Assembly (NCBI RefSeq): GCF_019059575.1
Contig: NW_024881729.1
Location: 480,406 to 544,405 of the forward strand
Length of the DNA stretch: 64,000 nucleotides
Reading direction: 5' to 3'
DNA from: Amphibalanus amphitrite
Taxonomy: Eukaryota
The translations under genes were made by a program, and so were the position numbers. Each line of letters starts with the position of its first letter. Positions within the stretch are counted from its first letter, which is position 1. The notes under the pieces were generated by a model. The model saw only the letters and a program-made list of their open reading frames with translations. It was not told where the DNA came from and made no database searches. This document shows, piece after piece, positions 1 to 64,000 of the stretch.

Positions 1-1542
1 CAACACCTACAATTACGTTATTATGGTATTGACATTGTTACAATTAACCCTGCTCTTTCGAGCGTGGATGCACGCTGAAATTGTCGCATAATTCCATGCA
101 GCTTCCACCCTTCTGCAATACAAAGTTTGAATACAAAGTAGTCTTACAATAGGTTTAGAACTTATGTGCAGATTGTCGATGCTGGTTGACTTGATGATTG
201 GAATTGTGTTTATCTGTTTATCTGTTTTGACTTAAATATATGGCCATGTACTATGGCCTACCTTGGGAAGTGTCTCTGATTTCAACAAAACATTTTTCAT
301 CAGGATACGCTGCAGGGTACATAGTACATACGTAGTGAAAATTTTGAGCATGTATGGGTGCGCATGTGGAGATGTAGACTGCGAATGAGACGGACTACGA
401 CGGTTTTTGAACCAATTAAATCTGATTGACAACATAATGTAGGATTAAAAACTGACTGTCAGAAGAATATTCACAGAATATTCACTTCACCCAGTACAAC
501 GAAAAGGGAAAGTCAGGAAACAGGCAGGGTACATCTCGAAGATCAATCAAATTGCAGGTGCCGATTGGTTATGGATCATTGTAGCTCAATGTACTGCCTT
601 GTGCTGCTTTATTGATTGAAATTGCTTCCAGCTTGTATTGAAAGAAGTCATTATGGAAGAATTAAAAAGGTTCTTGAAAAATTTAAATACTTTGAATTGA
701 TATTTATGCAGAATTATACACCCGTATCATTCTTTACATGTCAATATTTGTATATTATCTAGCATATAAGAAAATAGTGGCCTCAAGTTTCTAGAAAATA
801 TCTGATTTTACTCTCAGAGCCACTGCAGATCCCTAAAAAGTTAGGAGCCGTCTTCATTATTGAATGTATAAACCCAAATAAATTATCACTGCTCAAAAGT
901 GGAAGAAATGACAAATGAAATAAAGTTTTCCTACAGCGTTGCAATCCAGATTTCAAGATAGTGATGGGCGCACTAGAAAGCAAGTAAAAGTACTCCACAA
1001 GGCAAAAGTAAGGAACAAGAATATCCTTATACTGTTTCAGAATTCGGTAACAAACATTTTTTGTGTGTTTTAAATACCCGAACAAATCGATTCCAGAATC
1101 AGTCTTGATAATATTATATGGTTTTTGTATGGTGTTGGTGGTACTTGAATGACCAAAGTCAGTACATGTCCATCACCTTTCGATATTTCCGTGGTGCTCG
1201 TTCCCATTTCATAGCTGCTCACGGTGTTTTCTGCTGACGTCATATGGTGCTGCTCCACTAGCGCCACCATACGGCGTCAGCTGGCGAATTATCCAGTTAA
1301 TACCAGAGCCCACTGGAATGCTCTTCCTGCTCATGTGGTTGAAGCGCGATCCCTGAACGAATTCAAGTCCAGGCTCGACCGCCACTGGTCCCACCTCCTC
1401 TACACCATCCACTCCAATGACTGAGGCAGTGATATCGTCATGGAGCTCGATAAGTCAGAGTCCCACAGGCCTAAGGGCCTTCAAAATTCTCGTACATCGT
1501 AAGTAAGTAAGTAAGACAAGCCCAACCTGAAGGACGACGGTG

Positions 1543-1682
1543 AAAACAGGGCGCCTGGGGCGATTTGATCAAGGTTCGTGAAATTTACACGTGACGTTTG
1601 GTATGTAGAAGGCCCACGGAGGGGGATAAGCTCCAAATGTCACGTGACTAATATGCCCTCCGGCGCCCTGTTTTCACCGGCG
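1543..1682. repeat. A small palindromic element with 17-bp inverted repeats CGGTGAAAACAGGGCGCC.
   Basis: The arms at 1543-1561 and 1663-1681 are exact reverse complements. Confidence 0.5.
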
Positions 1683-4600
1683 CATATTTACGTCTGGACA
1701 ACGAGTTGCGTTGGAGAGGCCGGAAATAGTGGCGATTTCAGGACCGCAAGAATGGACCGTCATTGGAACGATTCTTTTTTAAACCGTGCACTGTCTTCGG
1801 CCGGAATTTAATAGTTACTACAAAATATTTTGTAATTACCTTTCCACCAAGAATGAATGCCATCAGGGCTAAATTTTTAACAGTATTGCATTTTGTCAAG
1901 AAGCATATAGTGCTGTTATATTGCAGTTTTAGCGCGTTTCACGGCGCGGTTGTTACAAAATATGAAGCGAATAAGCGTCAGTGTAATTCATCAACAGTGC
2001 CAGAAGTTAACTTGAGGGAAAGCTATGCTAATTGCTCTTGTCCATCCACTAAAATTTATTAAATATTTTGTTTTGTGTATTCCAAAAGGAGAGGGAACTA
2101 TTTCATTTGTGCCTTCATGTCAGAATTGAAGGTGGATCATTAAATTTTCAACGCAGTTTACAAACAAGCATTTGGTCTTTCTCGTATATAAGCAGTGGCT
2201 AAGAAAAGGTTGATCAATCCTGAAGTTCAGTCATCATACCTCAACTTGGCAGCAAGATCCCCCAAGGACAGAGGATATATTGTAAACCTGTCCTGTTAAT
2301 CAAAACATTTTTGTGCCTGCAAAGGCTTAAGTTATCTGTGGTGTGTTCGGAGTTAGGCTATATGACCGTTTTTGTTGTATGTTTATGTGGAGATTGAATA
2401 TAACTGTGACCCTGTGCTTGTTTGTATACTTACGGTCAAACAGGGAACAGCACATTCACATAACATACTCACCCACCTAGCACCTAACTCATAGCTGTAC
2501 CCTGCAGGATCTGTACTTGTTCACGTCTCGAGCATTAACAAAGCACTAAAGTAGCTTAGTAATCATTTCCCACATTTTCTGAGCATCTAACATGACATAC
2601 AGCAGTGCAGAGCAGCTTCAGAGAAGAAACACTTCAAATGCACAGACTCACACCAGCCACCCAATGAGCCAGTTCCTCAGTTGACTGTTTCCCTGGATGC
2701 AGCTTGGAAATGTGAGCTAACTTTTGGCAAGTTGAAGGTTAGCAGGTAAGATTGAGTTAGGGTGAGTACCTAGGTACCTATAACTGGGTGCTACTGCCAT
2801 GCAGGTCTTGGGTAGGCTGCAAATATGTGTGATGATTGAGGTTAGGTCAGCTGTCAGGTTAGTCAGGTTCAGGTACCTATGCTCATTGCTCAGGTCACAT
2901 TTTTATGGACATTTGGCAAATTAAAAAACTAACAATCTAATCTAAGCATACCCGACTAAACATACACAACTACTGACTATAGGAACTGAGCACCTACCTA
3001 CTTGTGCCTACATCTCATACCATGTCAAAGTAGAGTTCCTTGGTGGAAGATTACCCTCAGTACTTTTTATCCCAGCCCTGTGAAGAAAACTAATACTTCT
3101 AAGCTCTGAGTCACTGCTGGCCATCCACAGGAAGAAACGCTGAGACTGAGAGCTTTGCCATTGTATATTGGACCAATAATGACTATCACGAATGACTATG
3201 AACACATATGATCACATCGTTGCATGGATTGTCACATTGACAATTTTACTACAATCCTTTTTTCAAGAAATACAGTGATGATGATTAACATCAAAATCAA
3301 CATAAAGTGGATTTAGTGATCCAAGCTTTCTCCTCCAGTAGCAATGTAATGATTGCATGTTTCATTTGCCAGACACTGAGTACCTGATGCACATTACAAT
3401 CTGCATAGCATCTAAGCATAGTAAAACTGCCCAAGTCCATTCATTCTAGATTTTACCTTGATAGTTAGCACTAATTTATCTTGCTGTTGTAAGTTATCAT
3501 TCAATATTCATACCAATACATCAATATGCGCTCATCAGTCAACATTTTCTGGCATGATCCTGCTCAGGGTGCTCTTCAGTATTGCTCCAAGTTCTGCAAT
3601 ATTATAGCTTGTTTTTGGACAATAAGCTCTTTTAATTTTACTTTTTCTTGCTGATATATGAGCCCGATCAACTTGCGTTTATCAACCAAAATTTCATAAC
3701 TTGTTCAACTTGATATTGATATTGCTCAGTAGTCAGGACCTCTGTCAGCCTCCTGGATACTTCAGATTGTTTTCAGTCAACATGCTTCTTAAATATGATA
3801 TAATCAATCTTAAAGGATTCAAAACATCCAACAAAACGACGTACAAGAGCAAGAAAACCACCAGATAAACTAAAAAATGGCCTTGGAACAGAGCCAAGAC
3901 GTGCTGCTCCATTTGTTTGTTTACAATGATTGTAGTGCTGATGTATTTTTAGGACTCTGAACGTCGGCTTATAAAAATGAAACGTTTTTACAAAAGTTGT
4001 AAGGCAAGTAATATTTATCTGAAAGAACTAAAATATTCAAAAGCCAAACACTATGACATACATGAATCGGAACGAAAAAGTAACCCAAAAATCCAGCCTA
4101 ATCACCGGCTCCTAAAACTGCAACACAATCAGCACTTTTCCCCGCAACTCGTTGTCCAGACGTAAATATGCTTCACCGGCGTCCAACCTGAACCTAAATA
4201 CCACGGTGACCTAAATACCAAATGTAAATAACAACATGAAGAAACACGCAAAAATGTTTGCGCCAGTCCACGTAGCAGATGCGTAATACATGTAGAGTGA
4301 GTAGAAGGTATCTGCTACTAAATGAAGATATGGAGAAAGAGCGCATCTATTCAGTCCAGCATTATGCGGATAATGCTGGACTCGTCCCCAGCATTATGCG
4401 GTTCAATAGGAGCATCACCAGAAAGGCTCACCGAGCCAACTTCTCTCTTTCGTTTGCGCTTACAGTGCTTAAGTCAGAGATGATCGGTTATATTGGCCAG
4501 AGACTAGAGCGTCCGTTTAGAGAGGCCGATAAGGGCACGCTTAGTTAGCGAAGTTCCTGTGCCGTATGTATGCGGTGTGGTAGGCGGTAGCCACAATCTT

Positions 4601-5917
4601 TTATTGAGATACATTGGTCAGATAAGGCCCAGTCAGAGATGGTCTGTTTTGCCGTTGACCGGTATGGTTAGCTACAATCGGTGAGGACTGAGACCTTGCT
4701 GGCCCGGTCCTCACGGTCGTGGGCAGAATCAGACCATGACCTGTTCGCTTACGGGCCGGGCCCGCGGTCTGAAACGGTCCGGCCCAATAGTGTCTGAATC
4801 CATGCCTTCCATACAGCGGGTAATCACTCGGTTCCGTTACAGAGACACCGTCAGGTATGGGCCAGTTTGCAGTTGTTTTTTTTTTTTCGTGGAGCTCACA
4901 TAGGGGAAGGTTAGCCCCGCCCGGTGTCCTGCCGAGCAGAGTCCGGTCTAGCACGGGTCCGGTCACCGCTGAGCTCACTGTCCTAGTTTTATTTTATATC
5001 CGTCTAACAGCCCAGGACCCAGGTGGTGACCGTCTAACCATGCGTGAACTGCTCTTCATGTGTGCTGAACTCTGAACTAGAGAACATAATCGTTGTGCCG
5101 CTATGTTCCGCTTACCTAATCCTGAATCCATCTTCTCCAGTTCTCCTCGTGAACGGAGTCACTACAATCGTCAATCTCCGGTAGGTATATGCATTATGCA
5201 GCATCGCTGCAGGATGTGAACGGTTAGGTACGCTATGCCTAAATACCGTTGAGTAGGCGCACACCACTCGTAACACCCAGGTCTATAGAACGGTCTGCGA
5301 ACATCACCGTTAGCGTGGTGCCGAGTTTAGCGGACTGCTACTCCGGCGAGCCGAGCTGTCAGCACTCCTTGAGAGTCGAGCCGACTGCAGTGCCCGCTGG
5401 CTGTGTCGGGTGTAGCTCAGAGGAGTTCAGCGATTCGGTAACCGATTTTTGACGGCGGTGGATCGAGGCTGTAGCGTGGTCTTTCAGTCCACAGTACGAG
5501 CAACATGTGGACAGTGCGGCCAGTGTGGACAGTGTGGACATTGTGGACAATGTGTACAGTGAGTGGTTCTGCAGCAATGGGTAGTTCAGGTGGATCGGTG
5601 ACAAGTCTGGAGATGCAGCTCGAAATGGAACTGTCCCGGCACATTGCAGTCTGGGAGGAGCAGGGTCTGATCCCTGACCGGTCCCTTACATCCCCTGGAG
5701 AGCTGCAGGAGCCTCGGCAGGTCGGAGCACCTGTGACCAACTCCACCACAGCGACAGAGAGGCTCGGGCTGCGCTCGAGGACCCGGCGCCGCGTGCCCGT
5801 CCTCTACATGAAGAAAAACAACAAGAAACGACCGTGTGTGAACACAGGCGGAATTCTGTCCGGATTCAACAGCTTCAACTATCTCAGCTTCGTCGTGGGC
5901 ATAATGACGCTGGTGTT

Positions 5918-6012
5918 GAATATCAATAACAACATCAATAATAACAATAATAACAACAACAATAATAATAACAACAATCTGGACAATAATAATGTGAACG
6001 CCAACTTGAACA
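5918..6012 (+). repeat. An (AAT/AAC)n trinucleotide tract encoding poly-Asn within ORF 5505-6050.
   Basis: The sequence reads aataataacaataataacaacaacaataataataacaacaat... and ends at a possible GTAAGG donor at 6031. Confidence 0.8.
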
Positions 6013-6061
6013 GCAACAACGCAAATCAGGTAAGGATGTCCTTCGAATAATAAAGTAACAA

Positions 6062-7352
6062 AGTACCATGGGCGTCGAAACCGGGGGGGACGGGGGGGAC
6101 GCGTCCCCCCCAGTCGAGGAATCCGGGGGGGACGTCCCCCGCAAAAATATCCTCATGAATGATTAAAAAAGTGATCAACGAAATTGGTGTATTGTCGTTT
6201 TGGGATGAAATTGCGGATACCTACTCGTATACAAATTGAATCATGCGAATTGCTGACACTGCACTTGCTTGCAGGGCTGCGGAGTAGATTGATTTTGGTA
6301 GCTCTGACTCCGGCTTTTAAAAAATCGCTCGGAGTCCCCACCCCATCTCCGATCACGGCATCCCTCGGCCCGCATCGGAGTGAAAAACATGTGATGTGAT
6401 GCTTTTGTCTCTTTGAACATTTCTTGGCACGTTAAAAGATAACATTACCTACGAGGTGCAGCTCTGGACTGTCCGTCCCAGGTCCTCGATAGGGAGCCAA
6501 AGCTCCAGTTGTAGGGGCGACCATATTCAACAAGGGCTGAAGATCTGTCCCAAAGTCTCAAGCTTGCAAAGACCACACATTTTATGTAGGATATTCGTAA
6601 TAGTCAAGACCTTCAGCTCACTCTCAAACGGCCCTCTTCCCGTTCAAGGCCATCCGACAGCAGAAGGTCTCACCATGTCCTTTGAACGCTTGATGCTTGA
6701 GGGTGAGAGGACCTCGTCCTGGTCTGAGAGAGCCCAAGAGGATGTAATACTCAGTATGGTCCTACATTGGTCTTACCATGACCCGGCCTTCAATCACCAC
6801 AGCCAACAGAATCTCCAGCTTTTATCCGACCCATCCTCGGGGATGACGTTGACTCTGACTTCAGAGTTGAAGTCTGGTACGACTTTGGTGACTCCAACTC
6901 CGTATCCGACCAAAACCGTCGACTACGACCGAAGTCGACTCCGACCCCGCGGTCCTGCAGCTACACTGCACAGAGTTTCAAACTTCTTGGAAATAAGCTG
7001 TACCTATGGTTGACAGAGGACCACACGATTTTTTAGAGGCAGGGCTGCTGGACTTGGTGACCAGATCCTAACTGTCCTGGTATCAAACTTATTACTCGGG
7101 ATGCAAAATTTATGCCTTTTGGGACTGTTTTGCAAAGAGTTTTTGCCAATTTTCGCGGCGCTTCGCGCCGCCAATTCATGCACAGATAGAAAAGAGTGTG
7201 ACTAATAACGCCTCCACGCGAGAACATGAGAACATGTGTATTGTGTATGCGTTATAAGTAGTGCATAGGCCTGAAATTGTACGGTAACTAGCTTTTGGGT
7301 TTTTAGTCAGCCAATCCGTCCCCCCCAGTCAAAAATCCGTGGCGACGCCCCT
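6062..7352. mobile_element. A possible ~1.3 kb MITE-like element with GGCGTCG...GGGGGGGA inverted ends and internal G/C palindromes.
   Basis: 6062 ggcgtcgaaaccgggggggacggggggga matches the reverse complement of 7322-7352 (tcccccccagtcaaaaatccgtggcgacgcc). The hairpins GGGGGGGACGCGTCCCCCCC and GGGGGACGTCCCCC lie at 6095-6140. Confidence 0.25.
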
Positions 7353-7717
7353 GCAAAGTACCTACATCAAATATATTTTGGAAATATATTTTATATGATA
7401 TATTAGAGGCAATTTCATTCGAATTTTTGGATAAGCACCTTACATGCTTAATAATTATGAAGTTTTGTGAAAAACCATCAATTTGGCGTGTAATTATTTA
7501 TGGATTCTACCGTTTAACGTTTGATAATCAATCGTTTATTATTGTATAACCGTTTATTATTGTTTATTGATGTACGATAAGAAAGAAATGTCCAACCGTT
7601 TAATCTGCACATTATAGGTCTTCCAGCAGGCACTCTGCTTCACTTGTATTTAAAGCAGCAAGTTGAACATGTTGCATGCACCGTTTTTTTTTTCTCTCTC
7701 TCTCTCTCTACCCACAG

Positions 7718-7836
7718 GTGAACATCATGCCGCCGGGCCGTCGAAGGAGACGGAGACGGAGACGGAGACGGCGCAGGTCGTTCCGGGCTCACATGAAGGA
7801 GAGGCAGCGGGAGCTGGAGGACATGGTCCGCAGCTG
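7718..7836 (+). CDS. Speculative exon encoding (V N I) MPPGRRRRRRRRRRRRSFRAHMKERQRELEDMVRSW, an Arg-rich, protamine-like tract. A possible initiator ATG is at 7727.
   Basis: A (TC)n polypyrimidine tract is followed by the acceptor cccacag|GTG, with the donor TG|GTACGA at 7837. The frame is open and joins 8082-8289 in phase 2 (W SLAVHGSPP...RRGRRRRG...). There is no homology support. Confidence 0.15.
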
Positions 7837-8595
7837 GTACGATAATCGATTCGATTAATCGGTCGATTCATTCGATTCACTTTACTTATACTGTTACCTA
7901 CAGAAATGTTAGTAGTTGCCGTATAATATCCTTGTTATATAATAATTCTACATCTAGTAATTTTATATTTATGTTTTTGTGATAAGTATATGATATGTTC
8001 ATTAGCAAATAAGCAGTCCGATCAATATAACTTTCGTCCGATCAACATATACCTACTGCCGGTTACGGCATTGTGCCGCAGGTCGCTCGCTGTTCACGGC
8101 AGTCCTCCTGTCTCTCCGTCCTCCGAGAATGGCTGTCCTCAGAGGAGAGGACGCCGCCGCCGAGGACTCTCGGCAGAGCGAGAGGAGGCCGAGTGTGGTT
8201 TAAGAGTGGCCTGCACTCTGCTGGGGCCGCTCGGACACCACCTGCACGCGCACTTACGGTACGATGTGGTTGGCAAAGCACATTTGTGATTCAATTAGGC
8301 TAGCTATAAACATTATGAGGCATTGTGTAATGTTCACAATATAATTCATGGAAACATCTCATCGCTATATATGATGCATGCACCTAAATTTTATAAATAA
8401 AACACTTTTCGGCTATTTTATCATTATTGTAAGAGACGTTTGATATTCCAGATTATCAAGTAACCTTTGTAACCGCGCCGACTCTACACATTTTAAACGT
8501 ATTTAATGCGGCAAGCGCAGTAACAGTTTTCATTTCGAGGTAGGTACATTTTAAACGGGAACCCAGTAACGTATAGGCACATTTATAAACTAAAT

Positions 8596-9793
8596 TAACC
8601 CGCGCCCTGATGGGGGGCCATTTTGGCCCCCCCTGTGGTTTTTCTTAAATAGCGAGAAAACGGCGGCGCGCAGCGCCGCCAAATTTTTGGTACCTTACCG
8701 GGCATCAATTTGACACCTTCACACAAAATTTCAAGTCACAGGTCACCTCAGGTCAGGAGTTATTGAGGTCAAACTGAGGTCATGTTCGAGCAAAAATGAG
8801 CAAAAAACATGACATCTTGAAACGCTCACCAATTCTACAGTTAGCAAGCAATTTTAAAGTTCTTTATGTGGTTGTGTAGAGAAAAGACGGCGCTACAAAA
8901 CTGCTATCTCGGATTTCCGAAATTTGTGGATTTTGACCCCCAAAAATAAAAAAAATGATTTTTTTAGAAAAACTCAAAAAAATTCCAAAAAAATTCGAAT
9001 TTCGAAAAAACCGGAATATATGTGATAGTCCCTGCGCTCTTCGATATACATACCAAATTTTAGATCGATACCTCTTTTTTTGGCCAAGTTATAGCGAAAA
9101 AACTGTTACAAATTGATGACGTCAAATTTTTGAACTCAATTTTTTTTGCAATTCTAGACCTCGTAGCGCAAAACGGAGACCACCATTGAACTCCCCGTGA
9201 CGAGCTGCATCGAATCGATACCCATTTTATGCAAAAATATCAACTTTGAAATTTGACCTAATTTGACCTGACCTTGACCTGACCTTGACCTGACCTTGAC
9301 CAAAACGTGACCTAAGCTGGCCCTAAAGTCTGTCTGACCCACATAATCGCATTTGTCATGCAAAATGGACCATAAAACATGTATCACACGACACTTTCAT
9401 ATTGTGACCCCCCCCCCCCCCCCCCCCCCCAGTGACCTGACCTCTGTGACCTGACCTGGTATCAGTGACCTCAAATAGCAAAATATGTGTTTGAAGAACA
9501 TTTCTCCATCGATGATTTTCAATGAAATGCATTTTACTCGATTTTACAACGCATTTCTTGAAATGCCTGTAAACGGTGAAAATTCGACCTTTGACCTGAC
9601 CTGTGACGTCATCGGTTTGACCGAGGTCAATGAAATTGGGTCACAAGGAAGTTCCCCGTTGGGGCTATCCAACACCGTTTACCGCTTGTCGCTATGTTGT
9701 GTGGTTCTCGAGATCTGAGGGGGGGGGGCCAAAATGCCCCCCCCCCCCATCAGACCGCGTTGCTCGGCAGACCCCATCTGGGCGCGGGTTAAA
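8596..9793 (+). mobile_element. A ~1.2 kb non-autonomous DNA transposon (MITE-like), copy 1. TTAA flanks and CCCGCGCCC...GGGGGGCC TIRs suggest piggyBac-like mobilisation.
   Basis: The left end is TTAA|CCCGCGCCCTGATGGGGGGCCATTTTGGCCCCCCC and the right end is GGGGGGGGCCAAAATGCCCCCCCCCATCAGACC...GGGCGCGGG|TTAA. The interior has a (TGACC)n-like tract and a C22 homopolymer. It is ~90% identical to the reverse complement of 27070-28250. Confidence 0.7.
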
Positions 9794-11387
9794 GAACTTG
9801 ACCGTTAAACCCTTCAGTGGTTATTTTTTACCAAGTGTATCGGCTAAACAATGCTTTATCTTGTTTCAGAGATATATAATGATAAAATCTACAAACAGTT
9901 TTATTCGCACTCCGGACTTCAACGGTAGGAAATGAGTGAAATTGGAGGACGTCTGACCCCGTTTATCGGAGAATTAGGATATCGAAGCTGCGAGAAAATG
10001 CAATTTATTTTATGTGCGTTATCATTAGCCGGGTTCAAATTTGCAACTATAACCATGTGCATTGTGCACTGCATAACACATGTGTACAATTTGCAATGCG
10101 TTCTTTGGACAGATGATGATTGATGAATAATGTAATTTGGGTGGTAGCAATTTAGCCAGCTATTACCGTCGCATTGCTCTCATATGTTTTAATAAAATAA
10201 CGCTTTTGCTGCTCATTTTTTATCATGAATGTGGGTCGCGTCTACTTAGAAGCTAGAGAAGAGATCGTTTAGCGCTCGCCTACAATTTATGTTCCACGGA
10301 CGGCTGCCAGCTGCGTGATTGTTTTACACGCGCCAGGCCGTTTGTTGGCCGCCGCGGGGAGTTTCTTCGAGTTTCAATCACTCACTGTGACGGAGTGCGT
10401 GTTAGTGAGTGACGAGCGCCGTCTAACGACTCGTGACAATCCGCTCCGAGCGGCCACAGTCTCTGAGACAGATGGCCTCCTTCGGGCGCGCCTCTTCGGA
10501 CTCTAATGATGGAGCGGTGTAGCGCTATCTTCGATGCACCGTGCGACCAGCGCACGCACGAGGTTTGTGAGTTGATCCAGGTCACCCAGGATCCACCCTT
10601 TTCATGCTCACGCATGCCTCCGACATGCCATTCAGAACGTAACAGTCGTTTCATTATTTCACTTTTTGTCTTATGTTCGCGTGATGTTGACGATACACCA
10701 GGCTGTCTTGTGACTCTGTCCAGCTTGTGTAAATATACAACTGTATACTTGCCGTTGCTTTCGTGACGACTCCTCGCCGTTTCCGTCTCGGCTCCATGAC
10801 GGCTCGGTGACCATTCGTGACCGTTTCCGTAACCGTTCCGTGACCGATTCCGTGACCGATTCCGTGCCGCTGCGCTCCGGCTCGGACCGTTTCGTGACGG
10901 TTCCGTCGCCGCCCGTGGCCGGCCGTGTCCCACTGGTCCGGTGCCGTGGCCCCGTGCCACCGGCGCACCAGTTGCACGCCCCAGCTGCGTTTGGGTGAAC
11001 TAATGGCTGCTCGGGCCGCTGGTGGTGGTAGCGGTAGCGAGTGTGGGCGCCGGGGCGGGGCGGAGGCCGGACCTTCCGGGGTCCTGACCCGGCCCGTGAC
11101 CAGTCGCGTCGAGGCAGCACTGCCGCCGGCAGCGACGGTGCTGACTCCTGAGTTGGACGCCGAGAGTGAGGTTGAACTGAACGGTGTTATCTGGAAGGTG
11201 TAGAATGACGGGCACTGACGTGGTGTGAGTCAATCAAGAACGGATCGAAAACTGGACCCATGGTTGAGCCTTGTGTGTCACCTTGAACATCGTGACGCAA
11301 CCAAAATCGGTATGTAATTCCAGTGAAAAGTGAAGCTCCGTGGTTTAAGGGCGAAACCCTCCACCTGTCTCGCCTTTTAGCTCGACG

Positions 11388-14311
11388 ATGGTGCGCCTTC
11401 TGCAGCCATCGCCGCTGGCCGTTCTTCCACTGTTGCTGTCGCTGCTGACGTTAAGCCCAGGTTACGAGGTGACGGTGTTCGGTCCAGCCACCCTGTCTGA
11501 TCTGCTGCTACACCACGGCTCCGGCTCAGCCGCCGCGCTGACGGTGGCCTCGGCCCTGTCCCCATCGCGGTACATGTCCGTGGACAGGTCAGCCGGTCCA
11601 GACTGGGTCATACAGTGGCAGGATGACGAGGAGATCTCAGAGGATGGCGGAGCTGGAGAGAGTACAGCGCGGGGACAGGACGACCTGGTCAGCGGCTACC
11701 GTCTCCCGGAGCGTGGGTGGCCCTGGCCGGCAGGGGATGACCTAAGGCAGGTCAACAGTTTAGGATACCCAAACACACCACCGAAAGACGGCTTGTCGGC
11801 TCACCGTGTGGATAACCTCACATCATACATCACCTCGTTGACTGCACGTGACGCAGCCATCGTTGATACCGGCACGAAACATGACACGAACGGGACCGGC
11901 TTTAAGGAGGCTGTTCGAGACACGCTCGCCACGATTTTCGAGGAGATGCTGCGCCGTCCGAACGTCACAGAGGTCAGCACCGAGGCCACAGAGGTCACCG
12001 AAGTCACCAGTGTGGCGGAGACGGGGCTGGAGGCCCCTTACGAGGCCGGCTCGGAACCATTCCTGGAGGATCAGCTGGCCACCGCCTCCACCATTTTAGG
12101 GCCGTCAGACGACGGATCCCCACTGGGTCCGTGCAGTACCTGTGCCGACAGCCTCCAGTGGACCCCAATGCTCGGCTCCAGTCCTGGTCCGGGTGGTTCG
12201 GCGAAAGGTGACTTGGGCACCAGCGACTCTCAGTGGCTGGTCATCACAAAGACGGCCGACACGCACCCCATCTACGGCGACCCTGATCTGACGGCCGAAT
12301 CCAGTCAGGACGCGCTGGAATCAGTGAATGGACTCGAGCTCGGCGACTACGACTCGGCGTTTAGCTCCGACTCCGGGTGGTCGGCCGGAGACAACGAGTA
12401 CAGGTACGAAGACCAGACCGCAGCCAGCTCCATACCGAGGGCCGGCATAGTATCCCGGATGTCCCGCATCTGGAACGGCATGAGGAGGAGGATCCGCAGA
12501 CTGTTCCCCTCCTGGGAGTACCTCACGACATGGAGGACGCCCTGGTGGTACGAGCGACACGTCAGGCGAAACAGGAACAGACCCCATCGACGTCGCAAGA
12601 GACCAAGACCGTCATATGGAGCACCCAGGCCAAGGCCTTCGTACGGAGCTCCGAAACCCAAGCGAAAGCCTCAACCTTCATATGGACCACCAAAGTCTAA
12701 GCGAAGGCCCAGACCTTCGTATGGGCCTCCCAAGCCCAAACGAAAGCCAAGGCCATCATACGGGCCACCAAAGGCAAAACCAAAACCATCGTATGGACCA
12801 CCAAAAGCAAAACCGAAACCATCGCATGGGTCACCGAAGTCGAAGCCAAACTCTTCGTATGGACCTCCAAAGTCTAAGCCAAATGCATCGTATGGGCCAC
12901 CCAAGTCTAAACCAAACGCATCGTATGGGCCACCTAAATCCAAACCAAATGCTTCGTACGGACCACCGAAGTCAAAACCCAAGACATCTTATGGACCACC
13001 AAAGAGTAAACCCAAAGCATCATACGGACCACCGAAGTCTACGTCGAGCGCGTCTAACGGTGCTCCGAATTCCAAGCCAAGCTCTTCATACAACACTCCA
13101 AGCAGACCCAGTCAAACATATGGAGCTCCCAGGAAACGACCAAGCCAGATGTACGGTCCTCCCTACAACTCTCAGTTGCCGACTCTACGCGGGTCGCCGA
13201 ACCGTCGCGATGGGACACGGCCCTCCGAGCCCATAGACGTCCAGCCGTTTCCGACTACCTACACACCGCAGGTCTCCGGCTTCGGCGCCGTGAGCGAGGC
13301 AGCTCTAGACGCACACACCCTCGACCCGGTCACAGAAGTGGACTACGGCACGGCACCGGCCGAAACTGATACGCTGGACGAGTTTGACCATCCTCGCCGA
13401 CCCAATAGACCTCACAGACCTCACAGACCTCACGGACCTCACGGGCCTCACAGGCCACACAGGCCGGCCGAGCACCGGTTCCCGTCGTTCGACTGGCTCA
13501 GCGCTCCGTTCCGCGCCGCGTACGACTGGCAGATGGGTCTGCTAGGAGGCTTCCTCCGGCGCATGTCGACATTCCCGTCACTCAACTGGGGAGTTCCCTC
13601 CATTCGATTCCCACTTCTGCCAAGTGTTCTGAGGCGCGATGAGCGCTGGGATAGGACCAGAGCTGATGAGAGAGGTCAGGTGCTGCAATACACGGACTGG
13701 GGTGAGCCGGACTCGACGATCCTCCAGGACCGAGCCGGTCTGCCCGCCGGTACCGGCAGGTCGTCGGTGGTGGACGGCCTTCTCTCGGCGCTCGTTGTTC
13801 TTCCGTTCGCGCTGTTCGCGGCGGAGCGTGCCGTGGCCCTTGGAGAGGTGCTTGGTAACACCACCGCAAACCTCTGGGTGGTGGACGCGCTGACCCAGGA
13901 GGGAGGAGGTCAGGTGGCGGGCGCAGGATCCAGACTGCTCCGCGAGCTAGAGATCCTGACGGAACGCTGTACAGACGGCCTGACTGATGACGCTGAAGGA
14001 GCCAGCAGACAGCAGCAAGAACATGCCACCAACATCACCACCAAATATCTTGACCAAAGCGAAGCAAACGCTTCTGAAGACGCTGACCACCTTGCTGAAG
14101 GAAGTGGTGAAGAGGTTGCTGACGAGATTAGCCACCAGACCTGTCCCTCCGGCTCCAGCACCGTGGGTCACCTGTTGGGCACCTACCGCTCGCTGTCCGG
14201 CTCCGTCGCCGCCCTGCCCGATGACCTGACCTGCCGCCCGCTGGCGCTGTGTCACGAGCTGAGGGCCAGGGTCGACAGCCCAGCCGATATCGCCGCCGCC
14301 ATCGCCGTACT
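11388..14311 (+). CDS. Gene A exon 1: a secreted repetitive protein. It has a signal peptide, ~18 copies of (K/R)PxxSYGPPK(S/A)K undecapeptide repeats, an HRPHRPHGPHGPHRPHRP tract, and a C-terminal C-x5-C motif.
   Basis: An uninterrupted 975-codon ORF starts MVRLLQPSPLAVLPLLLSLLTLSPG. It ends at a perfect GTGAGT donor (14312-14317) overlapping the in-frame TGA; the exon ends in phase 2. Confidence 0.6.
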
Positions 14312-14652
14312 GTGAGTACCCCCGGAGATTGTTAACTAACCGTATAATGGGGCACTTCAATTTAAAATTAGCGTTTCAAAGAATTATTGCTAAATGTTAT
14401 TATGTAACTTTATGTGATAGGGCATTCATATATGTACTGCAAGCATTTATAAATTTTAACAATGAGGTATTTAAGTTTTAATAATAAACAAATTTTGTGT
14501 CGTTATCAATGTTATCATTTTCGGTGTTAGCCTGCCCTATACAATACTGGGAACAAAAGATATTTGTTTGGAAAGCTTGTTTACATATGCTTTAGCGGTT
14601 TTCCATCGCTAAATTACGTAGACCCTGTTCAGCTTATTTTACCGTTTTACAG

Positions 14653-14794
14653 GGCGGTTCAGTCAGCCATGAGCGATGCACCCGTCTGGAACCTCCTGAG
14701 TCTGGGAGCTTCGCTATGGGACGCAACGGACGACAGCAGCGACCTCTCGTGCTGGTCTCGTGCCGCAGAAAGCTGCTCAGCTGACCCGACCTGA
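14653..14794 (+). CDS. Gene A terminal exon: (L)AVQSAMSDAPVWNLLSLGASLWDATDDSSDLSCWSRAAESCSADPT followed by the stop.
   Basis: The acceptor ttttacag|G is at 14651-14652, and the frame continues from exon 1 in phase 2. It carries the second Cys pair of the shared C-terminal module. Confidence 0.55.
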
Positions 14795-17070
14795 GGTCAG
14801 GTCAAGGTCAGGTGGCAGAGATCATCTAGTCGCGCGGGCCTGCACAAACTGGTCGTCAGCTGATTCAGTGTAAACGACACCATATAATCTATGTTTAGTG
14901 GCATTACAAATCCAACTGCGGGCCCGGGTCACGGGCTGGCTGTGGGCCGTCGACAGTCGCTGCAAAAACAGGGTCATTTAAATCGTCTGAGTTTCTCGTC
15001 TGGAGTTATTGTTGCACTCTGAGGCCAGACCGAGCTATTTACCGTGACTGTCTGTTTGCAAGGCATTTGTTCCGACTACTGTTTGCAGATTAGATTCATG
15101 GTCGTTGCACGTCTTGCTCTGCAGATGGAGAGACAAATGGAGACGAGACGGACTAGGTCAACAGGCTAGCTTCATATTTTTCGTGGAGTACATTCGGGTA
15201 GTGGCTCCAAATCCATGTAACGAGACGGCTCTGTGACAGTAGAGTTGGGATGGCGGGACATAGATTCACTACGCTCCTTTTTATGTTGTTAAATGTTTTT
15301 GCAATTATCAGATCGCTTAATTCCTAGGGTCTTTATAATTCGTTCAAGTATTTATGTTATCTGAGCGTGAATTTAACGCCACGATAAAAATAGCGCAGAG
15401 GGTAGTGCCGTGTCTCTTTAATAGTGTATTGAACAGTGTTTAACTTGTTGAATGTTTTACGCATTGGGACATATGATTCAATTAAGTGTATGTTAATTTA
15501 TTATGTTTCTCTTTCTTTCAATGGTTCGATCATGCGCTTATATGAAAGAACAGGCCTAGCATGTTCATATAATAAACGTCGTTTATTATTTGACGTCTTT
15601 ATTTATTGTGCATTACGGAGAGCCGACTCACATAACACGTTAAAAGTGCAGCAATAATTTTCATGGCTTTTGACAAAACTGGAGCGAGACGAAACGCATG
15701 CCATTCATACAAGGGCGTGCGTGATGCGAATATGATGGCTGAGACTGTTGAGAGGAAAATGGAACGATAGAAAAGACGTCATTAGCTCTGATGTTATTGA
15801 CTGCATTATTTTATTTGTCCAATGAATCCATATCACGAACTGCAATAAGGAATGATAGCACACTGCTGTGAGTGGAACACCATATAGCGAAGGAGGGCTC
15901 GAGTTTGTTGTGATGCTCATTTTGCCCCATTTTTCAGCCGTAATTTGGCGTAATTCCCCGAGCGAGGACGGTGCGTAGCGAACCAGTGTCATGCTGGCTA
16001 ATGTCCCATAATTAACGTAGCGTGTCGTCGCGGTGAGGTATTCTGAAGTCGTTGGCGTAAGCGCCTAACAGTGAGGACCGTTCTGCCGGGCCGGTATGTG
16101 CCATAAGACATTGCTGAAGCTATAGGCACGATGTGTAGGCGGCATATGCACCAAGTATGCACGACGCATAGACGGTGGGCTTGCAGTCGACTGTGGGACA
16201 TTTGCGAATGGCGCGGTATAGCGTACAAAACGGTAAACAACAGATCGCGCCATTCCCACGCATACATTTATTTATACACACATGCGTGTGTACACATATA
16301 GGTGGGTGGGCAATGACATATATGTCATTGCATTATAAAGACGGCACGACATTCGTAGCTAATATCGGCTACTGGTGTGCGCACAAATTGATAGATTATG
16401 CTGATGATCGAATTTTGATGAATGTTTGAAAGTGGACCAATTGAAAGCTTACCAATTAAAATGAAACATTTTGACCCGCAACAAGCCGTGAAACTACTAT
16501 GAGCGATGGGCGAGCGCCGAGCTGTGTTTTAAGTTCTTTGCACTGGAATTTCCAAACCAGCACGCATGGGAGACCTTCCTCACGTGAGTTTCCAACCGTC
16601 TGCCACTACATATAGCCTTCACGCAAGCATCAACCACTTGTGGTCGCTGCGCCCATCCGTTACCCGGTCACAGTTGAGGATCTTCACCGCCATCACCGCC
16701 ATCACATCACCGGGACTCCCGGTCGACTGGGTTCGCCGTGCGCCCATTCGCCGTTCCTGTTGTTGCCGCTGCCACCGCCGCCAATGCTCCGCCTCGTCAC
16801 CACCGTACCAGAACGGTTGTCAATTGTGCGCTCCTGAGTGAGACTTCACCTGCACTATACGGCCGGGACGGACGTGCGCCGCAGCCGTCCCGGACGCGCC
16901 GCACATGGCTCAATCGCGTCAGATTTGTGCATGCCGCCCAGCGGGTGTTTCTTGTGTGTGCTTCAATTGAAGAAGTGCGAGTTGGTCTTTCGTATGCGTT
17001 GAAGTGTAAGCGCGCATGGAAGTGCACATATCTTGCCAGTCGACTTGTTGACTTGTGACAGTGCTGCGAG

Positions 17071-17608
17071 CTATGGCAATCACCTCTAGGTCCTCCAAGT
17101 TTCCATCCCGGCGTCTGTGGAGGACAATGATGCTCGCTGCGCTGACCGTGCCCGGCCCTGCGGCGCCCTCGCTCGTGCCCCGGTCCCTAGCGCGGCCGGC
17201 TAACCGTCTGCTCGCGGCGACAGCCAGGTCGTCCATGGGCTACGGGGGCGGCGGCGGCATGCTGCTCCCCAGTTTCGGGATGCTGCTCACGGGGCTCAGT
17301 TTCCTAGCGTTCGGCACGTTCCTGTTACTGCTGGTACAGCAGGCGATCGGTGGCGGCGGCACGGGTACGGGCGGCGGCACCGGAGGCCGCAGAGACGGAG
17401 GTGCCGCAGAGGTCGGACTCTGGTCCGAGCTGACCTTCCTGCTGGGCAGCGTGGACGAGGTGCCCGAGCTGGCAGCCGAGGCGCTGCTGAGCACCTCCCG
17501 GCTGCTGGTGCTGGAGAGGTCAGGCTGCGTGGCCCGCCGGCTCTGTCAGCTCAACAGCCGAGCGCAGCAGCAGGAGGTCTACAAAGGACTCATCTATAAC
17601 CTCGTCAG
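17071..17608 (+). CDS. Gene B exon 1: a Gly-rich protein with a hydrophobic helix, ending ...RSGCVARRLCQLNSRAQQQEVYKGLIYNLV(R/S). The start codon is uncertain: 17071 or 17125.
   Basis: The ORF ends at the donor CAG|GTGAGA (17609). The C-x5-C motif aligns to gene A (TCRPLALCHELRARVDSP) and gene C (QCGRRLLCELNQKARSQ). Confidence 0.45.
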
Positions 17609-17854
17609 GTGAGAGACGGTAAACGGAACCGATACAAAAAGACCGATGTTTGTGTCGAGAGGGGGGGGGGGAGGGGCGAAGGGCATTGGTTGCATAGTGG
17701 GTAATTGTATGCTTAGGTAATTAATGCATTTTGAAGTAGGAAATGGATTAATAATAAATCAAGGTATTCAAAATGTCGGAAATATATGTAGGTGCTTTTA
17801 AAAGGCGCCCTTGATATATGGTAGGCACATATACCTACGAGCGGTCAGTTAATG

Positions 17855-18020
17855 CTCCAGGAACTAACGTCTCTTTCCTGGTAGACTGTTCCGCACTACA
17901 CGCGTGATTGCGGCGCAGCATGATCCCTATATCGCGCGGACGCCGAACAATCTAAAAAACAAATAGCTGTTTAGAGCGAAAAGTCCAATAATTTATGCAA
18001 TTGATCGCTTGGCTGTTTCT
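17855..18020. repeat. Arm 1 of a ~170 bp, ~97% identical inverted repeat; arm 2 is at 20775-20945.
   Basis: gttccgcactacacgcgtgattgcggcgcagcatgatccctatatcgcgcggacgccgaacaatctaaaaaacaaatagctgtttagagcgaaaagtccaataa is the reverse complement of 20801-20930. Confidence 0.8.
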
Positions 18021-18273
18021 GGGAATACCAAATGACTCGTATGCATGTAAATAGCGTTTATTCAAGATATCGGACATGGCGCTGACTATTACGTAGCCGT
18101 TCGATACTCGGTCTCGAATAGGTACACCAAATAATTAAAGTATTTTCTCACGAGATAATTTTGGATGAAGATAAGAATATTTCAATTGGCTGACAAAAAA
18201 ATGTAATCTCTCGCTGATGGCATTGTTTAATGTTTGACCCCGTTCCCGTACTGACCAGAGACCCCTTTCACAG

Positions 18274-18397
18274 TGTCGGGACGTCCCTGATCCCCACGGC
18301 GGAGGTCTCTCTGTGGGAGAAGCTGGCCGCCGTCCTGGAGGCCAGGACGGGAGGACGCTGTGAGGCGACGTTCTCCTGCGTTGATAAACCGGGATGA
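18274..18397 (+). CDS. Gene B terminal exon: (S)VGTSLIPTAEVSLWEKLAAVLEARTGGRCEATFSCVDKPG followed by the stop.
   Basis: The acceptor is ctttcacag|T and it continues phase 2 from 17608. It is homologous to the terminal exons of genes A and C (second Cys pair RCEATFSC versus DCVATFDRC versus SCWSRAAESC). Confidence 0.45.
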
Positions 18398-18539
18398 GCC
18401 AGCGCGGTGTGCTGGCTTTTCGCTGCTGAGCTTTAGATAGGATATTAGTCGGAGGAAAGAGTACAACTTTAATTTATTACTCATGCCAAATGCATGGTGA
18501 GCGAGCATCGATCGTGCGTTAATTTGCAAATTTATCAGA

Positions 18540-19385
18540 CATTTATTACGAGCGAGCGAGCGCAGCGAGCGAAGTGAGTCTTTTCAATATAACGGAAAAA
18601 TCTCAGTATGAGCGGCCCGGCCCGGCCCGGCCCGGCCTGTAACGCTTTTGAGAGGCTTATATCTCAGCAACCGCTGGACCGATTGGCCTGCGGTCTTTTT
18701 TGTTGGGTAGCCCCATCCCTTCTACCCCGTAATTGACTACTTTTGATACATCTCAGTGACCGTCGTGGCACGTGCCACGTGAAAAGTCAAGGGTGTTCAA
18801 GCTGTTTTGCAAAATTAGTGATTTTGAGAGGCTCATATCTCAGCAGCCGCTTGGGCGATTGACTTGCGGTAATTTTTGTAGGGTAGCAGCATCCCTTCTA
18901 CCCAAAATAGGATAGTCTCGATGCATGTGGGTCACCCCCAGTGCACGTGCAAAATACAACAATAAGAGGTGCCAAATTTGTTCCCATTTCAGTAACTCGG
19001 TAATTACTGGGGCGATTTCGCTGAAACTTGGCATACAGGTAGGCACCCACCAGGCAATGCATTCCCATGTGTTGCGATTAGGGTGGTACTGCACGTGCGC
19101 ACGTGCAGGGGGCGTTTCCAGATCTCGAGAACGGCTGGGCCGATTGCGCTCAAATTTGGTACACGGTTGGGGACCAGTTAGTAGGGTGCCGTGCAAAAGT
19201 CATTTTGGACCCCGTTTGCACGTGCGCACGTGCAGAATGCCGCTTCCAGATCTCAGGAACGGCTGGGCCGATTGCGTTCAAATTTGGCACACCGCTAGCG
19301 ACCAGTTAGAAGGGTGCTTTGCGCAAGCCCGTTGGAAGCACCCTCTCGCCCTTCCGCACGTGCAGGGCTCACTATCTCGCTCGCT
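18540..19385. repeat. Satellite-like tandem array with units of ~130-180 bp and 4-5 diverged copies. It is bounded by inverted CGAGCGAGCG / CGCTCGCTCG termini.
   Basis: Recurring blocks include cacgtgcgcacgtgcag...ccagatctc(g/a)g(a/g)aacggctgggccgattgcg(c/t)tcaaatttgg(t/c)aca and gagaggct(t/c)atatctcagca(a/g)ccgct. Confidence 0.7.
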
Positions 19386-20774
19386 CGTTCTTCGCCCAAA
19401 AGGCGTTTTACTGGTTATATTGTTATTATTCCATAGCTATGTTCGTGTATTTTTGCGTGTGGGTGTTTCGTTCCGTGATGTTTAGAGATGCTGCATGCAA
19501 GTTGGTTGACCATTGGTCTGTGCTCGTTTGTCGTTTTGCTGCGGTGCATGCGGGTATATAGTGAAATGACCAAATGTTTTGCGTATGAATGGGGCGACAT
19601 TCATCGATTAATAGTCAACACCGTTTCTTACAGTGAGATTAAATTTGATCTGAAAAAAAAAATTGTTATTTTAAAACTTTTCTCTTTCAGAATTAAATGC
19701 AAGTAGGCATGCCCACGTATAAGATCCCACCTAAAAATAGATTGCCTGTATTTAGAGGCTCGCCCTCGTCCTCGGGACACGGCTGAGCCGCGGTCACCCA
19801 CTGATCGGTAACGTTTCTTTGTGATGTCGCTCTTGGCTTTATCATCCAGGCACGAAGCCAGTATTTTGCTTAGGGAGGGGCCACAGGTCGCGGCCTAGTG
19901 TCGTACCCCTCCAAAAAAGGAAAGCTTCTCGGATTCGGCCCACTATTTTTGGATGTGTGGTGCAGCTGTTTTTATTTATTATCTTTTATTTAATTTTGTA
20001 TCATTTTTTGCCTACAAGGGGAGGGAGCCATGGCCCCCGTGCCCCCCTTGCTACGTCCCTGTTATCATCGTTCGGCTCTGAAATGGTTTTGTTTGTTTTC
20101 TTTTTGTTTTGTTGGGTTAGGCCCTTTCGGTCCAATGGGACCATTTCAGAGCCGGGAGGATGATAGGATAAAGGGGGAGACATTGGTCTGGGCAGGCACC
20201 CTAGTGAGTCGCCGGGGCTGAGCCCGTCCAGAGGACAGGCCACCCAGCCCCAAGGCACTCACTGCACCCGGCTACGGGGTGCGCTCCCTCGGGAGCAGCG
20301 GTGCCGCTCCAAGGGAGCAGCCCGCATGAGATAAAGTTGCCTGTCCAGCCCGGAGAGGGGTTGCGGCGTGGAGGAGAAGGATTTCAGTATCCTGAGGATA
20401 AAAGCACGGAACGGTGACTGAAATGGTCACTTCTTTAGGCAATATACGTAAGTGATCCTAAAGCATGGGTCTCCTGTCTCCATGTCACGGCTGTCTGAGA
20501 AAGGGTGGCAACCAATGCCACCTACCAGACTACCACCTCCAATGGTGGCTGGTGAATACAACCAAGGCAAACGCGTCCAGCTCTGAACTGAGTAGGTATC
20601 TATAGCGCCATCTGCTGCACAAAGGTTGGAGAACGTCCAGGTCCAACGGCCAGCGCCCTCTGCTCTGAGAACGAAGAATGGTGCTTCAGACACTATGCAT
20701 AGGTGCATACTCATATATGGCCCGGACCACACAGGTGACGCTCAGCAGTACCCAACAGCCGAGAGTCACATGGT

Positions 20775-20945
20775 ATGCCCAGAAACAGCCAAGCGATCAA
20801 TTGCATAAGTTATTGGACTTTTCGCTCTAAACAGCTATTTGTTTTGTAGATTGTTCGGCATCCGTGCGATATAGGGATCATGCTGCGCCGCAATCACGCG
20901 TGTAGTGCGGAACAGTCTACCAGGAAAGAGACGTCAGTTCCTGTG
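20775..20945. repeat. Arm 2 of the inverted repeat. The two arms enclose ~2.75 kb, including gene B's terminal exon and the 18540-19385 tandem-repeat element. They are possibly the TIRs of a ~3.1 kb element.
   Basis: It is the reverse complement of 17855-18020. Confidence 0.8.
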
Positions 20946-21229
20946 CATTGACTGGCCGCTTCTAAGCGATGCCATCCTCAATCTTCATGCTAAGAACCAG
21001 CAAATCGCTCTTGGCAGTCGGCTGACAATCGTCCCAGCGGGACACCCGACAGAGAACAATTTCAATGGGACTCTTTTCCTCCGAAGTGACCGATTGAGAG
21101 AGGGTGGGTGGCTCTTCTCACCGTGCGCGGCACTCCTGACTTTCGTGTGCGACTAACTAGACGATTTGGAAGCACAAAATATATAGGAAATATTACACGT
21201 AATCCTTGGTAGAAGTTTGAAACGTCTGG

Positions 21230-21790
21230 GTGGACGTTAAGATTATTTGATCAATATTCCGATTTCCGAAAGCTAGTTATTTAAACGTTAGTTACCATGA
21301 CAGATGAGTAGCTAGTTTCAAAAAAGCATTTTTCTGTCTAATGAAGACAAAACCGTTTTGCGTTACCACTTACCACTCGACGGACTTCTAAATACGATTA
21401 GAAATTGTGAGACGTCTTTTAGCCGTTTAAACGTTTTACTAGACATTAAAACGTCTAAAGGTCGTTTAAACGTTGATTTGAGTTGCCCTTTAAAGGTCTT
21501 CTAGCCGTTTAAATATATTTAGGCCGTGAAAATGATTAAAAGCGGTTTAAATGCTAACTAGCCGCCTATCTATCATTGTCAGTACTCACAAAAATTAATA
21601 CGTCTCTTTAACATCAAATGGTCGTTTTAACGTCTAATTGAAAACTTAAGTTATAAGCCGTTCAAACATTTTTTAGACGTTTAATGCACCTGATAGTATT
21701 AGCCGTACCTATAATCGTAGATATTGTAGCCGCTTAAACGTTAAAAGCCGTATTACGCCCCTTACCCCTTCACACATTTAATACTTATCT
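21230..21790. repeat. A degenerate minisatellite built on (T)AGCCGTTTAAACGTT-like units of ~25-40 bp.
   Basis: There are over 12 recurrences of gtttaaacg or cgtttaa with agccg or ggccg prefixes. Confidence 0.6.
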
Positions 21791-23896
21791 AAACATCCTT
21801 TGAAAAAGTTGTTAAAACGGTTAGGATTGTTTGCATATCAGGCCTTGCAACGTTTTCTGGATCGTAAAAAAATTCAGTGATGTAGCATCTCAATTTTTTT
21901 GCTCTTCATATACATATAGGTATAGCTTAAAAGGTACGTACTCGTAGAGCGTTTGCAAATATCTTAATACTGAACCTACGTTGCGAAATAATCATTATCG
22001 GGTATCGTGCATAATTCACTTGACGGTTTGAAATGATACGATACACAAGATGCCTACACAATAGGTACACATGACAGTTTCATGCTTGGGTTCCTCTGAT
22101 CAGCCACTCGTTGCCTTTGTGACCTCTTTTCCAGTCAGCCCGATAATATGTTGATTGTTGGGTCAATCCCCGTCTGTCTCCATACGATATGCATGACAGA
22201 CGAACTGGGTCTGTCTGAGCGCGTCCCATTCGTCATTGAAATGCACTGGAACAGTGAAACGGTGCACACTCACCACCACGGGAGAACAGCGTAACCACGA
22301 CCGACAGCACAGCCAGAATTTAGAACAGATGGCATCCGCCAGAGATGCACTACCTACTAATGCCATGAATGCACATCTGAACATTTCCACAGCAGATGGT
22401 CGACGGAACACGACATCCGATCATTTCTGATGCACGCGGTTCCGTGTTACATCCAGCTAGCACGGTTATGTTTATGCACGACCCAACCATCACGTCATAC
22501 GGTCTCTGTGCCAGTTGCCACGACCGGTGGCACTTCCGTCACTGCTCATATATTTCGGCTTCTTCTCACCGTACCTTGATTTCGGTACCCCGGCCGCGCC
22601 CTGCGCTCCTCTATCGTGTCCCGTGGCGCCCACGATATGCCGCTCCTGACACCCGTCCCGTTACCTTTCCGCTCGGGACCGGCGGCCGTCATGCTCCGCC
22701 GTCCGCCGTGAAGACGGGACTGCTGCGCATCGGCGGCGTATGTGGCGCACTGGCGGCGCTACCGTGACCGAGCCGCAGTCGACACCGCGCCGAAGGGAGT
22801 GGTTTATGGCTAGTTAGGCGTAATTAATTAGGGATCATGTGCGGAGGCGGTGAGCTTCTGAGATCAAACGGTACGTGGTCGTCTGGGCCGGTGGAAGCTC
22901 CGACGCTGCATTCAATCCGTATAGGCAGTCAGGACACTTCGAATAATAGTATTTCCTCGAGGTTAGGGTATGCCATTTACAACAGCCGATGGCTTATATG
23001 TAGCTGCCATATAGCATGTATCAATTGGTATCGAGTACCCGTTTATAAGTGGGGTCCATGGGGAAAGGGCTCGTTACCTAACGCAGTGTGCGCTGTGCAG
23101 CGTGTACCGTACAACGCTTGGTTCAAAAATGCAGCTATTAATGTGCGAAAAGGCATACGAACTTTTGTCACCTCATTATGCATTCTGCAGTCCCTTCTCG
23201 CGAATCCAGCACAGCGGTAACCCACACCGTGACGTCGTGACGGCCGTGACGCGGGCCATGACCCATCCGTGACGCTCCGGGAGCCGGGGGCGGGGGCACG
23301 GAGCGTCACGGCGCTCGGCGGCTGCTCCGGTCTGCTCCGGATGGTGCTTGGCTCAGAGTGCTGGTAGAGGCAGCGCTGAATGGCGCCGAATCGTCGGAGA
23401 GCTCGGTCGCCGAGTGTGGTTGGTGGCAGCTGAGCGAACTGACGGAGATAGCGTGAAGCGGTTGACAACGGGCTGGGGAGAGAGTTGAATAGTGACTGTG
23501 CTCAGTGGCGACCGATTCAGCGAATCTAGAAGACATATCACCGAGCATTGACCTCTCGACCGGTAGATCAGTGCACGAGAATTCGGCTTACCTGAGCCGA
23601 TCGAGGACGGTTTAAGCTGCAGCCGGTTTCTGGGTTTGTTTGTGTGTTTCGGTGCGCGGGAGAGTCAGTGATCTGTTGTGGAAGGTGGTCCATAATTCGT
23701 CACCTGTGTCTGTGCTGTAGGTAGACGGGGACCGGTTGGCGGTCGGACATTGATCACTGGATGACTGGGTCGCGGTCGGATGCGGTCGGACGGCGGTCAG
23801 ACCCGATTAGGTAGATCACCGTGCGGTCGTGCCTGCCGCTGCACTGGTCGGTAGAGCGGCGCTCGGCGTCACACCGCGTCAGTGCCAGTGAACATC

Positions 23897-24768
23897 ATGT
23901 CGATGTCGGAGCTGACTCGTGTGCTGCTGATGGCAGCAGTGCTGGGAGGACTGCTGGCTGAGGCCGGGACGGTCAGTGCTCAAAGTGGTGACGTTCAACG
24001 GCTGGTGCGGCTCAGAAGAGCTCCACTCCGAATCAGCAGAATCAGCAAATTCCGACCGGAGGACCCAACTTCTACCAGATCTAGCCCGGTAACAACATCT
24101 AGCCCTTCTAAGCCTGGTTCGAGCAGCCTGCATTCTCCCGGAGAGGTTCAGGTTGTGACCAGTCTCCTTCGCTCCCACACGGCCTGGCCAGTCTGGAGGC
24201 CGCCTGTCTCTGTCACCACCGGCCAACCGCCGAGCACTGTTGAGCCAGGCGTGGAGGGTCAGGTAGAGAGGACCACAATGGTTTCAGAGGTCACCGTACC
24301 CACGGAGGCGAGCGCCGGGGTAAATTACCAAACGAAGCACCCGGAGCACTGCCTTCAGACGGAGCACTGGTCAGAGCACTCGGAGCACTCGGAGCTTCAC
24401 GTTCAGACGGAGCACCCGGAGCATCAGACAGAGCGACCAGAAACTCCGATAGACCGCCGACCAGGAGTCGACCTGGAGCTCCAGTCGGAGTCCGATCCTC
24501 CAAATGAACACTCAGAGCTCCAGGAGTGGCCGGAACACCACCCAGAGCCCCATCTTCAGACGGAGCCCCCGGAGATCCATCCTCAGACAGAGCCATGGCC
24601 AGAGCCCGGTCCAAATCCCGCCGGCAGCGGGGGAGGCCGTGAGACGGCCCCTGGACAGCTCCCCACTGAACCACCCAGCTCCGAGCTGACGGAGCGACTG
24701 GAGGACATCAGCGCTCGCATCCAGCTGGTCCGACAGAAGCTGTCACAGAGGCTGGACTCGCAAATGAG
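23897..24768 (+). CDS. Gene C exon 1: a secreted His/Glu/Pro-rich protein. It has the signal peptide MSMSELTRVLLMAAVLGGLLAEAGTVSAQ and HPEH/TEHxE repeats.
   Basis: The ORF ends at the donor AG|GTAGGT at 24769, a phase-2 end. Confidence 0.55.
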
Positions 24769-25002
24769 GTAGGTAGGCTGAACCTGAGCTCGCCTGCTTA
24801 AGACTGTCCGTAGAACATGCTTAGTTAAGTCATGACGTCTTGTAGCGGGTGATTTGTCTAAAAAAATAGCTTTCACTATAACTCCTGCCAGCAGAATAGT
24901 CGCTTTTTACAAGGGCCTTGCCCAATATAGCTCGATGAACTTCACAAGACGATGATCGGCGATCGGCGCTCCTTCGCTGACAGACTGAAACCTGACCCAC
25001 AG

Positions 25003-25320
25003 AATAACTGGCGCCGGTAACTCGCTGGTCACGCTAGCGGTGCTCGCGCTGGGAGTCCTCCTTTTCGACGCCATCAACGACGCTCTGGCGGGCGGCGGGG
25101 GCGGCCGGTCCGCCGGCGGTCTCTGGGGCCGTCTGCTGGGTCCCGAGCTGCTGCGATGGGCGACACCGCCGGACCGCTGGGACAGACTCCTGGCGGAGTT
25201 GGAAGATGAGGAAGCGTCGGCAGGCCGGGAGGTGCTGCTCCCCGGGCCGGGAATCATCGGCGAGTACATCAACAGTCTGCTGGAGATCGGCCTCAACATG
25301 ATCACAGTGTGGATGCATGG
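25003..25320 (+). CDS. Gene C exon 2: (R)ITGAGNSLVTLAVLALGVLLFDAINDALAGGGGGRSAGG...EYINSLLEIGLNMITVWMH(G).
   Basis: The acceptor is acccacag|A, and the exon is open in the required phase-2 frame. The donor is GTGAGT at 25321. Confidence 0.45.
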
Positions 25321-25579
25321 GTGAGTGGGATGGGTGAGGGCAGCGAGAGACGAGGGGCTTACCGAGAGGAGCACGGTTTCGGTAGTTGCATCTTGTGCCG
25401 GGGCGGGGAAGGGGAGGGTCAAGGGAGCCCATAGAGAGGTGATTTAATTTTAACCATAGCATGCCAGCAATTATCTTGAAACAGCTCGATTTGTGTATAT
25501 TTCTAGCAGCGAGAAGCGGTACCGTATTTGTCCACCTAGCGGTCATTCGATGAACCACTAGTTACCGTTCTGTCCGCAG

Positions 25580-25799
25580 GGAGGCGGGCTCGCAGTGCGG
25601 TCGCCGTCTGCTGTGTGAGCTGAATCAGAAGGCCCGCTCGCAGTCAGCACTGCACTCAGCGCTGACGTATACGGGCGGCCTGCTGCTGTCACTGCTGCTG
25701 CCTGAGGCGTCTCCCTCCGACCATCTGCTGGCCATGAGGCAGGGACGGCGCGGAGCCGACTGTGTGGCCACCTTCGACCGGTGTCAGGTCACACTGTGA
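25580..25799 (+). CDS. Gene C terminal exon: (G)EAGSQCGRRLLCELNQKARSQSALHSALTYTGGLLLSLLLPEASPSDHLLAMRQGRRGADCVATFDRCQVTL followed by the stop.
   Basis: The acceptor is tgtccgcag|G. It contains the complete four-Cys C-terminal module shared with genes A and B. Confidence 0.55.
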
Positions 25800-27069
25800 C
25801 ACAGGTCAGGTTAGGTGACACGGTCAAAGGTCAGGAAACACCGTGTACAGGTCAGGGCAGGTGACACCGTGACACTGATCATGTGACACGGACACAGGTC
25901 AAGTCGTGATCACAGATACGATGGGAGCGTGACGTGGCATTGAAGACAAGTGATAGCTGGTACAGTGATTGAGTCTAACTCACTTCTAGGTATATGTACT
26001 ACTATTATGTACGATGTTAGGGTTAGTACTGTGACTGAAGTCAGCTGTAAACGGTCCAGAGGTAAGGTATCTGACAGAGAGCAGCTCTTCGCGTTTGATG
26101 ATGTGTCGAACTCTAAATAGGGCAGTGACCGACCGGTTATATCACCCAGGCTGGCTCAGCTCGGCACTGGCGACAGTGGCATTATGTTACATGCACCATG
26201 TTGTCCTCAGAGGCAAATGCGCCGTCCAGGACATATTATACCAGTTTGCCCGGGTGAGCCTAACGAGCCGTCAAACGACTCCTATGTAGCATGTTTTATC
26301 CAACGATTCAGGTTGAGCTCTGCGGTCGACATTTGAGGCTTGGCGGTACTGCATCGTTTTCAGTGGAATTAGTGCATGTCTGTTGTCGAATTCCAAAAAC
26401 AGAAATTGGAGCGCCCGGGAGACGCCTGACATTCGACAATGTACGATACCGTGTGTGGTTGACGAGCAGAAACAGCCTCGTTTTGATTTTATGTGCATGC
26501 TAGCTGTTCTAAGGAGTAAGAATAGTGAATAAGTAAACAAAACTGAAATGAGATTCTATTTCCGAATGCTATTCTGTTTTCTAGGCCATCTTGGCGTACT
26601 GATCATTTCATCAAGCATTATAAATTTCCCTTACTATTTTATATTGTATTATGTTCTTTAGAAGACAACAAGTACACAAGGCGGACACAAAGACTACAAT
26701 AATGGCATTAGGCGCCGAGCTGTACGCCTACAAAGCAGCACACCCTGCCAGAAGCGCACTTCAGCCACAGCCAACTCTGCGGACGCGAACCAACCAGCAC
26801 GGCACGGACAAATCACCCTAGTGCGCAACCAACTATCACGTGACGATTACATGGGACTCACGTATTCCTAGCACCCTATTCCGAGGCAAGCGGCAGTAGA
26901 TAAGAGCACACATGGACGCGAGCGAACCCCGGCAGGAGCCTAGGCTGGGTCGGGAGCTGGGGGGCTCGAGCGAGGCAGACAGTCACCAGGCATCATCTAC
27001 CGTTGGAACGGACCCGTGCTTACAGGCGAAAGCTGGCGAGCAGCACTCTGAAATGAATGCTGCGGTCTT

Positions 27070-28250
27070 TTAACCCGCGCCCCGTAGGGCTACCGGCGGA
27101 CCCTACCACCCGTAGGGGGGGGGGGGGGGCCGTTTCGGCCCCCCCCTAAGATCTCGGAAAGTTACCGGCCGATTTTCAAAATTCAAACGGCGTTTGATAG
27201 CCCTACCCGGGAACTACCTTGTGACCAAATTTCATTGACCTAGGTCAAACCGATGACGTCACAGGTCAGGTCAAAGGTCAGATTTTCACCGTTCACAGGC
27301 AATTCAAGAAATGTGCTGTGAAATCGAGTAAATTGGTAATTTGTTGAAAACCATCGATGGTATATTGTTCGTCAAACACATACTTTGCTATCTGAGGTCA
27401 CTGATACCAGGTCAGGTCACAGCGAGGTCAGGTCACCGGGGGTCACAATATGAATGTGTCGTGTGATACATGTTTTATGGTCCATTTTACATGATAAATG
27501 CGATTATGTGGGTTAGGCAGCCTTTGGGGCCAGCCTAGGTCACGTTTTGGTGAAGGTCAGGTCAAGGTCAGGTCAAATTAGGTCAAATTTCAAAGTTGAT
27601 ATTTTTGCATAAAATGGGTATCCATTCGATGCAGCTCGTCACGGGGAGTCTAATGGTGGTCTTTGTTTTGCTCTACGATTTCTAGAATTGCCAAAAATTG
27701 AGTTTGAAAATTTGACGTCATCATTTTTGAACAGTTTTTTCGCTATAACTTGGCCAAAAAACGAGGTATCGATCTGAAATTTGGTATGTAGATAGAAGAC
27801 GGTAGGTACTATCACATATATTCCGGTTTTTCCGAAACTCAAAAAACTTTTTGGATTTTTTGGCTAATATATCCAAAAAAATGCTTTTTTGATTTTTGGG
27901 GATCAAAACTCAAAAATTTCAAAAATCCGAGATAGCAGTTTTGTAGCCCTGTCAATTCTACACCTTTTATGTCTTGATCATTTTTCTGTATCTTCAAAGC
28001 TGTAGGCCTGACAGGTCTTCTCGCGAAGGTCTTTTTTCGGTCGAAAATGACAGAACATGACGTCACTCTGACGTCATTTGTGGCCAACCTACCACAGCCT
28101 CTGGAAAAATTTTTGGTCACAATGTGTAAAATTGATGCCCGGAGGGGTCCTGAAAGTTTAGTGGCGATATCTCCAGCCGTTTAGGAGATATCGACCGAAA
28201 AGGACAGGGGGGCCGTTTCGGCCCCCCCCCCCTACGGGGCGCGGGTTAAA
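27070..28250 (-). mobile_element. MITE-like element, copy 2, in inverted orientation relative to copy 1. It lies immediately 3' of MVP.
   Basis: The ends are TTAA|CCCGCGCCCCGTAGGG...GGGGGGGGGGGGCCGTTTCGGCCCCCCCC and GGGGGGCCGTTTCGGCCCCCCCCCCTACGGGGCGCGGG|TTAA. The internal sequence is the reverse complement of copy 1, for example ggtatcgatctgaaatttggtatgtag. Confidence 0.7.
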
Positions 28251-28705
28251 CGTACGCCGCACTCGCGAAACTACCTGCAGCACTCGCCAGGTCTAGTGGA
28301 GTGGAACTTGTGAGTGCTGTTAGGAGGCTAGGAGCCCAGCCGTCACCCGTGACTATGGAAAACACAGGACAGGTAACCTACCCACTCTCATACATCGAGA
28401 CTAGACTCTGCGGTTGGAAGATTAAATTAAACCGTAATTCGTCCCGGCAAAAATCTGGTGGCACGGCTCACGGTTTCGCTGGTTGTAGGCGTCAGACAGT
28501 GGAAAATCGCTTCCAAAAACAAAAAATTGTACGAGACGCGTCTTGTACTGGCATCTCTTCTCTTCCAGTCTGGGATGTCTTCAATTCAAAATCACAGAGG
28601 AGACCGTGCAAAATCTCGGCTGACCAGGAATCCAACCACCTGGGCAGTTAGTCGGGCGGACCACCTGGGCAGTTAGTCGCGTGGCGCCGCGCGGCGCTCT
28701 GCGGC

Positions 28706-31145
28706 CTAGCGCGGCCGCTGGACGGCCGACTCGGTCCCGGCCGCCTGGCCCAGTCCCACCAGGCCCTGGGCGGTGTTCAGCAGGCTGATGGGAGTGCGTC
28801 CGTCGGTGATGAGCGTGGACTGCAGGCCCAGACTCTGCAGCATGCGCACCTGGTGGTCGCCGCCAGCAGTGGCCATGGCCTTCAACGTCTCGGCGCCCAT
28901 CGCCGACACCATCTGCTGGAACTTCTCGATCTCGATGTTGGCCATCTCCTTGGAACGCGCGATCTCCAGCTGGTTGCTCTCCTCGGTGTACTTGAGCTCG
29001 GCCTCGCGCGCCGAGCGCAGCCGCTCCAGCTCCGACTCGGCCTCGATGTTGGCGGCGCGCGCCTTCAGGCCGGCCTGCTCCACGGCCGCCTCTCCCTCGA
29101 TGCGGGCCGCCTCGGCGCGGCTCTGCGCCTCGGCCTTGGCCTGACCGGTGCTCTCGATGGCCGCGCACGCCGTCTGCAGCTCGACGAGCTCCTTACGCGC
29201 CTGCTCCGCGGCCGCCTCGTCCTTAATCTTCTGCCGCTCGAGTCGGCCACGCGCCTCCTGTTCCGTGCGCTCGGCCTCGTGCTTGGCGGCCGCCTCCTGA
29301 GCGTTGGTGGTGATCTCGATGGCCAGCTGGACGCTCTTCTGGAGCGAGTCGCGCGTCCGCTGGTCCACCGGCTCCACACTCTGGATGTCGATCGAGGTGA
29401 CCACAAGGTTGTTCTGCGGAAACACAAACTGTTTGCGCACCTTGCCAGCGTCGTCCAGACCGAACACAGACTGCCGGATGATTTTGGCCGAGTTCTTGTG
29501 GAAGTCATCGAATGGTCGCTGCGCCACGGCGCCGCGCACACGAGACGCGATCGCCTTGCACGCGTCGCCCACAAAGTCAGGCACGCTGAAGATCTTGCAC
29601 GCATCCTCGGCAGTCTTGTTGCCGACATCAAAGTGCCAGTTGTAGGCAATCTGCAGCGAGAGACGCGCGTGGTCGGACGTCTCGACAGTGACAATATCAG
29701 TGCAGAAGTCGGGTCCGAGCAGCAGCGACAGCGCCCGGATCGTGTTGGGCTTCTTGGGCTTGCCACCGGACAGGGAGAGTTGCGTGAACTGTTCGTCCGG
29801 CTCCAGCATCACCAGGTCGGGGCCGAACACAACGCGCGACCGCTTCGCCTTGTAGTCGTAGACCTGAACGGCTGCGTTGTGCGGCACGCGGTAGGTGATG
29901 ACGCGGGTGCGGTCGCTCAACTCGTCATGGCTCTTGTTGGTCGCTGACCGTCTCAGCTCCCGGTAGCCGCCGCGGTCGGCCAGCGCGTCGGTACGCAGCA
30001 GCTCCACCACGCTGGCGGGCAGCTCCTTCTCCCACAGCTCCTCGTCCTGGGTGAGCATGTAGGTCTGTCCACAGACGGCGCGCACCTCGCCCGTGCGGTT
30101 GTTGCGCACGTAGATACCCTCGGTGCGGTCGAGCGGGATAGCCGTCTGCTGGACGACCACCTCCACCTCGATGGGCGGCACGAACTCCACGGGCCCGGTG
30201 ACCATCCAGCGGTCTCCGGGCCGGCGCGTCACCGGCGGCGTCACTGTGTTGTCAGTGAACGCCTCGCCGGCGCGCAGCACCAGCGCCTCGTTCTCCTGGA
30301 GGATGTAGTTGTCGCGGACGTCGTCTTCCAGCGTCTCACCGGGCTGCAGGAAGAACGACTTCTCACCGCGCACCAGCCGACGCTGGCCGAGCTGCGGCTT
30401 GCCGTCCGGCCCGACCGGGTCGCAGATGACGCAGTACTGCCGGCTGGTGAGGGTGGTCACCTCGCGTTCCTCCACCACCTCCTCGTACACGTCTGGGATG
30501 AACGTTTCCATATCGTCGAAGCGCACCAGCCACTCCTCGCCGTTCTTCCTGCGCACGCCGCGACTGTCGGTGAAGGTGCGAGTGGCGCGCACCAGAAGAG
30601 CCGTCTTCTCCGTCAGCACGTGAGCGTTCACCATCTTGGCCACCTCCTCGTAGACGCCGGGCATGTAGGCGCCGACTCTGGTCACCAGCCATTCCTCGCC
30701 GGCCACCCGCTTCTGGCCCTTCCAGTCGGTGGTTTCGAGTCGTGCCCGCAGTCGGAGCGCCTGGTTCGGCCCGATGATGATGGCCTTGATATCGGCCACC
30801 TCCTCGACCTCCGGACGCGGCACGTAGGTGCCCGGCCCGAACAGCCACTCATCGCCGGCGGAGCGCACCACCTCCCCCTCCTTGAACTCGCGCAGCGCGC
30901 GCAGGTGGAGCGCCTTGTTGGGCGGGACCACCTTCAGCGGCAGCACGGCCGAGCTGAGCTTCTCGCCCGGGTACAGCGGGAATGGGTCCTGGTGCAGCCG
31001 CACCTCCGTGTCGGCGTGCAGCAGGCGCGCCTGGCCGCTGGCGTCGCACACCACCTGACCGTCCTCGCCGCGCACCACCGGGTTCTCGACGACACAGTAG
31101 TGGCGCGGCGGCACCACCACCATGGCGTTCGGGCCGACGATGACC
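28706..31145 (-). CDS. MVP: Major vault protein (MVP), main 3' coding exon: R + [22 protein letters not shown] ... to the stop. The acceptor ctccag|GG lies at 31145/31146.
   Basis: The 805-aa ORF aligns end to end with vault MVP repeats and the shoulder/cap-helix region ([56 protein letters not shown]). Together with the upstream exon the phase-2 junction reconstitutes ...DNER|VIVGP, as in human MVP. Confidence 0.9.
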
Positions 31146-31830
31146 CTGGAGACGGAGCGGGACAGGGTCAGGACAGACGGCCAATAATAAGTCTCGAAAC
31201 ATTAGCGGGTTTGAGGAGCACATCATCACATTTTGGTTGAAACCGAGACGGGAAACTATACGATAGAATTAGACAAGCACAGCTCTTCTACGGTCACCGT
31301 TATTGACAGTGACCGCAAAACGAGGGAGTTGAAGCCCGAGCTCCTCGGCCCGCTGCGCCACCTATCCTGCCCTGACCTACACCATGAGAGCTTGGCAGCT
31401 CCCAGCCGCACTAGTACCCGATCTCCCATACAGATGGCGCCCGGCCGCAGCGTCCGATCCCCAGTCGGACGGGTGAACTCGGGCCTGGACACGCCGCCGA
31501 AATGTCGGGCGCTCTCCGTATCGATCCAGGGTGTGGCGGAGAGCGGCCACATGGCGCGTCCCATCCCCGGTCCCGGCTCCAGCGCGGCGCGACCCCCCGG
31601 CTCTCCGACGAGCCGGCAATATGGCCGACCCGCCCACACAGCGGACACAAAGACTGGGAAATACACTCTTCAACTAGCCGACGTTCATGAGCAACTTTTG
31701 CATCATTGTCGCTACGGAACATACTGCTCGTAGAATACTCATGAGAATATCTACCCCACCCTTCAATCCCTCCAATTCCCGACTGTCTCTGTCTGAGATG
31801 CCGCTCGAACGCCCACTTACCGTTCATTGT

Positions 31831-31973
31831 CCTTCCTGATGAAGGTCTGCGGTCCGACCTCGACCCGGGTGACGTTGGCCGTCTGATCGAGCACGTGCAC
31901 ATAGTAGTGCGGAGGGATGCGGAACAGGCTGTCCGACGAACTGGAACTGTCCTTCTTACTCATCTTGATCGCT
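31831..31973 (-). CDS. MVP: MVP first coding exon: [47 protein letters not shown] plus the first two bases of the R codon; the donor is GTAAGT.
   Basis: It matches the human MVP N-terminus ([36 protein letters not shown]). On the minus strand a perfect gtaagt donor sits at 31825-31830. A tctcacag acceptor lies just 5' of the ATG, suggesting an intron in the 5'UTR. Confidence 0.85.
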
Positions 31974-34900
31974 GTGAGAGGGAGGTGGGCGGTCAGACAG
32001 GCAGATGCATAAGACAAACGACATTAACACTTAATAGGTACGGAGATGCTGGCCGAATGGGGTAAAACATATCGTAGACAAACGCCAGCTCCTAGCTCAC
32101 GGGTTGACTGACACTGCGGAGCAAAAGACACGAGGTGTACTTACCGGTGTCGGATACACCCCACACTCACCGCTCACGGCTGTCCTACCTTCAGCTGCTT
32201 CGTTCAGCAGCTGCAGGTCGTCCAAGGCCATAAGGGCCCCCGCGACACAATATACAATGGCTCACACCGATCCGCGACCACACTGCTCACACTCCCTGGC
32301 ACGAACGCCTTACTACACAGAGTCTGAAACACGGCACAGAAGACGTGACCGTGCATACACCCCGCCACCGTCTGCCGCTCCCGGGTCTGGGTACGAATCA
32401 CCTGCCCCGCCGGCCGGCCGGCCAGAGGACAAACATCCCAGTTTGGCCGAGCCCTGGCACCCAGCCAGTCTTCAAGTCCAGTCATCGGCCGGCCCGATGG
32501 GAGGCCAACTGCAGGGAGCCGCCGATTCATGTGAGGAGTTACGGGATAGCTGTGAGAGACGGCCGCGGGCCGACGGGGGTACTTGGACAGATGGTCGGGT
32601 GCCGACTGGGCGATAACGAACCACGAGTGTGGAGAACGGGAAACATAAATTGACGAGCGAATACGACATACGTTACCAGTGCGTCACAATAAAGCACGAA
32701 TTTGAAGAGAGCAGTTAAATTCATGACCCGTAAAAGGATCAGCCACAACACGTTAGCTGTCGACAAGCACAGGAAAACATCTAGTCAATGGGGTCTTACA
32801 TGCCATCTGCGATTCCTGTTCCTCCTGATCGAACAGCAATTTCAGCATTCGCAGTGCACCAGTGCACTGTTCCGTGTTCCGTGCAGTATTAACCGTCTGC
32901 TGTCCTTTACTGTCCTCACCCCACCGGCACCGTCTACCGTCGGCTCAGACCAGAACGAACACTTAGACTGGGCCACCGGCCGTACGTACCGGTACCAATC
33001 CGTGAATGTTTGCCCGCCGTCCTGGTAACGCCACGTGGCCTCGGAGGGCCCGACGGGTGCCACCACCGTCCGTGTAGGCTAACGACACGTCAATACACCC
33101 CTGTATGGATTGTGGACGACCACACGCCAGCTAGGAGCACCGGCCGTGGGGTCGGGCCGCGCTGTTGGGTGTGGTAAACGTGACAACCCCGTGGTGCCTA
33201 ATTGATGCGGGTCACCAGACCAGGGGAGGGGCGGCGGGTCAGGTGAAGGGAATGGGTGGGAGCACGTCGGCACAGGTCGATAATGGTGGCATGAATGCGA
33301 TCTCCATGGCAGGTTCACCGAGCGAGTGCTACTTTGGGGGGGGGGGGGGGGCGAAGTCCCTGAATACAGTCAATACCCTTCATTGGCATGCTTTTCAAAG
33401 AAACACCAAATGAACACATAGGGAGGGGAGAACCGTCCAAAACGACCCCATTAAGGAAAAACGGTGTGTCACCGCTAAACCGGTTATTTCACCATGCGTC
33501 TTTGGGTATTTTGTTAAAGTGTTATCTTCAGATTATTGAACAAAATAATATGCAAGGCACTCGGATGTTGCATTCCGGCAAGAATGAGCTTTTGCAAGAC
33601 CCCTGCAAACGGGGCGTTTTACATTACGGGTGTTGTAAAACACCCCACTTTGGTTGTCCCTATTGATGAGTTTCGTTTGCATAAATATTGCAATTAATAT
33701 TGCGTTTTCAGTGCAGCTGCTTCGAGCTGGCATCAACCGGAGACGGCTGTTATCGAGATCCGCTCCACAGAAACTGCTTCTACCAAGTACCAACTCGCGA
33801 TCCGAGCTATTGGTGCCTGATGACGTCACCCTAGAGCAAACTCAGCCACTTTTTCTCCACCAGCATCCCCATATCGGCGGTGGAATTTCCGTCGTATACG
33901 TCAGCTATGACGTCAGAGCGACAGGCCCAAACAGACGACCGACCGGCCGCCTATCGGACCAGCTCCGCATGGGACGGTGAGTATTGAACGGCTGGCGCTA
34001 CGGACATCTGAGCCCGACGGCCAACCGTCTGGATCTGGCCATTTCAGGGTTTACGGACCGTGATGCGACTCAGACGGCCGCAAACTTGACCCAAGAAGAG
34101 TAGCCGGGAACTGCGAAGCGCTGGAGTTCAGGCAACTGACCTTCCATACTTTCTTGGATTATATGATAGGTATATCTAATCATAATGCATGCCATTCAGG
34201 CGGGTGGATGGGTGCTTGGATCCACTCGCCATTCGCCAGTCACCCGACGATAGTTTGTCACTGTCTGCAGCTCAGCAGCCAGGGGTCCGGCTGCGCGGCC
34301 CACCCGGCGCCATGCCGGGCTGCTGCTGGGTGCTTTCAAGGTCATCGGACGACACGTCACAACAGCTACGGCGGAATAGCATAGCACCACAGTGCGAACG
34401 AGGGTGAACCGACTCCACATCCTGTGATATGTGCGTCAGATCTAGGGTTCCGATAGAACCAGGCACGCCGATTGTTACCTGGGTTACCGACCCAAACAAA
34501 GACCACTGAAACCGAGTTTCGTCCTAACCCAACACCGCTAGTGGTAAAGCAGCCTTGGCTCCAACCCCAGCCCTCACGGCACCCTCGTAGTAAGATCGCG
34601 GATCAGCCAGCTCGGCAGTCCCCGGGGCTCACCTGATCCGTACACCGACCGACCCGTCACCGTCCGTACAGTCGGCTGCCGTCCGTCCCGTACTTCCGTA
34701 CGCAGCCGGCCCAGTCGGCGGCTCGCCCGACTGTGCTGTTCGGACGGCGGCCGTCGGACCGGCAGACCGCCCTCTGTCGACGGACACGAGGTGGCGCAAC
34801 CGCGCGGAGGGGCGGCGCCGTCCGCCCGGCCAGGGCGGGCATCCGCCAGATGAGATGGCATTGGGCAAATCCGTGAATCAGCTCCGGCTCTGGGAGGCTG

Positions 34901-37505
34901 GGGAAGTCCCAACGCACTGCAGGCGGTTTTGGTAGGTATGCGGATCACCTCATCCCGGCAGCGTGCGGACAGGCCGCGGCCGGAGATGGAAGCCGGCCAG
35001 CGCTGCAGTGGTGGTCGAGGCTCGTACGAGCGGCCGGATTGCTCAACGTCGAGCGGCGCACTTCGAGGAGCGTGGACTATAAATATAGATGAGGCGGATG
35101 GATGAGATCATAACCAAGTCAGCACGGCAACCGGCCTGAGAGTTGTGAGCATAAGCTCCTACCACACGGACGACGGGGCGAGCGCCGGATGTCAGATGTC
35201 AGAGCCTTTTGATAAAGCTCAGCAGCTGAGACGTCAAGGTCTATCGCGGACAGCACCCCACTGAGAGGACATCTCGACATCTGATAAGGAGCTCGAAGCT
35301 GTCTGCAGCCAGCACCGCTGCTCCTCAAAGAGTTTGGGGAATATTGGCAGCGCAACTACACATTATCTGGCCGCAAGGCGCAAATGGTTACCAACAGGAG
35401 TAATGTAGCCACCAGACCTTATGCTTATCAAGGACACCTGTGACGCCGCTCACGGGTTCCCCGAACCTGCAATGTAATGATGTTACCGCCCGGAGGCGTT
35501 TCCGTGAATAGCCCAGACTCGCACCGTCATGGCTGGCTCAGACAGGGTCAATACTTCATGCAGCCTGCTCAGACATGGACTCAATGTTAGGCCACTGATT
35601 AGCATTCAGAACGACCTGGCCATGGAAAAGACGCCGACTCGGGATCCACAGCTTCAGACCTGGAACTCTGGAGCCTGGGACAGTACCCGCACTGAGACAG
35701 TCTGAACGTCGTCCCAGTCTGCAGTCTGTCGGACTATGCTGGACTTGATCACACCTCATACCAGTCCAACCGGTGTCTGTCCCCGGCAGAAGCATGACCT
35801 CTGGTTGCCCGCTGCAAGGGACCGCAGCGCTCCGGCCGGCCGCGTCAGTGGGGGCTATTAGCGACGGAGCGGTGACAGCGCCAGCCCGGCTCGGTCCGGG
35901 GGAGGGGTAGGACAGTTCTGACAGCCCGGGGAGTCCCGCCGGCCTGAAATGGACGGTCACGGCCCGGCGGCCACGCTGCGGACGGCGCCGCTGCCGCACA
36001 GACCGCCCGCAGCGGCGGGACACAGGGCTGTAGAGTGTAGAGGCAGTAAAAGTTAAAACGGAGCTCGGCGAACTTTGGTCGGACCGATCACAATGGCAGC
36101 TGTAAAAATGAAAGATATTTATGTAGTATCGTATCAACTACAAACACAATAAAAGTTCCAGACTACTTTATCTTCAGAAATAATTACGATGCCTTATACG
36201 TCCCAAGATTCACATATCCTTTCACAAGTAGGCTGGAATAGAAACTTTTATAATGATGTTGTCCAAGCACATCAGTTTGCGATCTCTTAGCATAAGCAGG
36301 GCGCCCAACGCTGGCAGCTTGCACTATGGTGGTGAAATATCCACATGACAACCGCCAGCGCACAGGGACCACCACGTTGTGCAATGTATAACTCACAGCG
36401 ATTGCGAATATAAACAGAACAGAGCGACACGGTACAATTTATACGGCGACACGACCTGAGCGGGGCAATCAGGGGGAGGGCGTCGTTACTCGTTATGGGA
36501 GATAGTCATACCAAGGTCGGACATTCAGTACCCAGTTGTCAGTCTGGAGGTCGACATATTTGCCTGGACTAGCAATCAGACAGTAAAAGACAAGGGACCG
36601 ATATACTCACCTGAGCGTCTACCGTCTGCCGCCCACTGAGCCCCAGCCTATACCACAATGAGCCGTGTGACCACACAGCCCGCCCGACCGATCTCGACAC
36701 GCCCACTCCCGCATTCCGCTATCGGACCCGAGCAGGGGCGGACACAGGACGACAGACACACACGCACACATGCACACTCACACACCTTCTGCGGGGTCTC
36801 TGATGGAGAAACTACGGTCCTCTGACATGACACGTTCAGAGACCGGGACGTCCAAACGTCAGTGCAGTGCAACTCCGAGCAGCCGCCCCCTGGCGCACCC
36901 AATACTGCCCACTGATAACGACATTCTCTACAGGACCTGCTATCATTGAGCATACACCACGGCCGGTCACGGGGCGGGCGGACCACGCGGCACGGGCCGC
37001 CGGAGTTGCACCACATGACGAGAGGGCGCACTCAGGGGGCCGGGGGCGGCGGATTTACCAGGCTGTCGGCAGTCCAGCGGCGAGGCAGACCGGGACCGTG
37101 AGCGGGAGCGAGACCGAGACCGGGACCGGCACTGGGGCTCCTCCGGCGGACAGCGGCGTCTCTTGCTCATGGCGCCGCGGCCGAGCGAGTGGCTGCCAGC
37201 CGGCCGCTCGAAAGGGCGTGTCGGCGCCGCCGCCGGAGCAGGGGCGATTCCAGGCACACAGCCGGTCGGTCCCGTCGGCACGGCAGCTAGGCCGGGATTC
37301 GTCACAGCGCACCCGGCACCGCTGAGCGAGCCGAGGACGTGCCCGTCTCGACCGACGCCGACGCTGCCGCCTGAACAGACAGGCACCGCGCGGCGGGGCC
37401 GGTGACCGGTGGGTGCATGGCGCGACCTTGGCGGCGGCGGGCGACGGCGGCCGGGCCTGTCGCGACCCGCCGGGCGCCGGTAAAATCGATGCAGCTCGGC
37501 ATAGC

Positions 37506-37618
<113 letters not shown>

Positions 37619-37652
37619 CTCACGTGAAACAACACGACTTTTCACGATGCAT

Positions 37653-37800
37653 TTACTTACCGAGGTCGCAGTACGAACGCTTCAACTGATGGCTATCGTC
37701 TTCCAAGCAAAGTAGCGGCTTCTTCGGTTGTTTATCTTCCTTCCACACACCAGGTTTATCTTCCTTCCACACACCAGCAGTCAGCACTACTCCGGCTGAA
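37653..37800 (-). CDS. Speculative Cys-rich exon: CSAGVVLTAGVWKEDKPGVWKEDKQPKKPLLCLEDDSHQLKRSYCDLG.
   Basis: On the minus strand the acceptor ttttgtttacag is excellent and the donor is GTAAGT. Only one frame is open. The rest of the gene was not identified. Confidence 0.2.
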
Positions 37801-39642
37801 CACCTGTAAACAAAACAGCTGTAAAAACGTAAAACTTTCGTCTCTGTAAACTAAAACACCAAACCATTTCCCACGTGACAGAGTTCCCAATCCACAGTTA
37901 GGGTCACATACGAACGAGTAGTCCATGCGTCACATACGATGCTTCATAAGTCCCAACCCATCAGCCCGATACTCACCTTTCAGCTCTGGCATCGTTCTTG
38001 CGAAAAAAGTCACCGGTGTATACAAATTATATGACACGCAGAGCGGTCACAGATCTTCCCCATTTCCAGTCGAGCGACCGCATGACATCATCCAAATGCC
38101 GCCATGACGTACCTATTTCTGAGTAACGGAGCGGCGTCCTGATGACACTGAATCATGTTGAGACAGACATTGGAGGGGTAAGCCTAAACACATGACTGGG
38201 GAACTGAGTAGAGCAGTCTGCGATTTATAAGCACATCTATGCATTTCGACAGTAACGGTGCACTAGCATTAACCCGAGAACTCATGATCGGATGGCAGGT
38301 ATGCATTGCCTGTCACATGATATGCAGCATAGAGGTGCGATTTCGACAGCGTGGCCCTCATCGATCTGTGAGCAGTAATGCAGTGTTGTGGCAACGAGAG
38401 TATAAATGATCCAGACCGTTTGCTCGATACATACATGTAGGATCAATTATTAACAGCGAGATTCTGATGAGCCTTGCGAACGATACCAGGACCGCACTTA
38501 ATCATCAGTGAGACAAGTTACATGGGACTTCTCCCTCCCACTAAAAAAAATTGACGACTGATAACAGCACACTGCATATGAGACATCAGGCATACACAGA
38601 CAGCCACGTCATGCCAGGTAGGTTAGGTTAGGTTCTAGCCAGCCAAATACTAACCCAGCCAGCCAGGTGTGTATAATGTCATGATAAAACTATACTTCAG
38701 GCATTTGTTTCAGCTTCTGATCTTCAGCTGAGGGCTGGGTTCTATTCATCCCATCCCCAGCCACCAGCCGAGCCAGAATTCGGCGGCCTGCTGACCAGTA
38801 GTTATCTATCTCACGAACTCATGACCGGTGGTCGCTGGACCAATGAAGATACCACAGGACGTGCATGGTAAAAATAGCGACAGCAAACTTCCCGATTGGC
38901 AGTGACAAGAGCATACAAACACGATAACTAATCAAGCACGGCGTCTGCCAAGAGACTTTGGCTTATGGTGCACCAAATGGGCGTCTGAGTCTGCGAAGGT
39001 GCAAGGACAAGGAATCAGAATAGGTTTTTAATACTTGAGCAAAGCATGATACAAGTGCAATCATACTTGAGCAAAAGCTGACTGGAGCTAAGCTTCACTG
39101 GTTCACGTCAGTTGAGTTTATCCATCAAATGACTAGCGGCGAGGACGTAAACCAGAGCTTTGTACCCTAGACTGGTCAAACAGGTGGCGCCACTCTTGCG
39201 TTAGCCACGTTAGCTTTCGCGGAGCTACGTAGGGGGCAATGCGTTCCAAGTGAGCGCGAACGATATCGTCGTTACATACAGCTGTTACGAATATTTGAGC
39301 ACCGAGTATCAACGACAAATAGTTTGTACAGACAGAGCGTACTAATGACAGCGATTTCCATTTGGACACCCTGATAGCCCAGTCAATTTCGCATGAAATC
39401 GGCGTTCGTACTACCTCCGAACCAGATTCACTGGCAAAACCACCAGCTGCAGCCAAGCCCCCTGTCCCTCCCTTGCCCCTCATTTTCGTCACCCTCTCTG
39501 ACTCCTAAACTCTCGTAACCTCAGTGCCTCACCCCTCTATCCCACAAAACAAGGCGCTCCCGGCTCTGAGCAGCGTGTATTTTTGTCACGAAGACCCGCG
39601 GCCGCGACAGTGGCAACATTAGGCGGACGGCAATAGGGCAAT

Positions 39643-39836
39643 TTAACGTTTGCGGCGCAGCGAGAGCGTGTTCCGTCGCAGCCAGTTGGCCCGTCGCGAG
39701 CCACCCTTGGTGTTGTTGAACTTGCGTCCGTGGCCGATGCCGCGGTGCTTACGGCCGGCCGAGGTCTTGCCGCGCAGTTCGCGGTGCTTGTGCACGGCGT
39801 TACAGATCCAGTTGATCTTAGCGTCGTGGCGGATGG
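39643..39836 (-). CDS. RPL15: Ribosomal protein L15 exon 3: [64 protein letters not shown] followed by the stop.
   Basis: It matches the human RPL15 C-terminus ([40 protein letters not shown]...). The acceptor is ctctacag|GCC, and the TAA stop is at 39643-39645. Confidence 0.92.
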
Positions 39837-40152
39837 CCTGTAGAGGAGAGACGGGCGTCAGTAGTCGGGTCGAGGTGGGAGAGAGCGGCGGGCGGGGATA
39901 TATATGGTCATGCGTTATGGCGACTCGGCGAAGGACGTGAAATAGTAGTGATGCAAACATCGAACATTCTGGCTTCTCAACAAGAAGTAGGTTTGGATCA
40001 TTGAAAAAAGCTCAGGAGAGGAACAGCCAGGAGACCAAATCCTACCGCAATCACGTCAACCTTAGCAGGAACGATTCGTATCTCCCATCTGCTGAAAAGA
40101 CAACTTCTCGGAAGTTGGCAATGACAGCGTTAAGGATGAGTCCAGGAAACGA

Positions 40153-40275
40153 ATGTGGTCTAAGCTCCACCCCGGCCCAATATGCAACATGGACCAGGTT
40201 GGTAAGCCGTCAGTTGCTGTACTTTCTCTCCTTAGGACAACACTATAGATAAAATGTGGTCCTTACACTGAGAAA
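40153..40275 (-). ncRNA. Conserved ~123 nt element in RPL15 intron 2, read here as a candidate intron-encoded H/ACA-like small RNA. It could instead be a short repeat.
   Basis: It is ~95% identical to the copy at 41789-41915 in intron 1 and has the same orientation. Read on the host-gene strand, conservation ends 3 nt after an ACA (ACAttc versus ACAttt). There are internal ANANNA candidates (AGAGAA, ACAGCA). A ttctttctc/gagaaag stem is possible at the 5' end. Confidence 0.35.
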
Positions 40276-41413
40276 GAAATAAGGTTCTATGACGTCCCGT
40301 TCCAAAACAAAAATAACGACATTTAAAGGTAGTGTGCCAGCTTTCTTGGACCGTATGGAGATAATGGCCCAGATAAGGAGAACCGGATTTTTAGAACTTA
40401 TCCATACCTTCAAAACTCATGGAAACGTCTTAAATTCTTCAAATTTTGAGTACCCCAGTGCGAAATTCGCCCCGACGGGTTGTCGGTCGTACCCCAACCA
40501 CATTTCACACCACTATGAACAAGAAATGCACACACTGAAATCGCTATTACCGATATGCTCATCCAATCAAGTTTCGATAAACCCGTTCATCATCATCTCC
40601 TGCGGTTTCGAACACGCCTGTTAGGTGGCTTCTGATGCTCGTCGAGGTCGGAATTTCCAAATACGCGTGGTGCGTCGGGCCGCGCGCTCTGACTTCGGCC
40701 AAGAAAAATGCGTCAGCTGATCATTGTCATTTCTGCCACTTGCGTGTTGTGAAATGGGGTCATAACTTATAAGACGGCTTTTTCATATCAATTATTTTAC
40801 ATAAAATCATATTTCAAACCATAAATAATGTTTGACAGCCAAATAAAAGAAACAATACCAATACGGGCTTACAGTTTAAGGCTCGACATTGTGTTGTCTA
40901 CGATTAGACAGCTGATAACTCATTCCCGTACGTCGTATGGTCGTAACACTATAATGACCTTTGCTTATTGTCACAAGTGCGCCGCATTCGCGATTGTTGC
41001 CCGACGCCTGTTTGCAGGTGAGCCCACTACAGTTGTTATACATATCTAAAAACCGAAAAACTTTTAGGCGAAAAAGGCACTATTCCAGGCCCATTTTTGA
41101 TTTTTTTTTTGCGATATTAGGTAAAAACAGAAGCTTCTTATCCTAGGAAAAATAAAATGGGAAATCTTTCAAAGGTGGCACACTACCTTTAATCGAACTT
41201 GGTCGGCACCGCTAAATGCGTCCTATATATGGAAGAAACGCGCCCATGAACAAGAAATATCGTACCAACGATAAAGACATCAAAAAATCGGCACCACTGC
41301 CGCGGACCCCGATAAAAATCCTATCAGCATCATCGCGATCGCCCTCCCTCAGCTCTCCCATCCACGAATCAAACATTCCACCCCTTCAACCACCAATCAT
41401 ACCCTATGCTCAC

Positions 41414-41661
41414 CTTATGCGCGGGATCGACGAGAATCACCTCGAAGTACTTATAGGTGGCGTCCTGGCCAACCCAGTAAGAGTTGAGCACACGCAGCGC
41501 GTTGCACTTCTTGCCGACGCGACCCTCGGCCACCGACTGGTGGTTCATGTTGAGCTTCAGCTCATTCACTCCCTGGCGCACCGGCTTGCCGTAGGTGGCG
41601 CCCTTGTGCACCGGGCGTTTGCGGCCTCCGCGGCGCAGGCGAACGCGGTAGATGGCGTATC
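41414..41661 (-). CDS. RPL15: Ribosomal protein L15 exon 2: (G)[35 protein letters not shown]...[24 protein letters not shown].
   Basis: It matches human RPL15 residues ~58-140. The acceptor is ttcccag|GA and the donor is AAG|gtgagc. Confidence 0.92.
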
Positions 41662-41788
41662 CTGGGAACGGAAAAACGACCGTCAAACTTGGCACTTCAT
41701 CTTTCATTTTGAAGATGAATAAATATGGACAACAGACTAGGCAAATTAACAATTGATGGCTACATGAAGGCAGTAGGGTGCAAAATAC

Positions 41789-41915
41789 AAATGTGGTCCA
41801 AGCTCCACCCCGGCCCAATATGCAACATGAGCCAGGTTGGTAAGCCGTCAGTTGCTGTACTTTCTCTCCTTAAGACAACACTATGAATAAAATGCGGTCC
41901 TTACACAGAGAAAGA
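41789..41915 (-). ncRNA. Second copy of the conserved intronic element, in RPL15 intron 1; candidate H/ACA-like small RNA or short repeat.
   Basis: See the 40153-40275 feature. Both copies lie in introns of a ribosomal protein gene, which is the classic snoRNA host arrangement. Confidence 0.35.
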
Positions 41916-42102
41916 ATGCATATTATCCTTTGAGTGTGAAGAAACATTCTCAATAGCATAATGGAAGTAGCTGGCAGCATCCTCCAGTTCCACCAACTTA
42001 CACATTACTAAAATCTAGCTTCAACAATTGGCCATAATATTACTAGGTATCAGAGTTAGCAACATGCAAATACACCCAACATTGACAGCACAGTGCTCAT
42101 AC

Positions 42103-42274
42103 CCTGCTTGGCCCGGTAGCCGAGACGCCGCGCCTTCTCAGGGCGGGTGGGCCGGACGCAGCGGTGGATCTTGTTCAGCTGGCGGTACTGCCACATCCGC
42201 ACGCGCAGCAGGTAACGCATCACATCACTCTGCTTCTTGCGCCATAACTCCTGCATGTACTTGTAGGCTCCCAT
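42103..42274 (-). CDS. RPL15: Ribosomal protein L15 exon 1: [58 protein letters not shown], with the last codon split.
   Basis: It is near-identical to the human RPL15 N-terminus. The donor on the minus strand is CAGG|gtatga. Confidence 0.92.
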
Positions 42275-42989
42275 CTTGGCCTATTTGGTCTGTAACAAGA
42301 CAATATTGAACATGTTGTTATGCATTACAAAACAAGTGCAAATCCTGAGAGTTCTGTGAATTGCACAATTAGTTTTAGTAAAATGATTAGATATGGCTAA
42401 TTTAAATGTCATCACCATGCAACAGATAGAAGTTACAGGCAACATCAGAAGTTTCAATATTTTTGTTTCTGGTAGTCAATGTCCATATATCACGTTGGAG
42501 AGGAACAAACGTATGTCCCTTATTTTAAGCTCAATGAGATCACCGCTGAATGCCCTTATCGCGGCAGAATGATGGTTTATGATGCCAAATGAAAACTGGC
42601 GAGATGCCAAGGTAGCTGAAACATAACCAAATGAAATCCAACCCGACCCCCAAGTCCTTTTCACCCAACAAATTAAGTAATAGGTAAGGTTTGAATGAAT
42701 ATATGTAAGACAGGTGAAGAGCAGGTTTGGTAGAGACTTAAGATAAGGGAAGGTTAGGTTTGATAAGATAATGTCTGAGCTTAAGAAAATAAATTTTACC
42801 TGAAAAAATTAGAGCCCAACATCTCACCCAAAGATAAAAATTTGACATCACAGTCATCCCATTCAACAGTGGGACAGTAGGTATCATACATAGCCATCCA
42901 GCTGCGCCTGTGGTCAACCAACCCGCGACCTCATTACAAAGTTCAATATTTGTTTGACATCAAAAATCATCCTACCCTGCCCATTAAAG

Positions 42990-43462
42990 GGACCCTCCCA
43001 CCTTAACATTAGTTTTGAGTTGAGATAGCCAAGTTTGCGGCCAGGCTCAGAAACCACCATTTATCCTGGTCGCAACCCCCGCAGCTTTATGGTGTTCAAG
43101 AAATTTCTTCCCTTTACTTGCAGGGTGGGACCAGCGTGGTCCCTATCTCTTAACCATTACGGGAATCTGATGACGTCATCAGGCTTTCGAACGTCCGTTA
43201 AATGTTTGACTAAAACGTTTTGTAGCACGCGGTGGTATATGCTGCTTTGCGCGCAACAAATGCCGCACTTTCAAATAAAGTCGCTAGGAACAGCGGAGAT
43301 CCCAAAAAGTAAACAAAAGTATAAGTCTAATATCTTGAAAACCGGTGAATATTTTTCGATGAAATTTGGTAGATATGCGTTTTTGCTCTTTCTGAACCGA
43401 GCGACATCACTTTCATGCCAATTCATTAACTTTTTTGAAGGTGGGAGGGTCCCTTTAAGTAA
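42990..43462. mobile_element. A ~470 bp MITE with TIRs AGGGACCCTCCCACC, flanked by TTAA on both sides.
   Basis: The left junction is ccaTTAA|AGGGACCCTCCCACC and the right junction is GGTGGGAGGGTCCCT|TTAAgtaattg. It lies adjacent to the left end of the large transposon. Confidence 0.6.
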
Positions 43463-44204
43463 TTGCCAATAGAAAATGTGACCATTTATAATAAAAATTT
43501 ATGCTACACCAACATAATGAACGCTAATGTCACACTGCCGTGCAAAGGAAAAAAAGGGTGAGATCCTGTCTGGCCAAAAATTGATTTCACAGGAGGGACC
43601 AAAAGGTTGTCGCGACCAAAAATGAGTTATAACTTTAAAGTGCCACACGTCAGAATGACGATTTTGGTACCAAACAAAACGTCATGTTTCAATGTTTCTT
43701 CTGATACTAATATAATCGTGTAATGTTTTCTTAGATAAGCTTAAAATGCCTATCTTTTTTTTCCTTTGTAACTGGCTTGCGAAATTTCCAACAAGCGGTG
43801 TGGAAAAAAGCCGTCAGGTGATCAAGCGATTTCACGGCTTTTTGCCACGAACTATTAAACATTTGGCGGTGTGGAAGAAAAGGGTAGACGCGTAAATGAA
43901 TGAATGAATGAATGAATGTCTGGGTTTAACTAGTGTTTGACCTAGCTTAAGGGCGGGCGGTTGGTCTCATTAAGTTGATACTGGTAGGACGCGGACGTGG
44001 TAGACATCATATTCGTCCGACGAATAATACGCAATTAGTCTGCATGCCTAGATGGCTGCATATTGCATCCTAGGTTTGGGAAAATGCCATTTTATCATAG
44101 CTGATAGTCCGTAATTACCTACCTATTACATGTCTTAAACATTAACCACATTAAACCTTATACAGAATTAAACAAAATAGTTCGTCATTCCTGTATTACG
44201 GAAT

Positions 44205-44555
44205 CCTGCTAAAACATCAAACAGTCGACACGAATACAAACATTCAAACATTTCAGCCATTTTCCGTAGTATTGACGGCTATAAAACATCAAAACAGTCG
44301 ATACAAACAGTCGACACGAATACCTACAAACATTCAAACATTTCAGCCATTTTCCGTAGTATTGACGGCTACAAACATGAAAACAGTCGATACAAACAGT
44401 CGACACGAATACAAACATTCAAACATTTCAGCCATTTTCCGTAGTATTGACGGCTATAAAACATCAAAACAGTCGATACGACTACAAACTGAACACCACT
44501 TCAAACATTTCACTGGTCAGCTCAGCCATCTTTCGTGTTATTGACGGCTAGGCAG
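44205..44555. repeat. Subterminal tandem repeat: an ~85-bp unit (caaacatttcagccattttccgtagtattgacggctataaaacatcaaaacagtcgatac...) in about 4 copies.
   Basis: Direct repeats are visible in the sequence, immediately downstream of the transposase ORF's stop codon. Confidence 0.7.
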
Positions 44556-44559
44556 CAGC

Positions 44560-47500
44560 CTATCCCATCAGGTCACGGACGTTTGTCCCGTTGAGGGATA
44601 GCCAGAAGGCGGTCTTATGACCATCCATAAGAGGTGTTAGGTTGTTGATGATTTTGGCCAACTTTTCCTTGTTAACCCCCCTGGGAGTCGTTCGCCTCTC
44701 TGGCTGCTCACATGGAATAAAAGTTGTTTTGAAAAGGTCGTAAGCCGACCACTTTGGGTGCCCATGGACAACCTTCACGTACAGTCGGTCGTCGTCCCGC
44801 CGCACCTGAACGACCTTTATTTCCCGCAGGAGCGGTCGCTTCTCCTCATCAGCGAGACGCTTCAGCTTCGTAGCGCTCACCCCACTGCTGACATCGAAAA
44901 AATCTCCCGGCGCCATCACATGCACTGAGCCCGCCATCTCACATGCCACAACGTAGTCCCGAAAGTCTTGCACACGCACACTAGATTTTGAAAGTTTTTT
45001 GCTCACCACCTGGTGCACCGCATCAGCAGACATACTAGTATGTCCCTTCTCTAAAAACTTGACTGTGATGGTTTTGACTGCAAGATCGCTCCTGTTGACA
45101 CAATTTTGAAGAGCCGAGAGCAAGGTCCAGTTTTTGTTTTGGGCAGAGCAGTTATCTGCCCAGAAGGTGAACTGTTTCGTGTTGTGGTTCAGCTCCACGA
45201 ACTTTATGAATGTTGAAGCGACGTCTGGTGCATCTCGGCCAGACACGCCCTCGTGCCACAAGACGGACACAGCCCCCTTTCCTCCCAACGGCGCGAAAGT
45301 CTCGTTGTAAGTTACAAGTCGCGGGGTGAATACGCACACTTTGTGAGGGAGGATGGGAAGGAGAGCGACCCTCATCATGTCCACGGAAACAATCAGGTGC
45401 GACTCTGCTGACGCTGTGGTTTCGCGGTCTCGGGCGTACTCTGCCCTAGCCTGTTCGGCGCGATCGTGGTGGGCGGCGTGTTCCTGGCACGTGCTGCACG
45501 ACTCATGTTCAAAGCAAGTTTTCACGTGGTGGTCAAATGCAGTACATATCTCGCACTCTTCTTGGCCTAAGCGAGCGAACGACACGTTGGCACTTCGCAG
45601 CGCTTTGCGAAACCGCTCGTAAGAGCAGATCTTGCCCTTTTCCTCCACAAGCTGCTGGTACATCACAGCTGCGTTGAGGTCCGGTGCGAGATATCGGCGT
45701 CTGGGGGCGTGCAGGTAGCGGTAGTGCGGTGCCATCGGACGGTACCGCTCAATGTGCCGCTGCAGCTCGTCCTCGAGTCTGGCTGCCACCGGGTTTGCCG
45801 CGCGCCCCCGCCTGTCCTGCTTTGGGATGAGTCGTCCCACGGCAGATATGATCGGACCGTCATTGTTCGCTGCGAAGCCGAGGGTTGTGAGACAGAACTC
45901 CTTGCACACCCTTCGATCGACCTGTTCTCCAGCTACAGGGAGACGGTAGGCGATGATGCGCCGCTTGGCAGATGCGGTGTTGGTGAGTGGTGGGCTGTCA
46001 GTGACAATGGGAGTAATGTCTCGCACGTGAGTGGCGTACCACTGCATCCTAGCCTCCCTTGAAAGTGAATTGACGGCCTCGTTGATGGCCTGGCGTTGTT
46101 CTTCACTGAAGTGAGTGGCACAACCGAATGAGCACGTGCGATTGCTGCAGGCAGGAGGCATGGGACGGACTGCATGCTTCTGTTTAAAGCCCAGAATTTG
46201 GTGTTCCTGAGTACGAGCTCGTTTTTTTGCGCCCGTGTGACTGCCCACCGTTGTCGGACGAGGAGCATCGGATGCCCCATCTACTGAGGAAGAAGCCCCG
46301 TGGGTGCTAATCGAGGCAGCGTCAAGTCCATCTCCACCGCAGTCCATGGACCGTGGGTTCGGGTCGTCTGGATCGACATTTGCGGTGTGTGCTGTCGGAA
46401 AGCCTCCCCAGCTAGACGCATGAGCGGCGCTACGTGGGTGGGGCGGGGCCATAGGGGCCATGTCACTATCACCTGCTGCGCCGGTACCAGAGGGACCAGA
46501 GGAAGCAATCGATAGGTCAGCGAGGGGTACATCGTTGAATGACGACATGTCACTGCCGGACGTATCCAGGAGTCGCAGGAAATCAAAAGGTCCCGGATCA
46601 ACTAGGTCATTTATGTCAGTCAGACCAATCACGTCATGAGTCGCGACCTCTGTCGACACAGCCCAGGGGTCTTGCTCCCCGACGAAGGTCCCCTGCTCTG
46701 CGGCTGGGGTCCCGCCCTGCTCCGCGGCTGAGGTACCCTGCTCCGCGGCTGGAGTCTCGCCCTGCTCCACTGCAAAAGTCCCCTGCTCCGCGGTCGGGGT
46801 CCACTGCTCCGCGGCAGAGGTCCCCTGGCCACCGGACGGGGTCACGCCCTGCTCCGCGGCCCGCTCTCCAGCAAAGGTCCCCTGCTCCGCGGCAGAGGTC
46901 CCCTGGCCACCGGACGGGGTCACGCCCTGCTCCGCGGCCCGCTCTCCAGCAGAGGTCCCCTGCTCCGCGGCAGAGGTCCCCTGGCCACCGGACGGGGTCA
47001 CGCCCTGCTCCGCGGCCCGCTCTCCAGCAAAGGTCCCGTGCTCCGCGGCAGAGGTCCCCTGGCCACCGGACGGGGTCACGCCCTGCTCTGCGGCCCGCTC
47101 TCCAGCAGAGGTCCCCTGCTCGGCGGCAGAGGTCCCCTGGCCACCGGACGGGGTCACGCCCTGCTCCGCGGCCCGCTCCCCAGCAAAGGTCCCGTGCTCC
47201 GCGGCAGAGGTCCCCTGGCCACCGGACGGGGTCACGCCCTGCTCCGCGGCCCGCTCTCCAGCAGAGGTCCCCTGGCCACCGGACGGGGTCACGCCCTGCT
47301 CCGCGGCCCGCTCTCCAGCAGAGGTCCCCTGCTCCGCGGCAGAGGTCCCCTGGCCACCGGACGGGGTCACGCCCTGCTCCACGGCCCGCTCTCCAGCAGA
47401 GGTCCCGTGCTCCGCGGCAGAGGTCCCCTGGCCACTGGACGGGGTCACGCCCTGCTCCGCGGCCCGCTCTCCAGCAGAGGTCCCCTGCTCCGCGGCAGAG

Positions 47501-47721
47501 GTCCCCTGGCCACCGGACGGGGTCACGCCCTGCTCCACGGCCCGCTCTCCAGCAGAGGTCCCCTGCTCGGCGGCAGAGGTCCCCTGGCCACCGGACGGGG
47601 TCACGCCCTGCTCCGCGGCCGGGTCGCAGCTGCCCGCCGGGGAGAGCACCTGTACAAAAAAAGTATTTTTTAATCGATATCCATGACAAGTCAAATCATT
47701 GATTGTACGAAATATCTGCAA
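44560..47721 (-). CDS. Transposase-like protein of 1053 aa. The N-terminal ~330 aa is a tandem AEQGVTPSGGQGTSAAEQGTSAGERA repeat. The C-terminal ~550 aa has Cys/His clusters and DDE-like blocks (LIVSVDMM..., FTFWADNCSAQNKNW).
   Basis: This is the longest ORF in the window. It lies inside a TIR-bounded element. The D-N-C-S-A-Q-N-K-N motif resembles the second-Asp block of hAT/MULE-type transposases. The superfamily cannot be assigned without a search. Confidence 0.5.
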   Translation of the reverse strand: MQIFRTINDLTCHGYRLKNTFFVQVLSPAGSCDPAAEQGVTPSGGQGTSAAEQGTSAGERAVEQGVTPSGGQGTSAAEQGTSAGERAAEQGVTPSSGQGTSAAEHGTSAGERAVEQGVTPSGGQGTSAAEQGTSAGERAAEQGVTPSGGQGTSAGERAAEQGVTPSGGQGTSAAEHGTFAGERAAEQGVTPSGGQGTSAAEQGTSAGERAAEQGVTPSGGQGTSAAEHGTFAGERAAEQGVTPSGGQGTSAAEQGTSAGERAAEQGVTPSGGQGTSAAEQGTFAGERAAEQGVTPSGGQGTSAAEQWTPTAEQGTFAVEQGETPAAEQGTSAAEQGGTPAAEQGTFVGEQDPWAVSTEVATHDVIGLTDINDLVDPGPFDFLRLLDTSGSDMSSFNDVPLADLSIASSGPSGTGAAGDSDMAPMAPPHPRSAAHASSWGGFPTAHTANVDPDDPNPRSMDCGGDGLDAASISTHGASSSVDGASDAPRPTTVGSHTGAKKRARTQEHQILGFKQKHAVRPMPPACSNRTCSFGCATHFSEEQRQAINEAVNSLSREARMQWYATHVRDITPIVTDSPPLTNTASAKRRIIAYRLPVAGEQVDRRVCKEFCLTTLGFAANNDGPIISAVGRLIPKQDRRGRAANPVAARLEDELQRHIERYRPMAPHYRYLHAPRRRYLAPDLNAAVMYQQLVEEKGKICSYERFRKALRSANVSFARLGQEECEICTAFDHHVKTCFEHESCSTCQEHAAHHDRAEQARAEYARDRETTASAESHLIVSVDMMRVALLPILPHKVCVFTPRLVTYNETFAPLGGKGAVSVLWHEGVSGRDAPDVASTFIKFVELNHNTKQFTFWADNCSAQNKNWTLLSALQNCVNRSDLAVKTITVKFLEKGHTSMSADAVHQVVSKKLSKSSVRVQDFRDYVVACEMAGSVHVMAPGDFFDVSSGVSATKLKRLADEEKRPLLREIKVVQVRRDDDRLYVKVVHGHPKWSAYDLFKTTFIPCEQPERRTTPRGVNKEKLAKIINNLTPLMDGHKTAFWLSLNGTNVRDLMG
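46680..47640. repeat. A 78-bp minisatellite of ~12 units, some 57-bp variants. It encodes the Ala/Glu/Gln/Gly-rich N-terminal repeat of the transposase-like ORF.
   Basis: The unit gtcacgccctgctccgcggcccgctctccagcagaggtcccctgctccgcggcagaggtcccctggccaccggacgggg is periodic. All six frames are open across it. Confidence 0.85.
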
Positions 47722-50700
47722 GCATTATGAAGGAAACGAAAAATCCGACACTCCCATAACCAACTGAAGGAGCGGGTCTTAATTTGCTATTATTTTTCTA
47801 CCGTAGTGTCTTGAGTTGCCAAAAATATGCCCAAACACTTAATGGAATATTACTCGTAGATTGTGTTGATGTAATGAACAGCATAAGAATCAAAATTTGA
47901 TGCGATTTATCGCTTTATTAAGCTTTAATGGATAAATCTCCAATGCCATTTTACATCAGTATCTTTAACCGCTTTTGCTGCGAGCCTTCATGCAGCTTAC
48001 AAGTTACAGGTTGATAATGTCACGAACAATTAGCTCTCTCACCTGACTCAGGGCTGCTGAATCAAGGACGGGACAGGAACTCGAACTGCTTCCGGCAAGA
48101 TCGGTGAGGTTGTCAGACACGGGATTAGATGACCTTTGCCGTTCACGTACAATCGCCAGCGGCATATCATCATCCGGAATTTCTGCACCGAACACATTTT
48201 TTTTTTTGTCAGTCTCCTGAACCACTACGCATTGCCATTTTGTCATTAGCATAGCATAAGCGACATATCATTTTTTCACACGTAACCTTCTCAAAGGCGC
48301 TGCAGCTCTGCATTATTTTTATACATTCCATGGTGCTCTACACAATTGAATTGGCTACTCCTGTAACCCATATCAGCTAAAATTTGAGGAGTTGGCATGC
48401 CTTTCATATCGGGTCAATGTCCCTTACCTTCCACAAGGCTCTGGCGAGTCTTGGAGCTCTTGGCCACCGCTCCAAACCACTCCCGGCCTCCGTGCCTCAT
48501 TCGCACCCGCGACCCAACAGCGATTTCTTCCTCACACTTCAGTGCATTCAATGGCGAGTAATGTGACTCACCAGCGGTCTTATCTTCCCAAATCACTCGA
48601 ACGTGTACGACTCCTCTCCTTCGGATGAAATCGGAGCCAGTCGGCGCTTCCGAAATCTTCTTGCGTTTTTTATCACACTCAGCGGATGAGATTGATTTGC
48701 GTTTTTTACCCATATTTGTAAAAAGGCAGGGATAAAGGCACCAACTCGGGGAGAATTGCTTCGCTTTACGTTTGATTAGCGCGCCAGACGTCTGCCAGCC
48801 GCCCGCGCGTGCTGTTTACTACGCGTAGTACGGCGATGTGTAAGGAGGATTTGGTGGGTTTTTAAATTGGCGGGCTAATTGTCAGTAAGCTTTTGCGACC
48901 TAACATTATGAAAAATGCTTGTGCAATCGTGCTCACAAACTGTAGTGCTATTTCATTGTCTGAATATCCAAATATGCCCTTAAAAACTGTCAGTCAATTA
49001 AAACTCGCCAAATACTCTTCACCACAGGCACTCTCAGTCCCGGAGCACGCTTTATCTCACCCTTTTTTTCCATTGCATCGCCAGCACTCAAGATCATGGA
49101 AAAAAAGGGTGAGATTTCACGGCTTTTTTCCACACGACCAAAACCCAATTTTGTGTGGCATTCCAACTCACGGCTTAATGCCAACTTTCAAATTTAGATT
49201 TTCGGCATGAATTTTTATTCAATAATGCTTATGAACTACACCATTGAATTCGCCTCGAAAAGAGCTTTCATTTGATATAAATATAAAAAAATGTATTAAA
49301 ATCACCTCACCCTTTTTTTCCTTTGCACGGCAGCACTGGTGGAGCAACAGCCAGTCACTGTATCTTCAGCCTTAGGTGTACATCAAACTAGAACAATCAA
49401 AATTACGCAGATCATCAGAAAAGTAGGTTACTAGACACTAACACAGAGGCTACTGTTAAGTCAATAGTTCATCCCAAAAATATAGGCATCAACCTATATA
49501 GAAACTTAGCATATTCTGATAACTGGTAGTATATTAAGTGGGACTTTAAAGTCATTTTACCTTTTACTCAGGTTGATAAGTTAATGGTATACTTTTCAGA
49601 GTCTCAAGAGTAAATGTATTTTTTATTTAAATGATGGCAAATATTTTGACCCCCATTGAGGAGCCTTTTTCAATGCAAAATTACATGGAATAATAAGTTT
49701 TGGTAGTATATTATCCAGGATATAGGCAAAGCAAGCACAGCTAGCCAGCCAGTCTGTTGTTTTGGGAAATTATCATTAGTCCATTGTTCAATGTGAAATT
49801 ATCAGTATGACCTGCCAGACCCAGCCCAAATACACTTTTATCTATTATTACTTGGTAAATGTCAAGATAAAGTCCTAAGCAGATTTCATTGATATATTTT
49901 TCATATTTTCTAAATTATTTGACATCCTGAATCCAAAAATGATACTTGTATGTCTCGCAAATAAAAGAAAATCATTCAAACCTGACCTAACCTTACCTAC
50001 TTACCTATAAGTACCTACCAACCTAAAACCTACCTACCTACAACCTAACCTAAAACCTAAAATGTTTGCTGTTACATATTTGTATCAACAGCGTCACAAC
50101 TGTAGTTAGGACCTAAACTTGACATATACCTTATTATTTATGGCAGAGGTATGGTATTATGGCAGGCAGAGGTTTGATTATTTATTTATTATGACAGAGC
50201 ATTATTTATGGCAAGCACTCATGACTCAAGCAGCCAAGAAGCAGCATGAGCCAGTAGGTATCACCAAGCTGTAAGTGGAAGGCTTGTGATGTTGATGCAT
50301 GCATTAACACATTCATCCATACATAGCCCTATCCCTTAATTCATAAACTCAACTAATGTAGCATGCCACTTCCACGTCTCAACAACAGGGCAGTGTTTCA
50401 CTGGACACTGGTACCACACTGCTATCACATTTTGTAAATGTATGGGGTCAGTGTGGTAGTGTTGGATAAACAACTTTGTTGATGTCTCCATGGAAGACAA
50501 ATTTGACATGTGATAGCAGCGCGCGCAGCGCCGGCAAAGGCTGTAAGAGGGCCCCAGTGCGATATTTCAGCTCCAAAATAACACACTGATCCCGACCAGT
50601 CAGTGGAATGCCATACACAAGTCAGTCGAAAGTAGGTACCTCCTTGCACTTCCACATGCGCAGGGCTCCCTAGCGCTAGTTTCTTTATCGTTACATGGAA

Positions 50701-51484
50701 ACTACATCAAAACGTGCACTTACAGACAAACACGACGCGCTGCTCTTTTAGCATGGGCAATTCTAAATGAAACTACTACAGGAATTAAGTGGAACACACG
50801 TACATGGCCAATCAGAGCCGCCCACTGACGAACAAGCACATTTCCAAGCGATTTGAGAAATCAGCAATAGGACGAAGACCCTAACCACATCCACTCACCT
50901 CTCACGACCGGAAAAGGAAGGTTAAGAGCTGTATGTTTGGTAGTGCTAAATTTAGAGTCGAACTGCATTTTGTTCTACAAATGTGCTATTTTCCTAATAT
51001 TATGCATTTTTATTCGGAAAAATTTAGTTGTTGGTCAAAATTGGTTTTAAATTTCCAGTAGGTATTGACAATTGTTTTCCTCTTTTAGACTCCATTTAAT
51101 ATCCAAACCAGCACTATCCATCTTTTTGTTACTTGATGAAACTTTTGGGACATTCGATGTTTTGCAAAGGAACATTGATCGTTAGCAATATTTAGCATCA
51201 ATTATCACGTAAGCTTTTCTTTTAATCGACTGCTTATGGAAAAAATAGTCCTTCAATTTTACTCTTTTATTGTAAACTTATATTAACCGTAGTGAAACCA
51301 TGGTAACCGTCGCGCATGCGCATAGGGGTACCAGGTGATTTGTAAACATGGCGAGAATGTGAGTCGTGTATGGGGAGAGTGCTGGTGTTGTGGACGATTG
51401 TGTGAGATTTAGAGCCTCTACGCCGAAAAACTTCGTTGCTGCCGTAAGTCGAAGGATAGATGTGTCCGGCAGTGATGAAAGAAC

Positions 51485-51653
51485 ATGGCAGAGCCAAAAA
51501 CTGCGGTACTTCTCAGTGCTCCAAAGTCAGCTGGTAGTGAACAGAAGAGCAAGAAACCTGCCAGAAGTTTACGGTTTGAGCTTACCCTTCAGGAAACCAC
51601 CAAGGAAACTTACTCGGAGTTTAGCTACTTGGATCTAGTATCCAAAGAAAAGG
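51485..51653 (+). CDS. Speculative first coding exon: MAEPKTAVLLSAPKSAGSEQKSKKPARSLRFELTLQETTKETYSEFSYLDLVSKEK.
   Basis: The context gaacATGG resembles a Kozak site. The donor is AAG|GTCAGT. A GCGCATGCGC palindrome and a possible 5'UTR mini-exon (ATGGCGAGAAT|GTGAGT) lie ~150 bp upstream. The function is unknown. Confidence 0.2.
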
Positions 51654-52299
51654 TCAGTGTGGCGCGAAAAGTTTTCTGCGTCCAATGATGTGTGCTATGG
51701 TGCCACAGTGCAATGTTGCTTGGTGTTGGGTTTATTTTTCCTCTATTGCTACATGGTTTCTGGTATATCTATGGTGATCCTGTGTCCCTGCTCCATGGCA
51801 GCCAGAGCAGCCATGTTTTTCACTTGGTTGTGGAGTGGGAGAGCAGTGGGCATACTGTGGAATGTGGGCCAAATTGGGTTGTAATGGATGGGCTCTGTTT
51901 TGTCATGTTGACAATTTAAATTGCAATGCTAACCTGCCTTTCTATTGCAGCAGTATCTATATTTTATTAAACCATGCACCTCATATTGTGAGGCTTCACC
52001 TGGTGCTGCCACTGGCTGCTTAAATACTACCTATAGAATCTCTGCAATTTGGAAAGCACTGAACCTTATGTCAATCACAATGCCTCATTTTTAATGCTTA
52101 CCCTACTAGAAGAAATTCATTGTTCATGCTTTTCATATATAATTAATGAATTCAGGACTTGTTTAATTTTAGCCATACTATGAGCCTTTATGTTTGGTCG
52201 TCTAGGACAAACACTTAATTAACATTACTGAGTTGACCTGACCTGTCCTGAACCCACCCACTCGGTGCTTTTCTGGCTGTCAGTATTTCCAATCAGACC

Positions 52300-53310
52300 C
52301 AGCTCCCATCTGTGATCGATCCCGCAGCCGCGGTGGCCCGCCGGACACCGTCGCCTGTCCCTCTGTTCCCGCCTGGGGGCCGACCGGTACTGCCGTCTGA
52401 CCGTCACCGTCACCGGTCTGGGATGGTCAGACAGACGATCAAGCCGACTTTCTCTGTGGCCGCGCGGTGTGCAGCTCCCAGGAACGGTGTGGTGCTGTTG
52501 AACCGAGTGGGACCGAGCTCAGAGCCGGCGGGCCGCCACCGGACGTCGCTCGGCGGGAGAGAAGTGACCGGGTGGCGGTAAAACCTGGCGCGCTCGGCCG
52601 CCGGCGCGCTGGCGGGTGTCGCCGTGTGCAGGTCACGTGACCGGCCGGGGCGGTGCCGCCGGGTGTGATCGGTGGTGGCGGCGAGTGACGGACGGCGGAC
52701 GGGCTGGGTCAGCGGAGGGTGCCGCTCGCTCGGACCGGGTCGCCGGGTGCAGGGCCATTATCGATCGTACCGACCCGGTCATGGGAGAGCTGCCACGCGG
52801 CGGGGGCGGGGCCTCGGCGGCGGGGGCGGAGCGTGGCACGCCCGCCGGCGGTCGTGGGAGCCGCCGCCGGTACGATCGTGTGCGGCGCGCCGCGCGCGGT
52901 CGGATGGCGGGCGGGCGTAGAGGGACAAAGGTACCCCCCTCCGTGACCGGAGCCGTCGGCCGGCCGGAGGGGGGGGGGGGGTACGCCGCTCAGTGGGAAC
53001 TGGCGGGTGACGTCATGGGTCTGGCGGCGGCGGCGGCGGGGAGGGGTGGGAGGGGAAGGCCGGTCAGCTGATCGGCGGCCGTAGCGGGCTGGCGGCCGGC
53101 GCCCGGAGGTGTGCGCTAGAGGGGGACGGGCGGAGGGCAGGGCAGGGAAGGAAGGGAGGGTGGTGACAGGTGTGCCAGTGTGCATCGTAACGACACGTGT
53201 CTGTCGTAGCTCAGTACAGATGACTTGTGCTTACTGAACGAATCCAAACGTCGCTCATCTTTCTGGGGTTTCGGATGATATTCTGCGGGGGGGGGGGGGG
53301 GGGGGGTGCT
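52300..53310. promoter_or_regulatory. A CpG-island-like block of ~75% GC containing G17 and G23 homopolymers. It is a plausible 5' end or promoter of the ubinuclein-like gene, or a bidirectional promoter.
   Basis: There is an abrupt composition shift from the AT-rich flanks, high CpG density, and overlapping ORFs in all frames. The ubinuclein-like gene lacks its start codon in the first recognised exon. Confidence 0.3.
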
Positions 53311-54089
53311 GACTGAAAACCGGCGTGGACTTTTTGTGGGTGTAAAAATTGGATAATGGATTTCATGTTAAAAACAGCATTTTATTTCCATGCCAATCTA
53401 ACCACTTCTCAGCCAATTGAAAGATTTCTCGAACGGATTCTACGATCACAAACTTGTTCCCTATTCGCTGTACCTCCGCCAACACACTTCATGTGCACCG
53501 TTTATCACATAAATAACAACATTAATTCAATTGTCTAGTTCCTCATTCCTGCAATCTACATTAATTATTGTAATATGACCTCGTTCGTCGGTGTGCAGTG
53601 TGGACTGTGGGGCGCCCGCCCGTCTCAATTGCTACCATAAGTGACTTTTTTTCTACAGGGTCATTCATTACTATCTCTTGGGAGTTGGTTTATGAACCAA
53701 TGTCGGTGATTAAATGCCGATGTAATTAGTAGGATTTCGCTAATAATGCCTTGTTCATTGTTCACTGATCGGAATTCCCACACGGTCTCCGAATAGTTTT
53801 TTTTTGTTTATTCTCACTGCCTTGGTAAGCCTTCTTAGTTCAATGAAATGCTCTCGTTATTTTCCACCCCCTATCGGTATCAGTTTGTTGGTGTTTTTAT
53901 CTTCAGTGTCATGTTTTAACGCCCAACAGTGCCTGCCAACGATTGTCTGTTCGGTGCACAATTCACCTCCAGTGTATCAGTTATGATCTGGATGTCGGGT
54001 GGACGACTTCCCTCGTGCTGAAGTCATCTCCGGGCGACCGCTGCCTGTTCTAAATATCACCGGTACCTACCCCCGTTCTCGCGCGACAG

Positions 54090-54203
54090 GAGAAGCATGT
54101 GCGTCACAAGGTCAAGGCGAACGGCGTGCACCCGCCCGACGATCCGTTCGGGGACAGCGATGACAATGTCAAGGAGATTGCGCGACGCTTCGAGGAGAAA
54201 TAC
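54090..54203 (+). CDS. Ubinuclein-like gene, HUN-domain exon: EKHVRHKVKANGVHPPDDPFGDSDDNVKEIARRFEEKY. This is not the first coding exon; the start codon must lie upstream.
   Basis: It matches human UBN1 ([27 protein letters not shown]). The acceptor is gcgcgacag|G and the donor is GTGAGT. Confidence 0.7.
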
Positions 54204-54901
54204 GTGAGTCTCTGCCGGCGGAGACGGCCGGGTCTGAGCCCCTACAGTTTGGGGCGATGTATGTCCGTAATAGATCATGGAACAGATGGTACAGTGTGAT
54301 GCAACTGGTTCGGTTTCCTGGAGAGCGCATGCCAACTTTTGATAACTTTAAAAATGTGATTGGATTTTGAGTAGTAGCACGGATGAAGCAAAATATTAAA
54401 GATTATTTTTGAAGGTAGGGTCCGCACTGCATCAGGGAACTTTTATTCCAGCAATATCCAGATCTATTCTATGATATTAATTACGTTTTGGATGTTTTTC
54501 CTTCGTAATCATGCGATCAATGTCGCGATGAAATAACTCGCACGGACAAATGTTTGGGTAGACGACCCTCACCTCGGACCAGGTAGCTTTAATCGTTGAA
54601 CGGTGCCAGTCAGCTGATACTGAGTGGCCTGTGTTGTGTCTACCTCTCGACGGAAAACCAGACTACTGTTTACCCGCGCTGGTAGGCGGAGCTGGTCAGA
54701 CGTAGCGACTGGATTGATAGTGCTCCTGACAGCTCAGCTTTGATACACTGGTGTGCCTGTAAACAACTGCTGTCCCCATGCCATATTCTCCGTTTTAAAT
54801 GATAAACCCTAAAATTAGTACGACGTCTTACCCTCGTCCCACTGCTGTTTCACAGGTTCCTTCAACAAAACCTGACCCCTCTCCTATCGCTGTTTTCTCA
54901 G

Positions 54902-55000
54902 GGCACCGGTGACGGTATGCAGCGTAAGAAGCACCGTGATGTGTCGGAGCTGGGCCAGGGGTACGACGAGAACGACCCCTTCATCGACAACTCGGACGTG
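54902..55000 (+). CDS. Ubinuclein-like exon: GTGDGMQRKKHRDVSELGQGYDENDPFIDNSDV.
   Basis: It carries the core HUN motif GYDEND-PFIDNS(D/E), compared with UBN1 GYGYDESDSFIDNSEA. The acceptor is ttttctcag and the donor is GTTAGT. Confidence 0.75.
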
Positions 55001-55345
55001 GTTAGTGTCCAATACACAGTCTCTGTTGGTCAGTGGACTACTCGGTATTTTACTGAGTTAGCTGTTGTAACTGTGGATGTATTTATTTGACATTGGTCAT
55101 AGCGGAATTTTTATGTGTCGAATGGTTGAGAGTGCCAATGGGTCTAATTGTAGGGGCAGTTGGCAATTCTGCTGCTATAATGCCTATAGCCTAACATAAG
55201 TGCAAGTGCATAGGTATGAAAACTTACATAACGTCAAATTAAACCCAACCTATTGTGCCAACAGCTAAGAAGTGCTTTGACCCGAGTGACCTAACCTGGG
55301 TGACCTGGCCTAGTGACCTGACCTGCGTAATATCTCCTTCGACAG

Positions 55346-55474
55346 CACGAGGAGGACCTGCCGTCCAACCAGCGTCCTGAGTTCGGCGGGTTCTACATCA
55401 ACCGCGGTGCCCTGCGGCTGGAGCTGATTGATGGCGCCGACCCGGGCCGGCCGCCGCCCGCCAGACGGAAACGG
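55346..55474 (+). CDS. Ubinuclein-like exon: HEEDLPSNQRPEFGGFYINRGALRLELIDGADPGRPPPARRKR.
   Basis: FGGFYINRGALRL matches UBN1 YGGFYINSGTLQF. The acceptor is ccttcgacag and the donor is GTCAGT. Confidence 0.7.
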
Positions 55475-55653
55475 GTCAGTGGAGCCGGGAAGGGGACCAC
55501 CTCCGGGAGCCTGAGGTGGTATAGGGTCAACACAGCGGACATTGGACACTGGGACAGTCTGTTGGTGTTTTGATTGTTCTTTTACAGGAACATCAGGTAA
55601 TAAATTTAGTGGTGTCTGGACTTTCGATTGGCTAATATTTGTGGATTTGATTT

Positions 55654-56072
55654 AAGGCCGCCCCACACTGGACCTCGCATGCGGGTTGCGAGTTTGCGGG
55701 TTTTGAGTTTGAGGGCATAATACTAATTCATAGAGTGATTAGACCGTTCCCTTATGGTAACTTCATGAATGCAATGAAGCCGGTACACCTTCAGAAAAAT
55801 TTCGCAATACCAGTGCAACCAACCAAAATTCGACTTCAACGAAAACCCCGCAAACCTCGCAGAACTCGCAGACCTCGCAGCGGGGAAAATCTAAAGCTGA
55901 CTCAAAATCAACTTTTGGAATGCGATGCAAGTTGGCTCGCATGCTAAAAACATGCAGACTCGCTTGTTAGATGGTATTGTGGGTCACTCAGCTTAGATTG
56001 TATTATTTGATTTGAAAGAAACCCGAAAAACCAAAAACTCGCAACCCGCATGCGAGGTCCAGTGTGGGGCGG
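55654..56072. mobile_element. A ~420 bp MITE with 40-bp perfect TIRs (GGCCGCCCCACACTGGACCTCGCATGCGGGTTGCGAGTTT). It is inserted at the left end of MITE copy 3.
   Basis: The inverted repeats at 55655-55694 and 56033-56072 are perfect. A TTAA sits immediately 5' (gatTTAAggccgcc). Confidence 0.65.
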
Positions 56073-57655
56073 CCTTCGCCCCAGTGGGGGGGGGGGGCAT
56101 ATGTTACCACCCTGTCGCGTTTTTGGCGTGTGAATAAAAAACCGCGGCGCGTAGCGCCGCGCCGCTTGGGGTAGCTTTTAGTACATCAATTTTGGACAAT
56201 GTGTGAAATTTTTGACCCCAGGTCATGTCAGGTCAGGTCACCAGGTCAAGTTAACTGACCAAGCCTAAAACAAAGTTTGCAATCATGTCCAGCTTGCAGT
56301 GTTTGTCAGAAAGGTTTTAAACTTGGTGTAGAGGTGGCAAAAGATGAAAATTTTGGGAACCAGACTCGAACCAGACCCGGCTGGACATTTCTGGAACCAG
56401 TCGGACCCGGTCTTAGTTGGAATCGGAACCAGTTGGACCCGTTCCCCAAAAGTCAATTAATACAAACTACTTGTGGGTATCATTAGTTGCATCATGTAAA
56501 ACAGCCTTTTCCCACTGGGAATACTCGTGAGCTACTGTGTGCAAAGAAACATTCACTTCATTCACTTCATATTTTGCAATAATGTGCAGTGTGCAAGATG
56601 TATAGTTAATGTTAGGACCCGGTTGGACCCGTCAGAAAATTTCCAGGAACCGGTCTGGACCCATATGGGTCCAGACTGGTTCTTTGGACCGGGTCCTCGG
56701 GTCCACATTTTGCCACCTCTAACTTGGTGGATTGCATGATGTTATGAGCGCCTACAATTTGTATATCTCCGATTTTTTATATCTGTGACCTAAGGCCAGG
56801 TCAGTGGCGTGACTTTTCCATTACAAGTCATTGGAGAAAAATGAAAATGCCTCTAGATCCGTGTGTACGCAAAGGAACAGTCCAAATATTTCAGAATCAC
56901 AATGATTTGGACCACCCGTGATGACCAAGGTGTCATTTTTGCTGATAGCCTCTAGAAAGGTCATCCGAGGTCATTTGAGGCTACAAACAGATTTTTGCCA
57001 ATAACTCGCGATTGGAAAGAGATAGAACGCTGGAGATGGTCTCATTGTGTTTGTCTTGTTGAGACGCATCGATTGATATGCAACATGACCTTTTCCGGCC
57101 AGGTCATGACCTTGACCTGAGGTCAAATTTTCAAGTTGACCTTTCAAGGTCAAATTATAGTTCATTCGACGCGTCTCGGCGAGAGGAACACGATTCTGGC
57201 AATAAAAATGTCGTGGCTTTTTGTAATCGAAAGTTATTGTCGAAAAACACTTTTCGTAAAAACAGCTATTTTTGGAGTTTTTGCCCTCTGGAGGCTAAAC
57301 CGTTGACCTGAGGTCAATTTTGATAATGACTTTATCAAAAGAAGAGTTCAAAAGCTATCGATTGCTTTTCCATGCGTTTTTCTAGCTACCATTGATCCTG
57401 AGAAAACGGCATATTTTCTGAAAAATATAATGACCATTGGCAGATTTTGACCTTTGATGACCTCTGGTGACCCCAATATTGCTCTAAGATAAAAAATGAC
57501 TGAAATACTTTCAAACGTACACATTGAGAGCTATCGACTGCTTTTTACCGCGTCTTTCTAGCCCTCTTAGTTTTTGAGTTAGAGGTGGGTGGTAACATAT
57601 GCCCCCCCCTCACTAGGGCGAAGTTGGCTGAGACCGCCACTGGGGCGCGGGTTAA
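56073..57655 (+). mobile_element. MITE-like element, copy 3, related to copies 1 and 2. Its 5' end is truncated or interrupted, and another MITE is nested inside it.
   Basis: The right end is ...GGTGGTAACATATGCCCCCCCCTCACTAGGGCGAAG...CCACTGGGGCGCGGG|TTAA. The left end is TTCGCCCCAGTGGGGGGGGGGGGCATATGTTACCACC. The interior contains AGGTCA/TGACCT-rich tracts like copies 1 and 2. Confidence 0.55.
56322..56733. mobile_element. A nested ~410 bp MITE with ACTTGGTGTAGAGGTGGCAAAAGATG TIRs, inside MITE copy 3.
   Basis: The inverted repeats are at 56318-56345 and 56712-56737. The interior is itself palindromic (ggaccc/gggtcc arms). A TTTAAA sits at the left junction. Confidence 0.55.
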
Positions 57656-57873
57656 GCTAGGTACTCTGTGATTTCATTAATTCTGCCGGGCACAAGCGGC
57701 GTATGGGTGTTTTGTGTTGTAAAGCTATCAACAGCAGTGCGTAGTGCACTGTAGCTGCGGCGGTGTGTTTTCCGCCGCTGCCCGTCTGCATGGTGAGCAT
57801 GTGCGTGTACACCTGTGAATGGCGCGGTTGGTAGCGGCCGATGCTGACACCCCTCCCCCCCCCTCCCGGCCAG

Positions 57874-58168
57874 GTGCGCCGGCTGAGCTCGGACGCAGAC
57901 GACGACGTCACCACTGGCGAGGAGCAGGAGCCCGGTGTGAAGCGGCCGCGAAAGAGGCTCGGCCGGCCGCCCAAGAAGGACCCCAGCCTGCTACAGAAGA
58001 AGAAACGACGCGCCATCGACGGCCTGCTCAAGAAGAAGCCGTCGCTGACAGTCAAGGAGCTGCTGGAGCAGAAGAAGGCGCACAGAGAGCTGCAGCGGGC
58101 CGCCGAGACGCCGCCCCCGGCTCAGCCACCGGCGGCCGCGGCAGAACCGGCGGCGGAGACCGTCAATG
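57874..58168 (+). CDS. Ubinuclein-like exon: the basic, K/R-rich region VRRLSSDADDDVTTGEEQEPGVKRPRKRLGRPPKKDPSLLQKKKRRAIDGLLKKKPSLTVKELLEQKK...
   Basis: A C-rich polypyrimidine tract is followed by the acceptor cag|GTG. The donor is ATG|GTAAGC. It is lysine-rich like the corresponding UBN1 region. Confidence 0.6.
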
Positions 58169-58859
58169 GTAAGCTGGGATTTGTGGATTTTATTCGGCAT
58201 GATCGAGTATGATCTAGAGTACTGATTATGAGACTAGAGTATGATCGAGTAAACCATTTATATGACCCCATAAACGATCAAATGTCCTCGCTAATCCAGT
58301 TAAAGTCAGGGCACGCTTATATTGGACTGGAACTCATGATGCGCGGTGGGCGCGGATTCAGATGTGGGCTTTTTGGGATGTAATGATTAATGTGTGGAGT
58401 GGAGTGCCGTGGACAGCTGCTGGTGGGTGTCGGGCTAGGGGAGACGGCGGGCTGTACGGTCTGCTGCGCGGCGTCTTGGTGTTATTTTTGTCAACTTAAG
58501 CGGAGGTGAACGGCCGTTGCTTGAGCGAACACCACTGAAAGGGTCATTTCCGTTGTTGGGATTGCGAGGTTGCGAGGCATGGACCGAAATAACGCAGTGC
58601 GGGTAGTCGAGCGTCAGAAAGTCGGTGCCTTGATTTATGAGGTCACCGTGCTCCTGCTGTGGACGCTACCCGTTCCAAAGCTGCCTGCTGCAGTAATTGA
58701 GGTGTCAGGTCGACAGGGAATCACCCGTTCTGTGATTTTCCCGACGGATTAATGTGTCCTTCCCTGTCTTTTCCCTCATTCTCTGTCTGCATCCCACGTC
58801 TTCCAGTGACCATATCCATACTTGAATTATAAACTGACGCGTATCTTCTCTCCTTCCAG

Positions 58860-59054
58860 CCGCGGAGGCCCCCACGAATGGCACCGCCCAGACCAACGGT
58901 CATGACGGCTCGCGCGACTCGATGGACGAGACGATCGCCCACGTTGTGGCGGCGGCGGCGCGCCAGGCCGGCTCGTCGCCGGCGACAGGGGGTGCCGAGC
59001 GGTCGTCACCGCCGCCCCCGCCCGCCGCCAGGAAGGTCTCGTCATCGTCCAACA
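58860..59054 (+). CDS. Ubinuclein-like exon: AAEAPTNGTAQTNGHDGSRDSMDETIAHVVAAAARQAGSSPATGGAERSSPPPPPAARKVSSSSN.
   Basis: The acceptor is ctctccttccag and the donor is GTGAGT. The frame is continuous with the flanking exons (phase 1 in, phase 1 out). Confidence 0.55.
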
Positions 59055-59309
59055 GTGAGTTGAATCAGCCAAGAGTGTATGCAGGGCTAATGTTACTCAG
59101 CGCTGGTTTTATAACGTCAACAGTCGATGTCTTGAAAATTATGCTCAGTTTTCAGTCATAACTACTTACTTTTCCTTTTTCACACCGCTTTCGTGACCGA
59201 CTTTTTAGCCAGCCCTAAGCCCATTGCCGGCCGGCTTTATTGCTGGGCCACCTGGGAACATCCCGAAGACCAGCCTTATTACAATTGACCACTTCTCCTC
59301 TGCCCACAG

Positions 59310-59604
59310 CCAACAATTCGTCCAGTAACAGCGGCGGCGACAGCAGCAGCAGCGACGACAGCAGCGGTGACGACAGCAGCAGCAGCTCGGACGAGGAGGA
59401 GGGCGCCGAGCCGGAGGGAACCGAGGGAGAGCCGGAGCCGGAGCCGGAGCGGTGCCGCCGCCCCTCCGAGGACGACCTGCCGCACCTGACTCCGGAGCTG
59501 GCGCAGCTCGTCACCGCCATCAAGGCGGCCGCCGAGCTGGCCGGTCGCAGTGGAGAGGGAAAGATGAAGTTCTTCACGCCCGAGGTCAACAAGATGCTGC
59601 TCAA
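59310..59604 (+). CDS. Ubinuclein-like exon: an S/D-rich acidic tract followed by RCRRPSEDDLPHLTPELAQLVTAIKAAAELAGRSGEGKMKFFTPEVNKMLL.
   Basis: KMKFFTPEVNKMLL matches the UBN1 middle domain (RQKFFTQDINGILL). The acceptor is ctgcccacag and the donor is AA|GTGAGT. Confidence 0.7.
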
Positions 59605-60152
59605 GTGAGTCGGGTGGGAGGGATAGCTAGGTTGACTGGTGAGACTTGGTGTTCGGAAACTGAGTCTTTTTAGATGTTGAATTGCAGTTGTTGAGTGATG
59701 ATGTAGCAGTACTTTCATATGCCAGTATATCAGCTCAGCAACCGATGCGGTGCCACAGGACCCGGAAGCACGTCTCAATGCCTTGGCCATTCCTGTACCC
59801 GTCCGTTGATGTATCGAGCTGTTTCGATCCAGGGAATCAGTATATTAGCTCACCGCTCCCCTCCCTTCGCATTTGCCTCATTATCGACTTGGTATTGACC
59901 GACCCAGGGGCTGGACGCTGGGGTCGCTAAGTGTATCAACCCACCTCCCTCCCCCTTTTTCCCATTGGCCTCATTATCGACGCAATACTGTCCGACCAAG
60001 GGACTCGAATAGCCATGTGTAGTAAACCTCCGTTTCCTCTTTCTCCTTCCGCCCAGTCATAGGTATCGATCTTATGCTGTTCGATCCAGGGATCAGGGAC
60101 TGGAATCACCGCGTGTATTAACCCCCGTTCTCCCCGTCCCCTTCCGCTGCAG

Positions 60153-60314
60153 TATCGAGCTACGATGTCAGCAGGAGCTGCGGAGAAACGACCGGCAGGC
60201 GGTGTACCTACATCTGGCGGCCCACCTGCCCTGTGGTACCCAGACACTCATCAAACGGGCCAAACAGCTGGTACTGGATGAGGAGAAGACTGTCATACGG
60301 CGGCCGCTCAACAG
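60153..60314 (+). CDS. Ubinuclein-like exon: (N)IELRCQQELRRNDRQAVYLHLAAHLPCGTQTLIKRAKQLVLDEEKTVIRRPLN(R).
   Basis: It matches the UBN1 segment [54 protein letters not shown]. The acceptor is ccgctgcag and the donor is GTCAGA. Confidence 0.7.
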
Positions 60315-60812
60315 GTCAGACGGGAGAGGGTATAGGTGGCTATGTGGCTAGACAGAGCGAGGGACGGCTCATGGTTCAAAATATTAGCCAGGCTCGGTAA
60401 GGTTTATTGTCTAGACAGTCTGAGTAAGGACGGCTCGATGGCAGATTTTCGAGCGGACCCGCTATATCCGCTGACTCCGGCATAGAACCCGGAAGGCGGT
60501 GTATAGTGTTTACTGTCTAACCATGGTTCGCTGCCGGGTGCCCCGTGCCGATGCCTCGTTCATGTGCTGCGCGACTGTTAACCTCTCGGCAGTGTGGTGT
60601 CTTGGGTCGTTAATCACAGTTATACCGCTGGTGCCACCGGAAATGCCTGCTCCGCGTTGCAGTATGCAGCTATCGCGTGAATGCCAACTGGTAGCAGGGT
60701 CAACGCGTCGCGATATCCCCTTCCGTCTGGTATACGACCTAATATCGAGACCGGGGCCTCTTGCTTTTGTGTATAATCGTATGCTGATGTTTGGCATGTC
60801 TTCTTTTGACAG

Positions 60813-60893
60813 GTTGAAGGAATCCATCGCAGCAACTATGCCCGGTCTCAAGGAGAGATATGCTGAGGACTGCAAAAAGGTCATGGAAGCCAA
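60813..60893 (+). CDS. Ubinuclein-like exon: (R)LKESIAATMPGLKERYAEDCKKVMEAK.
   Basis: It matches UBN1 [27 protein letters not shown]. The acceptor is tcttttgacag and the donor is GTAAGT. Confidence 0.7.
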
Positions 60894-62375
60894 GTAAGTG
60901 ACATTTTTTTGATACAATTTATGAAACGCTGCCCGTAGTTTCCTTCGAAACCCCATTACATTTTGCGATAGTTTAAGGTTACTTTTTGTCCGTTTCTCAT
61001 GGGTGTAAAGTTATTTCCATATTTAACCTGAGCGTTGCATAAGATGTGAACAGCAGTATCGTCAGTCAAAAGACAGAAACCGTTCTGTTCGCGATGCCGC
61101 GTTGCCGTATGCTGGTCCAGTTGTTAAATTCGCCTTTTAGGCCGTATTCTGAGCTGTGCCTATTCTCTGCGCAGCCCCAACAATTACTGGGAGCTGTATT
61201 ACCAATTTTGGTAAGAGCACACGCAGTGAACCTCTCAGAGAGAGGAAGGGAGTGGAGCTGCTTGGGTGTGGGTCGGTTATGGTGCTCCTCTTTACTCTGC
61301 CTGCTGGCGCCTCTTTGGTTTGTGTGTCTGGTGTGGGGTGCAACTCAGAGATGCAATATTTGATTTGCAGCCAAAATCAGGAGTGTCTACGGCGTTGGGC
61401 GACGAGTTTCGACGCGGTTTTTCGATTTTGGCGGCCGCTCTGTCGATGGACAGACTGGTGCCTCGATTCCTTATTTGCAGCGTTGCCGGACGTTCGTCAA
61501 TATTGCATCTCTGTGACGGTTGTGGCGATGTGAGAGTGACTCTGTGTACTAACTGACACGCGGAGCACGGTGGAGGTTGAAGGAGGCGGGACGCCCACCA
61601 GCCGGTGTCCGTCCTTTTTTACTGCCACCGAGGGGTCCGGTAGGACCCGAGCTGGGCTAGAGCGTGACAGTGGCGACGGCACTGTGGACCGCTGATTGCC
61701 TCCGCCGCCACCGCTGCCACTACCGCCCTTGCCGCTGCTGGGCTGATGCTGCTGTAGCTTTCTCAAGTGAAGCAGTGTCTGTCTTAGCTGTAGCAGCCTA
61801 GCTTACTCGGTGGCACTCAGTAAATTAAATGCATCGAACAGTCTGTGCTCAGCTGAAGTGAACTTCCATCGTCACCCCTAACTACATTTCCGCAAGCTGC
61901 AGTTCATCGTCATCGTCATCGTCATAGTCATCGTCATCATCACCATCACCATCATCACCATGTTCATAATCGGGCTGCACGCTGTTCTTTGGGCCCTCAG
62001 TGTTGCACATAATACTGCCGGCGTGTGGGGACGTGTTCATATACTAGTCAGCTTTAGAATTCATAATAGAAGCTAGCGCTAGCAACAGATTGTGTGGTAG
62101 CTCAGAAGACTTGGCTCATAAGATTGGTGAAGAATCTTCAATATAGTGCCTAGGCTCTGATGTTGATACTCATAGTGGATATAACTTCCCACTTTTTTGA
62201 GAGAATGAATTCAACATAACTGTGCAATATGCAACACAATGTGACCCATGATCTTCGTTCACATATTCCTAGAATTTAAGCTGCATGCCACGATAGGCTC
62301 TGCTTGCAGTATATTTAATATTCGCCGTACCATACCCTGTATACCGTGCAGTATTTGACCCGCTCCGGCCGACAG

Positions 62376-62483
62376 GGAGCTGCCGATGCCCGACTCGAAG
62401 AAGGCCGAGCAGCCGGCCGGCGCGCCCGACGCCAAGCCGCCCGCCCTACCCAGGAAACGGTTCCGCTGGAACGATACCACCAG
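62376..62483 (+). CDS. Ubinuclein-like exon: ...MPDSKKAEQPAGAPDAKPPALPRKRFRWNDTT(R).
   Basis: PRKRFRWNDTTR matches UBN1 PRKKFQWNDEIR. The acceptor used is ccgacag|G, because the upstream cag at 62350 gives an in-frame TGA. The donor is CAG|GTGGAG. Exons between 60893 and 62376 are not resolved. Confidence 0.5.
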
Positions 62484-62822
62484 GTGGAGTGGAGTGGAGG
62501 GACTGGGGACGGGCGAGCTGCTGAATAGGATTTTAGGATGCGATGAATGAATTTTGTCATTTGGCGTCGATCAAGGGAGGAAGGGTTTGGTGAGGCGGGG
62601 TGTGTTTTGTGGGCTAGAATGTAGATTGTTTCGATGGTGTATTCATATTTTGTTGTAAACGATTCGTTCATATGTGTCATTCATTCATTCATTCATTCAT
62701 TCATTCATTCATTCATTCATTCATTCAATCAATCAATCAATCAATCGTTCAATCAATCAATCCACTATGGTCACTGGGTCTCACCTTCTCCCATCTGACT
62801 CCGATCCGCTCTCTTCTCACAG

Positions 62823-63011
62823 GGAGCACCTGCACCGTGTCATCGAGGTGCGCGCCCACTCGTTCAAGATGCTCAAGAAGCGGCAGGGCTCTGTGGAGGA
62901 GTTCCTCAAGACGTTCCTGGACACGGACGTGCTGCCCCTCTGGGAGAAGGGCTGGATGACGGGCCGCGAGCTGATGAAGCGCTGCCTGCCCGTCTTCCAG
63001 GAGGAGATCAA
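62823..63011 (+). CDS. Ubinuclein-like exon: (R)EHLHRVIEVRAHSFKMLKKRQGSVEEFLKTFLDTDVLPLWEKGWMTGRELMKRCLPVFQEEI(K). The gene continues beyond the window.
   Basis: LPLWEKGWMTGREL matches UBN1 KPLWPKGWMQARTL. The acceptor is tcttctcacag and the donor is AA|GTGAGT. Confidence 0.7.
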
Positions 63012-64000
63012 GTGAGTTGATGTGCTGTGTGCCGCCTGTTCCGGGCCCCGCTGGCTGCTCGGCCGGGTAGGGTGCGATGAACACGGCTCGGTGGCTGGTG
63101 GTGGCGGTGCGGGAGTTGTGATATGATTGTTGATGCGGATTATAGTATCAGGCGTTGTCATATCAGGGAAGGGCTCGCGGTGATTCTCAGGAAACCAGTA
63201 CAAATTTATTGGTATCCTGGCGAGCTAGTTCAAACGGGTGGTACAATGCCGCAATGCAATACAAATTAGCTGAATTCGGTGACATATGTGCTCAATGCGC
63301 ATGACCTGTACACTTATTAATTTCATGTAATTTTTATGGACAATTATCTTTAATTTGGCCGAGCTCAATATATCTGAGGCCGGTGCTGATGTTGAATGCT
63401 ACTGATGTTGCACGCTTTTGTCTGTCTTGTCGTTGATTTTGAGCACTTTTTGCATGTCTGCATGCCGCATGTGATGGGTTTGGAGGGGGAATGCTCTAAT
63501 TCGGGCTGGGTTCTCTGCTATGATGTTTGGTTTTTGGATGTTGTTTTGTGTGCGTGTGTATATACGAGTGTGTTCCCCGCAAAAAATGAACTTGGTGGTG
63601 GTATGAATTATCCTGTGCTCAATGGCGTGGAACCCGGGCTTGCTTGCCTGTTTCCCTGGCATGCTAATTTGATGTGAATGCGCTTCGAGTGCTGTTGTAT
63701 TCTATGGAATTTCGATTGTATGTGTGAACGCATGTCTCTGACTTTTAATGAGCCCGCTTAACTTAATCGGAATACACCAGAGGCCTTGTCCTCAAAATAA
63801 TATAATGGCCTGAGCGCCACCAGCGCTCAGGCGCCTTGTATTTCCGGTACCTTTTCTGTATGTTTGTTAAACCCTATCCTTTAAATGCTGCGAACCTGAT
63901 CCTGAATATATGGTGAGATTGATGCCTGTTTGAATGGTGAGATTAGTTTGTCTGAAGCAATATATGTATTTTTCGGTAAGCGCGGTGAGCCCTCACAGAG

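Follow-up and report, generated by a model that had tools for sequence, protein, structure and literature searches.

Three insertions in the 64-kb stretch of Amphibalanus amphitrite DNA that we analyzed (64,000 nucleotides, referred to here as the window) very probably belong to a non-autonomous lineage of the piggyBac superfamily and look old and immobile. Their TTAA flanks, their CCC/GGG tips, and the asymmetry of their sub-terminal repeats are several independent features that point to this placement. The window is nuclear DNA, with GC-rich exons, AT-richer spacers, and many small inverted-repeat elements. On its minus strand (28706-31123), it contains an 805-aa ORF for the major vault protein (MVP) that is 100% identical to XP_043230410 ([quoted passage not shown]). 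For comparison, we used a second, independent A. amphitrite assembly (GCA_009805615.1), in which the locus lies on contig VIIS01000581.1 (loci L002 and L003), and contigs from related barnacles.

Copies 1 and 2 are homologous from end to end and lie in opposite orientations (Table 1). Their identity is 77% across the full alignment, rises to 83% in the central 876 bp, and includes no perfect run longer than 46 bp. Copy 3 matches them in core length (1174 bp, compared with 1190 and 1172 bp) once the nested hAT-like MITE is taken out, with a sequence identity of about 50% that is confined to patchy islands of homology. Because of this low and discontinuous identity, we regard copy 3 as a distant subfamily of the same lineage and not as a third copy of the same family. 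The original prediction of a single family present three times thus holds for copies 1 and 2 and needs to be narrowed for copy 3, which also has an incomplete left tip; the predicted inverted orientation applies to copy 2 relative to both other copies. The left tip of copy 3 starts with CGCCCCAGTGG..., lacks the first 4 nucleotides (CCCG), and adjoins a separate 419-bp MITE. The junction between the two looks like a shared TTAA minus 6 bp (AACCCG). As its left tip is lost, copy 3 should no longer be mobilizable. The flanks of the three copies have no relation to one another. With three copies in 64 kb and related ends outside the window, the elements are dispersed and multicopy. They had been proposed to be MITEs of about 1.2 kb, and both the size and the non-autonomous nature were borne out, but at 1.17 to 1.19 kb they are larger than classical MITEs. 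The core lengths exceed the strict size limit of that class (roughly <800 bp), and "non-autonomous piggyBac-type element" is the safer label.

Table 1. Positions of the three insertions, their ends and repeats, and adjoining elements in the window
Feature	Position	Strand	Details
TTAA flank, left, copy 1	8595-8598	.	
Copy 1, 1190-bp non-autonomous piggyBac-type element	8599-9788	+	Short-spacer end on the left
Copy 1 left end	8599-8633	+	CCCGCGCCC 8599-8607, 4-bp spacer, palindrome G6-CCATTTTGG-C7 8612-8633
Second conserved sub-terminal hairpin, GGCGGCGC-GCA-GCGCCGCC	8662-8680	+	Within the ~100-bp left-end module common to metagenome elements
Array of four AGGTCA hexamers near copy 1 left end	8740-8782	+	
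Internal TGACCT (AGGTCA) microsatellite-like array	9254-9313	-	Conserved in copy 2 (27537-27585)
C23 homopolymer	9408-9430	+	Copy specific (C5 in copy 2); C14 in the second assembly (L003)
Copy 1 right end	9719-9788	-	G10-CCAAAATG-C12 9719-9748, 31-bp spacer 9749-9779, terminal repeat 9780-9788
TTAA flank, right, copy 1	9789-9792	.	
TTAA flank, left, copy 2	27070-27073	.	
Copy 2, 1172-bp element	27074-28245	-	Orientation opposite to that of copy 1; downstream of MVP, 457 bp from its stop codon
Copy 2 long-spacer end	27074-27146	+	Terminal repeat 27074-27082, 32-bp spacer, G15-CCGTTTCGG-C8 27115-27146
Copy 2 short-spacer end	28207-28245	-	G6-CCGTTTCGG-C11 28207-28232, 4-bp spacer, terminal repeat 28237-28245
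TTAA flank, right, copy 2	28246-28249	.	
Separate 419-bp MITE	55656-56074	.	Inverted ends GGCCGCCCCACACTGGACC...; TTAA on the left (55652-55655), only TT on the right
Copy 3, divergent relative, 1174-bp core	56077-57651	+	Long-spacer end (33 bp) on the right
Nested 393-bp hAT-like MITE in copy 3	56329-56721	.	Ends TAGAGGTGGCAAAA...; 8-bp TSD ACTTGGTG
TTAA flank, right, copy 3	57652-57655	.	

The ends of the elements form a 9-bp inverted repeat (CCCGCGCCC...GGGCGCGGG) that is perfect at the intact tips and reads CCC...GGG. To examine the flanks, we searched the window with the bare 9-mer CCCGCGCCC, so that TTAA was not preselected. The 9-mer occurs exactly five times in the 64 kb, always as an element tip, and is preceded by TTAA in all five cases (5/5), in agreement with the claim that every intact end abuts TTAA. 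At the TTAA frequency of the window (0.0034 per position), this would occur by chance with a probability of about 5e-13. The longer sequence TTAACCCGCGCCC also has five exact matches (8595+, 9780-, 27070+, 28237-, and 57643-), compared with 0.05 expected. We infer from the flanks that TTAA is the target-site duplication. Two traits of the tips depart from what is usual. The perfect terminal repeat is 9 bp long, compared with the usual 12 to 19 bp in the piggyBac superfamily, and the tip deviates at position 5 (CCCGC) from the consensus C[C/A/T][C/A/T][T/G/A][T/A/G][T/G/A] (PMC5381638) and does not contain the CC[C/T]T motif of PMC2872659. The piggyBac-type signature originally read from TTAA and the CCC tips is nevertheless supported, both by the CCC...GGG tips and by sub-terminal repeats that are palindromic and asymmetrically placed.

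Just inside the 9-bp terminal repeat, each end carries a self-complementary sub-terminal block consisting of a G-run, a short core, and a C-run, which gives a strong DNA hairpin on folding. The spacer between the block and the tip is 4 bp at one end of the element and 31 bp (copy 1), 32 bp (copy 2), or 33 bp (copy 3) at the other. An independent long-form end on a contig of an environmental assembly from another sample (L037; ENA ERZ25070917) has a spacer of 32 bp. The right block of copy 2, read inward from the tip, is G11-CCGAAACGG-C6, and the copy 3 block consists of a G-run plus CATATG, without the GGCC...GGCC core. The 18 ends that we compared, taken from the window and environmental contigs, have 12 different cores, yet 63 of the 83 core positions were self-complementary. 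Shuffled cores gave 24±4 self-complementary positions, with a maximum of 37. Palindromy is maintained while the sequence of the core changes.

Very similar G-run/palindrome/C-run blocks are also found just inside the tips of hAT-type MITEs, which have an 8-bp duplication, at 6068-7354 of the window and at L002 3510-5382. These two MITEs are insertion polymorphic between the two A. amphitrite assemblies, with clean empty sites. We also considered a bacterial origin of the GGCGGCGCGCAGCGCCGCC hairpin. It had 12 matches in GC-rich bacterial genomes, and none of them (0/12) was accompanied by a transposon tip; we therefore take them to be chance matches.

Related ends recur outside the window, as had been proposed as a check on the family: they were found in metagenome contigs and in L037. 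A scan of JGI metagenome contigs with TTAACCCGCGCCCNNNNGGGGGG matched 17 contigs; this pattern contained TTAA, and the TTAA flanks in these contigs are accordingly not independent evidence. Two of the matched contigs (L006 and L014) look like chance matches. The full end architecture is seen in about 15 environmental eukaryotic contigs, where the ~100 bp that follow (...TTTTTCTGCGATAGCGGGAAAACGGCGGCGCGCAGCGCCGCC) also match copy 1 at ~77% identity. Metagenome elements in L012, L016, L009, and L010 resemble the internal part of copy 3 (56751-57512), with ~67% identity across as much as 780 bp. In L020, a 182-bp TTAA-flanked mini-element is joined to a second element via a single shared TTAA, and TTAA also precedes the tip of the mini-element that lay outside the scan selection. 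Pfam recognizes proteins encoded by at least two of the related contigs (a NuA4/MEAF6 subunit in L018 and a ricin-type lectin in L008), and the related ends sit beyond the stop-codon end of ORFs. The proteins of the metagenome contigs (MEAF6-like and others) had no A. amphitrite match at ≥90% identity and matched only unnamed JGI entries. Scans of viral contigs for an autonomous partner found nothing.

The history of the insertions was traced in the second assembly and in the related barnacles. Both A. amphitrite assemblies contain copies 1 and 2, which diverge from each other by ~17 to 23%. In the second assembly, copy 2 is identical (L002 13992-15171) and copy 1 has 98.9% identity (L003 8098-9284), the differences being two SNPs and otherwise homopolymer lengths. 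The contigs of related barnacles (L001/L004, L022, and L023) carry MVP at 87 to 90% nucleotide identity, and in none of the three (L001, L022, and L023) does the orthologous interval contain copy 2. The sequences that anchor the copy 2 site are 437 bp apart in L022, compared with 440 bp in the window when 1176 bp (the element plus one TTAA) are subtracted. At the site itself, about 60 bp are too diverged to align between the excised window and L001, L022, or L023, and no TTAA can be assigned there. On these alignments, copy 2 inserted once these barnacles, the nearest relatives available, had already split off. The copy 1 site could not be placed in the outgroup (L004), whose upstream region has diverged so far that only two exons align. 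Look-ups of exact products for a haplotig or RefSeq copy of the locus (P0001, P0125, the 975-aa window ORF, and P0130) returned no record. In the copy 3 region, a DUF7869 ORF had no annotated A. amphitrite product, and no single-exon gene was found near 48 to 64 kb.

The copies are non-coding. In keeping with the original prediction of no ORF, open frames between stops reach at most 94, 113, and 107 aa in the three copies, and Pfam gave no significant match for the ORFs of the elements. A tblastn search of the window and the fetched loci with an approximate Trichoplusia ni piggyBac transposase sequence found no match, and scans of the window against Rfam and for tRNAs gave no hits. The AGGTCA/TGACCT cores and long C/G homopolymers described in the original prediction are both real features of the elements (for the latter, see the C23 run in Table 1). 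AGGTCA/TGACCT occurs 12 to 17 times per kb in all three copies, compared with 0.92 times per kb elsewhere in the window, an approximately 15-fold enrichment. The arrays occupy matching positions in copies 1 and 2, vary in length like microsatellites, and are accompanied in both copies by TGACGTCA palindromes. Copies 1 and 2 and L037 also contain the motif TGACCTGACCTGTGACGTCA, at a distance of ~190 bp from the long-spacer tip. The AGGTCA/TGACCT and TGACGTCA arrays are probably additional sub-terminal repeats that bind protein and serve transposition, or else microsatellites prone to slippage. A regulatory function of the arrays in the host is possible.

Two broader readings of these repeats can be considered. 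In the first, the G-run/palindrome/C-run block would be more than the transposase site of this family: it would be a cruciform-forming GC hairpin module that recurs in unrelated barnacle MITE superfamilies, either exchanged or convergently selected, and promotes mobilization or survival, with the AGGTCA arrays spreading nuclear-receptor-type sites near genes. We consider this combined scenario unlikely; if it were true, nuclear-receptor-type sites would be spread across an uncharacterized eukaryote group seen in environmental data. In the second, the copies would have been co-opted as gene-proximal regulatory modules whose AGGTCA and TGACGTCA arrays recruit host factors near MVP or its neighbors. 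AGGTCA would correspond to a nuclear-receptor half-site, and TGACGTCA would be CRE-like. Co-option would fit the enrichment of AGGTCA in every copy, even the distantly related copy 3, the conserved array positions in copies 1 and 2, and the recurrence of TGACCTGACCTGTGACGTCA at a similar distance from the long-form tip in L037. The copies are also close to genes, as copy 2 is to the MVP stop codon and as the metagenome ends are to the ORFs that they follow. However, arrays with a function in transposition would be just as likely to be conserved across subfamilies, and array length varies in a microsatellite-like manner. Moreover, copy 2 is absent from the MVP loci of the relatives, and it is therefore not needed there. 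Judging from these sequence patterns, co-option seems improbable.

The elements could also belong to another cut-and-paste superfamily whose shorter duplication is hidden within TTAA, such as Tc1/mariner (TA duplication, with a tip reading ACCCGCG...) or PIF/Harbinger (TTA or TAA). TTAA does contain TA and overlaps both TTA and TAA, and the diverged orthologues do not provide a base-precise empty site. Nevertheless, a TA duplication would require the extra T before it and A after it to be conserved by chance at all five tips and also at the L020 mini-element tip for which the scan had not selected, and a 3-bp TTA or TAA duplication could not give a direct repeat on both sides here. In addition, palindromic sub-terminal repeats placed asymmetrically at 4 and 31 to 33 bp are the piggyBac layout, and the joining of the L020 elements by exactly one TTAA is what TTAA-targeted insertion beside an existing element predicts. 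Another superfamily is thus very unlikely, and we retain the assignment to piggyBac.

The original prediction further held that the inverted copies could mediate inversion of the DNA between them, which would make the interval structurally polymorphic. The homologous copies 1 and 2 are indeed inverted and lie ~17.3 kb apart. However, we found no sign of such an event when following up the suggestion to look for structural polymorphism of the 9.8- to 27-kb interval in other assemblies: VIIS01000581.1 of GCA_009805615.1 is colinear with window positions 4209-40363, through both copies and the whole 17-kb interval. The related 35-kb outgroup contig (L001/L004), in which the family terminus TTAACCCGCGCCC is not present, keeps the order of the mucin-like and MVP genes and their orientation to each other as in the window. 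The two copies themselves, at 77 to 83% identity and with no more than 46 bp of uninterrupted identity, are a poor substrate for homologous recombination. That the pair inverts the interval is therefore highly improbable. In the neighborhood of MVP and adjacent genes, the elements add ~4 kb of repeats without detectable rearrangement.

The possibility that the copies reflect chance similarity, an assembly artifact, or a local segmental duplication and not a dispersed mobile family is negligible: homopolymer lengths do differ between the assemblies, but the window has five exact 13-mers where 0.05 are expected, two independent assemblies contain copies 1 and 2, the unrelated flanks of the three copies speak against segmental duplication, and related ends occur in ~15 unrelated environmental contigs and in L037.

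We thus favor a piggyBac-type lineage that depends on enzymes supplied in trans. A piggyBac-family transposase encoded elsewhere would recognize the tips and bind the palindromic sub-terminal repeats, synapse the two unlike ends, and excise the element, which would then be reinserted at a TTAA that is duplicated in the process. A full-text literature search for the tip sequence together with piggyBac found no paper. The family is a previously undescribed piggyBac-type non-autonomous family for a barnacle, while TTAA-type non-autonomous elements as such are well known. It provides barnacle repeat libraries with an entry for a defined non-autonomous family.

Among the known elements of this type are the human MER85 and MER75, which are non-autonomous, piggyBac derived, and TTAA flanked, internally deleted or non-coding, and present as old fixed copies. 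They are much shorter than the barnacle elements, have different tips, and are recognizably derived from PGBD3/PGBD4-type elements.

The closest parallel in end structure is T. ni piggyBac (IFP2), which also has TTAA on both flanks and CCC...GGG tips. Its tip sequence, CCCTAGAAAGATA, is unrelated to the barnacle tip CCCGCGCCC. Unlike T. ni piggyBac, the barnacle elements have no transposase gene, and their terminal repeat is 9 and not 13 bp long. The T. ni element has a 13-bp terminal inverted repeat and 19-bp sub-terminal inverted repeats located 3 bp from the 5' tip and 31 bp from the 3' tip (PMC5381638). The barnacle elements share this asymmetric, palindromic arrangement, at 4 and 31 to 33 bp, but their block is a G-run/short core/C-run, whereas that of T. 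ni is a 19-bp TGCGT-type palindrome. In T. ni piggyBac, the palindromic internal repeat is bound by a dimer of the cysteine-rich domain of the transposase, and transposition in cells requires asymmetric ends (PMC7351741). Asymmetric palindromic sub-terminal repeats are found in T. ni piggyBac and in a subset of piggyBac-like elements, not in all of them. The 3/31-type asymmetry and a palindromic site have been kept in the barnacle elements despite otherwise unrelated end sequences, which supports the importance of asymmetric ends in piggyBac transposition.

The CMITEs of the coral Acropora (Wang et al. 2010; PMC2872659) resemble the barnacle elements in being non-autonomous and TTAA flanked with CCC... 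tips and in comprising several families with common internal or sub-terminal modules. Adjacent elements occur in both: CMITEs form tandem arrays (PMC2872659), and here the L020 elements share a TTAA and copy 3 lies beside the 419-bp MITE. Work on CMITEs has shown both an allele whose TTAA site is empty and an autonomous relative, AmiPB1 (PMC2872659). Unlike the barnacle elements, which are ~1.2 kb long with CCCGCG tips and GC homopolymer palindromes, CMITEs are ~100 bp long and have CCCTTT-type tips and a conserved core of 75 bp (PMC2872659). The barnacle elements are thus distinct from known TTAA-type elements in their size, their CCCGCG tip, their GC palindrome, and their dense AGGTCA arrays.

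The 1.29-kb hAT-type MITE in the left part of the window was missing from the second A. amphitrite assembly (GCA_009805615.1), in which locus L003 had a clean empty site at ~6857. The MITE therefore represents an insertion polymorphism. The reciprocal case was found at L002, a second locus on the same contig of that assembly, where a hAT-type element was present and the window had the empty site. The coordinates and ends of these and the other features are listed in the table.

Features of the window and of locus L002 in GCA_009805615.1
Feature	Position	Size	Ends and other characters
hAT-type MITE	window 6068-7354	1.29 kb	tips CATGGGCGTCG / CAGGGGCGTCG; 8-bp duplication CAAAGTAC
hAT-type element	L002 3510-5382 (= window ~36845)	1.87 kb	tip CAGGGGCGTAGGCA; 8-bp duplication TCCCGGTC
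MITE	window 55656-56074	419 bp	51-bp inverted ends (GGCCGCCCCACACTGGACC...); TTAA at left side
Open frame	window 44560-47721, minus strand	1053 aa	C-terminal DUF7869 domain
Element	window 1682-4171	2.49 kb	29-bp inverted ends (GCATATTTACGTCTGGACAACGAGTTGCG); perfect 9-bp duplication TTCACCGGC
Inverted-repeat element	window 42984-43458	475 bp	reads TTAAAGGGACCCTCCCACC...GGTGGGAGGGTCCCTTTAA
Element	window 17858-20943	3.1 kb	181-bp inverted arms, 96% identity
Insertion	L002 20005-21276 (= window ~22328)	1.27 kb	long (GGGTAG)n array; absent from window
Mucin-like protein, secreted	window 11388-14315	975 aa	~10 PSYGPPKSKPx repeats of 11 aa

The assemblies also differed elsewhere. Left of window position 4209, similarity between window 1-4208 and L003 1-5046 was not detectable; either the haplotypes differ structurally here or one of the assemblies has a large insertion. 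Next to the site of the (GGGTAG)n insertion, identity between the assemblies was only ~91% (window 22327-27033), whereas copy 2 of the TTAA-flanked elements was 100% identical. The 3.1-kb element was found in both assemblies.

The length of the duplication flanking the 2.49-kb element suggests a non-autonomous Mutator-like element. The 475-bp element may represent another TTAA-flanked family, one whose tip is atypical. L037, a contig of the environmental assembly ERZ25070917, has an end resembling that of this element (TTAAAGGGACATTCCCACC) at ~4500. The 419-bp MITE is fused to copy 3 at the left tip of the latter, which is truncated, and the junction looks like a TTAA common to both elements with a 6-bp deletion.

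The DUF7869 frame, whose N terminus carries twelve tandem repeats of 78 bp (26 aa) each, had no match among A. amphitrite proteins. Its homologues (54 to 62% identity) were confined to ENA contigs, two of which place them amid transposon genes. The frame probably represents either a gene that arose from a transposase or a transposon that has not been annotated. The repeats of the mucin-like protein are similar to tyrosine- and proline-rich marine adhesive proteins.

Close to its tip, the L002 hAT-type element has a G10...C8 block. The palindromes G7-ACGCGT-C7 and G7-ACGT-C5 lie immediately internal to the tip of the 1.29-kb hAT-type MITE, which in having palindromes just inside the tip resembles the TTAA-flanked elements.

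Follow-up and report, generated by a model that had tools for sequence, protein, structure and literature searches.

Analysis of a 64,000-nucleotide stretch of Amphibalanus amphitrite DNA (hereafter, the window) revealed a locus that is best explained as three separate and distinct secretory-pathway genes, A, B and C. Profile comparisons assign B and C to the catalogued arthropod DM4/DM12 family (PF07841), with C as the barnacle orthologue of a conserved pancrustacean protein, B as a divergent paralogue and A as a plausible, very diverged relative. Taken together with the apical-matrix mechanism proposed below, this account as a whole seems to us probable.

Gene structure of the locus

An earlier note on this DNA had proposed three spliced plus-strand genes, and these models hold: each gives an in-frame translation with canonical GT..AG introns at all of the junctions claimed, sharp GC steps mark the exon edges (exons 0.61–0.68; introns 0.32 in A and 0.42 in B) and most junctions are backed by cross-species data. 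A contig from a second barnacle species (L003) is syntenic, with the gene order A, C, MVP and no B gene between A and C. The starts given previously for B (17055) and C (23882) are both GTG and, as the host is a eukaryote, we moved them to the first in-frame ATGs (17073 and 23897, respectively).

Gene A encodes a product of 1021 aa. Exon 1 (11388–14311, plus strand as for all features described here; 974 codons plus 2 nt, GC 0.61) is an ORF that ends in a GTGAGT donor. Its product starts with a signal-peptide-like N-terminus and continues through an acidic region, the basic and HRP repeats and a hydrophobic helix to the first Cys pair; in the second barnacle, L003 1–2418 is an orthologous ORF that uses the same donor. 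From the hydropathy scan, the N-terminus MVRLLQPSPLAVLPLLLSLLTLSPG (11388–11462, Kyte–Doolittle 19-residue mean 1.76) is a putative signal peptide. The KPxxSYGPPK and HRP repeats described earlier were both recovered. The former are Lys/Pro/Ser/Tyr tandem repeats of 11–13 aa (12627–13039, about 15 units, detected with TRF and Pfam), with the unit K-x-K-P-x-x-S-Y-G-P-P, TRF periods of 33/39/66/99 nt and a pI of 11.3 over the region, while the latter are HRP/HGP (His-Arg/Gly-Pro) triplets (13399–13462, TRF period 9 nt, 6.2 copies) that are kept in the L003 orthologue. Within about residues 400–600, the repeats match the Pfam Mucin-like entry PF16058 above its gathering score (60.5 bits vs a cutoff of 28.7; residues 516–592, two stretches), and precomputed annotation places the same entry on the L003 orthologue, which has at least 30 of the Lys/Pro/Ser/Tyr units. 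PF16058 is absent from B and C, and as a low-complexity match it says little on function.

The internal hydrophobic helix of A, VVDGLLSALVVLPFALFAA (13767–13823, residues 794–812, Kyte–Doolittle 19-residue mean 2.23), contains GLLSALVVLPFA, which is unchanged in the L003 orthologue; a conserved N-[TS]-T sequon comes next. The first Cys pair, C-RPLAL-C (14232–14252, residues 949–955), reads CRRVKLC in that orthologue. The phase-2 GT..AG intron (14312–14652) has a GC content of 0.32 vs 0.61 and 0.63 in its flanking exons; both exons can be aligned to L003, whereas the intron cannot. The terminal exon (14653–14794) carries the second Cys pair, C-x7-C (14750–14776), and the stop codon (14792–14794), and it matches L003 2786–2926 (57 % amino acid identity, 71.6 % nucleotide identity) with the same acceptor, phase, Cys spacing and ...ADPT* end. 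Two more conserved cysteines, at residues 861 and 919, bring the C-terminal region of A to six Cys. So far, gene A has been observed in barnacles only, and metagenome scans found no orthologue. Word-indexed protein searches with the C-terminal 324 aa of A and with B gave no match or a single match; these negatives are unreliable, as the searches missed an identical deposited sequence (P0009) and low-complexity words swamped the 8000 candidates.

Gene B begins with exon 1 (17073–17608 from the first ATG, GC3 0.81), which encodes a hydrophobic helix (17280–17336, residues 76–94) and the first Cys pair, CVARRLC (17526–17546). A phase-2 intron (17609–18273) containing a 199-bp repeat (17840–18038) separates it from the terminal exon (18274–18397, GC3 0.78), where the second pair, C-x5-C, lies at 18359–18379. 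A TARA metagenome contig (P0008/L002) holds an orthologous ORF (57 % identity) with the same AG|GTGA donor at its end.

In gene C, exon 1 (23897–24768 from the first ATG) encodes a predicted signal peptide and a His/Glu/Pro-rich low-complexity body; the ORF is intact in A. amphitrite assembly GCA_009805615.1 at only 88 % protein identity, and it is weakly conserved in L003 (31–53 % identity). Exon 2 (25003–25320) encodes a hydrophobic helix (25019–25075, residues 297–315) and an LPGPG motif. Exon 3 (25580–25799) carries the core of the DM4/DM12 module, with CGRRLLC at 25596–25616, C-x6-C at 25761–25784 and the stop codon at 25797–25799, and its module is 89 % identical to that of L003. The intron lies just upstream of the first Cys pair, as had been reported, 6 codons before Cys1. 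Orthologous ORF fragments break exactly at the exon boundaries of C, and in fragments from other barnacles (P0002–P0007, 76–88 % identity), conservation ends precisely at the ...WMHG donor. The onset of the first module helix is placed either at ~25190, in exon 2, or at the C-x5-C pair.

A hydrophobic helix had been ascribed to B; it is present there and is equally a strong feature of A and C, lying upstream of the tail in all three products (Kyte–Doolittle 19-residue window, means 2.06–2.30).

The GenBank annotation merges A with B and divides C. Model FJT64_002293 (KAF0307362.1, P0009, 739 aa) joins donor 14311 to acceptor 17228 inside B, leaving out exon 14653–14794. A. amphitrite FJT64_002295 matches C at 99 % identity. 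The synteny argues that both the fusion and the split are probably annotation errors. That A and B form one gene would agree with the deposited 14311–17228 join and with their position on the same strand, 2.3 kb apart. However, the terminal exon of A is kept in L003 with its stop, Cys, acceptor and phase, L003 has no B between A and C, acceptor 17228 lacks a polypyrimidine tract, the same model splices the A repeats out as introns and the conserved ORF of the B orthologue extends upstream of the proposed acceptor, making a single gene very improbable.

B and C belong to the DM4/DM12 family

The four-Cys tail had been regarded as the mark of a lineage-specific, novel family. Rather, the profile matches indicate that the module of B and C is the already catalogued DM4/DM12 domain (Pfam PF07841, InterPro IPR006631, ‘Protein of unknown function DM4/12’), an arthropod-confined C-terminal module of about 85–115 aa. 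Among insect domain families whose function is unknown it is one of the larger, and Drosophila has 30 such genes (PMC8664486). Family members end in the consensus C-x5-C ... C-x6-C, three further residues and a final Leu, and A, B and C likewise have two closely spaced pairs of conserved cysteines close to the C-terminus. The barnacle proteins differ in that each carries this tail on a long low-complexity body; in addition, B falls under the Pfam cutoff and A has the Cys geometry alone.

Gene C exceeds the PF07841 gathering score of 22 bits (23.9 bits, E value 7e-5, profile positions 15–86 of 86), as do two of its orthologues (P0012, 23.2 bits; P0014, 25.1 bits). Orthologues of C were found in Meganyctiphanes, Cherax, Portunus, Allacma and Orchesella (krill, crayfish, crab and springtails), and an HMM built from krill, decapod and springtail relatives only scored C at 122 bits and B at 21–24 bits. 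The family HMM covers residues 354–469 of C, and in B, it runs unbroken across the splice junction (residues 154–219, 21–24 bits). For B, the match to PF07841 itself is below the gathering score (12.7–15.0 bits), yet it falls on the correct profile positions (18–83); the family HMM gave 23.7 bits, a score reached by 0/1000 Cys-fixed shuffles, hhalign returned a probability of 82 % against the family and the tails of B and C are 33 % identical. Over all six frames of the window, the improved family HMM picked out no members other than B and C.

In the pancrustacean subfamily to which gene C belongs, DM4/DM12 is preceded by a conserved hydrophobic helix and an LPGxGxxG(D/E) motif. The architecture of this subfamily is fixed: hydrophobic helix, LPGxG motif and a module of four helices with a Cys pair at either end. 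In the AF2 model of C (pLDDT above 90 over the exon 3 part), the module is a small all-helical bundle in which the C-terminal C-x6-C is placed to tie back to the first helix.

The tail of gene A

The spacing proposed for the tails, C-x5-C, a spacer and C-x5-7-C at the C-terminus, was confirmed in all three proteins, with 52 residues before C-x7-C in A, 49 before C-x5-C in B and 48 before C-x6-C in C. A reading in which these tails arose by chance from GC-rich sequence and the terminal exons are unreal could point to how common C-x5-C is by itself (about 170 instances over the six translated frames of the window). However, the full four-Cys pattern had one unrelated match in the same six-frame null, and in shuffles of the last 330 aa of A it arose 86 times in 200,000, or 6 times in 200,000 at the C-terminus. 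The Cys spacing is conserved in L003, all of the exons tested are conserved across species, C has a Pfam match and the exon edges show GC steps; the chance reading is effectively refuted.

Shared ancestry of A with the other two is plausible but less secure. The three tails had been called alignable, which is true of B and C, whereas at the sequence level A resembles neither of them nor the family at large. By hhalign, its tail reached a probability of 0.1–1.3 % against all of these, a two-species profile included; no Pfam entry matched the tail of A or of its L003 orthologue at E≤10; and the family HMM scored the two at −1.7 and −0.5 bits, both inside the shuffle range, with 463 of 1000 Cys-fixed shuffles equalling or bettering A. 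The predicted helices of the A tail parallel those of C at low confidence, and a single-sequence AF2 model of the tail (pLDDT 45) is unfit for fold comparison. The introns of A and B had been placed at the same position: both are phase 2, and they fall within one codon of each other (the 20th and 21st codons after Cys2, respectively) only if the alignment is anchored on the Cys and free of gaps. The strongest local match of motifs, VWNLLSLGASLW in A to IYNLVSVGTSLI in B, implies another register, one that would put the introns at different positions.

These failures leave a distinctly possible alternative, namely that A is unrelated to the DM4/DM12 genes and that its six-Cys region is an independent, barnacle-specific domain with similar Cys spacing by coincidence, in which case the cluster would comprise two paralogues and an unrelated neighbour. 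The two extra conserved cysteines, which lie outside DM4/DM12, and the C-x7-C second pair in place of the C-x6-C of the family would fit this alternative, as do the shuffle, hhalign and Pfam results above. Set against it are the C-terminal Cys geometry, improbable by chance, a phase-2 intron no more than one codon from that of B, the succession of hydrophobic helix and tail as in B and C, and a neighbourhood of two true family members, with the A–C adjacency kept in another species. As every sequence test fails, kinship can be argued only from this geometry, intron position, layout and neighbourhood, and on these grounds, we favour the homology of the A tail, with A as a very diverged relative of B and not an independent invention. 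The idea of one tail joined to unrelated, fast-evolving low-complexity bodies stands for B and C, the module of C being better conserved in L003 than its exon 1, while a place for A in the family is plausible.

Comparison with Osiris proteins and a proposed mechanism

DM4_12 is present in Osiris 17/24, of which Osiris 17 is reportedly needed for wing expansion and gut morphogenesis (PMC12825958). By description, these proteins (DUF1676 plus DM4_12) resemble the barnacle products in having a signal peptide, a hydrophobic segment and DM4_12 near the C-terminus. Shah et al. reported that Osi17 and Osi24 weakly resemble ESTs of springtails and crustaceans (PMC3284338), the taxa in which we found orthologues of C. 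Osiris membership of A, B and C is rejected, however, as DUF1676 (PF07898) is missing from all three at E≤1 and a regular-expression search found no AQXLAY motif after the transmembrane segment; P0012, P0014 and P0019 likewise have no DUF1676 at E≤10. In bee larvae, DM4/12 genes vary in concert with cuticle, chitin-binding and Osiris genes (PMC9764631). By analogy with Osiris 17/24 and with this co-regulation, we propose that A, B and C, as predicted secretory-pathway proteins, may belong to the apical matrix or cuticle, for which the structural, adhesive or matrix role suggested earlier would be reasonable.

In the mechanism that we envisage, the four cysteines would form two disulfides on the luminal or extracellular side. 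The bundle and its preceding helix would act as a compact hydrophobic ‘foot’ on the apical membrane or on a lipid or matrix partner, and the fast-evolving N-terminal bodies (Tyr/Lys/Pro-rich, His-rich or acidic) would project from it towards the extracellular matrix or cuticle on the apical side, there to be open to cross-linking or to metal or mineral binding.

In the hydropathy scan, A and C have hydrophobic N-termini and B an N-proximal anchor; the product of B may be type-II anchored. Read literally, a signal peptide followed by a helix of membrane-spanning grade would leave the Cys module of A and C in the cytosol, an unlikely place for disulfides. Two Cys pairs often bind zinc, and the proteins might instead be type-I membrane proteins with a cleaved signal peptide, repeats outside, the internal helix as the membrane span and a cytosolic module whose cysteines bind a metal such as zinc or are lipidated; the signal-like N-termini and the internal helix means above 2.0 in A and C would suit this topology, as would the transmembrane segment described for Osiris proteins (PMC3284338). 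However, two family members (P0019 and P0020) lack any stretch before the module that exceeds the hydrophobicity threshold, P0020 having a signal-peptide-like N-terminus as read from its sequence, and B and P0014 have an N-proximal anchor only; in these proteins the module would therefore lie outside. In addition, Lys and Asp break the hydrophobic helix of the crayfish C orthologue, and the conserved N-x-T sequon directly follows the helix of A. We regard a cytosolic module as decidedly unlikely and retain the extracellular placement.

Significance

These results leave current understanding standing, and the functions proposed are inferred. What they add is a conserved DM4/DM12 subfamily that reaches barnacles, decapods, krill and springtails, whose fixed architecture provides a clearer template for studying DM4/DM12 and its link to Osiris 17/24, together with the correction of two GenBank gene models.

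The decapeptide repeat of mussel foot protein-1 is AKPSYPPTYK. As a lead only, gene A is similar in its basic Lys/Pro/Ser/Tyr tandem repeats of 10–11 aa, its predicted secretion and its occurrence in a sessile marine animal, although homology between a mollusc and a crustacean protein would not be expected and DOPA chemistry is not known from barnacle cement. A literature search gave nothing useful on the GenBank accessions, PF16058, the SYGPPK motif or barnacle mucin-like cement proteins. In a bolder reading, which we consider unlikely, the helix and four-Cys bundle would be an ancient pancrustacean anchor to the apical membrane or matrix that predates the ‘insect-specific’ Osiris genes and was taken into Osiris 17/24; barnacles would have re-used it in gene A, beyond sequence recognition, to tether a structural or adhesive matrix protein with cross-linkable Lys/Pro/Tyr repeats and His-rich stretches, convergent with mussel foot protein-1.

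Gene A itself is now defined as a conserved, predicted secreted protein, strongly basic and with Tyr/Lys/Pro repeats that double in number from one species to the other; searching cuticle, shell-matrix or cement proteomes for this candidate would be reasonable.

Gene models and synteny

Genes A (11388–14794), B (17073–18397) and C (23897–25799), all on the plus strand, are real genes. When translated, the exon coordinates proposed in the earlier note gave an unbroken reading frame for each gene; the introns are all canonical GT..AG and their polypyrimidine tracts are good. The starts it assigned to genes B (17055) and C (23882) are both GTG codons and were replaced by the first in-frame ATGs, at 17073 and 23897, respectively, with ATG 17127 as an alternative for gene B; from ATG 23897, gene C begins with a signal-peptide-like N-terminus of textbook form, ending ...GTVSA|Q. 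GC content is 0.61–0.68 in the exons of the three genes (GC3 ≤0.81) compared with 0.32–0.53 in their introns, and the short terminal exon of gene A forms a GC 0.63 island behind a GC 0.32 intron.

The deposited annotation differs from these models. GenBank contig VIIS01000581.1 aligns to the window at 94–99.9 % identity, and the GenBank 739-aa model FJT64_002293 (KAF0307362.1) joins genes A and B from donor 14311 to acceptor 17228, treating the repeats of gene A as introns and removing them. This protein was missed by a word-indexed protein search despite containing long stretches identical to both queries, so negatives that this search gives with low-complexity queries are untrustworthy. Gene C is broken into two fragments (FJT64_002295, a hypothetical protein of the acorn barnacle Amphibalanus amphitrite, has 99 % identity to its last exon), on account of a frameshift in the copy of exon 2 carried by that assembly (GCA_009805615.1).

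The A–B fusion is most likely an annotation error, as acceptor 17228 lacks a pyrimidine tract and synteny argues against it. The window is syntenic with a 35-kb ENA contig of another barnacle (L003). In order, this contig carries exon 1 of a gene A orthologue (annotated with PF16058, at least 30 repeat units), the A terminal exon, the three C exons and, on the opposite strand, the major vault protein gene. The latter (Vault repeat and MVP shoulder domains; 28709–31201 and beyond, minus strand) also lies directly downstream of gene C in the window. Gene B is absent from the L003 contig. The synteny thus speaks for three distinct genes. An intronless 288-aa PhyH-like (phytanoyl-CoA dioxygenase) ORF (L003 4916–5782, minus strand) occupies the place of gene B between the A and C orthologues and has no counterpart in the window.

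The terminal exon of gene A shares 57 % protein and 71.6 % DNA identity with L003, and the intron is not alignable; the donor (CT|GTGAGT), acceptor, phase and final ADPT-stop are all kept, as are all four cysteines of the tail, at the same spacing, and two others upstream of it. A gene B orthologue in a TARA metagenome contig (57 % identity) ends at the same AG|GTGA donor. For gene C, the conservation of ORF fragments from other barnacles stops precisely at the exon 2 boundaries, and module fragments from other crustaceans start just before Cys1, lending support to both introns.

Genes B and C encode DM4/DM12 proteins

The C-terminus of gene C matched the arthropod DM4/DM12 domain (PF07841) at 23.9 bits (gathering score, 22 bits) over profile positions 15–86 of 86, and gene B matched the same positions at 12.7–15 bits, under the cutoff. 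A search of 1.84 billion representative proteins with a profile combining the B and C modules returned only 15 matches, among them full-length uncharacterized proteins of krill, crayfish, swimming crab and two springtails. These relatives share a fixed layout consisting of a hydrophobic helix (FLAFGxxLFD), an LPGxGxxG(D/E) motif and a long helix, followed by C-x5-C-E-x-N-Q, a second hydrophobic helix (TYxSxxxxS), AMRxGRxG and finally C-x6-C with three residues and a terminal Leu. The HMM constructed from the non-barnacle relatives alone scored gene C at 122 bits and gene B at 21–24 bits; not one of 1000 shuffles of B with its cysteines fixed matched its family-HMM score, hhalign gave B a probability of 82 % against the family, and B shares 33 % identity with C, indicating that the two are true DM4/DM12 paralogues. 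On sequence grounds, gene C is thus the orthologue, in barnacles, of a protein conserved across Pancrustacea; B and C add two barnacle members to a domain family that is known but functionally uncharacterized. The lineage-specific family envisaged in the earlier note is not borne out, since the module is already catalogued (PF07841) and has relatives in krill, decapods and springtails. The analysis corrects the gene models, defines a pancrustacean DM4/DM12 subfamily and offers barnacle research a candidate matrix protein.

The insect proteins Osiris 17 and Osiris 24 also carry DM4_12 (PMC12825958), as do B and C; however, neither the Osiris DUF1676 domain (Pfam search) nor the AQXLAY motif was found in gene A, B or C, which rules out membership of the Osiris family. 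A requirement for Osiris 17 in wing expansion and gut morphogenesis has been reported (PMC12825958), and in bee larvae, DM4/12 genes shift in concert with cuticle, chitin-binding and Osiris genes (PMC9764631). Shah et al. noted springtail and crustacean ESTs weakly similar to Osi17/24 (PMC3284338); this similarity probably reflects the DM4/DM12 domain.

The idea that a constrained tail is carried on a rapidly evolving scaffold holds for gene C, where the module retains 99 % identity between two A. amphitrite assemblies and 89 % against L003, whereas the His/Glu/Pro-rich exon 1 retains 88 % and 31–53 %, respectively. It fails for gene A, where the tail shows no higher conservation than the remainder of the protein. 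The gene C region (22327–25385) is only 94 % identical to GCA_009805615.1, compared with 99.95 % for the B region, and a 1.27-kb indel separates the assemblies at ~22328; either allelic hypervariability or an assembly error could account for the divergence.

The tail of gene A

Gene A encodes 1021 aa. Behind a signal-like N-terminus lie an acidic region of ~375 aa (pI 4.6) and a strongly basic block (pI 11.3) of ~15 units of 11–13 aa (K-x-K-P-x-x-S-Y-G-P-P), with a PF16058 match of 60.5 bits. Next come an HRP/HGP array and a hydrophobic helix, with a conserved N-x-T sequon behind it, and lastly an acidic linker and the Cys tail. Repeat number has doubled between the two barnacles.

The proposal that all three modules are alignable stood for B and C but not for A. 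MAFFT did not line up the cysteines of gene A with those of B and C, Pfam returned no match for its tail at E≤10, and hhalign against the family gave probabilities of 0.1–1.3 %, even when a two-species profile or the entire helix-to-tail region was used. The family HMM scored gene A at −1.7 bits and its orthologue at −0.5 bits, values equalled or exceeded by 463 and 179 of 1000 Cys-fixed shuffles, respectively. Four observations nonetheless favour kinship of the A tail with the family: its Cys geometry, its intron position, its upstream helix and its predicted helix order. The Cys pattern itself is not accidental: chance, raised as an explanation in the earlier note, reproduced the gene A geometry in 86 of 200,000 shuffles of the last 330 residues, and at the C-terminus in 6 of 200,000.

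The phase-2 intron splits the 20th codon past Cys2 in gene A and the 21st in gene B, so the suggested common intron position is correct in phase and to within one codon; however, the best local A–B match, VWNLLSLGASLW (A) against IYNLVSVGTSLI (B), is shifted in register and the two introns would therefore not coincide in it. A strong hydrophobic helix upstream of the tail is common to A, B and C, and a low-confidence single-sequence model of the A tail (pLDDT 45) has the same helix order as C. From its sequence, we regard gene A as a conserved barnacle repeat protein whose tail has the family Cys pattern without detectable sequence homology; we lean towards this tail being a diverged DM4/DM12 module.

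Predicted structure and possible role of the module

Structure prediction, suggested in the earlier note, returned an all-helical module for gene C. The AF2 model of exons 2–3 (19-sequence alignment; mean pLDDT 77.8, module >90) contains a long helix (residues 83–105), a helix starting from Cys1 (112–125), a hydrophobic helix (129–145), an amphipathic helix (151–162) and a short turn between Cys3 and Cys4.

Genes A and C combine a signal peptide with a helix hydrophobic enough to span a membrane, an arrangement that would place the module in the cytosol, perhaps as a metal-binding tail, and that is the main objection to an outward-facing module. We consider this a minor alternative, as in the family members P0019 and P0020 no segment ahead of the module passes the hydrophobicity threshold and B and P0014 have only an N-proximal anchor, from which we infer that the module would lie on the lumenal side or outside of the membrane. 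In such a lumenal or external position, the two Cys pairs may be joined in disulfides, fastening the C-terminus to the first helix of the module, and the module and upstream hydrophobic helix could form a compact hydrophobic unit that associates with the apical membrane, with a lipid or with a matrix partner. The low-complexity bodies would then reach into the apical matrix or cuticle. The links of DM4/12 with Osiris 17/24 and with cuticle genes of bee larvae, described above, lend this putative role indirect support.

Other features of the window

An inverted pair of ~870-bp elements (8880–9748 and 27119–27959, 83 % identity), probably a non-autonomous transposable element in two copies, flanks the three-gene cluster. 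A 199-bp inverted repeat, likely a small mobile element, is present within the gene B intron (17840–18038) and at 20763–20960, with 94 % identity between copies. On the minus strand, an uninterrupted 1054-aa ORF (44563–47724) carries ~30 'AAEQGTSAGER / AAEQGVTPSGGQGTS' repeats in its N-terminal part and matches DUF7869 in its C-terminal part (29.7 bits), and is probably a transposon-derived gene. The window also contains a ribosomal protein L15e exon (41372–41869, minus strand; PF00827, E value 7e-37) and a (GA)n microsatellite of ~106 bp (37511–37616).

Follow-up and report, generated by a model that had tools for sequence, protein, structure and literature searches.

The tandem repeat analyzed in this study lies in a 64,000-nucleotide stretch of the Amphibalanus amphitrite (acorn barnacle) genome, referred to here as the window, where it is carried by a two-exon gene encoding a protein of 1021 amino acids. 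This is a working gene whose peptide sequence is under selection. It looks restricted to barnacles on sequence comparison, and its repeat motif is by sequence akin to the YG(A/P)P structural repeats of arthropods. The anatomy of the repeat, its coding status, the selection on its peptide, the restriction to barnacles and the YG(A/P)P kinship are the established parts of the account given here. The best reading, which is held tentatively, is that the gene encodes a barnacle-restricted, secreted and largely disordered extracellular matrix protein whose cationic repeat would bind anions and offer Tyr and Lys for cross-linking. Secretion, disorder, cross-linking, binding partners and tissue are the parts of this reading that we infer.

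Results

Gene model and coding status

The repeat is read on the + strand, in a 975-codon ORF (11388-14315) that is 100% identical to RefSeq proteins XP_043230385.1 and XP_043246407.1, and this is the true coding frame. RefSeq names the gene 'uncharacterized protein LOC122393962', and an identical protein is also filed under LOC122385866. The features of the gene are listed in Table 1, with the intron taken from the sequence and from mapping of the RefSeq protein. Exon 1 ends in the donor CT/GTGAGT, and the same donor is kept at the ortholog locus L001, on a barnacle-like contig. The last coding exon is 100% identical to the RefSeq protein (tblastn) and has a counterpart in L001 at 14004-14144 with 57% amino acid identity and the C-terminus ...SCPADPT. 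ORFs over the repeat on the opposite strand and in the +2 frame were discounted as a side effect of repeat DNA that lacks stop codons.

Table 1. Features of the repeat gene, in window coordinates
Feature	Position	Strand	Description
Coding exon 1	11388..14311	+	aa 1-975 and two bases of codon 976
Signal-peptide-like N-terminus	11388..11462	+	MVRLLQPSPLAVLPLLLSLLTLSPG, aa 1-25
Acidic N-terminal domain	11463..12422	+	aa 26-345, pI 4.05, net charge about -37
Basic Trp-rich junction	12423..12599	+	aa 346-404, net charge about +16
Tandem repeat	12600..13163	+	17 units, aa 405-592, core (K/R)-x-(K/R)-P-x-x-S-Y-G-(P/A)-P
13-aa (39-bp) sub-block	12654..12770	+	three units K(P/S)KR(K/R)P(Q/R)PSYGPP
11-aa (33-bp) sub-block	12771..13100	+	ten contiguous units, last two degenerate (KSTSSASNGAP, NSKPSSSYNTP)
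Acidic linker	13164..13376	+	aa 593-663, pI 4.2, conserved block ALDAHTLDPVTEVDY
His-Pro tripeptide repeat (H-R/G-P)n	13407..13462	+	NRPHRPHRPHGPHGPHRPHRP, within aa 664-692
Acidic C-terminal domain	13464..14311	+	aa 693-975, pI 4.7, conserved Cys residues
Conserved hydrophobic segment	13767..13823	+	VVDGLLSALVVLPFALFAA, aa 794-812
Intron	14312..14652	+	GT...AG, 341 nt, AT-rich
Last coding exon	14653..14794	+	aa 976-1021, AVQSAMSDAPVWNLL...SCSADPT and stop codon

A pseudogene, which an earlier note on this DNA had allowed for, was checked and is ruled out because dN/dS against the ortholog is 0.28-0.47 in the flanks of the repeat and because the splice donor and the last exon are conserved. 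The value is 0.275 for the N-terminal alignment block, which spans the acidic N-terminal domain and the basic Trp-rich segment, and 0.465 for the acidic C-terminal domain. One published gene model does splice the repeat away: GenBank KAF0307362 treats 12404-13451 as an intron (GT at 12404, AG near 13451) and also joins the gene to downstream exons. This model would fit a view in which the low-complexity DNA of the repeat is meaningless, or belongs to a pseudogene or a mis-annotated intron. However, the GenBank intron is not accepted here, since the ortholog lacks its donor and reads TACCGGCAC where the putative 12404 donor would lie. The frame is also open across 975 codons, dN is lower in the repeat than in any other region of the protein (0.185, with dS saturated there), and the repeat is retained in three species. 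Codon changes between units at core positions fall at synonymous sites: variation at the S-Y-G-P-P positions is almost confined to third codon positions, and three identical KSKPNASYGPP units are encoded with differing codons. The view of the repeat as noise, pseudogene or intron is thus effectively refuted.

Orthologs and relatives of the repeat

Two full-length orthologs (P0003 and P0004) have the whole architecture in common at ~48-57% identity. The 11-aa Tyr spacing and the 33-bp period are kept across the three orthologs, with the number of 33-bp copies ranging from ~9 to ~31. When 1.84 billion proteins were searched exhaustively, with the window protein minus its repeat as the only query, the non-repeat parts matched the gene itself and the two orthologs alone, and it is because these parts have no other relatives among those proteins that the gene looks barnacle-restricted. 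A word-indexed search with the C-terminal domain alone gave zero matches, missing even the gene itself, and is superseded by the exhaustive search. A pattern scan of JGI metagenomes for orthologs gave 94 matches, of which 0 were confirmed, a PDB sequence search gave nothing at E <= 1, and literature searches on the accessions, the locus tags, PF16058 and the peptide motif turned up no paper of relevance.

A Pfam scan of the protein (E <= 1) returned only PF16058 ('Mucin-like') and a sub-threshold TetR_C. The PF16058 match is confined to the repeat and scores 60.7 bits on aa 516-592, against a curated gathering cut-off of 28.7 bits; the orthologs score 119.9 bits (P0003) and 30.2 bits (P0004). 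The view in the earlier note that no homolog can be identified here is contradicted by this match and by the full-length orthologs. The repeat comes closest to PSYG(A/P)P tracts of proteins with Tweedle (PF03103) or resilin-type chitin-binding (PF00379) domains, and the match to a pro-resilin-like protein is weak (E = 0.29) and at the level of the motif only. The repeat had also been called convergent, which is right for the comparison with mussel-type proteins but not within the arthropods, where the YG(A/P)P module occurs widely. A sclerotised-protein-like or cross-linkable design, as had been proposed, is a reasonable suggestion because the host is a barnacle and (P/S)SYG(A/P)P recurs in Tweedle and resilin-type cuticle proteins of arthropods.

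Anatomy of the tandem repeat

The repeat is present far above chance. There are 14 occurrences of the codon pattern TAY-GGN-SCN-CC (Y-G-P/A-P) within 12615-13162, compared to ~1.9 expected for the whole 64-kb window, and the window total of 17 was matched by 0 of 100 shuffles. About 18 undecapeptides, starting at 12560, had been described in the earlier note; the repeat is real, but it starts at 12600 and has 17 units, of which 11 are undecapeptides, two have 9 aa, three have 13 aa and one has 10 aa. Y-G-(P/A)-P is found in 14 of the 17 (YGPP in 11, YGAP in 3), with the other three degenerate (SHGSP, SNGAP and SYNTP). Units 1 and 2 read RPRPSYGAP, unit 16 reads SRPSQTYGAP and the final unit is RKRPSQMYGPP. 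The 11-aa type, K(A/S)KP(K/N)(P/A/S/T)SYGPP, runs for nine to ten contiguous units, and N-(A/S)-S sequons are found in four units of the 11-aa sub-block. Tandem Repeats Finder reported a 33-bp array at 12754-13039 (8.7 copies, 77% matches, score 257) with 66- and 99-bp higher orders, a period of 39 at 12657-12773 and a 39/78-bp array at 12627-12773. The 33-bp regularity that had been described for the run therefore holds over 12754-13039 but not for the first five units. Each regular unit has one Tyr together with Lys and Pro, in agreement with the earlier reading, and among the residues of the unit Tyr is conserved best. The repeat as a whole is P 28%, K+R 23-25%, S 17%, Y 8% and G 8% (Ser+Thr ~18-19%), with 15 Tyr, zero Asp/Glu, a pI of 11 and a net charge of about +44.

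A tandem array downstream of a predicted signal peptide could also be a polyprotein precursor of proline-rich cationic antimicrobial peptides, with cleavage at basic sites to PRP/Tyr-containing peptides of ~11-13 residues. KR, KRR or KRK sites and RP(R/Q)PSY motifs are indeed found in the first five units, and units of the RP(R/Q)PSY type recall the Pro-rich antimicrobial peptides of insects. However, most units, and nearly all of those in P0003, are K-A/S-K-P-K-P, with Lys-Pro and no dibasic site. Acidic spacer peptides are absent between units, and large conserved flanking domains are unexpected in such precursors, so a precursor of this kind is very unlikely.

Flanking domains

The repeat sits in a series of charge blocks: putative signal peptide, acidic N-terminal domain (~-37), polycationic middle (~+60 overall), acidic linker, His-Pro tract and acidic Cys-bearing C-terminal domain. 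The N-terminus has a hydrophobic peak at aa 1-30 (Kyte-Doolittle) and, by inspection, small residues at -3/-1 (S-P-G), and P0003 and P0004 have similar hydrophobic N-termini. The protein is probably secreted, a signal-peptide call made from hydropathy and inspection and conserved in three species. The acidic N-terminal domain has the conserved blocks TLSDLLLHHGSGS, GWVIQWQD, DGLSAHR and DSQWLV, is ~17% Asp+Glu, and matches no Pfam entry or known family, its relatives being the barnacle orthologs only. The junction that follows holds the near-invariant RRLFPSW(R/E)YLTTWRTPWW. The His-Pro tract has a 9-bp period (6.2 copies, 91% matches, Tandem Repeats Finder), and the equivalent site of L001 has a 9-bp repeat at 12738-12822 while the tract of P0004 is weaker; its presence after the array had been noted correctly, but it lies ~240 nt past the end that was given. 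Conserved motifs of the C-terminal domain are RFPSFDWLSAPFR, VLQYTD and LWVVDAL.

An AlphaFold2 model built from a three-sequence alignment has a mean pLDDT of 33.8 and a pTM of 0.22. The repeat is modelled as coil, the C-terminal domain is predicted helical with low confidence, and the junction is modelled as a low-confidence helix whose pLDDT of ~50-55 is the highest in the model. Low AlphaFold confidence from three sequences is weak evidence that the protein may be largely disordered.

The hydrophobic segment at aa 794-812 (19-residue Kyte-Doolittle mean 2.23, conserved in both orthologs) may be either a weak transmembrane candidate or else a buried helix. If it were a membrane anchor, the protein could be a cell-surface rather than a matrix protein, and one such possibility is a mucin-like protein in which an O-glycosylated stalk lifts the acidic N-terminal domain and aa 794-812 is followed by a short cytoplasmic tail. 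The filing of the repeat in the 'Mucin-like' PF16058 agrees with this, as do the N-x-S sequons in four A. amphitrite units, the conserved hydrophobicity of the segment, and the Ser with Pro at -1 and +3 in every unit, an arrangement that suits mucin-type GalNAc transferases. However, Ser+Thr is lower in the repeat than Lys+Arg, unlike classical Pro/Thr/Ser domains, in which Ser/Thr make up roughly a quarter to half of residues. By inspection the candidate anchor is also short (~17 uncharged residues) and interrupted by a central Pro, and no basic cluster follows it; the six conserved Cys and conserved N-(S/T)-T sequon C-terminal to it would suit an extracellular C-terminal domain better. Finally, a glycosylated stalk alone needs no Tyr, yet Tyr is what the units conserve best. 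A mucin-like surface protein is therefore unlikely.

The alternation of acidic (pI 4.0-4.7) and strongly basic blocks could also point to a shell or biomineral matrix protein. On the model of the Lys-rich and Gly/Tyr-rich matrix proteins of molluscs, calcium carbonate would be bound at the acidic ends, and a tanned organic framework would be built from the Lys/Tyr middle. Barnacles build calcite plates, and restriction of the gene to barnacles would agree with such a role. However, the Asp+Glu content of the N-terminal domain is modest for mineral-binding proteins, and the main text of a plate-matrix proteome does not mention the gene (PMC11293433). A role in the shell is accordingly given a low probability.

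Discussion

A proposed secreted cationic matrix protein

In the extracellular matrix reading preferred here, the 17 Pro-rich units would most likely form an extended, unfolded and strongly cationic rod, which would bind polyanionic partners through charge and through Lys/Tyr cation-pi contacts. Candidate partners are the acidic ends of the protein itself, acidic constituents of the matrix or cuticle, and surfaces, whether mineral or fouled. One Lys-flanked Tyr per 11 residues would provide evenly spaced substrates for oxidative cross-linking outside the cell, with peroxidase-type dityrosine, phenoloxidase/quinone adducts to Lys/His or lysyl oxidase as the candidate chemistries. The His-Pro tract may add metal-binding, pH-sensitive or quinone-reactive sites. 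Against this reading, classical DOPA/dityrosine proteins are richer in Tyr than the ~8% of this repeat. Also, attachment to the cuticle is unexplained because the Pfam scan (E <= 1) found no R&R (PF00379), Tweedle (PF03103) or CBM14 chitin-binding domain in the protein. In its favor, A. amphitrite secretes lysyl oxidases and peroxinectins/peroxidases (PMC5099703) and polycationic [AKPSYPPTYK]12 self-coacervates at seawater salt via Lys-Tyr cation-pi contacts (PMC9999432).

If the matrix reading is true, the protein is one further lineage-restricted structural protein, of use chiefly as a clear natural variant of the arthropod YG(A/P)P theme that is cationic, Tyr-spaced and built in charge blocks. 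Independently of function, published A. amphitrite proteomics has relied on a GenBank model in which the repeat is missing and downstream exons are fused to the gene.

The question of adhesion

An adhesive role for the repeat protein is unproven. The earlier note had likened the repeat to DOPA-crosslinked adhesives and suggested a look for nearby tyrosinase or peroxidase genes; no sign of DOPA chemistry or of an adhesive location emerged. A Pfam scan of 12 of the longer ORFs in the window (10 of the 31 that reach 150 aa, the repeat gene excluded, and two shorter sub-ORFs) detected no tyrosinase or peroxidase; its only hits identify one neighbor as a major vault protein and another as a transposon-like ORF with DUF7869. 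In animal genomes, gene proximity tells little.

The protein could nevertheless be a component of the adhesive interface, with an Mfp-1-like or primer repeat. In seawater such a repeat would coacervate, drive ions and water off the surface and then cure oxidatively, either in cyprid or adult cement or in a phenolic phase-separating fluid released before the cement. The host is a barnacle, and the composition is Mfp-1-like (P 28%, K+R 23%, Y 8%, S 17%, pI 11). Mfp-1 decapeptide polymers self-coacervate at seawater salinity, the phenolic/lipidic priming fluid and cyprid cement proteins are still unsequenced (PMC9999432), and oxidases occur in cement (PMC5099703). Repeat peptides would also have been unmatchable in the proteomics searches because KAF0307362 splices the repeat out. 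However, KAF0307362 is missing from the main-text tables of A. amphitrite cement proteins, where the bulk proteins are Leu-, Gly- or Cys-rich classes with none Pro/Lys/Tyr-rich, so that the composition of the repeat fits none of the classes given there (PMC8371367). The exhaustive search gave no similarity to known cement protein families. Taken together, this makes an adhesive-interface component improbable. We also know of no report of DOPA from barnacle cement, which counts against it.

A more specific proposal is a lineage-specific Mfp-1-like protein at the adhesive or cuticle-substrate interface, a self-coacervating and oxidatively cured primer whose acidic end-domains neutralize the cationic middle until secretion. 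It could belong to the unsequenced phenolic priming fluid or to cyprid cement, but we regard it as decidedly unlikely. If true, it would mean that mussel-like chemistry had arisen convergently in an animal whose glue is considered to have nothing in common with that of mussels, and that it was overlooked perhaps in part through a proteomics annotation that splices the repeat out. The oxidase findings in cement imply Tyr/phenolic and Lys cross-linking with a substrate protein so far unnamed, and if this protein were at the barnacle-substrate interface it would be a sequenced candidate for that chemistry, as well as an antifouling target and a template for seawater-coacervating coatings.

Comparison with known systems

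The bulk cement proteins of barnacles (CP19/20/34/43/52/57/100/105) come from the same organism and are likewise secreted, lineage-restricted and rich in low complexity, but they have no sequence similarity to the repeat protein, whose composition lies outside their Leu-, Gly- and Cys-rich classes.

Mussel Mfp-1 (AKPSYPPTYK) also has polycationic Lys/Pro/Tyr/Ser tandem repeats of ~10-11 residues, both proteins have an A/S-K-P...S-Y...P-P...K string, and both come from marine sessile animals. However, no sequence homology was detected, with no molluscan match in either full-length or repeat-only protein searches, and Mfp-1 has two Tyr per decapeptide whereas the barnacle protein has one per 11-aa K(A/S)KP(K/N)xSYGPP. 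The barnacle protein belongs to another phylum and has large non-repeat domains. Its array has 17 units, and the repeat count of Mfp-1 is far above 17. Mfp-1 is also marked by conversion of Tyr to DOPA and of Pro to hydroxyproline. Behavior as a coating polymer that coacervates through Lys-Tyr cation-pi contacts is plausible for both (PMC9999432).

Within the arthropods, the proteins that match PF16058 or PSYGPP (Tweedle/DUF243, Scylla, Diaphorina and lepidopteran proteins) are secreted, some have cuticle domains, and they have (P/S)SYG(A/P)P repeats in common with the barnacle protein. However, the similarity stops at the repeat, as the other ~800 residues match nothing outside barnacles, and the barnacle protein stands apart by its Lys-rich K-x-K-P-K-P spacer and its net charge of +44.

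Resilin differs in several respects. Its elastic repeat is Gly-rich and near-neutral, whereas that of the barnacle protein has only 8% Gly, a pI of 11 and a net charge of +44, with Lys/Arg spacers in place of Gly/Asn/Asp; the barnacle repeat is also set between orphan acidic domains, and its protein lacks the R&R domain (PF00379) that resilin has between its repeat blocks. Mature resilin is marked by di- and trityrosine cross-links. The exon-1 type resilin repeats of Drosophila (GGRPSDSYGAPGGGN) and Anopheles (the 11-mer AQTPSSQYGAP) are both Tyr-cross-linked (PMC9999432). Like resilin, the barnacle protein is an arthropod protein, predicted to be secreted, with tandem and probably disordered Pro-containing units that have a single Tyr in an S/Q-Y-G-A/P-P core. 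This YGAP-type Tyr core is found in 14 of the 17 units (3 YGAP and 11 YGPP), and the Anopheles unit is likewise 11 aa long and has the same P4, Y8, G9, P11 register.

Coding status of gene A

The interval 12560-13200 falls wholly inside one 975-codon open reading frame on the forward strand (11388-14315) that is 100% identical to two A. amphitrite RefSeq proteins, XP_043230385.1 and XP_043246407.1 (loci LOC122393962 and LOC122385866), each of 1021 aa and annotated as 'uncharacterized protein'. This identity indicates that the window is acorn-barnacle genomic DNA. The two loci, having identical products, represent either an uncollapsed haplotype or a very recent duplication. Alignment of the RefSeq protein to the window gave two exons, and contig L001, which carries an ortholog, has kept both the donor of exon 1 and the last exon. 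The last exons share 57% amino acid identity and both finish ...SC.ADPT.

Comparison with the ortholog on L001 gave dN/dS values of 0.275 (N-domain), 0.38 (post-repeat linker) and 0.465 (C-domain). The lowest dN (0.185) was found in the repeat, where synonymous sites are saturated. Three KSKPNASYGPP units are identical as peptides but use different codons, and differences at the S-Y-G-P-P positions across units are almost only at third codon positions. This suggests that the repeats are old and have been kept at the protein level rather than arising by recent slippage. Gene A is a working coding sequence.

Features of gene A and its surroundings (window positions unless marked aa; TRF, Tandem Repeats Finder)
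Feature	Position	Strand	Remarks
Exon 1	ends 14311	+	donor CT/GTGAGT
Intron	between 14311 and 14653	+	341 nt, AT-rich
Exon 2	14653-14794	+	contributes 46 residues
Signal-like N-terminus	aa 1-25		hydrophobic
Acidic domain	aa 26-345		pI 4.05, charge about -37
Basic Trp-rich junction	aa 346-404		about +16; near-invariant RRLFPSW.YLTTWRTPWW
Repeat	aa 405-592 (12600-13163)		pI 11, about +44, 15 Tyr, no Asp/Glu
Repeat units, type 1			two RPRPSYGAP
Repeat units, type 2			three 13-mers, K(P/S)KR(K/R)P(Q/R)PSYGPP
Repeat units, type 3			ten contiguous 11-mers, K(A/S)KP(K/N)xSYGPP; final two degenerate
Repeat units, type 4			one SRPSQTYGAP
Repeat units, type 5			one RKRPSQMYGPP
Acidic linker	aa 593-663		pI 4.2
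His-Pro tract	within aa 664-692		9-bp repeat
Acidic C-domain	aa 693-975		pI 4.7; conserved hydrophobic segment 794-812; conserved cysteines
39/78-bp array	12627-12773		TRF
33-bp array	12754-13039		TRF; 8.7 copies, 77% matches; higher orders 66, 99 bp
9-bp array, separate	13407-13462		TRF; 6.2 copies, 91% matches; encodes NRPHRPHRPHGPHGPHRPHRP
12-bp tandem repeat	10807-10866		GTGACCGATTCC x5, upstream of gene A
Upstream conserved segment	10967-11131		72-90% identical in both ortholog contigs (L001 9569-9712, L002 1226-1331)
Blocks collinear with L001	5787-5993, 7751-7840, 25016-25328, 25574-25813, 26638-26875		66-85% identical
Major vault protein ORF	28709-31123	-	805 aa; Pfam Vault repeats and MVP shoulder, E down to 1e-63
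(GA)53 microsatellite	37511-37617		perfect
85-bp array	44218-44479		x3
DUF7869 transposon-like ORF	44563-47721	-	1053 aa; Pfam DUF7869 match
78-bp array within DUF7869 ORF	46798-47620		very regular; 95-96% matches; higher orders 234, 369 bp
(TCAT)21 microsatellite	62677-62759

Composition of the repeat

Translation gives 17 units of five types, 14 of which contain Y-G-(P/A)-P. The codon pattern behind this motif was counted 14 times in the array, against about 1.9 expected for the entire window, and none of the shuffles approached the observed total. The earlier note had described about 18 tandem undecapeptides with a regular 33-bp period, together with a His-Pro repeat. This holds in substance, but only 11 units are undecapeptides in the strict sense, the period of the first five units is 27 or 39 bp, and the His-Pro tract, although present, lies about 240 nt outside the interval in which it was placed. 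Four consecutive units (aa 488-523; 12855-12965) have K-P-N-(S/A)-S in place of the K-P-K-P-S of the orthologs, creating four N-x-S glycosylation sequons that are seemingly specific to A. amphitrite.

Orthologs and relatives

Two full-length orthologs, P0003 (1211 aa, from the ENA assembly contig L001) and P0004 (927 aa, from the TARA metagenome scaffold L002), show 48-57% identity and have every domain in common with the gene A protein. Several blocks on L001, non-coding or neighbouring, are collinear with the window, indicating that this contig is from another barnacle. All three orthologs retain a period of 33 bp and a Tyr every 11 residues, while copy number varies (about 9, 31 and 9 copies of the 33-bp unit). 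When the repeat-excised protein was searched exhaustively with phmmer against 1.84 billion representative proteins, only its own GenBank model, P0003 and P0004 were found, so the non-repeat domains are a barnacle-restricted orphan. A PDB sequence search gave no match, and a JGI metagenome scan added no further orthologs. Gene A is real, conserved and barnacle-specific, annotated yet uncharacterised.

The repeat, unlike the rest of the protein, is not an orphan. Its score against Pfam PF16058 'Mucin-like' is 60.7 bits, above the 28.7-bit cut-off (P0003, 119.9; P0004, 30.2 bits). Its nearest sequence matches, in crab, psyllid, butterfly, weevil, Tweedle-domain and pro-resilin-like proteins, are all motif-level, via PSYG(A/P/Q)P tracts. 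A membrane-anchored, O-glycosylated mucin-like stalk would suit both the name of the Pfam family and the hydrophobic segment in the C-domain. However, the Ser/Thr content of the repeat is low, transmembrane features are weak, and conserved Cys residues and a sequon lie downstream of the hydrophobic segment, which makes a stalk unlikely.

A GenBank model that omits the repeat

The older GenBank model KAF0307362 (FJT64_002293) treats 12404-13451 as an intron, excising the entire repeat, and joins gene A to exons 17196-17606 and 18272-18394, which are Gly-rich, hydrophobic and without a Pfam match. The RefSeq model retains the repeat and terminates at 14794. KAF0307362 was judged an artefact because the donor of its repeat-spanning intron is missing in the ortholog and the removed part is the best-conserved region. 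The same missing donor, the dN/dS values and the conserved exon-1 donor and last exon effectively refute a reading of the repeat as junk, pseudogene or intron.

Since A. amphitrite proteomics cite KAF accessions, repeat peptides were unmatchable in those searches. The annotation behind the cement tables (PMC8371367) lacks the repeat. A primer at the adhesive interface is an attractive idea because the animal is a barnacle and because the proteins of the priming fluid and of cyprid cement have yet to be sequenced (PMC9999432). However, the main-text cement tables do not include gene A, and cement proteins fall into composition classes rich in Leu, Gly or Cys (PMC8371367). That a barnacle protein has a mussel-like design is suggestive, but nothing in this analysis ties gene A to adhesion, and we regard the primer as improbable.

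Architecture and proposed mode of action

AlphaFold2 with a three-sequence alignment gave no confident fold (mean pLDDT 33.8), modelling the repeat as coil and the C-domain as low-confidence helices. This is consistent with, but not proof of, extensive disorder. The protein probably enters the secretory pathway, and its strongly cationic, Pro-rich and seemingly unfolded middle sits between acidic domains. Its best-kept feature is one Tyr per 11 residues. In the favoured reading, held at slightly less than even odds, the repeat would act as an extended polycationic module that binds anionic partners, with the regularly spaced Tyr, neighbouring Lys and nearby His tract as possible substrates for extracellular oxidative cross-linking. 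Tyr is the cross-linking residue in the S-Y-G-A-P repeats of resilin, and self-coacervation at the salt level of seawater is a property of Lys/Tyr polycations such as [AKPSYPPTYK]12 (PMC9999432). Among the proteins secreted by A. amphitrite are lysyl oxidases and peroxinectins (PMC5099703). A role as a shell-matrix protein is considered quite unlikely. A Pro-rich antimicrobial peptide precursor is very improbable, as processing sites are missing from most units.

Genomic neighbourhood

The earlier note had proposed looking for tyrosinase or peroxidase genes nearby. None was found in Pfam scans of 12 window ORFs, which yielded only the major vault protein and DUF7869. Ten of these ORFs come from the 31 that reach 150 aa, gene A having been scanned separately, and the coverage falls short of a full six-frame scan. 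Proximity to such enzymes means little in an animal genome. The major vault protein gene is the nearest clearly identifiable neighbour, and the DUF7869 ORF resembles a gene of transposon origin that carries a coding minisatellite inside it. The collinear blocks show conserved synteny with another barnacle around gene A; two overlapping ORFs there had no Pfam match. The region 10967-11131 lies just upstream of the start codon, and 10807-11131 is a possible 5' UTR or promoter element.

Comparison with known structural proteins

The gene A protein belongs to no named family of cement proteins. Nor is it a classical mucin, with Ser+Thr at about 18% of the repeat, or an Mfp-1, from which its unit differs and to which it has no homology. 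The Anopheles resilin unit has 11 residues in the same P4/Y8/G9/P11 register (PMC9999432), but the gene A protein is without an R&R domain, is not Gly-rich and is thus not a resilin. The repeat does fall into PF16058 by the single formal criterion of that family, which is in effect a model of the low-complexity motif itself. It represents a cationic version of a structural motif already known from arthropods, and would be most like the resilin/cuticle-type YG(A/P)P module in its working, with Mfp-1-like charge and composition.

Follow-up and report, generated by a model that had tools for sequence, protein, structure and literature searches.

A 5.8-kb DNA transposon with perfect inverted termini, most likely a member or close sister of the Sola superfamily, in the barnacle Amphibalanus amphitrite

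Termini and subterminal repeats

The window analysed here is a 64-kb stretch of DNA (64,000 nucleotides) from the barnacle Amphibalanus amphitrite. Within this window an element of 5,799 bp was located at 43535-49333, with one predicted minus-strand gene lying between two terminal inverted repeats of 28 nt. The left repeat (43535-43562, + strand), situated at the 3' end of the gene, and the right repeat (49306-49333, - strand), situated at its 5' end, both read CTGCCGTGCAAAGGAAAAAAAGGGTGAG and are 100% complementary to each other. When three or fewer mismatches were allowed, the two termini were the only matches to CTGCCGTGCAAAGGAAAAAAAGGGTGAG within the 64 kb, and none was obtained by chance across 100 shuffles. 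In a preliminary description of this DNA it was proposed that inverted 28-bp ends bound the element. This was borne out by the 28/28 complementarity and by the uniqueness of the repeat in the window; the inverted recurrence itself stood, and the coordinates given at that time (43533 and 49306-49335) were corrected to those above.

A single copy of the element was seen in the window. Five related elements of 5.7-5.8 kb from other assemblies (L001, L002, L003, L005 and L006) were found to share the identical end tip CTGCCGT, in agreement with the proposal that a transposon bounded by inverted repeats is present. The termini of L001 are about 96% identical to those of the A. amphitrite element and its interior about 68%, and the contigs of both L001 and L005 end at the element tips. 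In another lineage of relatives (P0011) the ends were defined by copies that are about 98% identical, and homology among four copies of that family ends at the tips. The features that relatives have in common are the tip CTGCC, the subterminal motifs and a conserved first exon.

The earlier suggestion that a motif recurs subterminally at either end also held, as GATTTCACGGCTTTTT was found at 43828 and 49113, on the + strand both times. A more general pattern, GGAAAAAA[AG]SSS[GT][GA]A, had seven matches in the whole window, all seven of them no more than 310 bp from the ends of the element. On the left side, the subterminal repeats GGAAAAAAGCCGT(C/G)A form an inverted pair at 43802-43846, with matches at 43802-43816 (+) and 43832-43846 (-). 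On the right side, three copies of GGAAAAAA(A/G)SSSTGA occupy 49057-49131, at 49057-49071 (-), 49098-49112 (+) and 49117-49131 (-), and the inverted pairs I3, I4, I8 and I9 were found in the same subterminal region. As had been noticed before, a tandem array of about 85 bp lies past the stop codon of the gene; it was mapped by TRF to 44218-44479 (period 85, 3.0 copies, 92% matches, score 467), directly 3' of the stop.

The predicted gene and its catalytic domain

The long minus-strand open reading frame of 1,053 codons that had been reported was confirmed at 44560-47721. It appears to be the larger part of a predicted three-exon minus-strand gene whose spliced frame is open and which would encode a protein of about 1,171 aa. 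Exon 1 was placed at 48428-48713 (95 codons plus 1 nt), with its ATG at 48713 and a phase-1 donor GAAG|GTAAGG, and encodes a basic N-terminus followed by a conserved small domain. Exon 2 was placed at 48043-48182 (140 nt), with a phase-1 acceptor gtgcAG|AAATTCC and a phase-0 donor CAG|GTGAGA; a second possible acceptor at 48224 is likewise in frame. Exon 3, at 44560-47649 (1,029 codons plus the stop), is an open frame with the phase-0 acceptor tttttttgtacAG|GTGCTC and contains a repeat linker, a Cys-rich region and the catalytic core, so that the first 24 or so codons of the long open reading frame are probably intron. The idea that two small upstream frames might be 5' exons is strengthened by these results, as the splice phases of the predicted junctions fit and the exon 1 peptide is conserved in four diverged elements, with 73% identity in L001, 52% in L002, 49% in L005 and 40% in L003, and 17 invariant residues. 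The exon 2 peptide is weakly conserved in L001, L002 and L005, and in comparison with the same three elements dN was 0.22-0.29 and dS was saturated. A single-sequence structure model of the N-terminal domain was of low confidence (pLDDT 55), and the spliced protein had no exact match in the protein collection searched.

The C-terminal half of the protein was modelled by AlphaFold as a compact RNase H topology (pLDDT 82), whose core corresponds to residues about 775-911 of the open reading frame (44989-45399, - strand). The best structural neighbours were retroviral integrases and the Mos1 mariner transposase, every Foldseek E-value being above 1e-3. The conserved acidic residues sit at the places expected for an RNase H-like transposase, the first on b1, the second past b4 and the third on the helix that comes after b5. 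Three aspartates of the core, D781 (45379-45381), D856 (45154-45156) and D900 (45022-45024), all encoded on the - strand, are separated by 75 and 44 residues. They correspond to D274, D349 and D393 in the numbering of the model and do not vary among 18 sequences whose identity goes down to 22%. The DDE-like blocks pointed out earlier, SVDMM and FWADNCSAQNKNW, do indeed hold invariant aspartates of the family. On the modelled fold the catalytic triad is probably D-D-D (D781, D856 and D900), the third residue being assigned from its position in the predicted structure.

The sole Pfam match was to DUF7869 (PF25273), at residues 854-916, where the score of 29.7 bits (E 6e-7) exceeds the Pfam gathering threshold of 26, and relatives have this domain too. 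It had been argued beforehand that a lack of matches to any transposase family, in a single-copy element, would speak against the interpretation as a transposon. The Pfam match answers this in part, since it is to a domain of unknown function; the identity as a transposase was settled by the fold, the conservation and the anatomy of the element. The last 545 aa had 34 relatives in the database, at 70% identity or less, while a profile search retrieved 22,204 clusters of relatives at E<=1e-3, essentially all of them eukaryotic. The earlier view of the frame as transposase-like is thus upheld by an RNase H-like modelled fold, three invariant aspartates and membership in a very large family. One match was obtained in a collection of prokaryote genomes, on one contig in a MAG, which is probably a contamination, and none in viral contigs. 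No match was found in the PDB by sequence search, whether with the single sequence or with the profile, and a degenerate pattern of the terminus, run against metagenomes, gave chance bacterial matches alone. A literature search for the QNKN motif found nothing.

Target-site duplication and relationship to known superfamilies

Direct reading of the sequence places CACA (43531-43534) at the left flank and CACT (49334-49337) at the right flank of the A. amphitrite copy, a putative target-site duplication that agrees at three of four positions. Perfect 4-bp duplications were found in two relatives of the P0011 lineage on long-read contigs, ACTT in L130 and AGTT in L131, and it is from these that a length of 4 bp was adopted for the A. 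amphitrite copy. In L004 the flanks agree at three of four positions under one reading of its ends, in L003 they do not form a duplication (AGCG/AAAA), and in the L002 family they cannot be relied on, since the assemblies look chimeric. A duplication of 2 bp (CA/CA in the A. amphitrite copy, CT and GT in relatives) was considered and rejected; with the tip set to CTGCC the duplications become 4 bp long.

Several known groups were compared with the element and set aside. Tc1/mariner (ITm) transposases and retroviral integrases share with the element a compact RNase H-like core in which b5 and the helix of the third acidic residue are not separated by an insertion domain, but neither gave a sequence or Pfam match; the HHCC, GPY and other integrase motifs are absent here, and Tc1/mariner, which duplicates TA, was rejected on the flanks (CACA, ACTT and AGTT) together with the lack of Pfam and PDB sequence matches. 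ISL2EU and the PHIS group (PIF-Harbinger, Spy, Nuwa and Pangu) resemble the element in their short duplications and short inverted termini, but a match of the DDE_Tnp_4 type is absent here. ISL2EU itself duplicates AT, ends in GG termini and encodes a THAP transposase and a YqaJ protein in two ORFs, and was rejected since the present element has CTGCC tips and a single gene lacking both domains. Dada elements are alike in their large intron-containing transposase and Cys clusters, and the DxxH that follows their second aspartate has a counterpart here in D900-x-x-H903. Nonetheless, Dada elements lack terminal inverted repeats, duplicate 6-7 bp upon insertion into snRNA or tRNA genes and have their catalytic E about 176 residues past the second D, while here the inverted termini are clear and no small-RNA gene is present in the flanks, as Rfam and tRNA searches of the window, L001, L002 and L005 gave no match; nor was the family motif found in the supplementary alignments for Dada. 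GingerRoot/IS3EU, which like Ginger has an integrase-like catalytic fold in common with the element, was rejected because its 6-bp duplications, inverted repeats of 100-150 bp and TA...TA or TG...CA tips differ from the 28-bp repeat and CTGCC tip found here, where an rve-type Pfam match is absent as well.

The closest resemblance is to Sola, a superfamily of three distinct groups (Sola1, Sola2 and Sola3) defined by DDD transposases and 4-bp target-site duplications. The element has, like Sola, terminal inverted repeats and one large transposase, and its length falls within the 2-9 kb range; its probable DDD triad and putative 4-bp duplication would agree with Sola as well. Its CTGCC termini are unlike those of Sola. 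The comparison covered Sola2, represented by DFa-2 and PPa-1 of dictyostelids. When the family profile was aligned with the Sola2 profile by hhalign the score was 148.5, against a mean of 135.7 (sd 2.3, maximum 142.6) in 45 column shuffles, and the Sola2 score exceeded 30/30 and 45/45 shuffles (z about 5). Shuffle controls were used in place of the raw hhalign E-values, which are meaningless because shuffled templates score about 135. In the alignment the CxxC motif and the three aspartates are in register, the order CxxC - D - D - D being the same and the spacing similar (87/43 in DFa-2 versus 75/44 here), as are the motifs FW(A/S)D... and then (G)H(T/G)(K)S..D..H. Given the probable DDD triad, the putative 4-bp duplication and this weak profile match, the likeliest placement of the element is in the Sola superfamily, or as a close sister to it, within the clade labelled DUF7869 by Pfam.

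An alternative would be that the element is a true DDD/E cut-and-paste transposon, but that the DUF7869 clade constitutes a separate, unnamed superfamily outside Sola, in which case the likeness to Sola2 would go back to no more than a common RNase H ancestry and to convergence on staggered cuts of 4 bp. This would agree with the finding that Sola2 did not rise above shuffles when HMMER was used with the family profile, that individual Sola2 sequences scored at the hhalign baseline and had no match to DUF7869, and that the duplications of Sola2 are AT-rich (AWWT) and not of the type ACTT, AGTT or CACA. In addition, the domain was left as a DUF by the Pfam curators, and no paper on DUF7869 was found in a literature search. 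We nevertheless regard a separate superfamily as unlikely, as the profile score lies above all shuffles with the motifs in register, an HIV integrase control remained at the hhalign baseline, and the DDD triad and 4-bp duplication are what define Sola. Superfamilies in Repbase are delimited by PSI-BLAST convergence at E<0.005, and it is improbable that a family so large would be absent from Repbase. The Sola groups, moreover, are reportedly of extremely low mutual identity.

The coding minisatellite and the state of the element

The transposase gene contains an in-frame coding minisatellite at 46686-47616 (- strand), delimited by TRF and by listing the repeat unit by unit. Between 47616 and 46858 it consists of nine 78-bp units and one 57-bp unit, followed by a partial eleventh unit, and degenerate 21-bp heptad repeats encoding AEQGTSA-like peptides run on to about 46686. 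TRF gave 95-96% matches and no indels, and the number of units is close to the 12 or so copies (about 330 residues) counted previously. The preliminary description had placed this repeat at the start of the open reading frame; the repeat is present, but since the initial codons of that frame are probably intron it does not stand at the start of the protein, and sits in a linker after the conserved N-terminal domain. Nor is a minisatellite in such a transposase unusual, as had been thought, for in each of the lineages examined the matching linker is occupied by a different repeat, unrelated to the others and in frame throughout. A tandem repeat in the transposase gene is, then, a recurrent and fast-changing trait of the family. 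The best explanation for it is a linker that is prone to slippage and selectively tolerated, with no special adaptation of the A. amphitrite copy.

It is less probable, and in our view rather improbable, that the minisatellite has been selected as a functional module, such as a disordered spacer that could be tuned for transposase activity or self-association. The occurrence of independent repeats in one linker across every lineage looked at, the preservation of the frame in each and the variation of repeat number between copies that are otherwise 98-100% identical could all be read in its favour. Against it, the unit sequences of different lineages bear no relation to one another, the differences between units in the A. 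amphitrite copy are mostly non-synonymous (A/V, G/S, Q/H and S/F) and one unit has a 21-bp deletion, while GC-rich low-complexity DNA is prone to slip and out-of-frame variants would be lost from the active pool. Two bolder proposals are that DUF7869 transposases with CTGCC tips and 4-bp duplications may form a superfamily-level group that lacks a formal description, and that their obligatory repeat-prone linker may serve as an evolvable module for tuning activity; these are unlikely.

It is likely that the locus holds an intact cut-and-paste DNA transposon, probably an autonomous one and most likely of Sola or a close sister, with the minisatellite as a tolerated linker. The element comes from a very large and poorly named transposase family. 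Its transposase would have four parts. The first is a conserved small N-terminal domain with a basic stretch that resembles a nuclear-localisation signal; it is followed by a disordered linker built from the 78-bp minisatellite, by a region that is both Cys-rich and helical and, finally, by the compact RNase H-like catalytic domain. Such a protein may bind the 28-bp termini and the subterminal repeats of the GGAAAAAA(G)SSCGT type, pair the ends and cut at the CTGCC...GGCAG tips, and insertion into staggered cuts 4 bp apart would then give rise to the 4-bp target duplication.

That the locus is instead a relic no longer able to move, or a host gene that arose by domestication of a transposase and retains its inverted repeats, is very improbable, as the single copy in 64 kb, the absence of the exact protein from the protein collection and the one mismatch between the flanking 4-mers are outweighed by perfect 28/28 termini, an intact frame of 1,171 codons with every invariant residue kept, putative binding-site-like subterminal repeats at either end and, in sister lineages, 98-100% identical copies at separate loci. 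Domesticated transposase genes normally lose their termini.

Its intact frame and perfect ends make this copy a candidate for an active transposon in a barnacle, a group in which, to our knowledge, no active DNA transposon has been characterised. For a very large family known as a domain of unknown function, it provides an anatomy that includes termini, subterminal sites, exons, a probable triad and a duplication length. With this anatomy, a transposase annotation could be given to thousands of animal proteins now listed as "uncharacterised". Coding repeats of this kind can mislead gene predictors, and the hypervariable minisatellite could also serve as a mark by which individual transposon copies are traced.

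The element and its gene

The 5,799-bp element at 43535-49333 of the window is almost certainly a real and intact transposon with terminal inverted repeats at its bounds, and the full mechanism proposed for it appears likely. The left terminus, CTGCCGTGCAAAGGAAAAAAAGGGTGAG (28 nt, 43535-43562), recurs as a perfect reverse complement at 49306-49333. Only these two matches were found in the 64-kb window at up to 3 mismatches, and none in 100 dinucleotide-preserving shuffles. A shorter motif, GGAAAAAA[AG]SSS[GT][GA]A, has seven matches in the window, all of them no more than 310 bp from the element termini. The inverted termini, subterminal motif (GATTTCACGGCTTTTT, found at 43828 and 49113), ORF, minisatellite and 85-bp array of the preliminary description were all borne out, with coordinates shifted by 2 bp. 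Neither a second copy of the element nor an empty site was found in the window.

A short (GAAT)n microsatellite (43898-43918) lies within the left subterminal region, and 77 bp to the left of the element a 31-nt inverted pair (42984-43014 and 43428-43458; 87% complementary, 413 bp between arms) resembles a small MITE. Elsewhere in the window, an intronless 805-aa ORF (28706-31123, minus strand) with Vault and MVP-shoulder domains showed 100% identity to the major vault protein-like isoform X6 of Amphibalanus amphitrite, identifying this barnacle as the host. A 975-aa ORF (11388-14315, plus strand), unrelated to the element, carries a Pfam Mucin-like domain.

The 1,053-codon minus-strand ORF (44560-47721) is predicted to be the main part of a three-exon gene whose spliced product, 1,171 aa, has no internal stop. 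Exon 1 (48713-48428, ATG at 48713) would end at the phase 1 donor GAAG/GTAAGG; exon 2 (48182-48043) would run from the phase 1 acceptor gtgcAG/AAATTCC, with a second in-frame option at 48224, to the phase 0 donor CAG/GTGAGA; and exon 3 (47649-44560) would follow the phase 0 acceptor tttttttgtacAG/GTGCTC. With this predicted splicing, the long ORF probably opens with ~24 codons of intron sequence. Four related elements share the exon-1 peptide at 73, 52, 49 and 40% identity, with nucleotide identity far lower, and 17 of its residues are invariant. It had no match in Pfam, and a single-sequence structure model was all-beta at low confidence (pLDDT 55).

A transposase family and its elements

In Pfam the transposase matched DUF7869 alone (29.7 bits, cut-off 26), and PDB sequence searches found nothing. 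The last 545 aa retrieved 34 relatives of up to 70% identity, and a family profile built from 18 sequences reached 22,204 representative clusters at E<=1e-3 (3,999 at E<=1e-30), including an "uncharacterized protein" from the anchovy Engraulis encrasicolus. The viral collection gave no family matches and the prokaryote genome collection a single one, at 24% identity, at 2248-3417 of a 4.9-kb Sedimenticola sp. MAG contig (JBEVXT010000587.1), a contig that probably represents DNA of a eukaryotic host sorted into the MAG bin. Invariant in the family alignment are three Cys close to the start, CxxC...H, the D of VSVDMM, the D of ADNCSAQNKN and the D..H of MSADAVH. We infer a putative compact DDD triad, D781, D856 and D900 in ORF numbering (spacing 75 and 44 residues); D900 is assigned by its position in the fold. 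Compared with three relatives (L001, L002 and L005), the core had a dN of 0.22-0.29 with saturated dS, indicating long-term purifying selection.

Related elements were found at loci in other assemblies. L001 (protein P0001, 70% aa identity; ends at 1476 and 7255, contig end) is ~96% identical to the window element at the termini and ~68% in the interior. L002 (P0002) has ends at 1126 and 6848, and L003 (P0006, 43% aa) has ends at 7689 and 13365 and numerous subterminal CAGGAAGAAAGCCGTA repeats. One end each was seen in L005 (P0003), which begins 2 bp ahead of a tip, and L006 (P0004). The tips of all five start with CTGCCGT, and contig breaks at element tips suggest multicopy repeats. L002, L128 and L129, three copies of the L002 family, share 99.9-100% mutual identity. 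L002 and L128, from two samples, have an identical left flank (1-1125) and right flanks that diverge after 6848 and 6413, probably a chimeric short-read assembly over the 5.7-kb repeat; thus flank pairs in such short-read contigs are unreliable. At 7675-7695 of L003 an inverted tip, ACGGCAG, lies head to head with the left tip, CTGCCGT, 4 bp (agcg) outside it, which may reflect a footprint, a neighbouring insertion or coincidence.

The target-site duplication was read in a lineage (protein P0011, 34% identity) that sits in high-coverage long-read contigs, its ends defined by four copies ~98% identical. With tips set to CTGCCCTG...CAGGGCAG, L130 is flanked by ACTT and L131 by AGTT on both sides. 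Chance would be very unlikely to yield two perfect 4-mers independently, and the duplication is concluded to be 4 bp for the group; an earlier reading of 2 bp was dropped. L004 is flanked by ACAG/ACTG, provided that the terminal C and G are absent from that copy, and the right end of L132 is deleted. The window copy lies between CACA and CACT (3 of 4 positions alike), a probable 4-bp duplication, and L003 between AGCG and AAAA, without duplication.

Comparison with known transposon groups

Sola, which is defined by DDD transposases and 4-bp duplications and whose elements measure 2-9 kb with inverted repeats from 11 bp upward, is the most likely type, and we lean slightly towards placing the element there. 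The comparison covered Sola2 transposases alone (two sequences from a published supplement), which scored no higher than shuffles against the family HMM and did not match DUF7869. By hhalign, the family core scored 153.7 against Sola2 profiles (133-145 in 30 column shuffles) and 148.5 with four Sola2 sequences (45 shuffles: mean 135.7, sd 2.3, maximum 142.6), and an HIV integrase control stood at baseline (132.8). FWADNCSAQNKN was aligned opposite FWSDGAKHFKS and EKGHTSMSADAVH opposite QYHGKSDVDRHF, and a global alignment also brought the CxxC motif and first aspartate into register. With Sola2 alone compared, these profile alignments are weak but coherent evidence of a Sola relationship.

Three other groups were ruled out on their defining features: Dada, which lacks inverted termini, has 6-7-bp duplications and targets small-RNA genes (no Rfam or tRNA matches were found in the window, L001, L002 or L005, and the family motif was absent from Dada alignments); GingerRoot, with 6-bp duplications and 100-150-bp inverted repeats; and ISL2EU, whose duplications are AT, whose tips are GG and which carries a YqaJ ORF alongside a THAP transposase.

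Repeats in the transposase linker

TRF placed the 78-bp array at 46798-47620 (95-96% matches, 0 indels), with degenerate 21-bp repeats down to 46686, and 3.0 copies of an 85-bp unit at 44218-44479, just past the stop codon. Unit by unit, the 78-bp array has nine copies of 78 bp, a single copy of 57 bp and part of an eleventh. The encoded peptide is AEQGVTPSGGQGTSAAEQGTSAGERA, and the few differences among units are mostly non-synonymous.

The linker that joins the N-terminal domain to the conserved core carries a different repeat in each lineage examined: ~10 copies of 78-bp units in the window copy, 75 bp x 1.9 in L001, 30/54/84-bp arrays in L002, and peptide repeats of their own, unrelated to the others, in P0003 and P0006. 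In L004 a coding 30-bp repeat (9992-10198, DDAVVDDHPT-like) has 6.9 copies, compared with 7.9, 8.9 and 5.9 in L130, L131 and L132, the four being ~98% identical P0011-family copies in one genome. Relative to L002, L128 is shorter by 435 bp, a difference that lies within the repeat. Unrelated repeats across lineages and copy-number shifts among near-identical copies thus mark the repeat as a family trait that outpaces point substitution. The simplest account is neutral slippage in a linker that is disordered and tolerant; a tuning function for the repeat is less likely. Over the GC-rich 78-bp repeat, long ORFs are also open in other frames or on the other strand (46539-47702 and 47038-47673, plus; 46634-47689, minus); these are by-products of the repeat and not genes.
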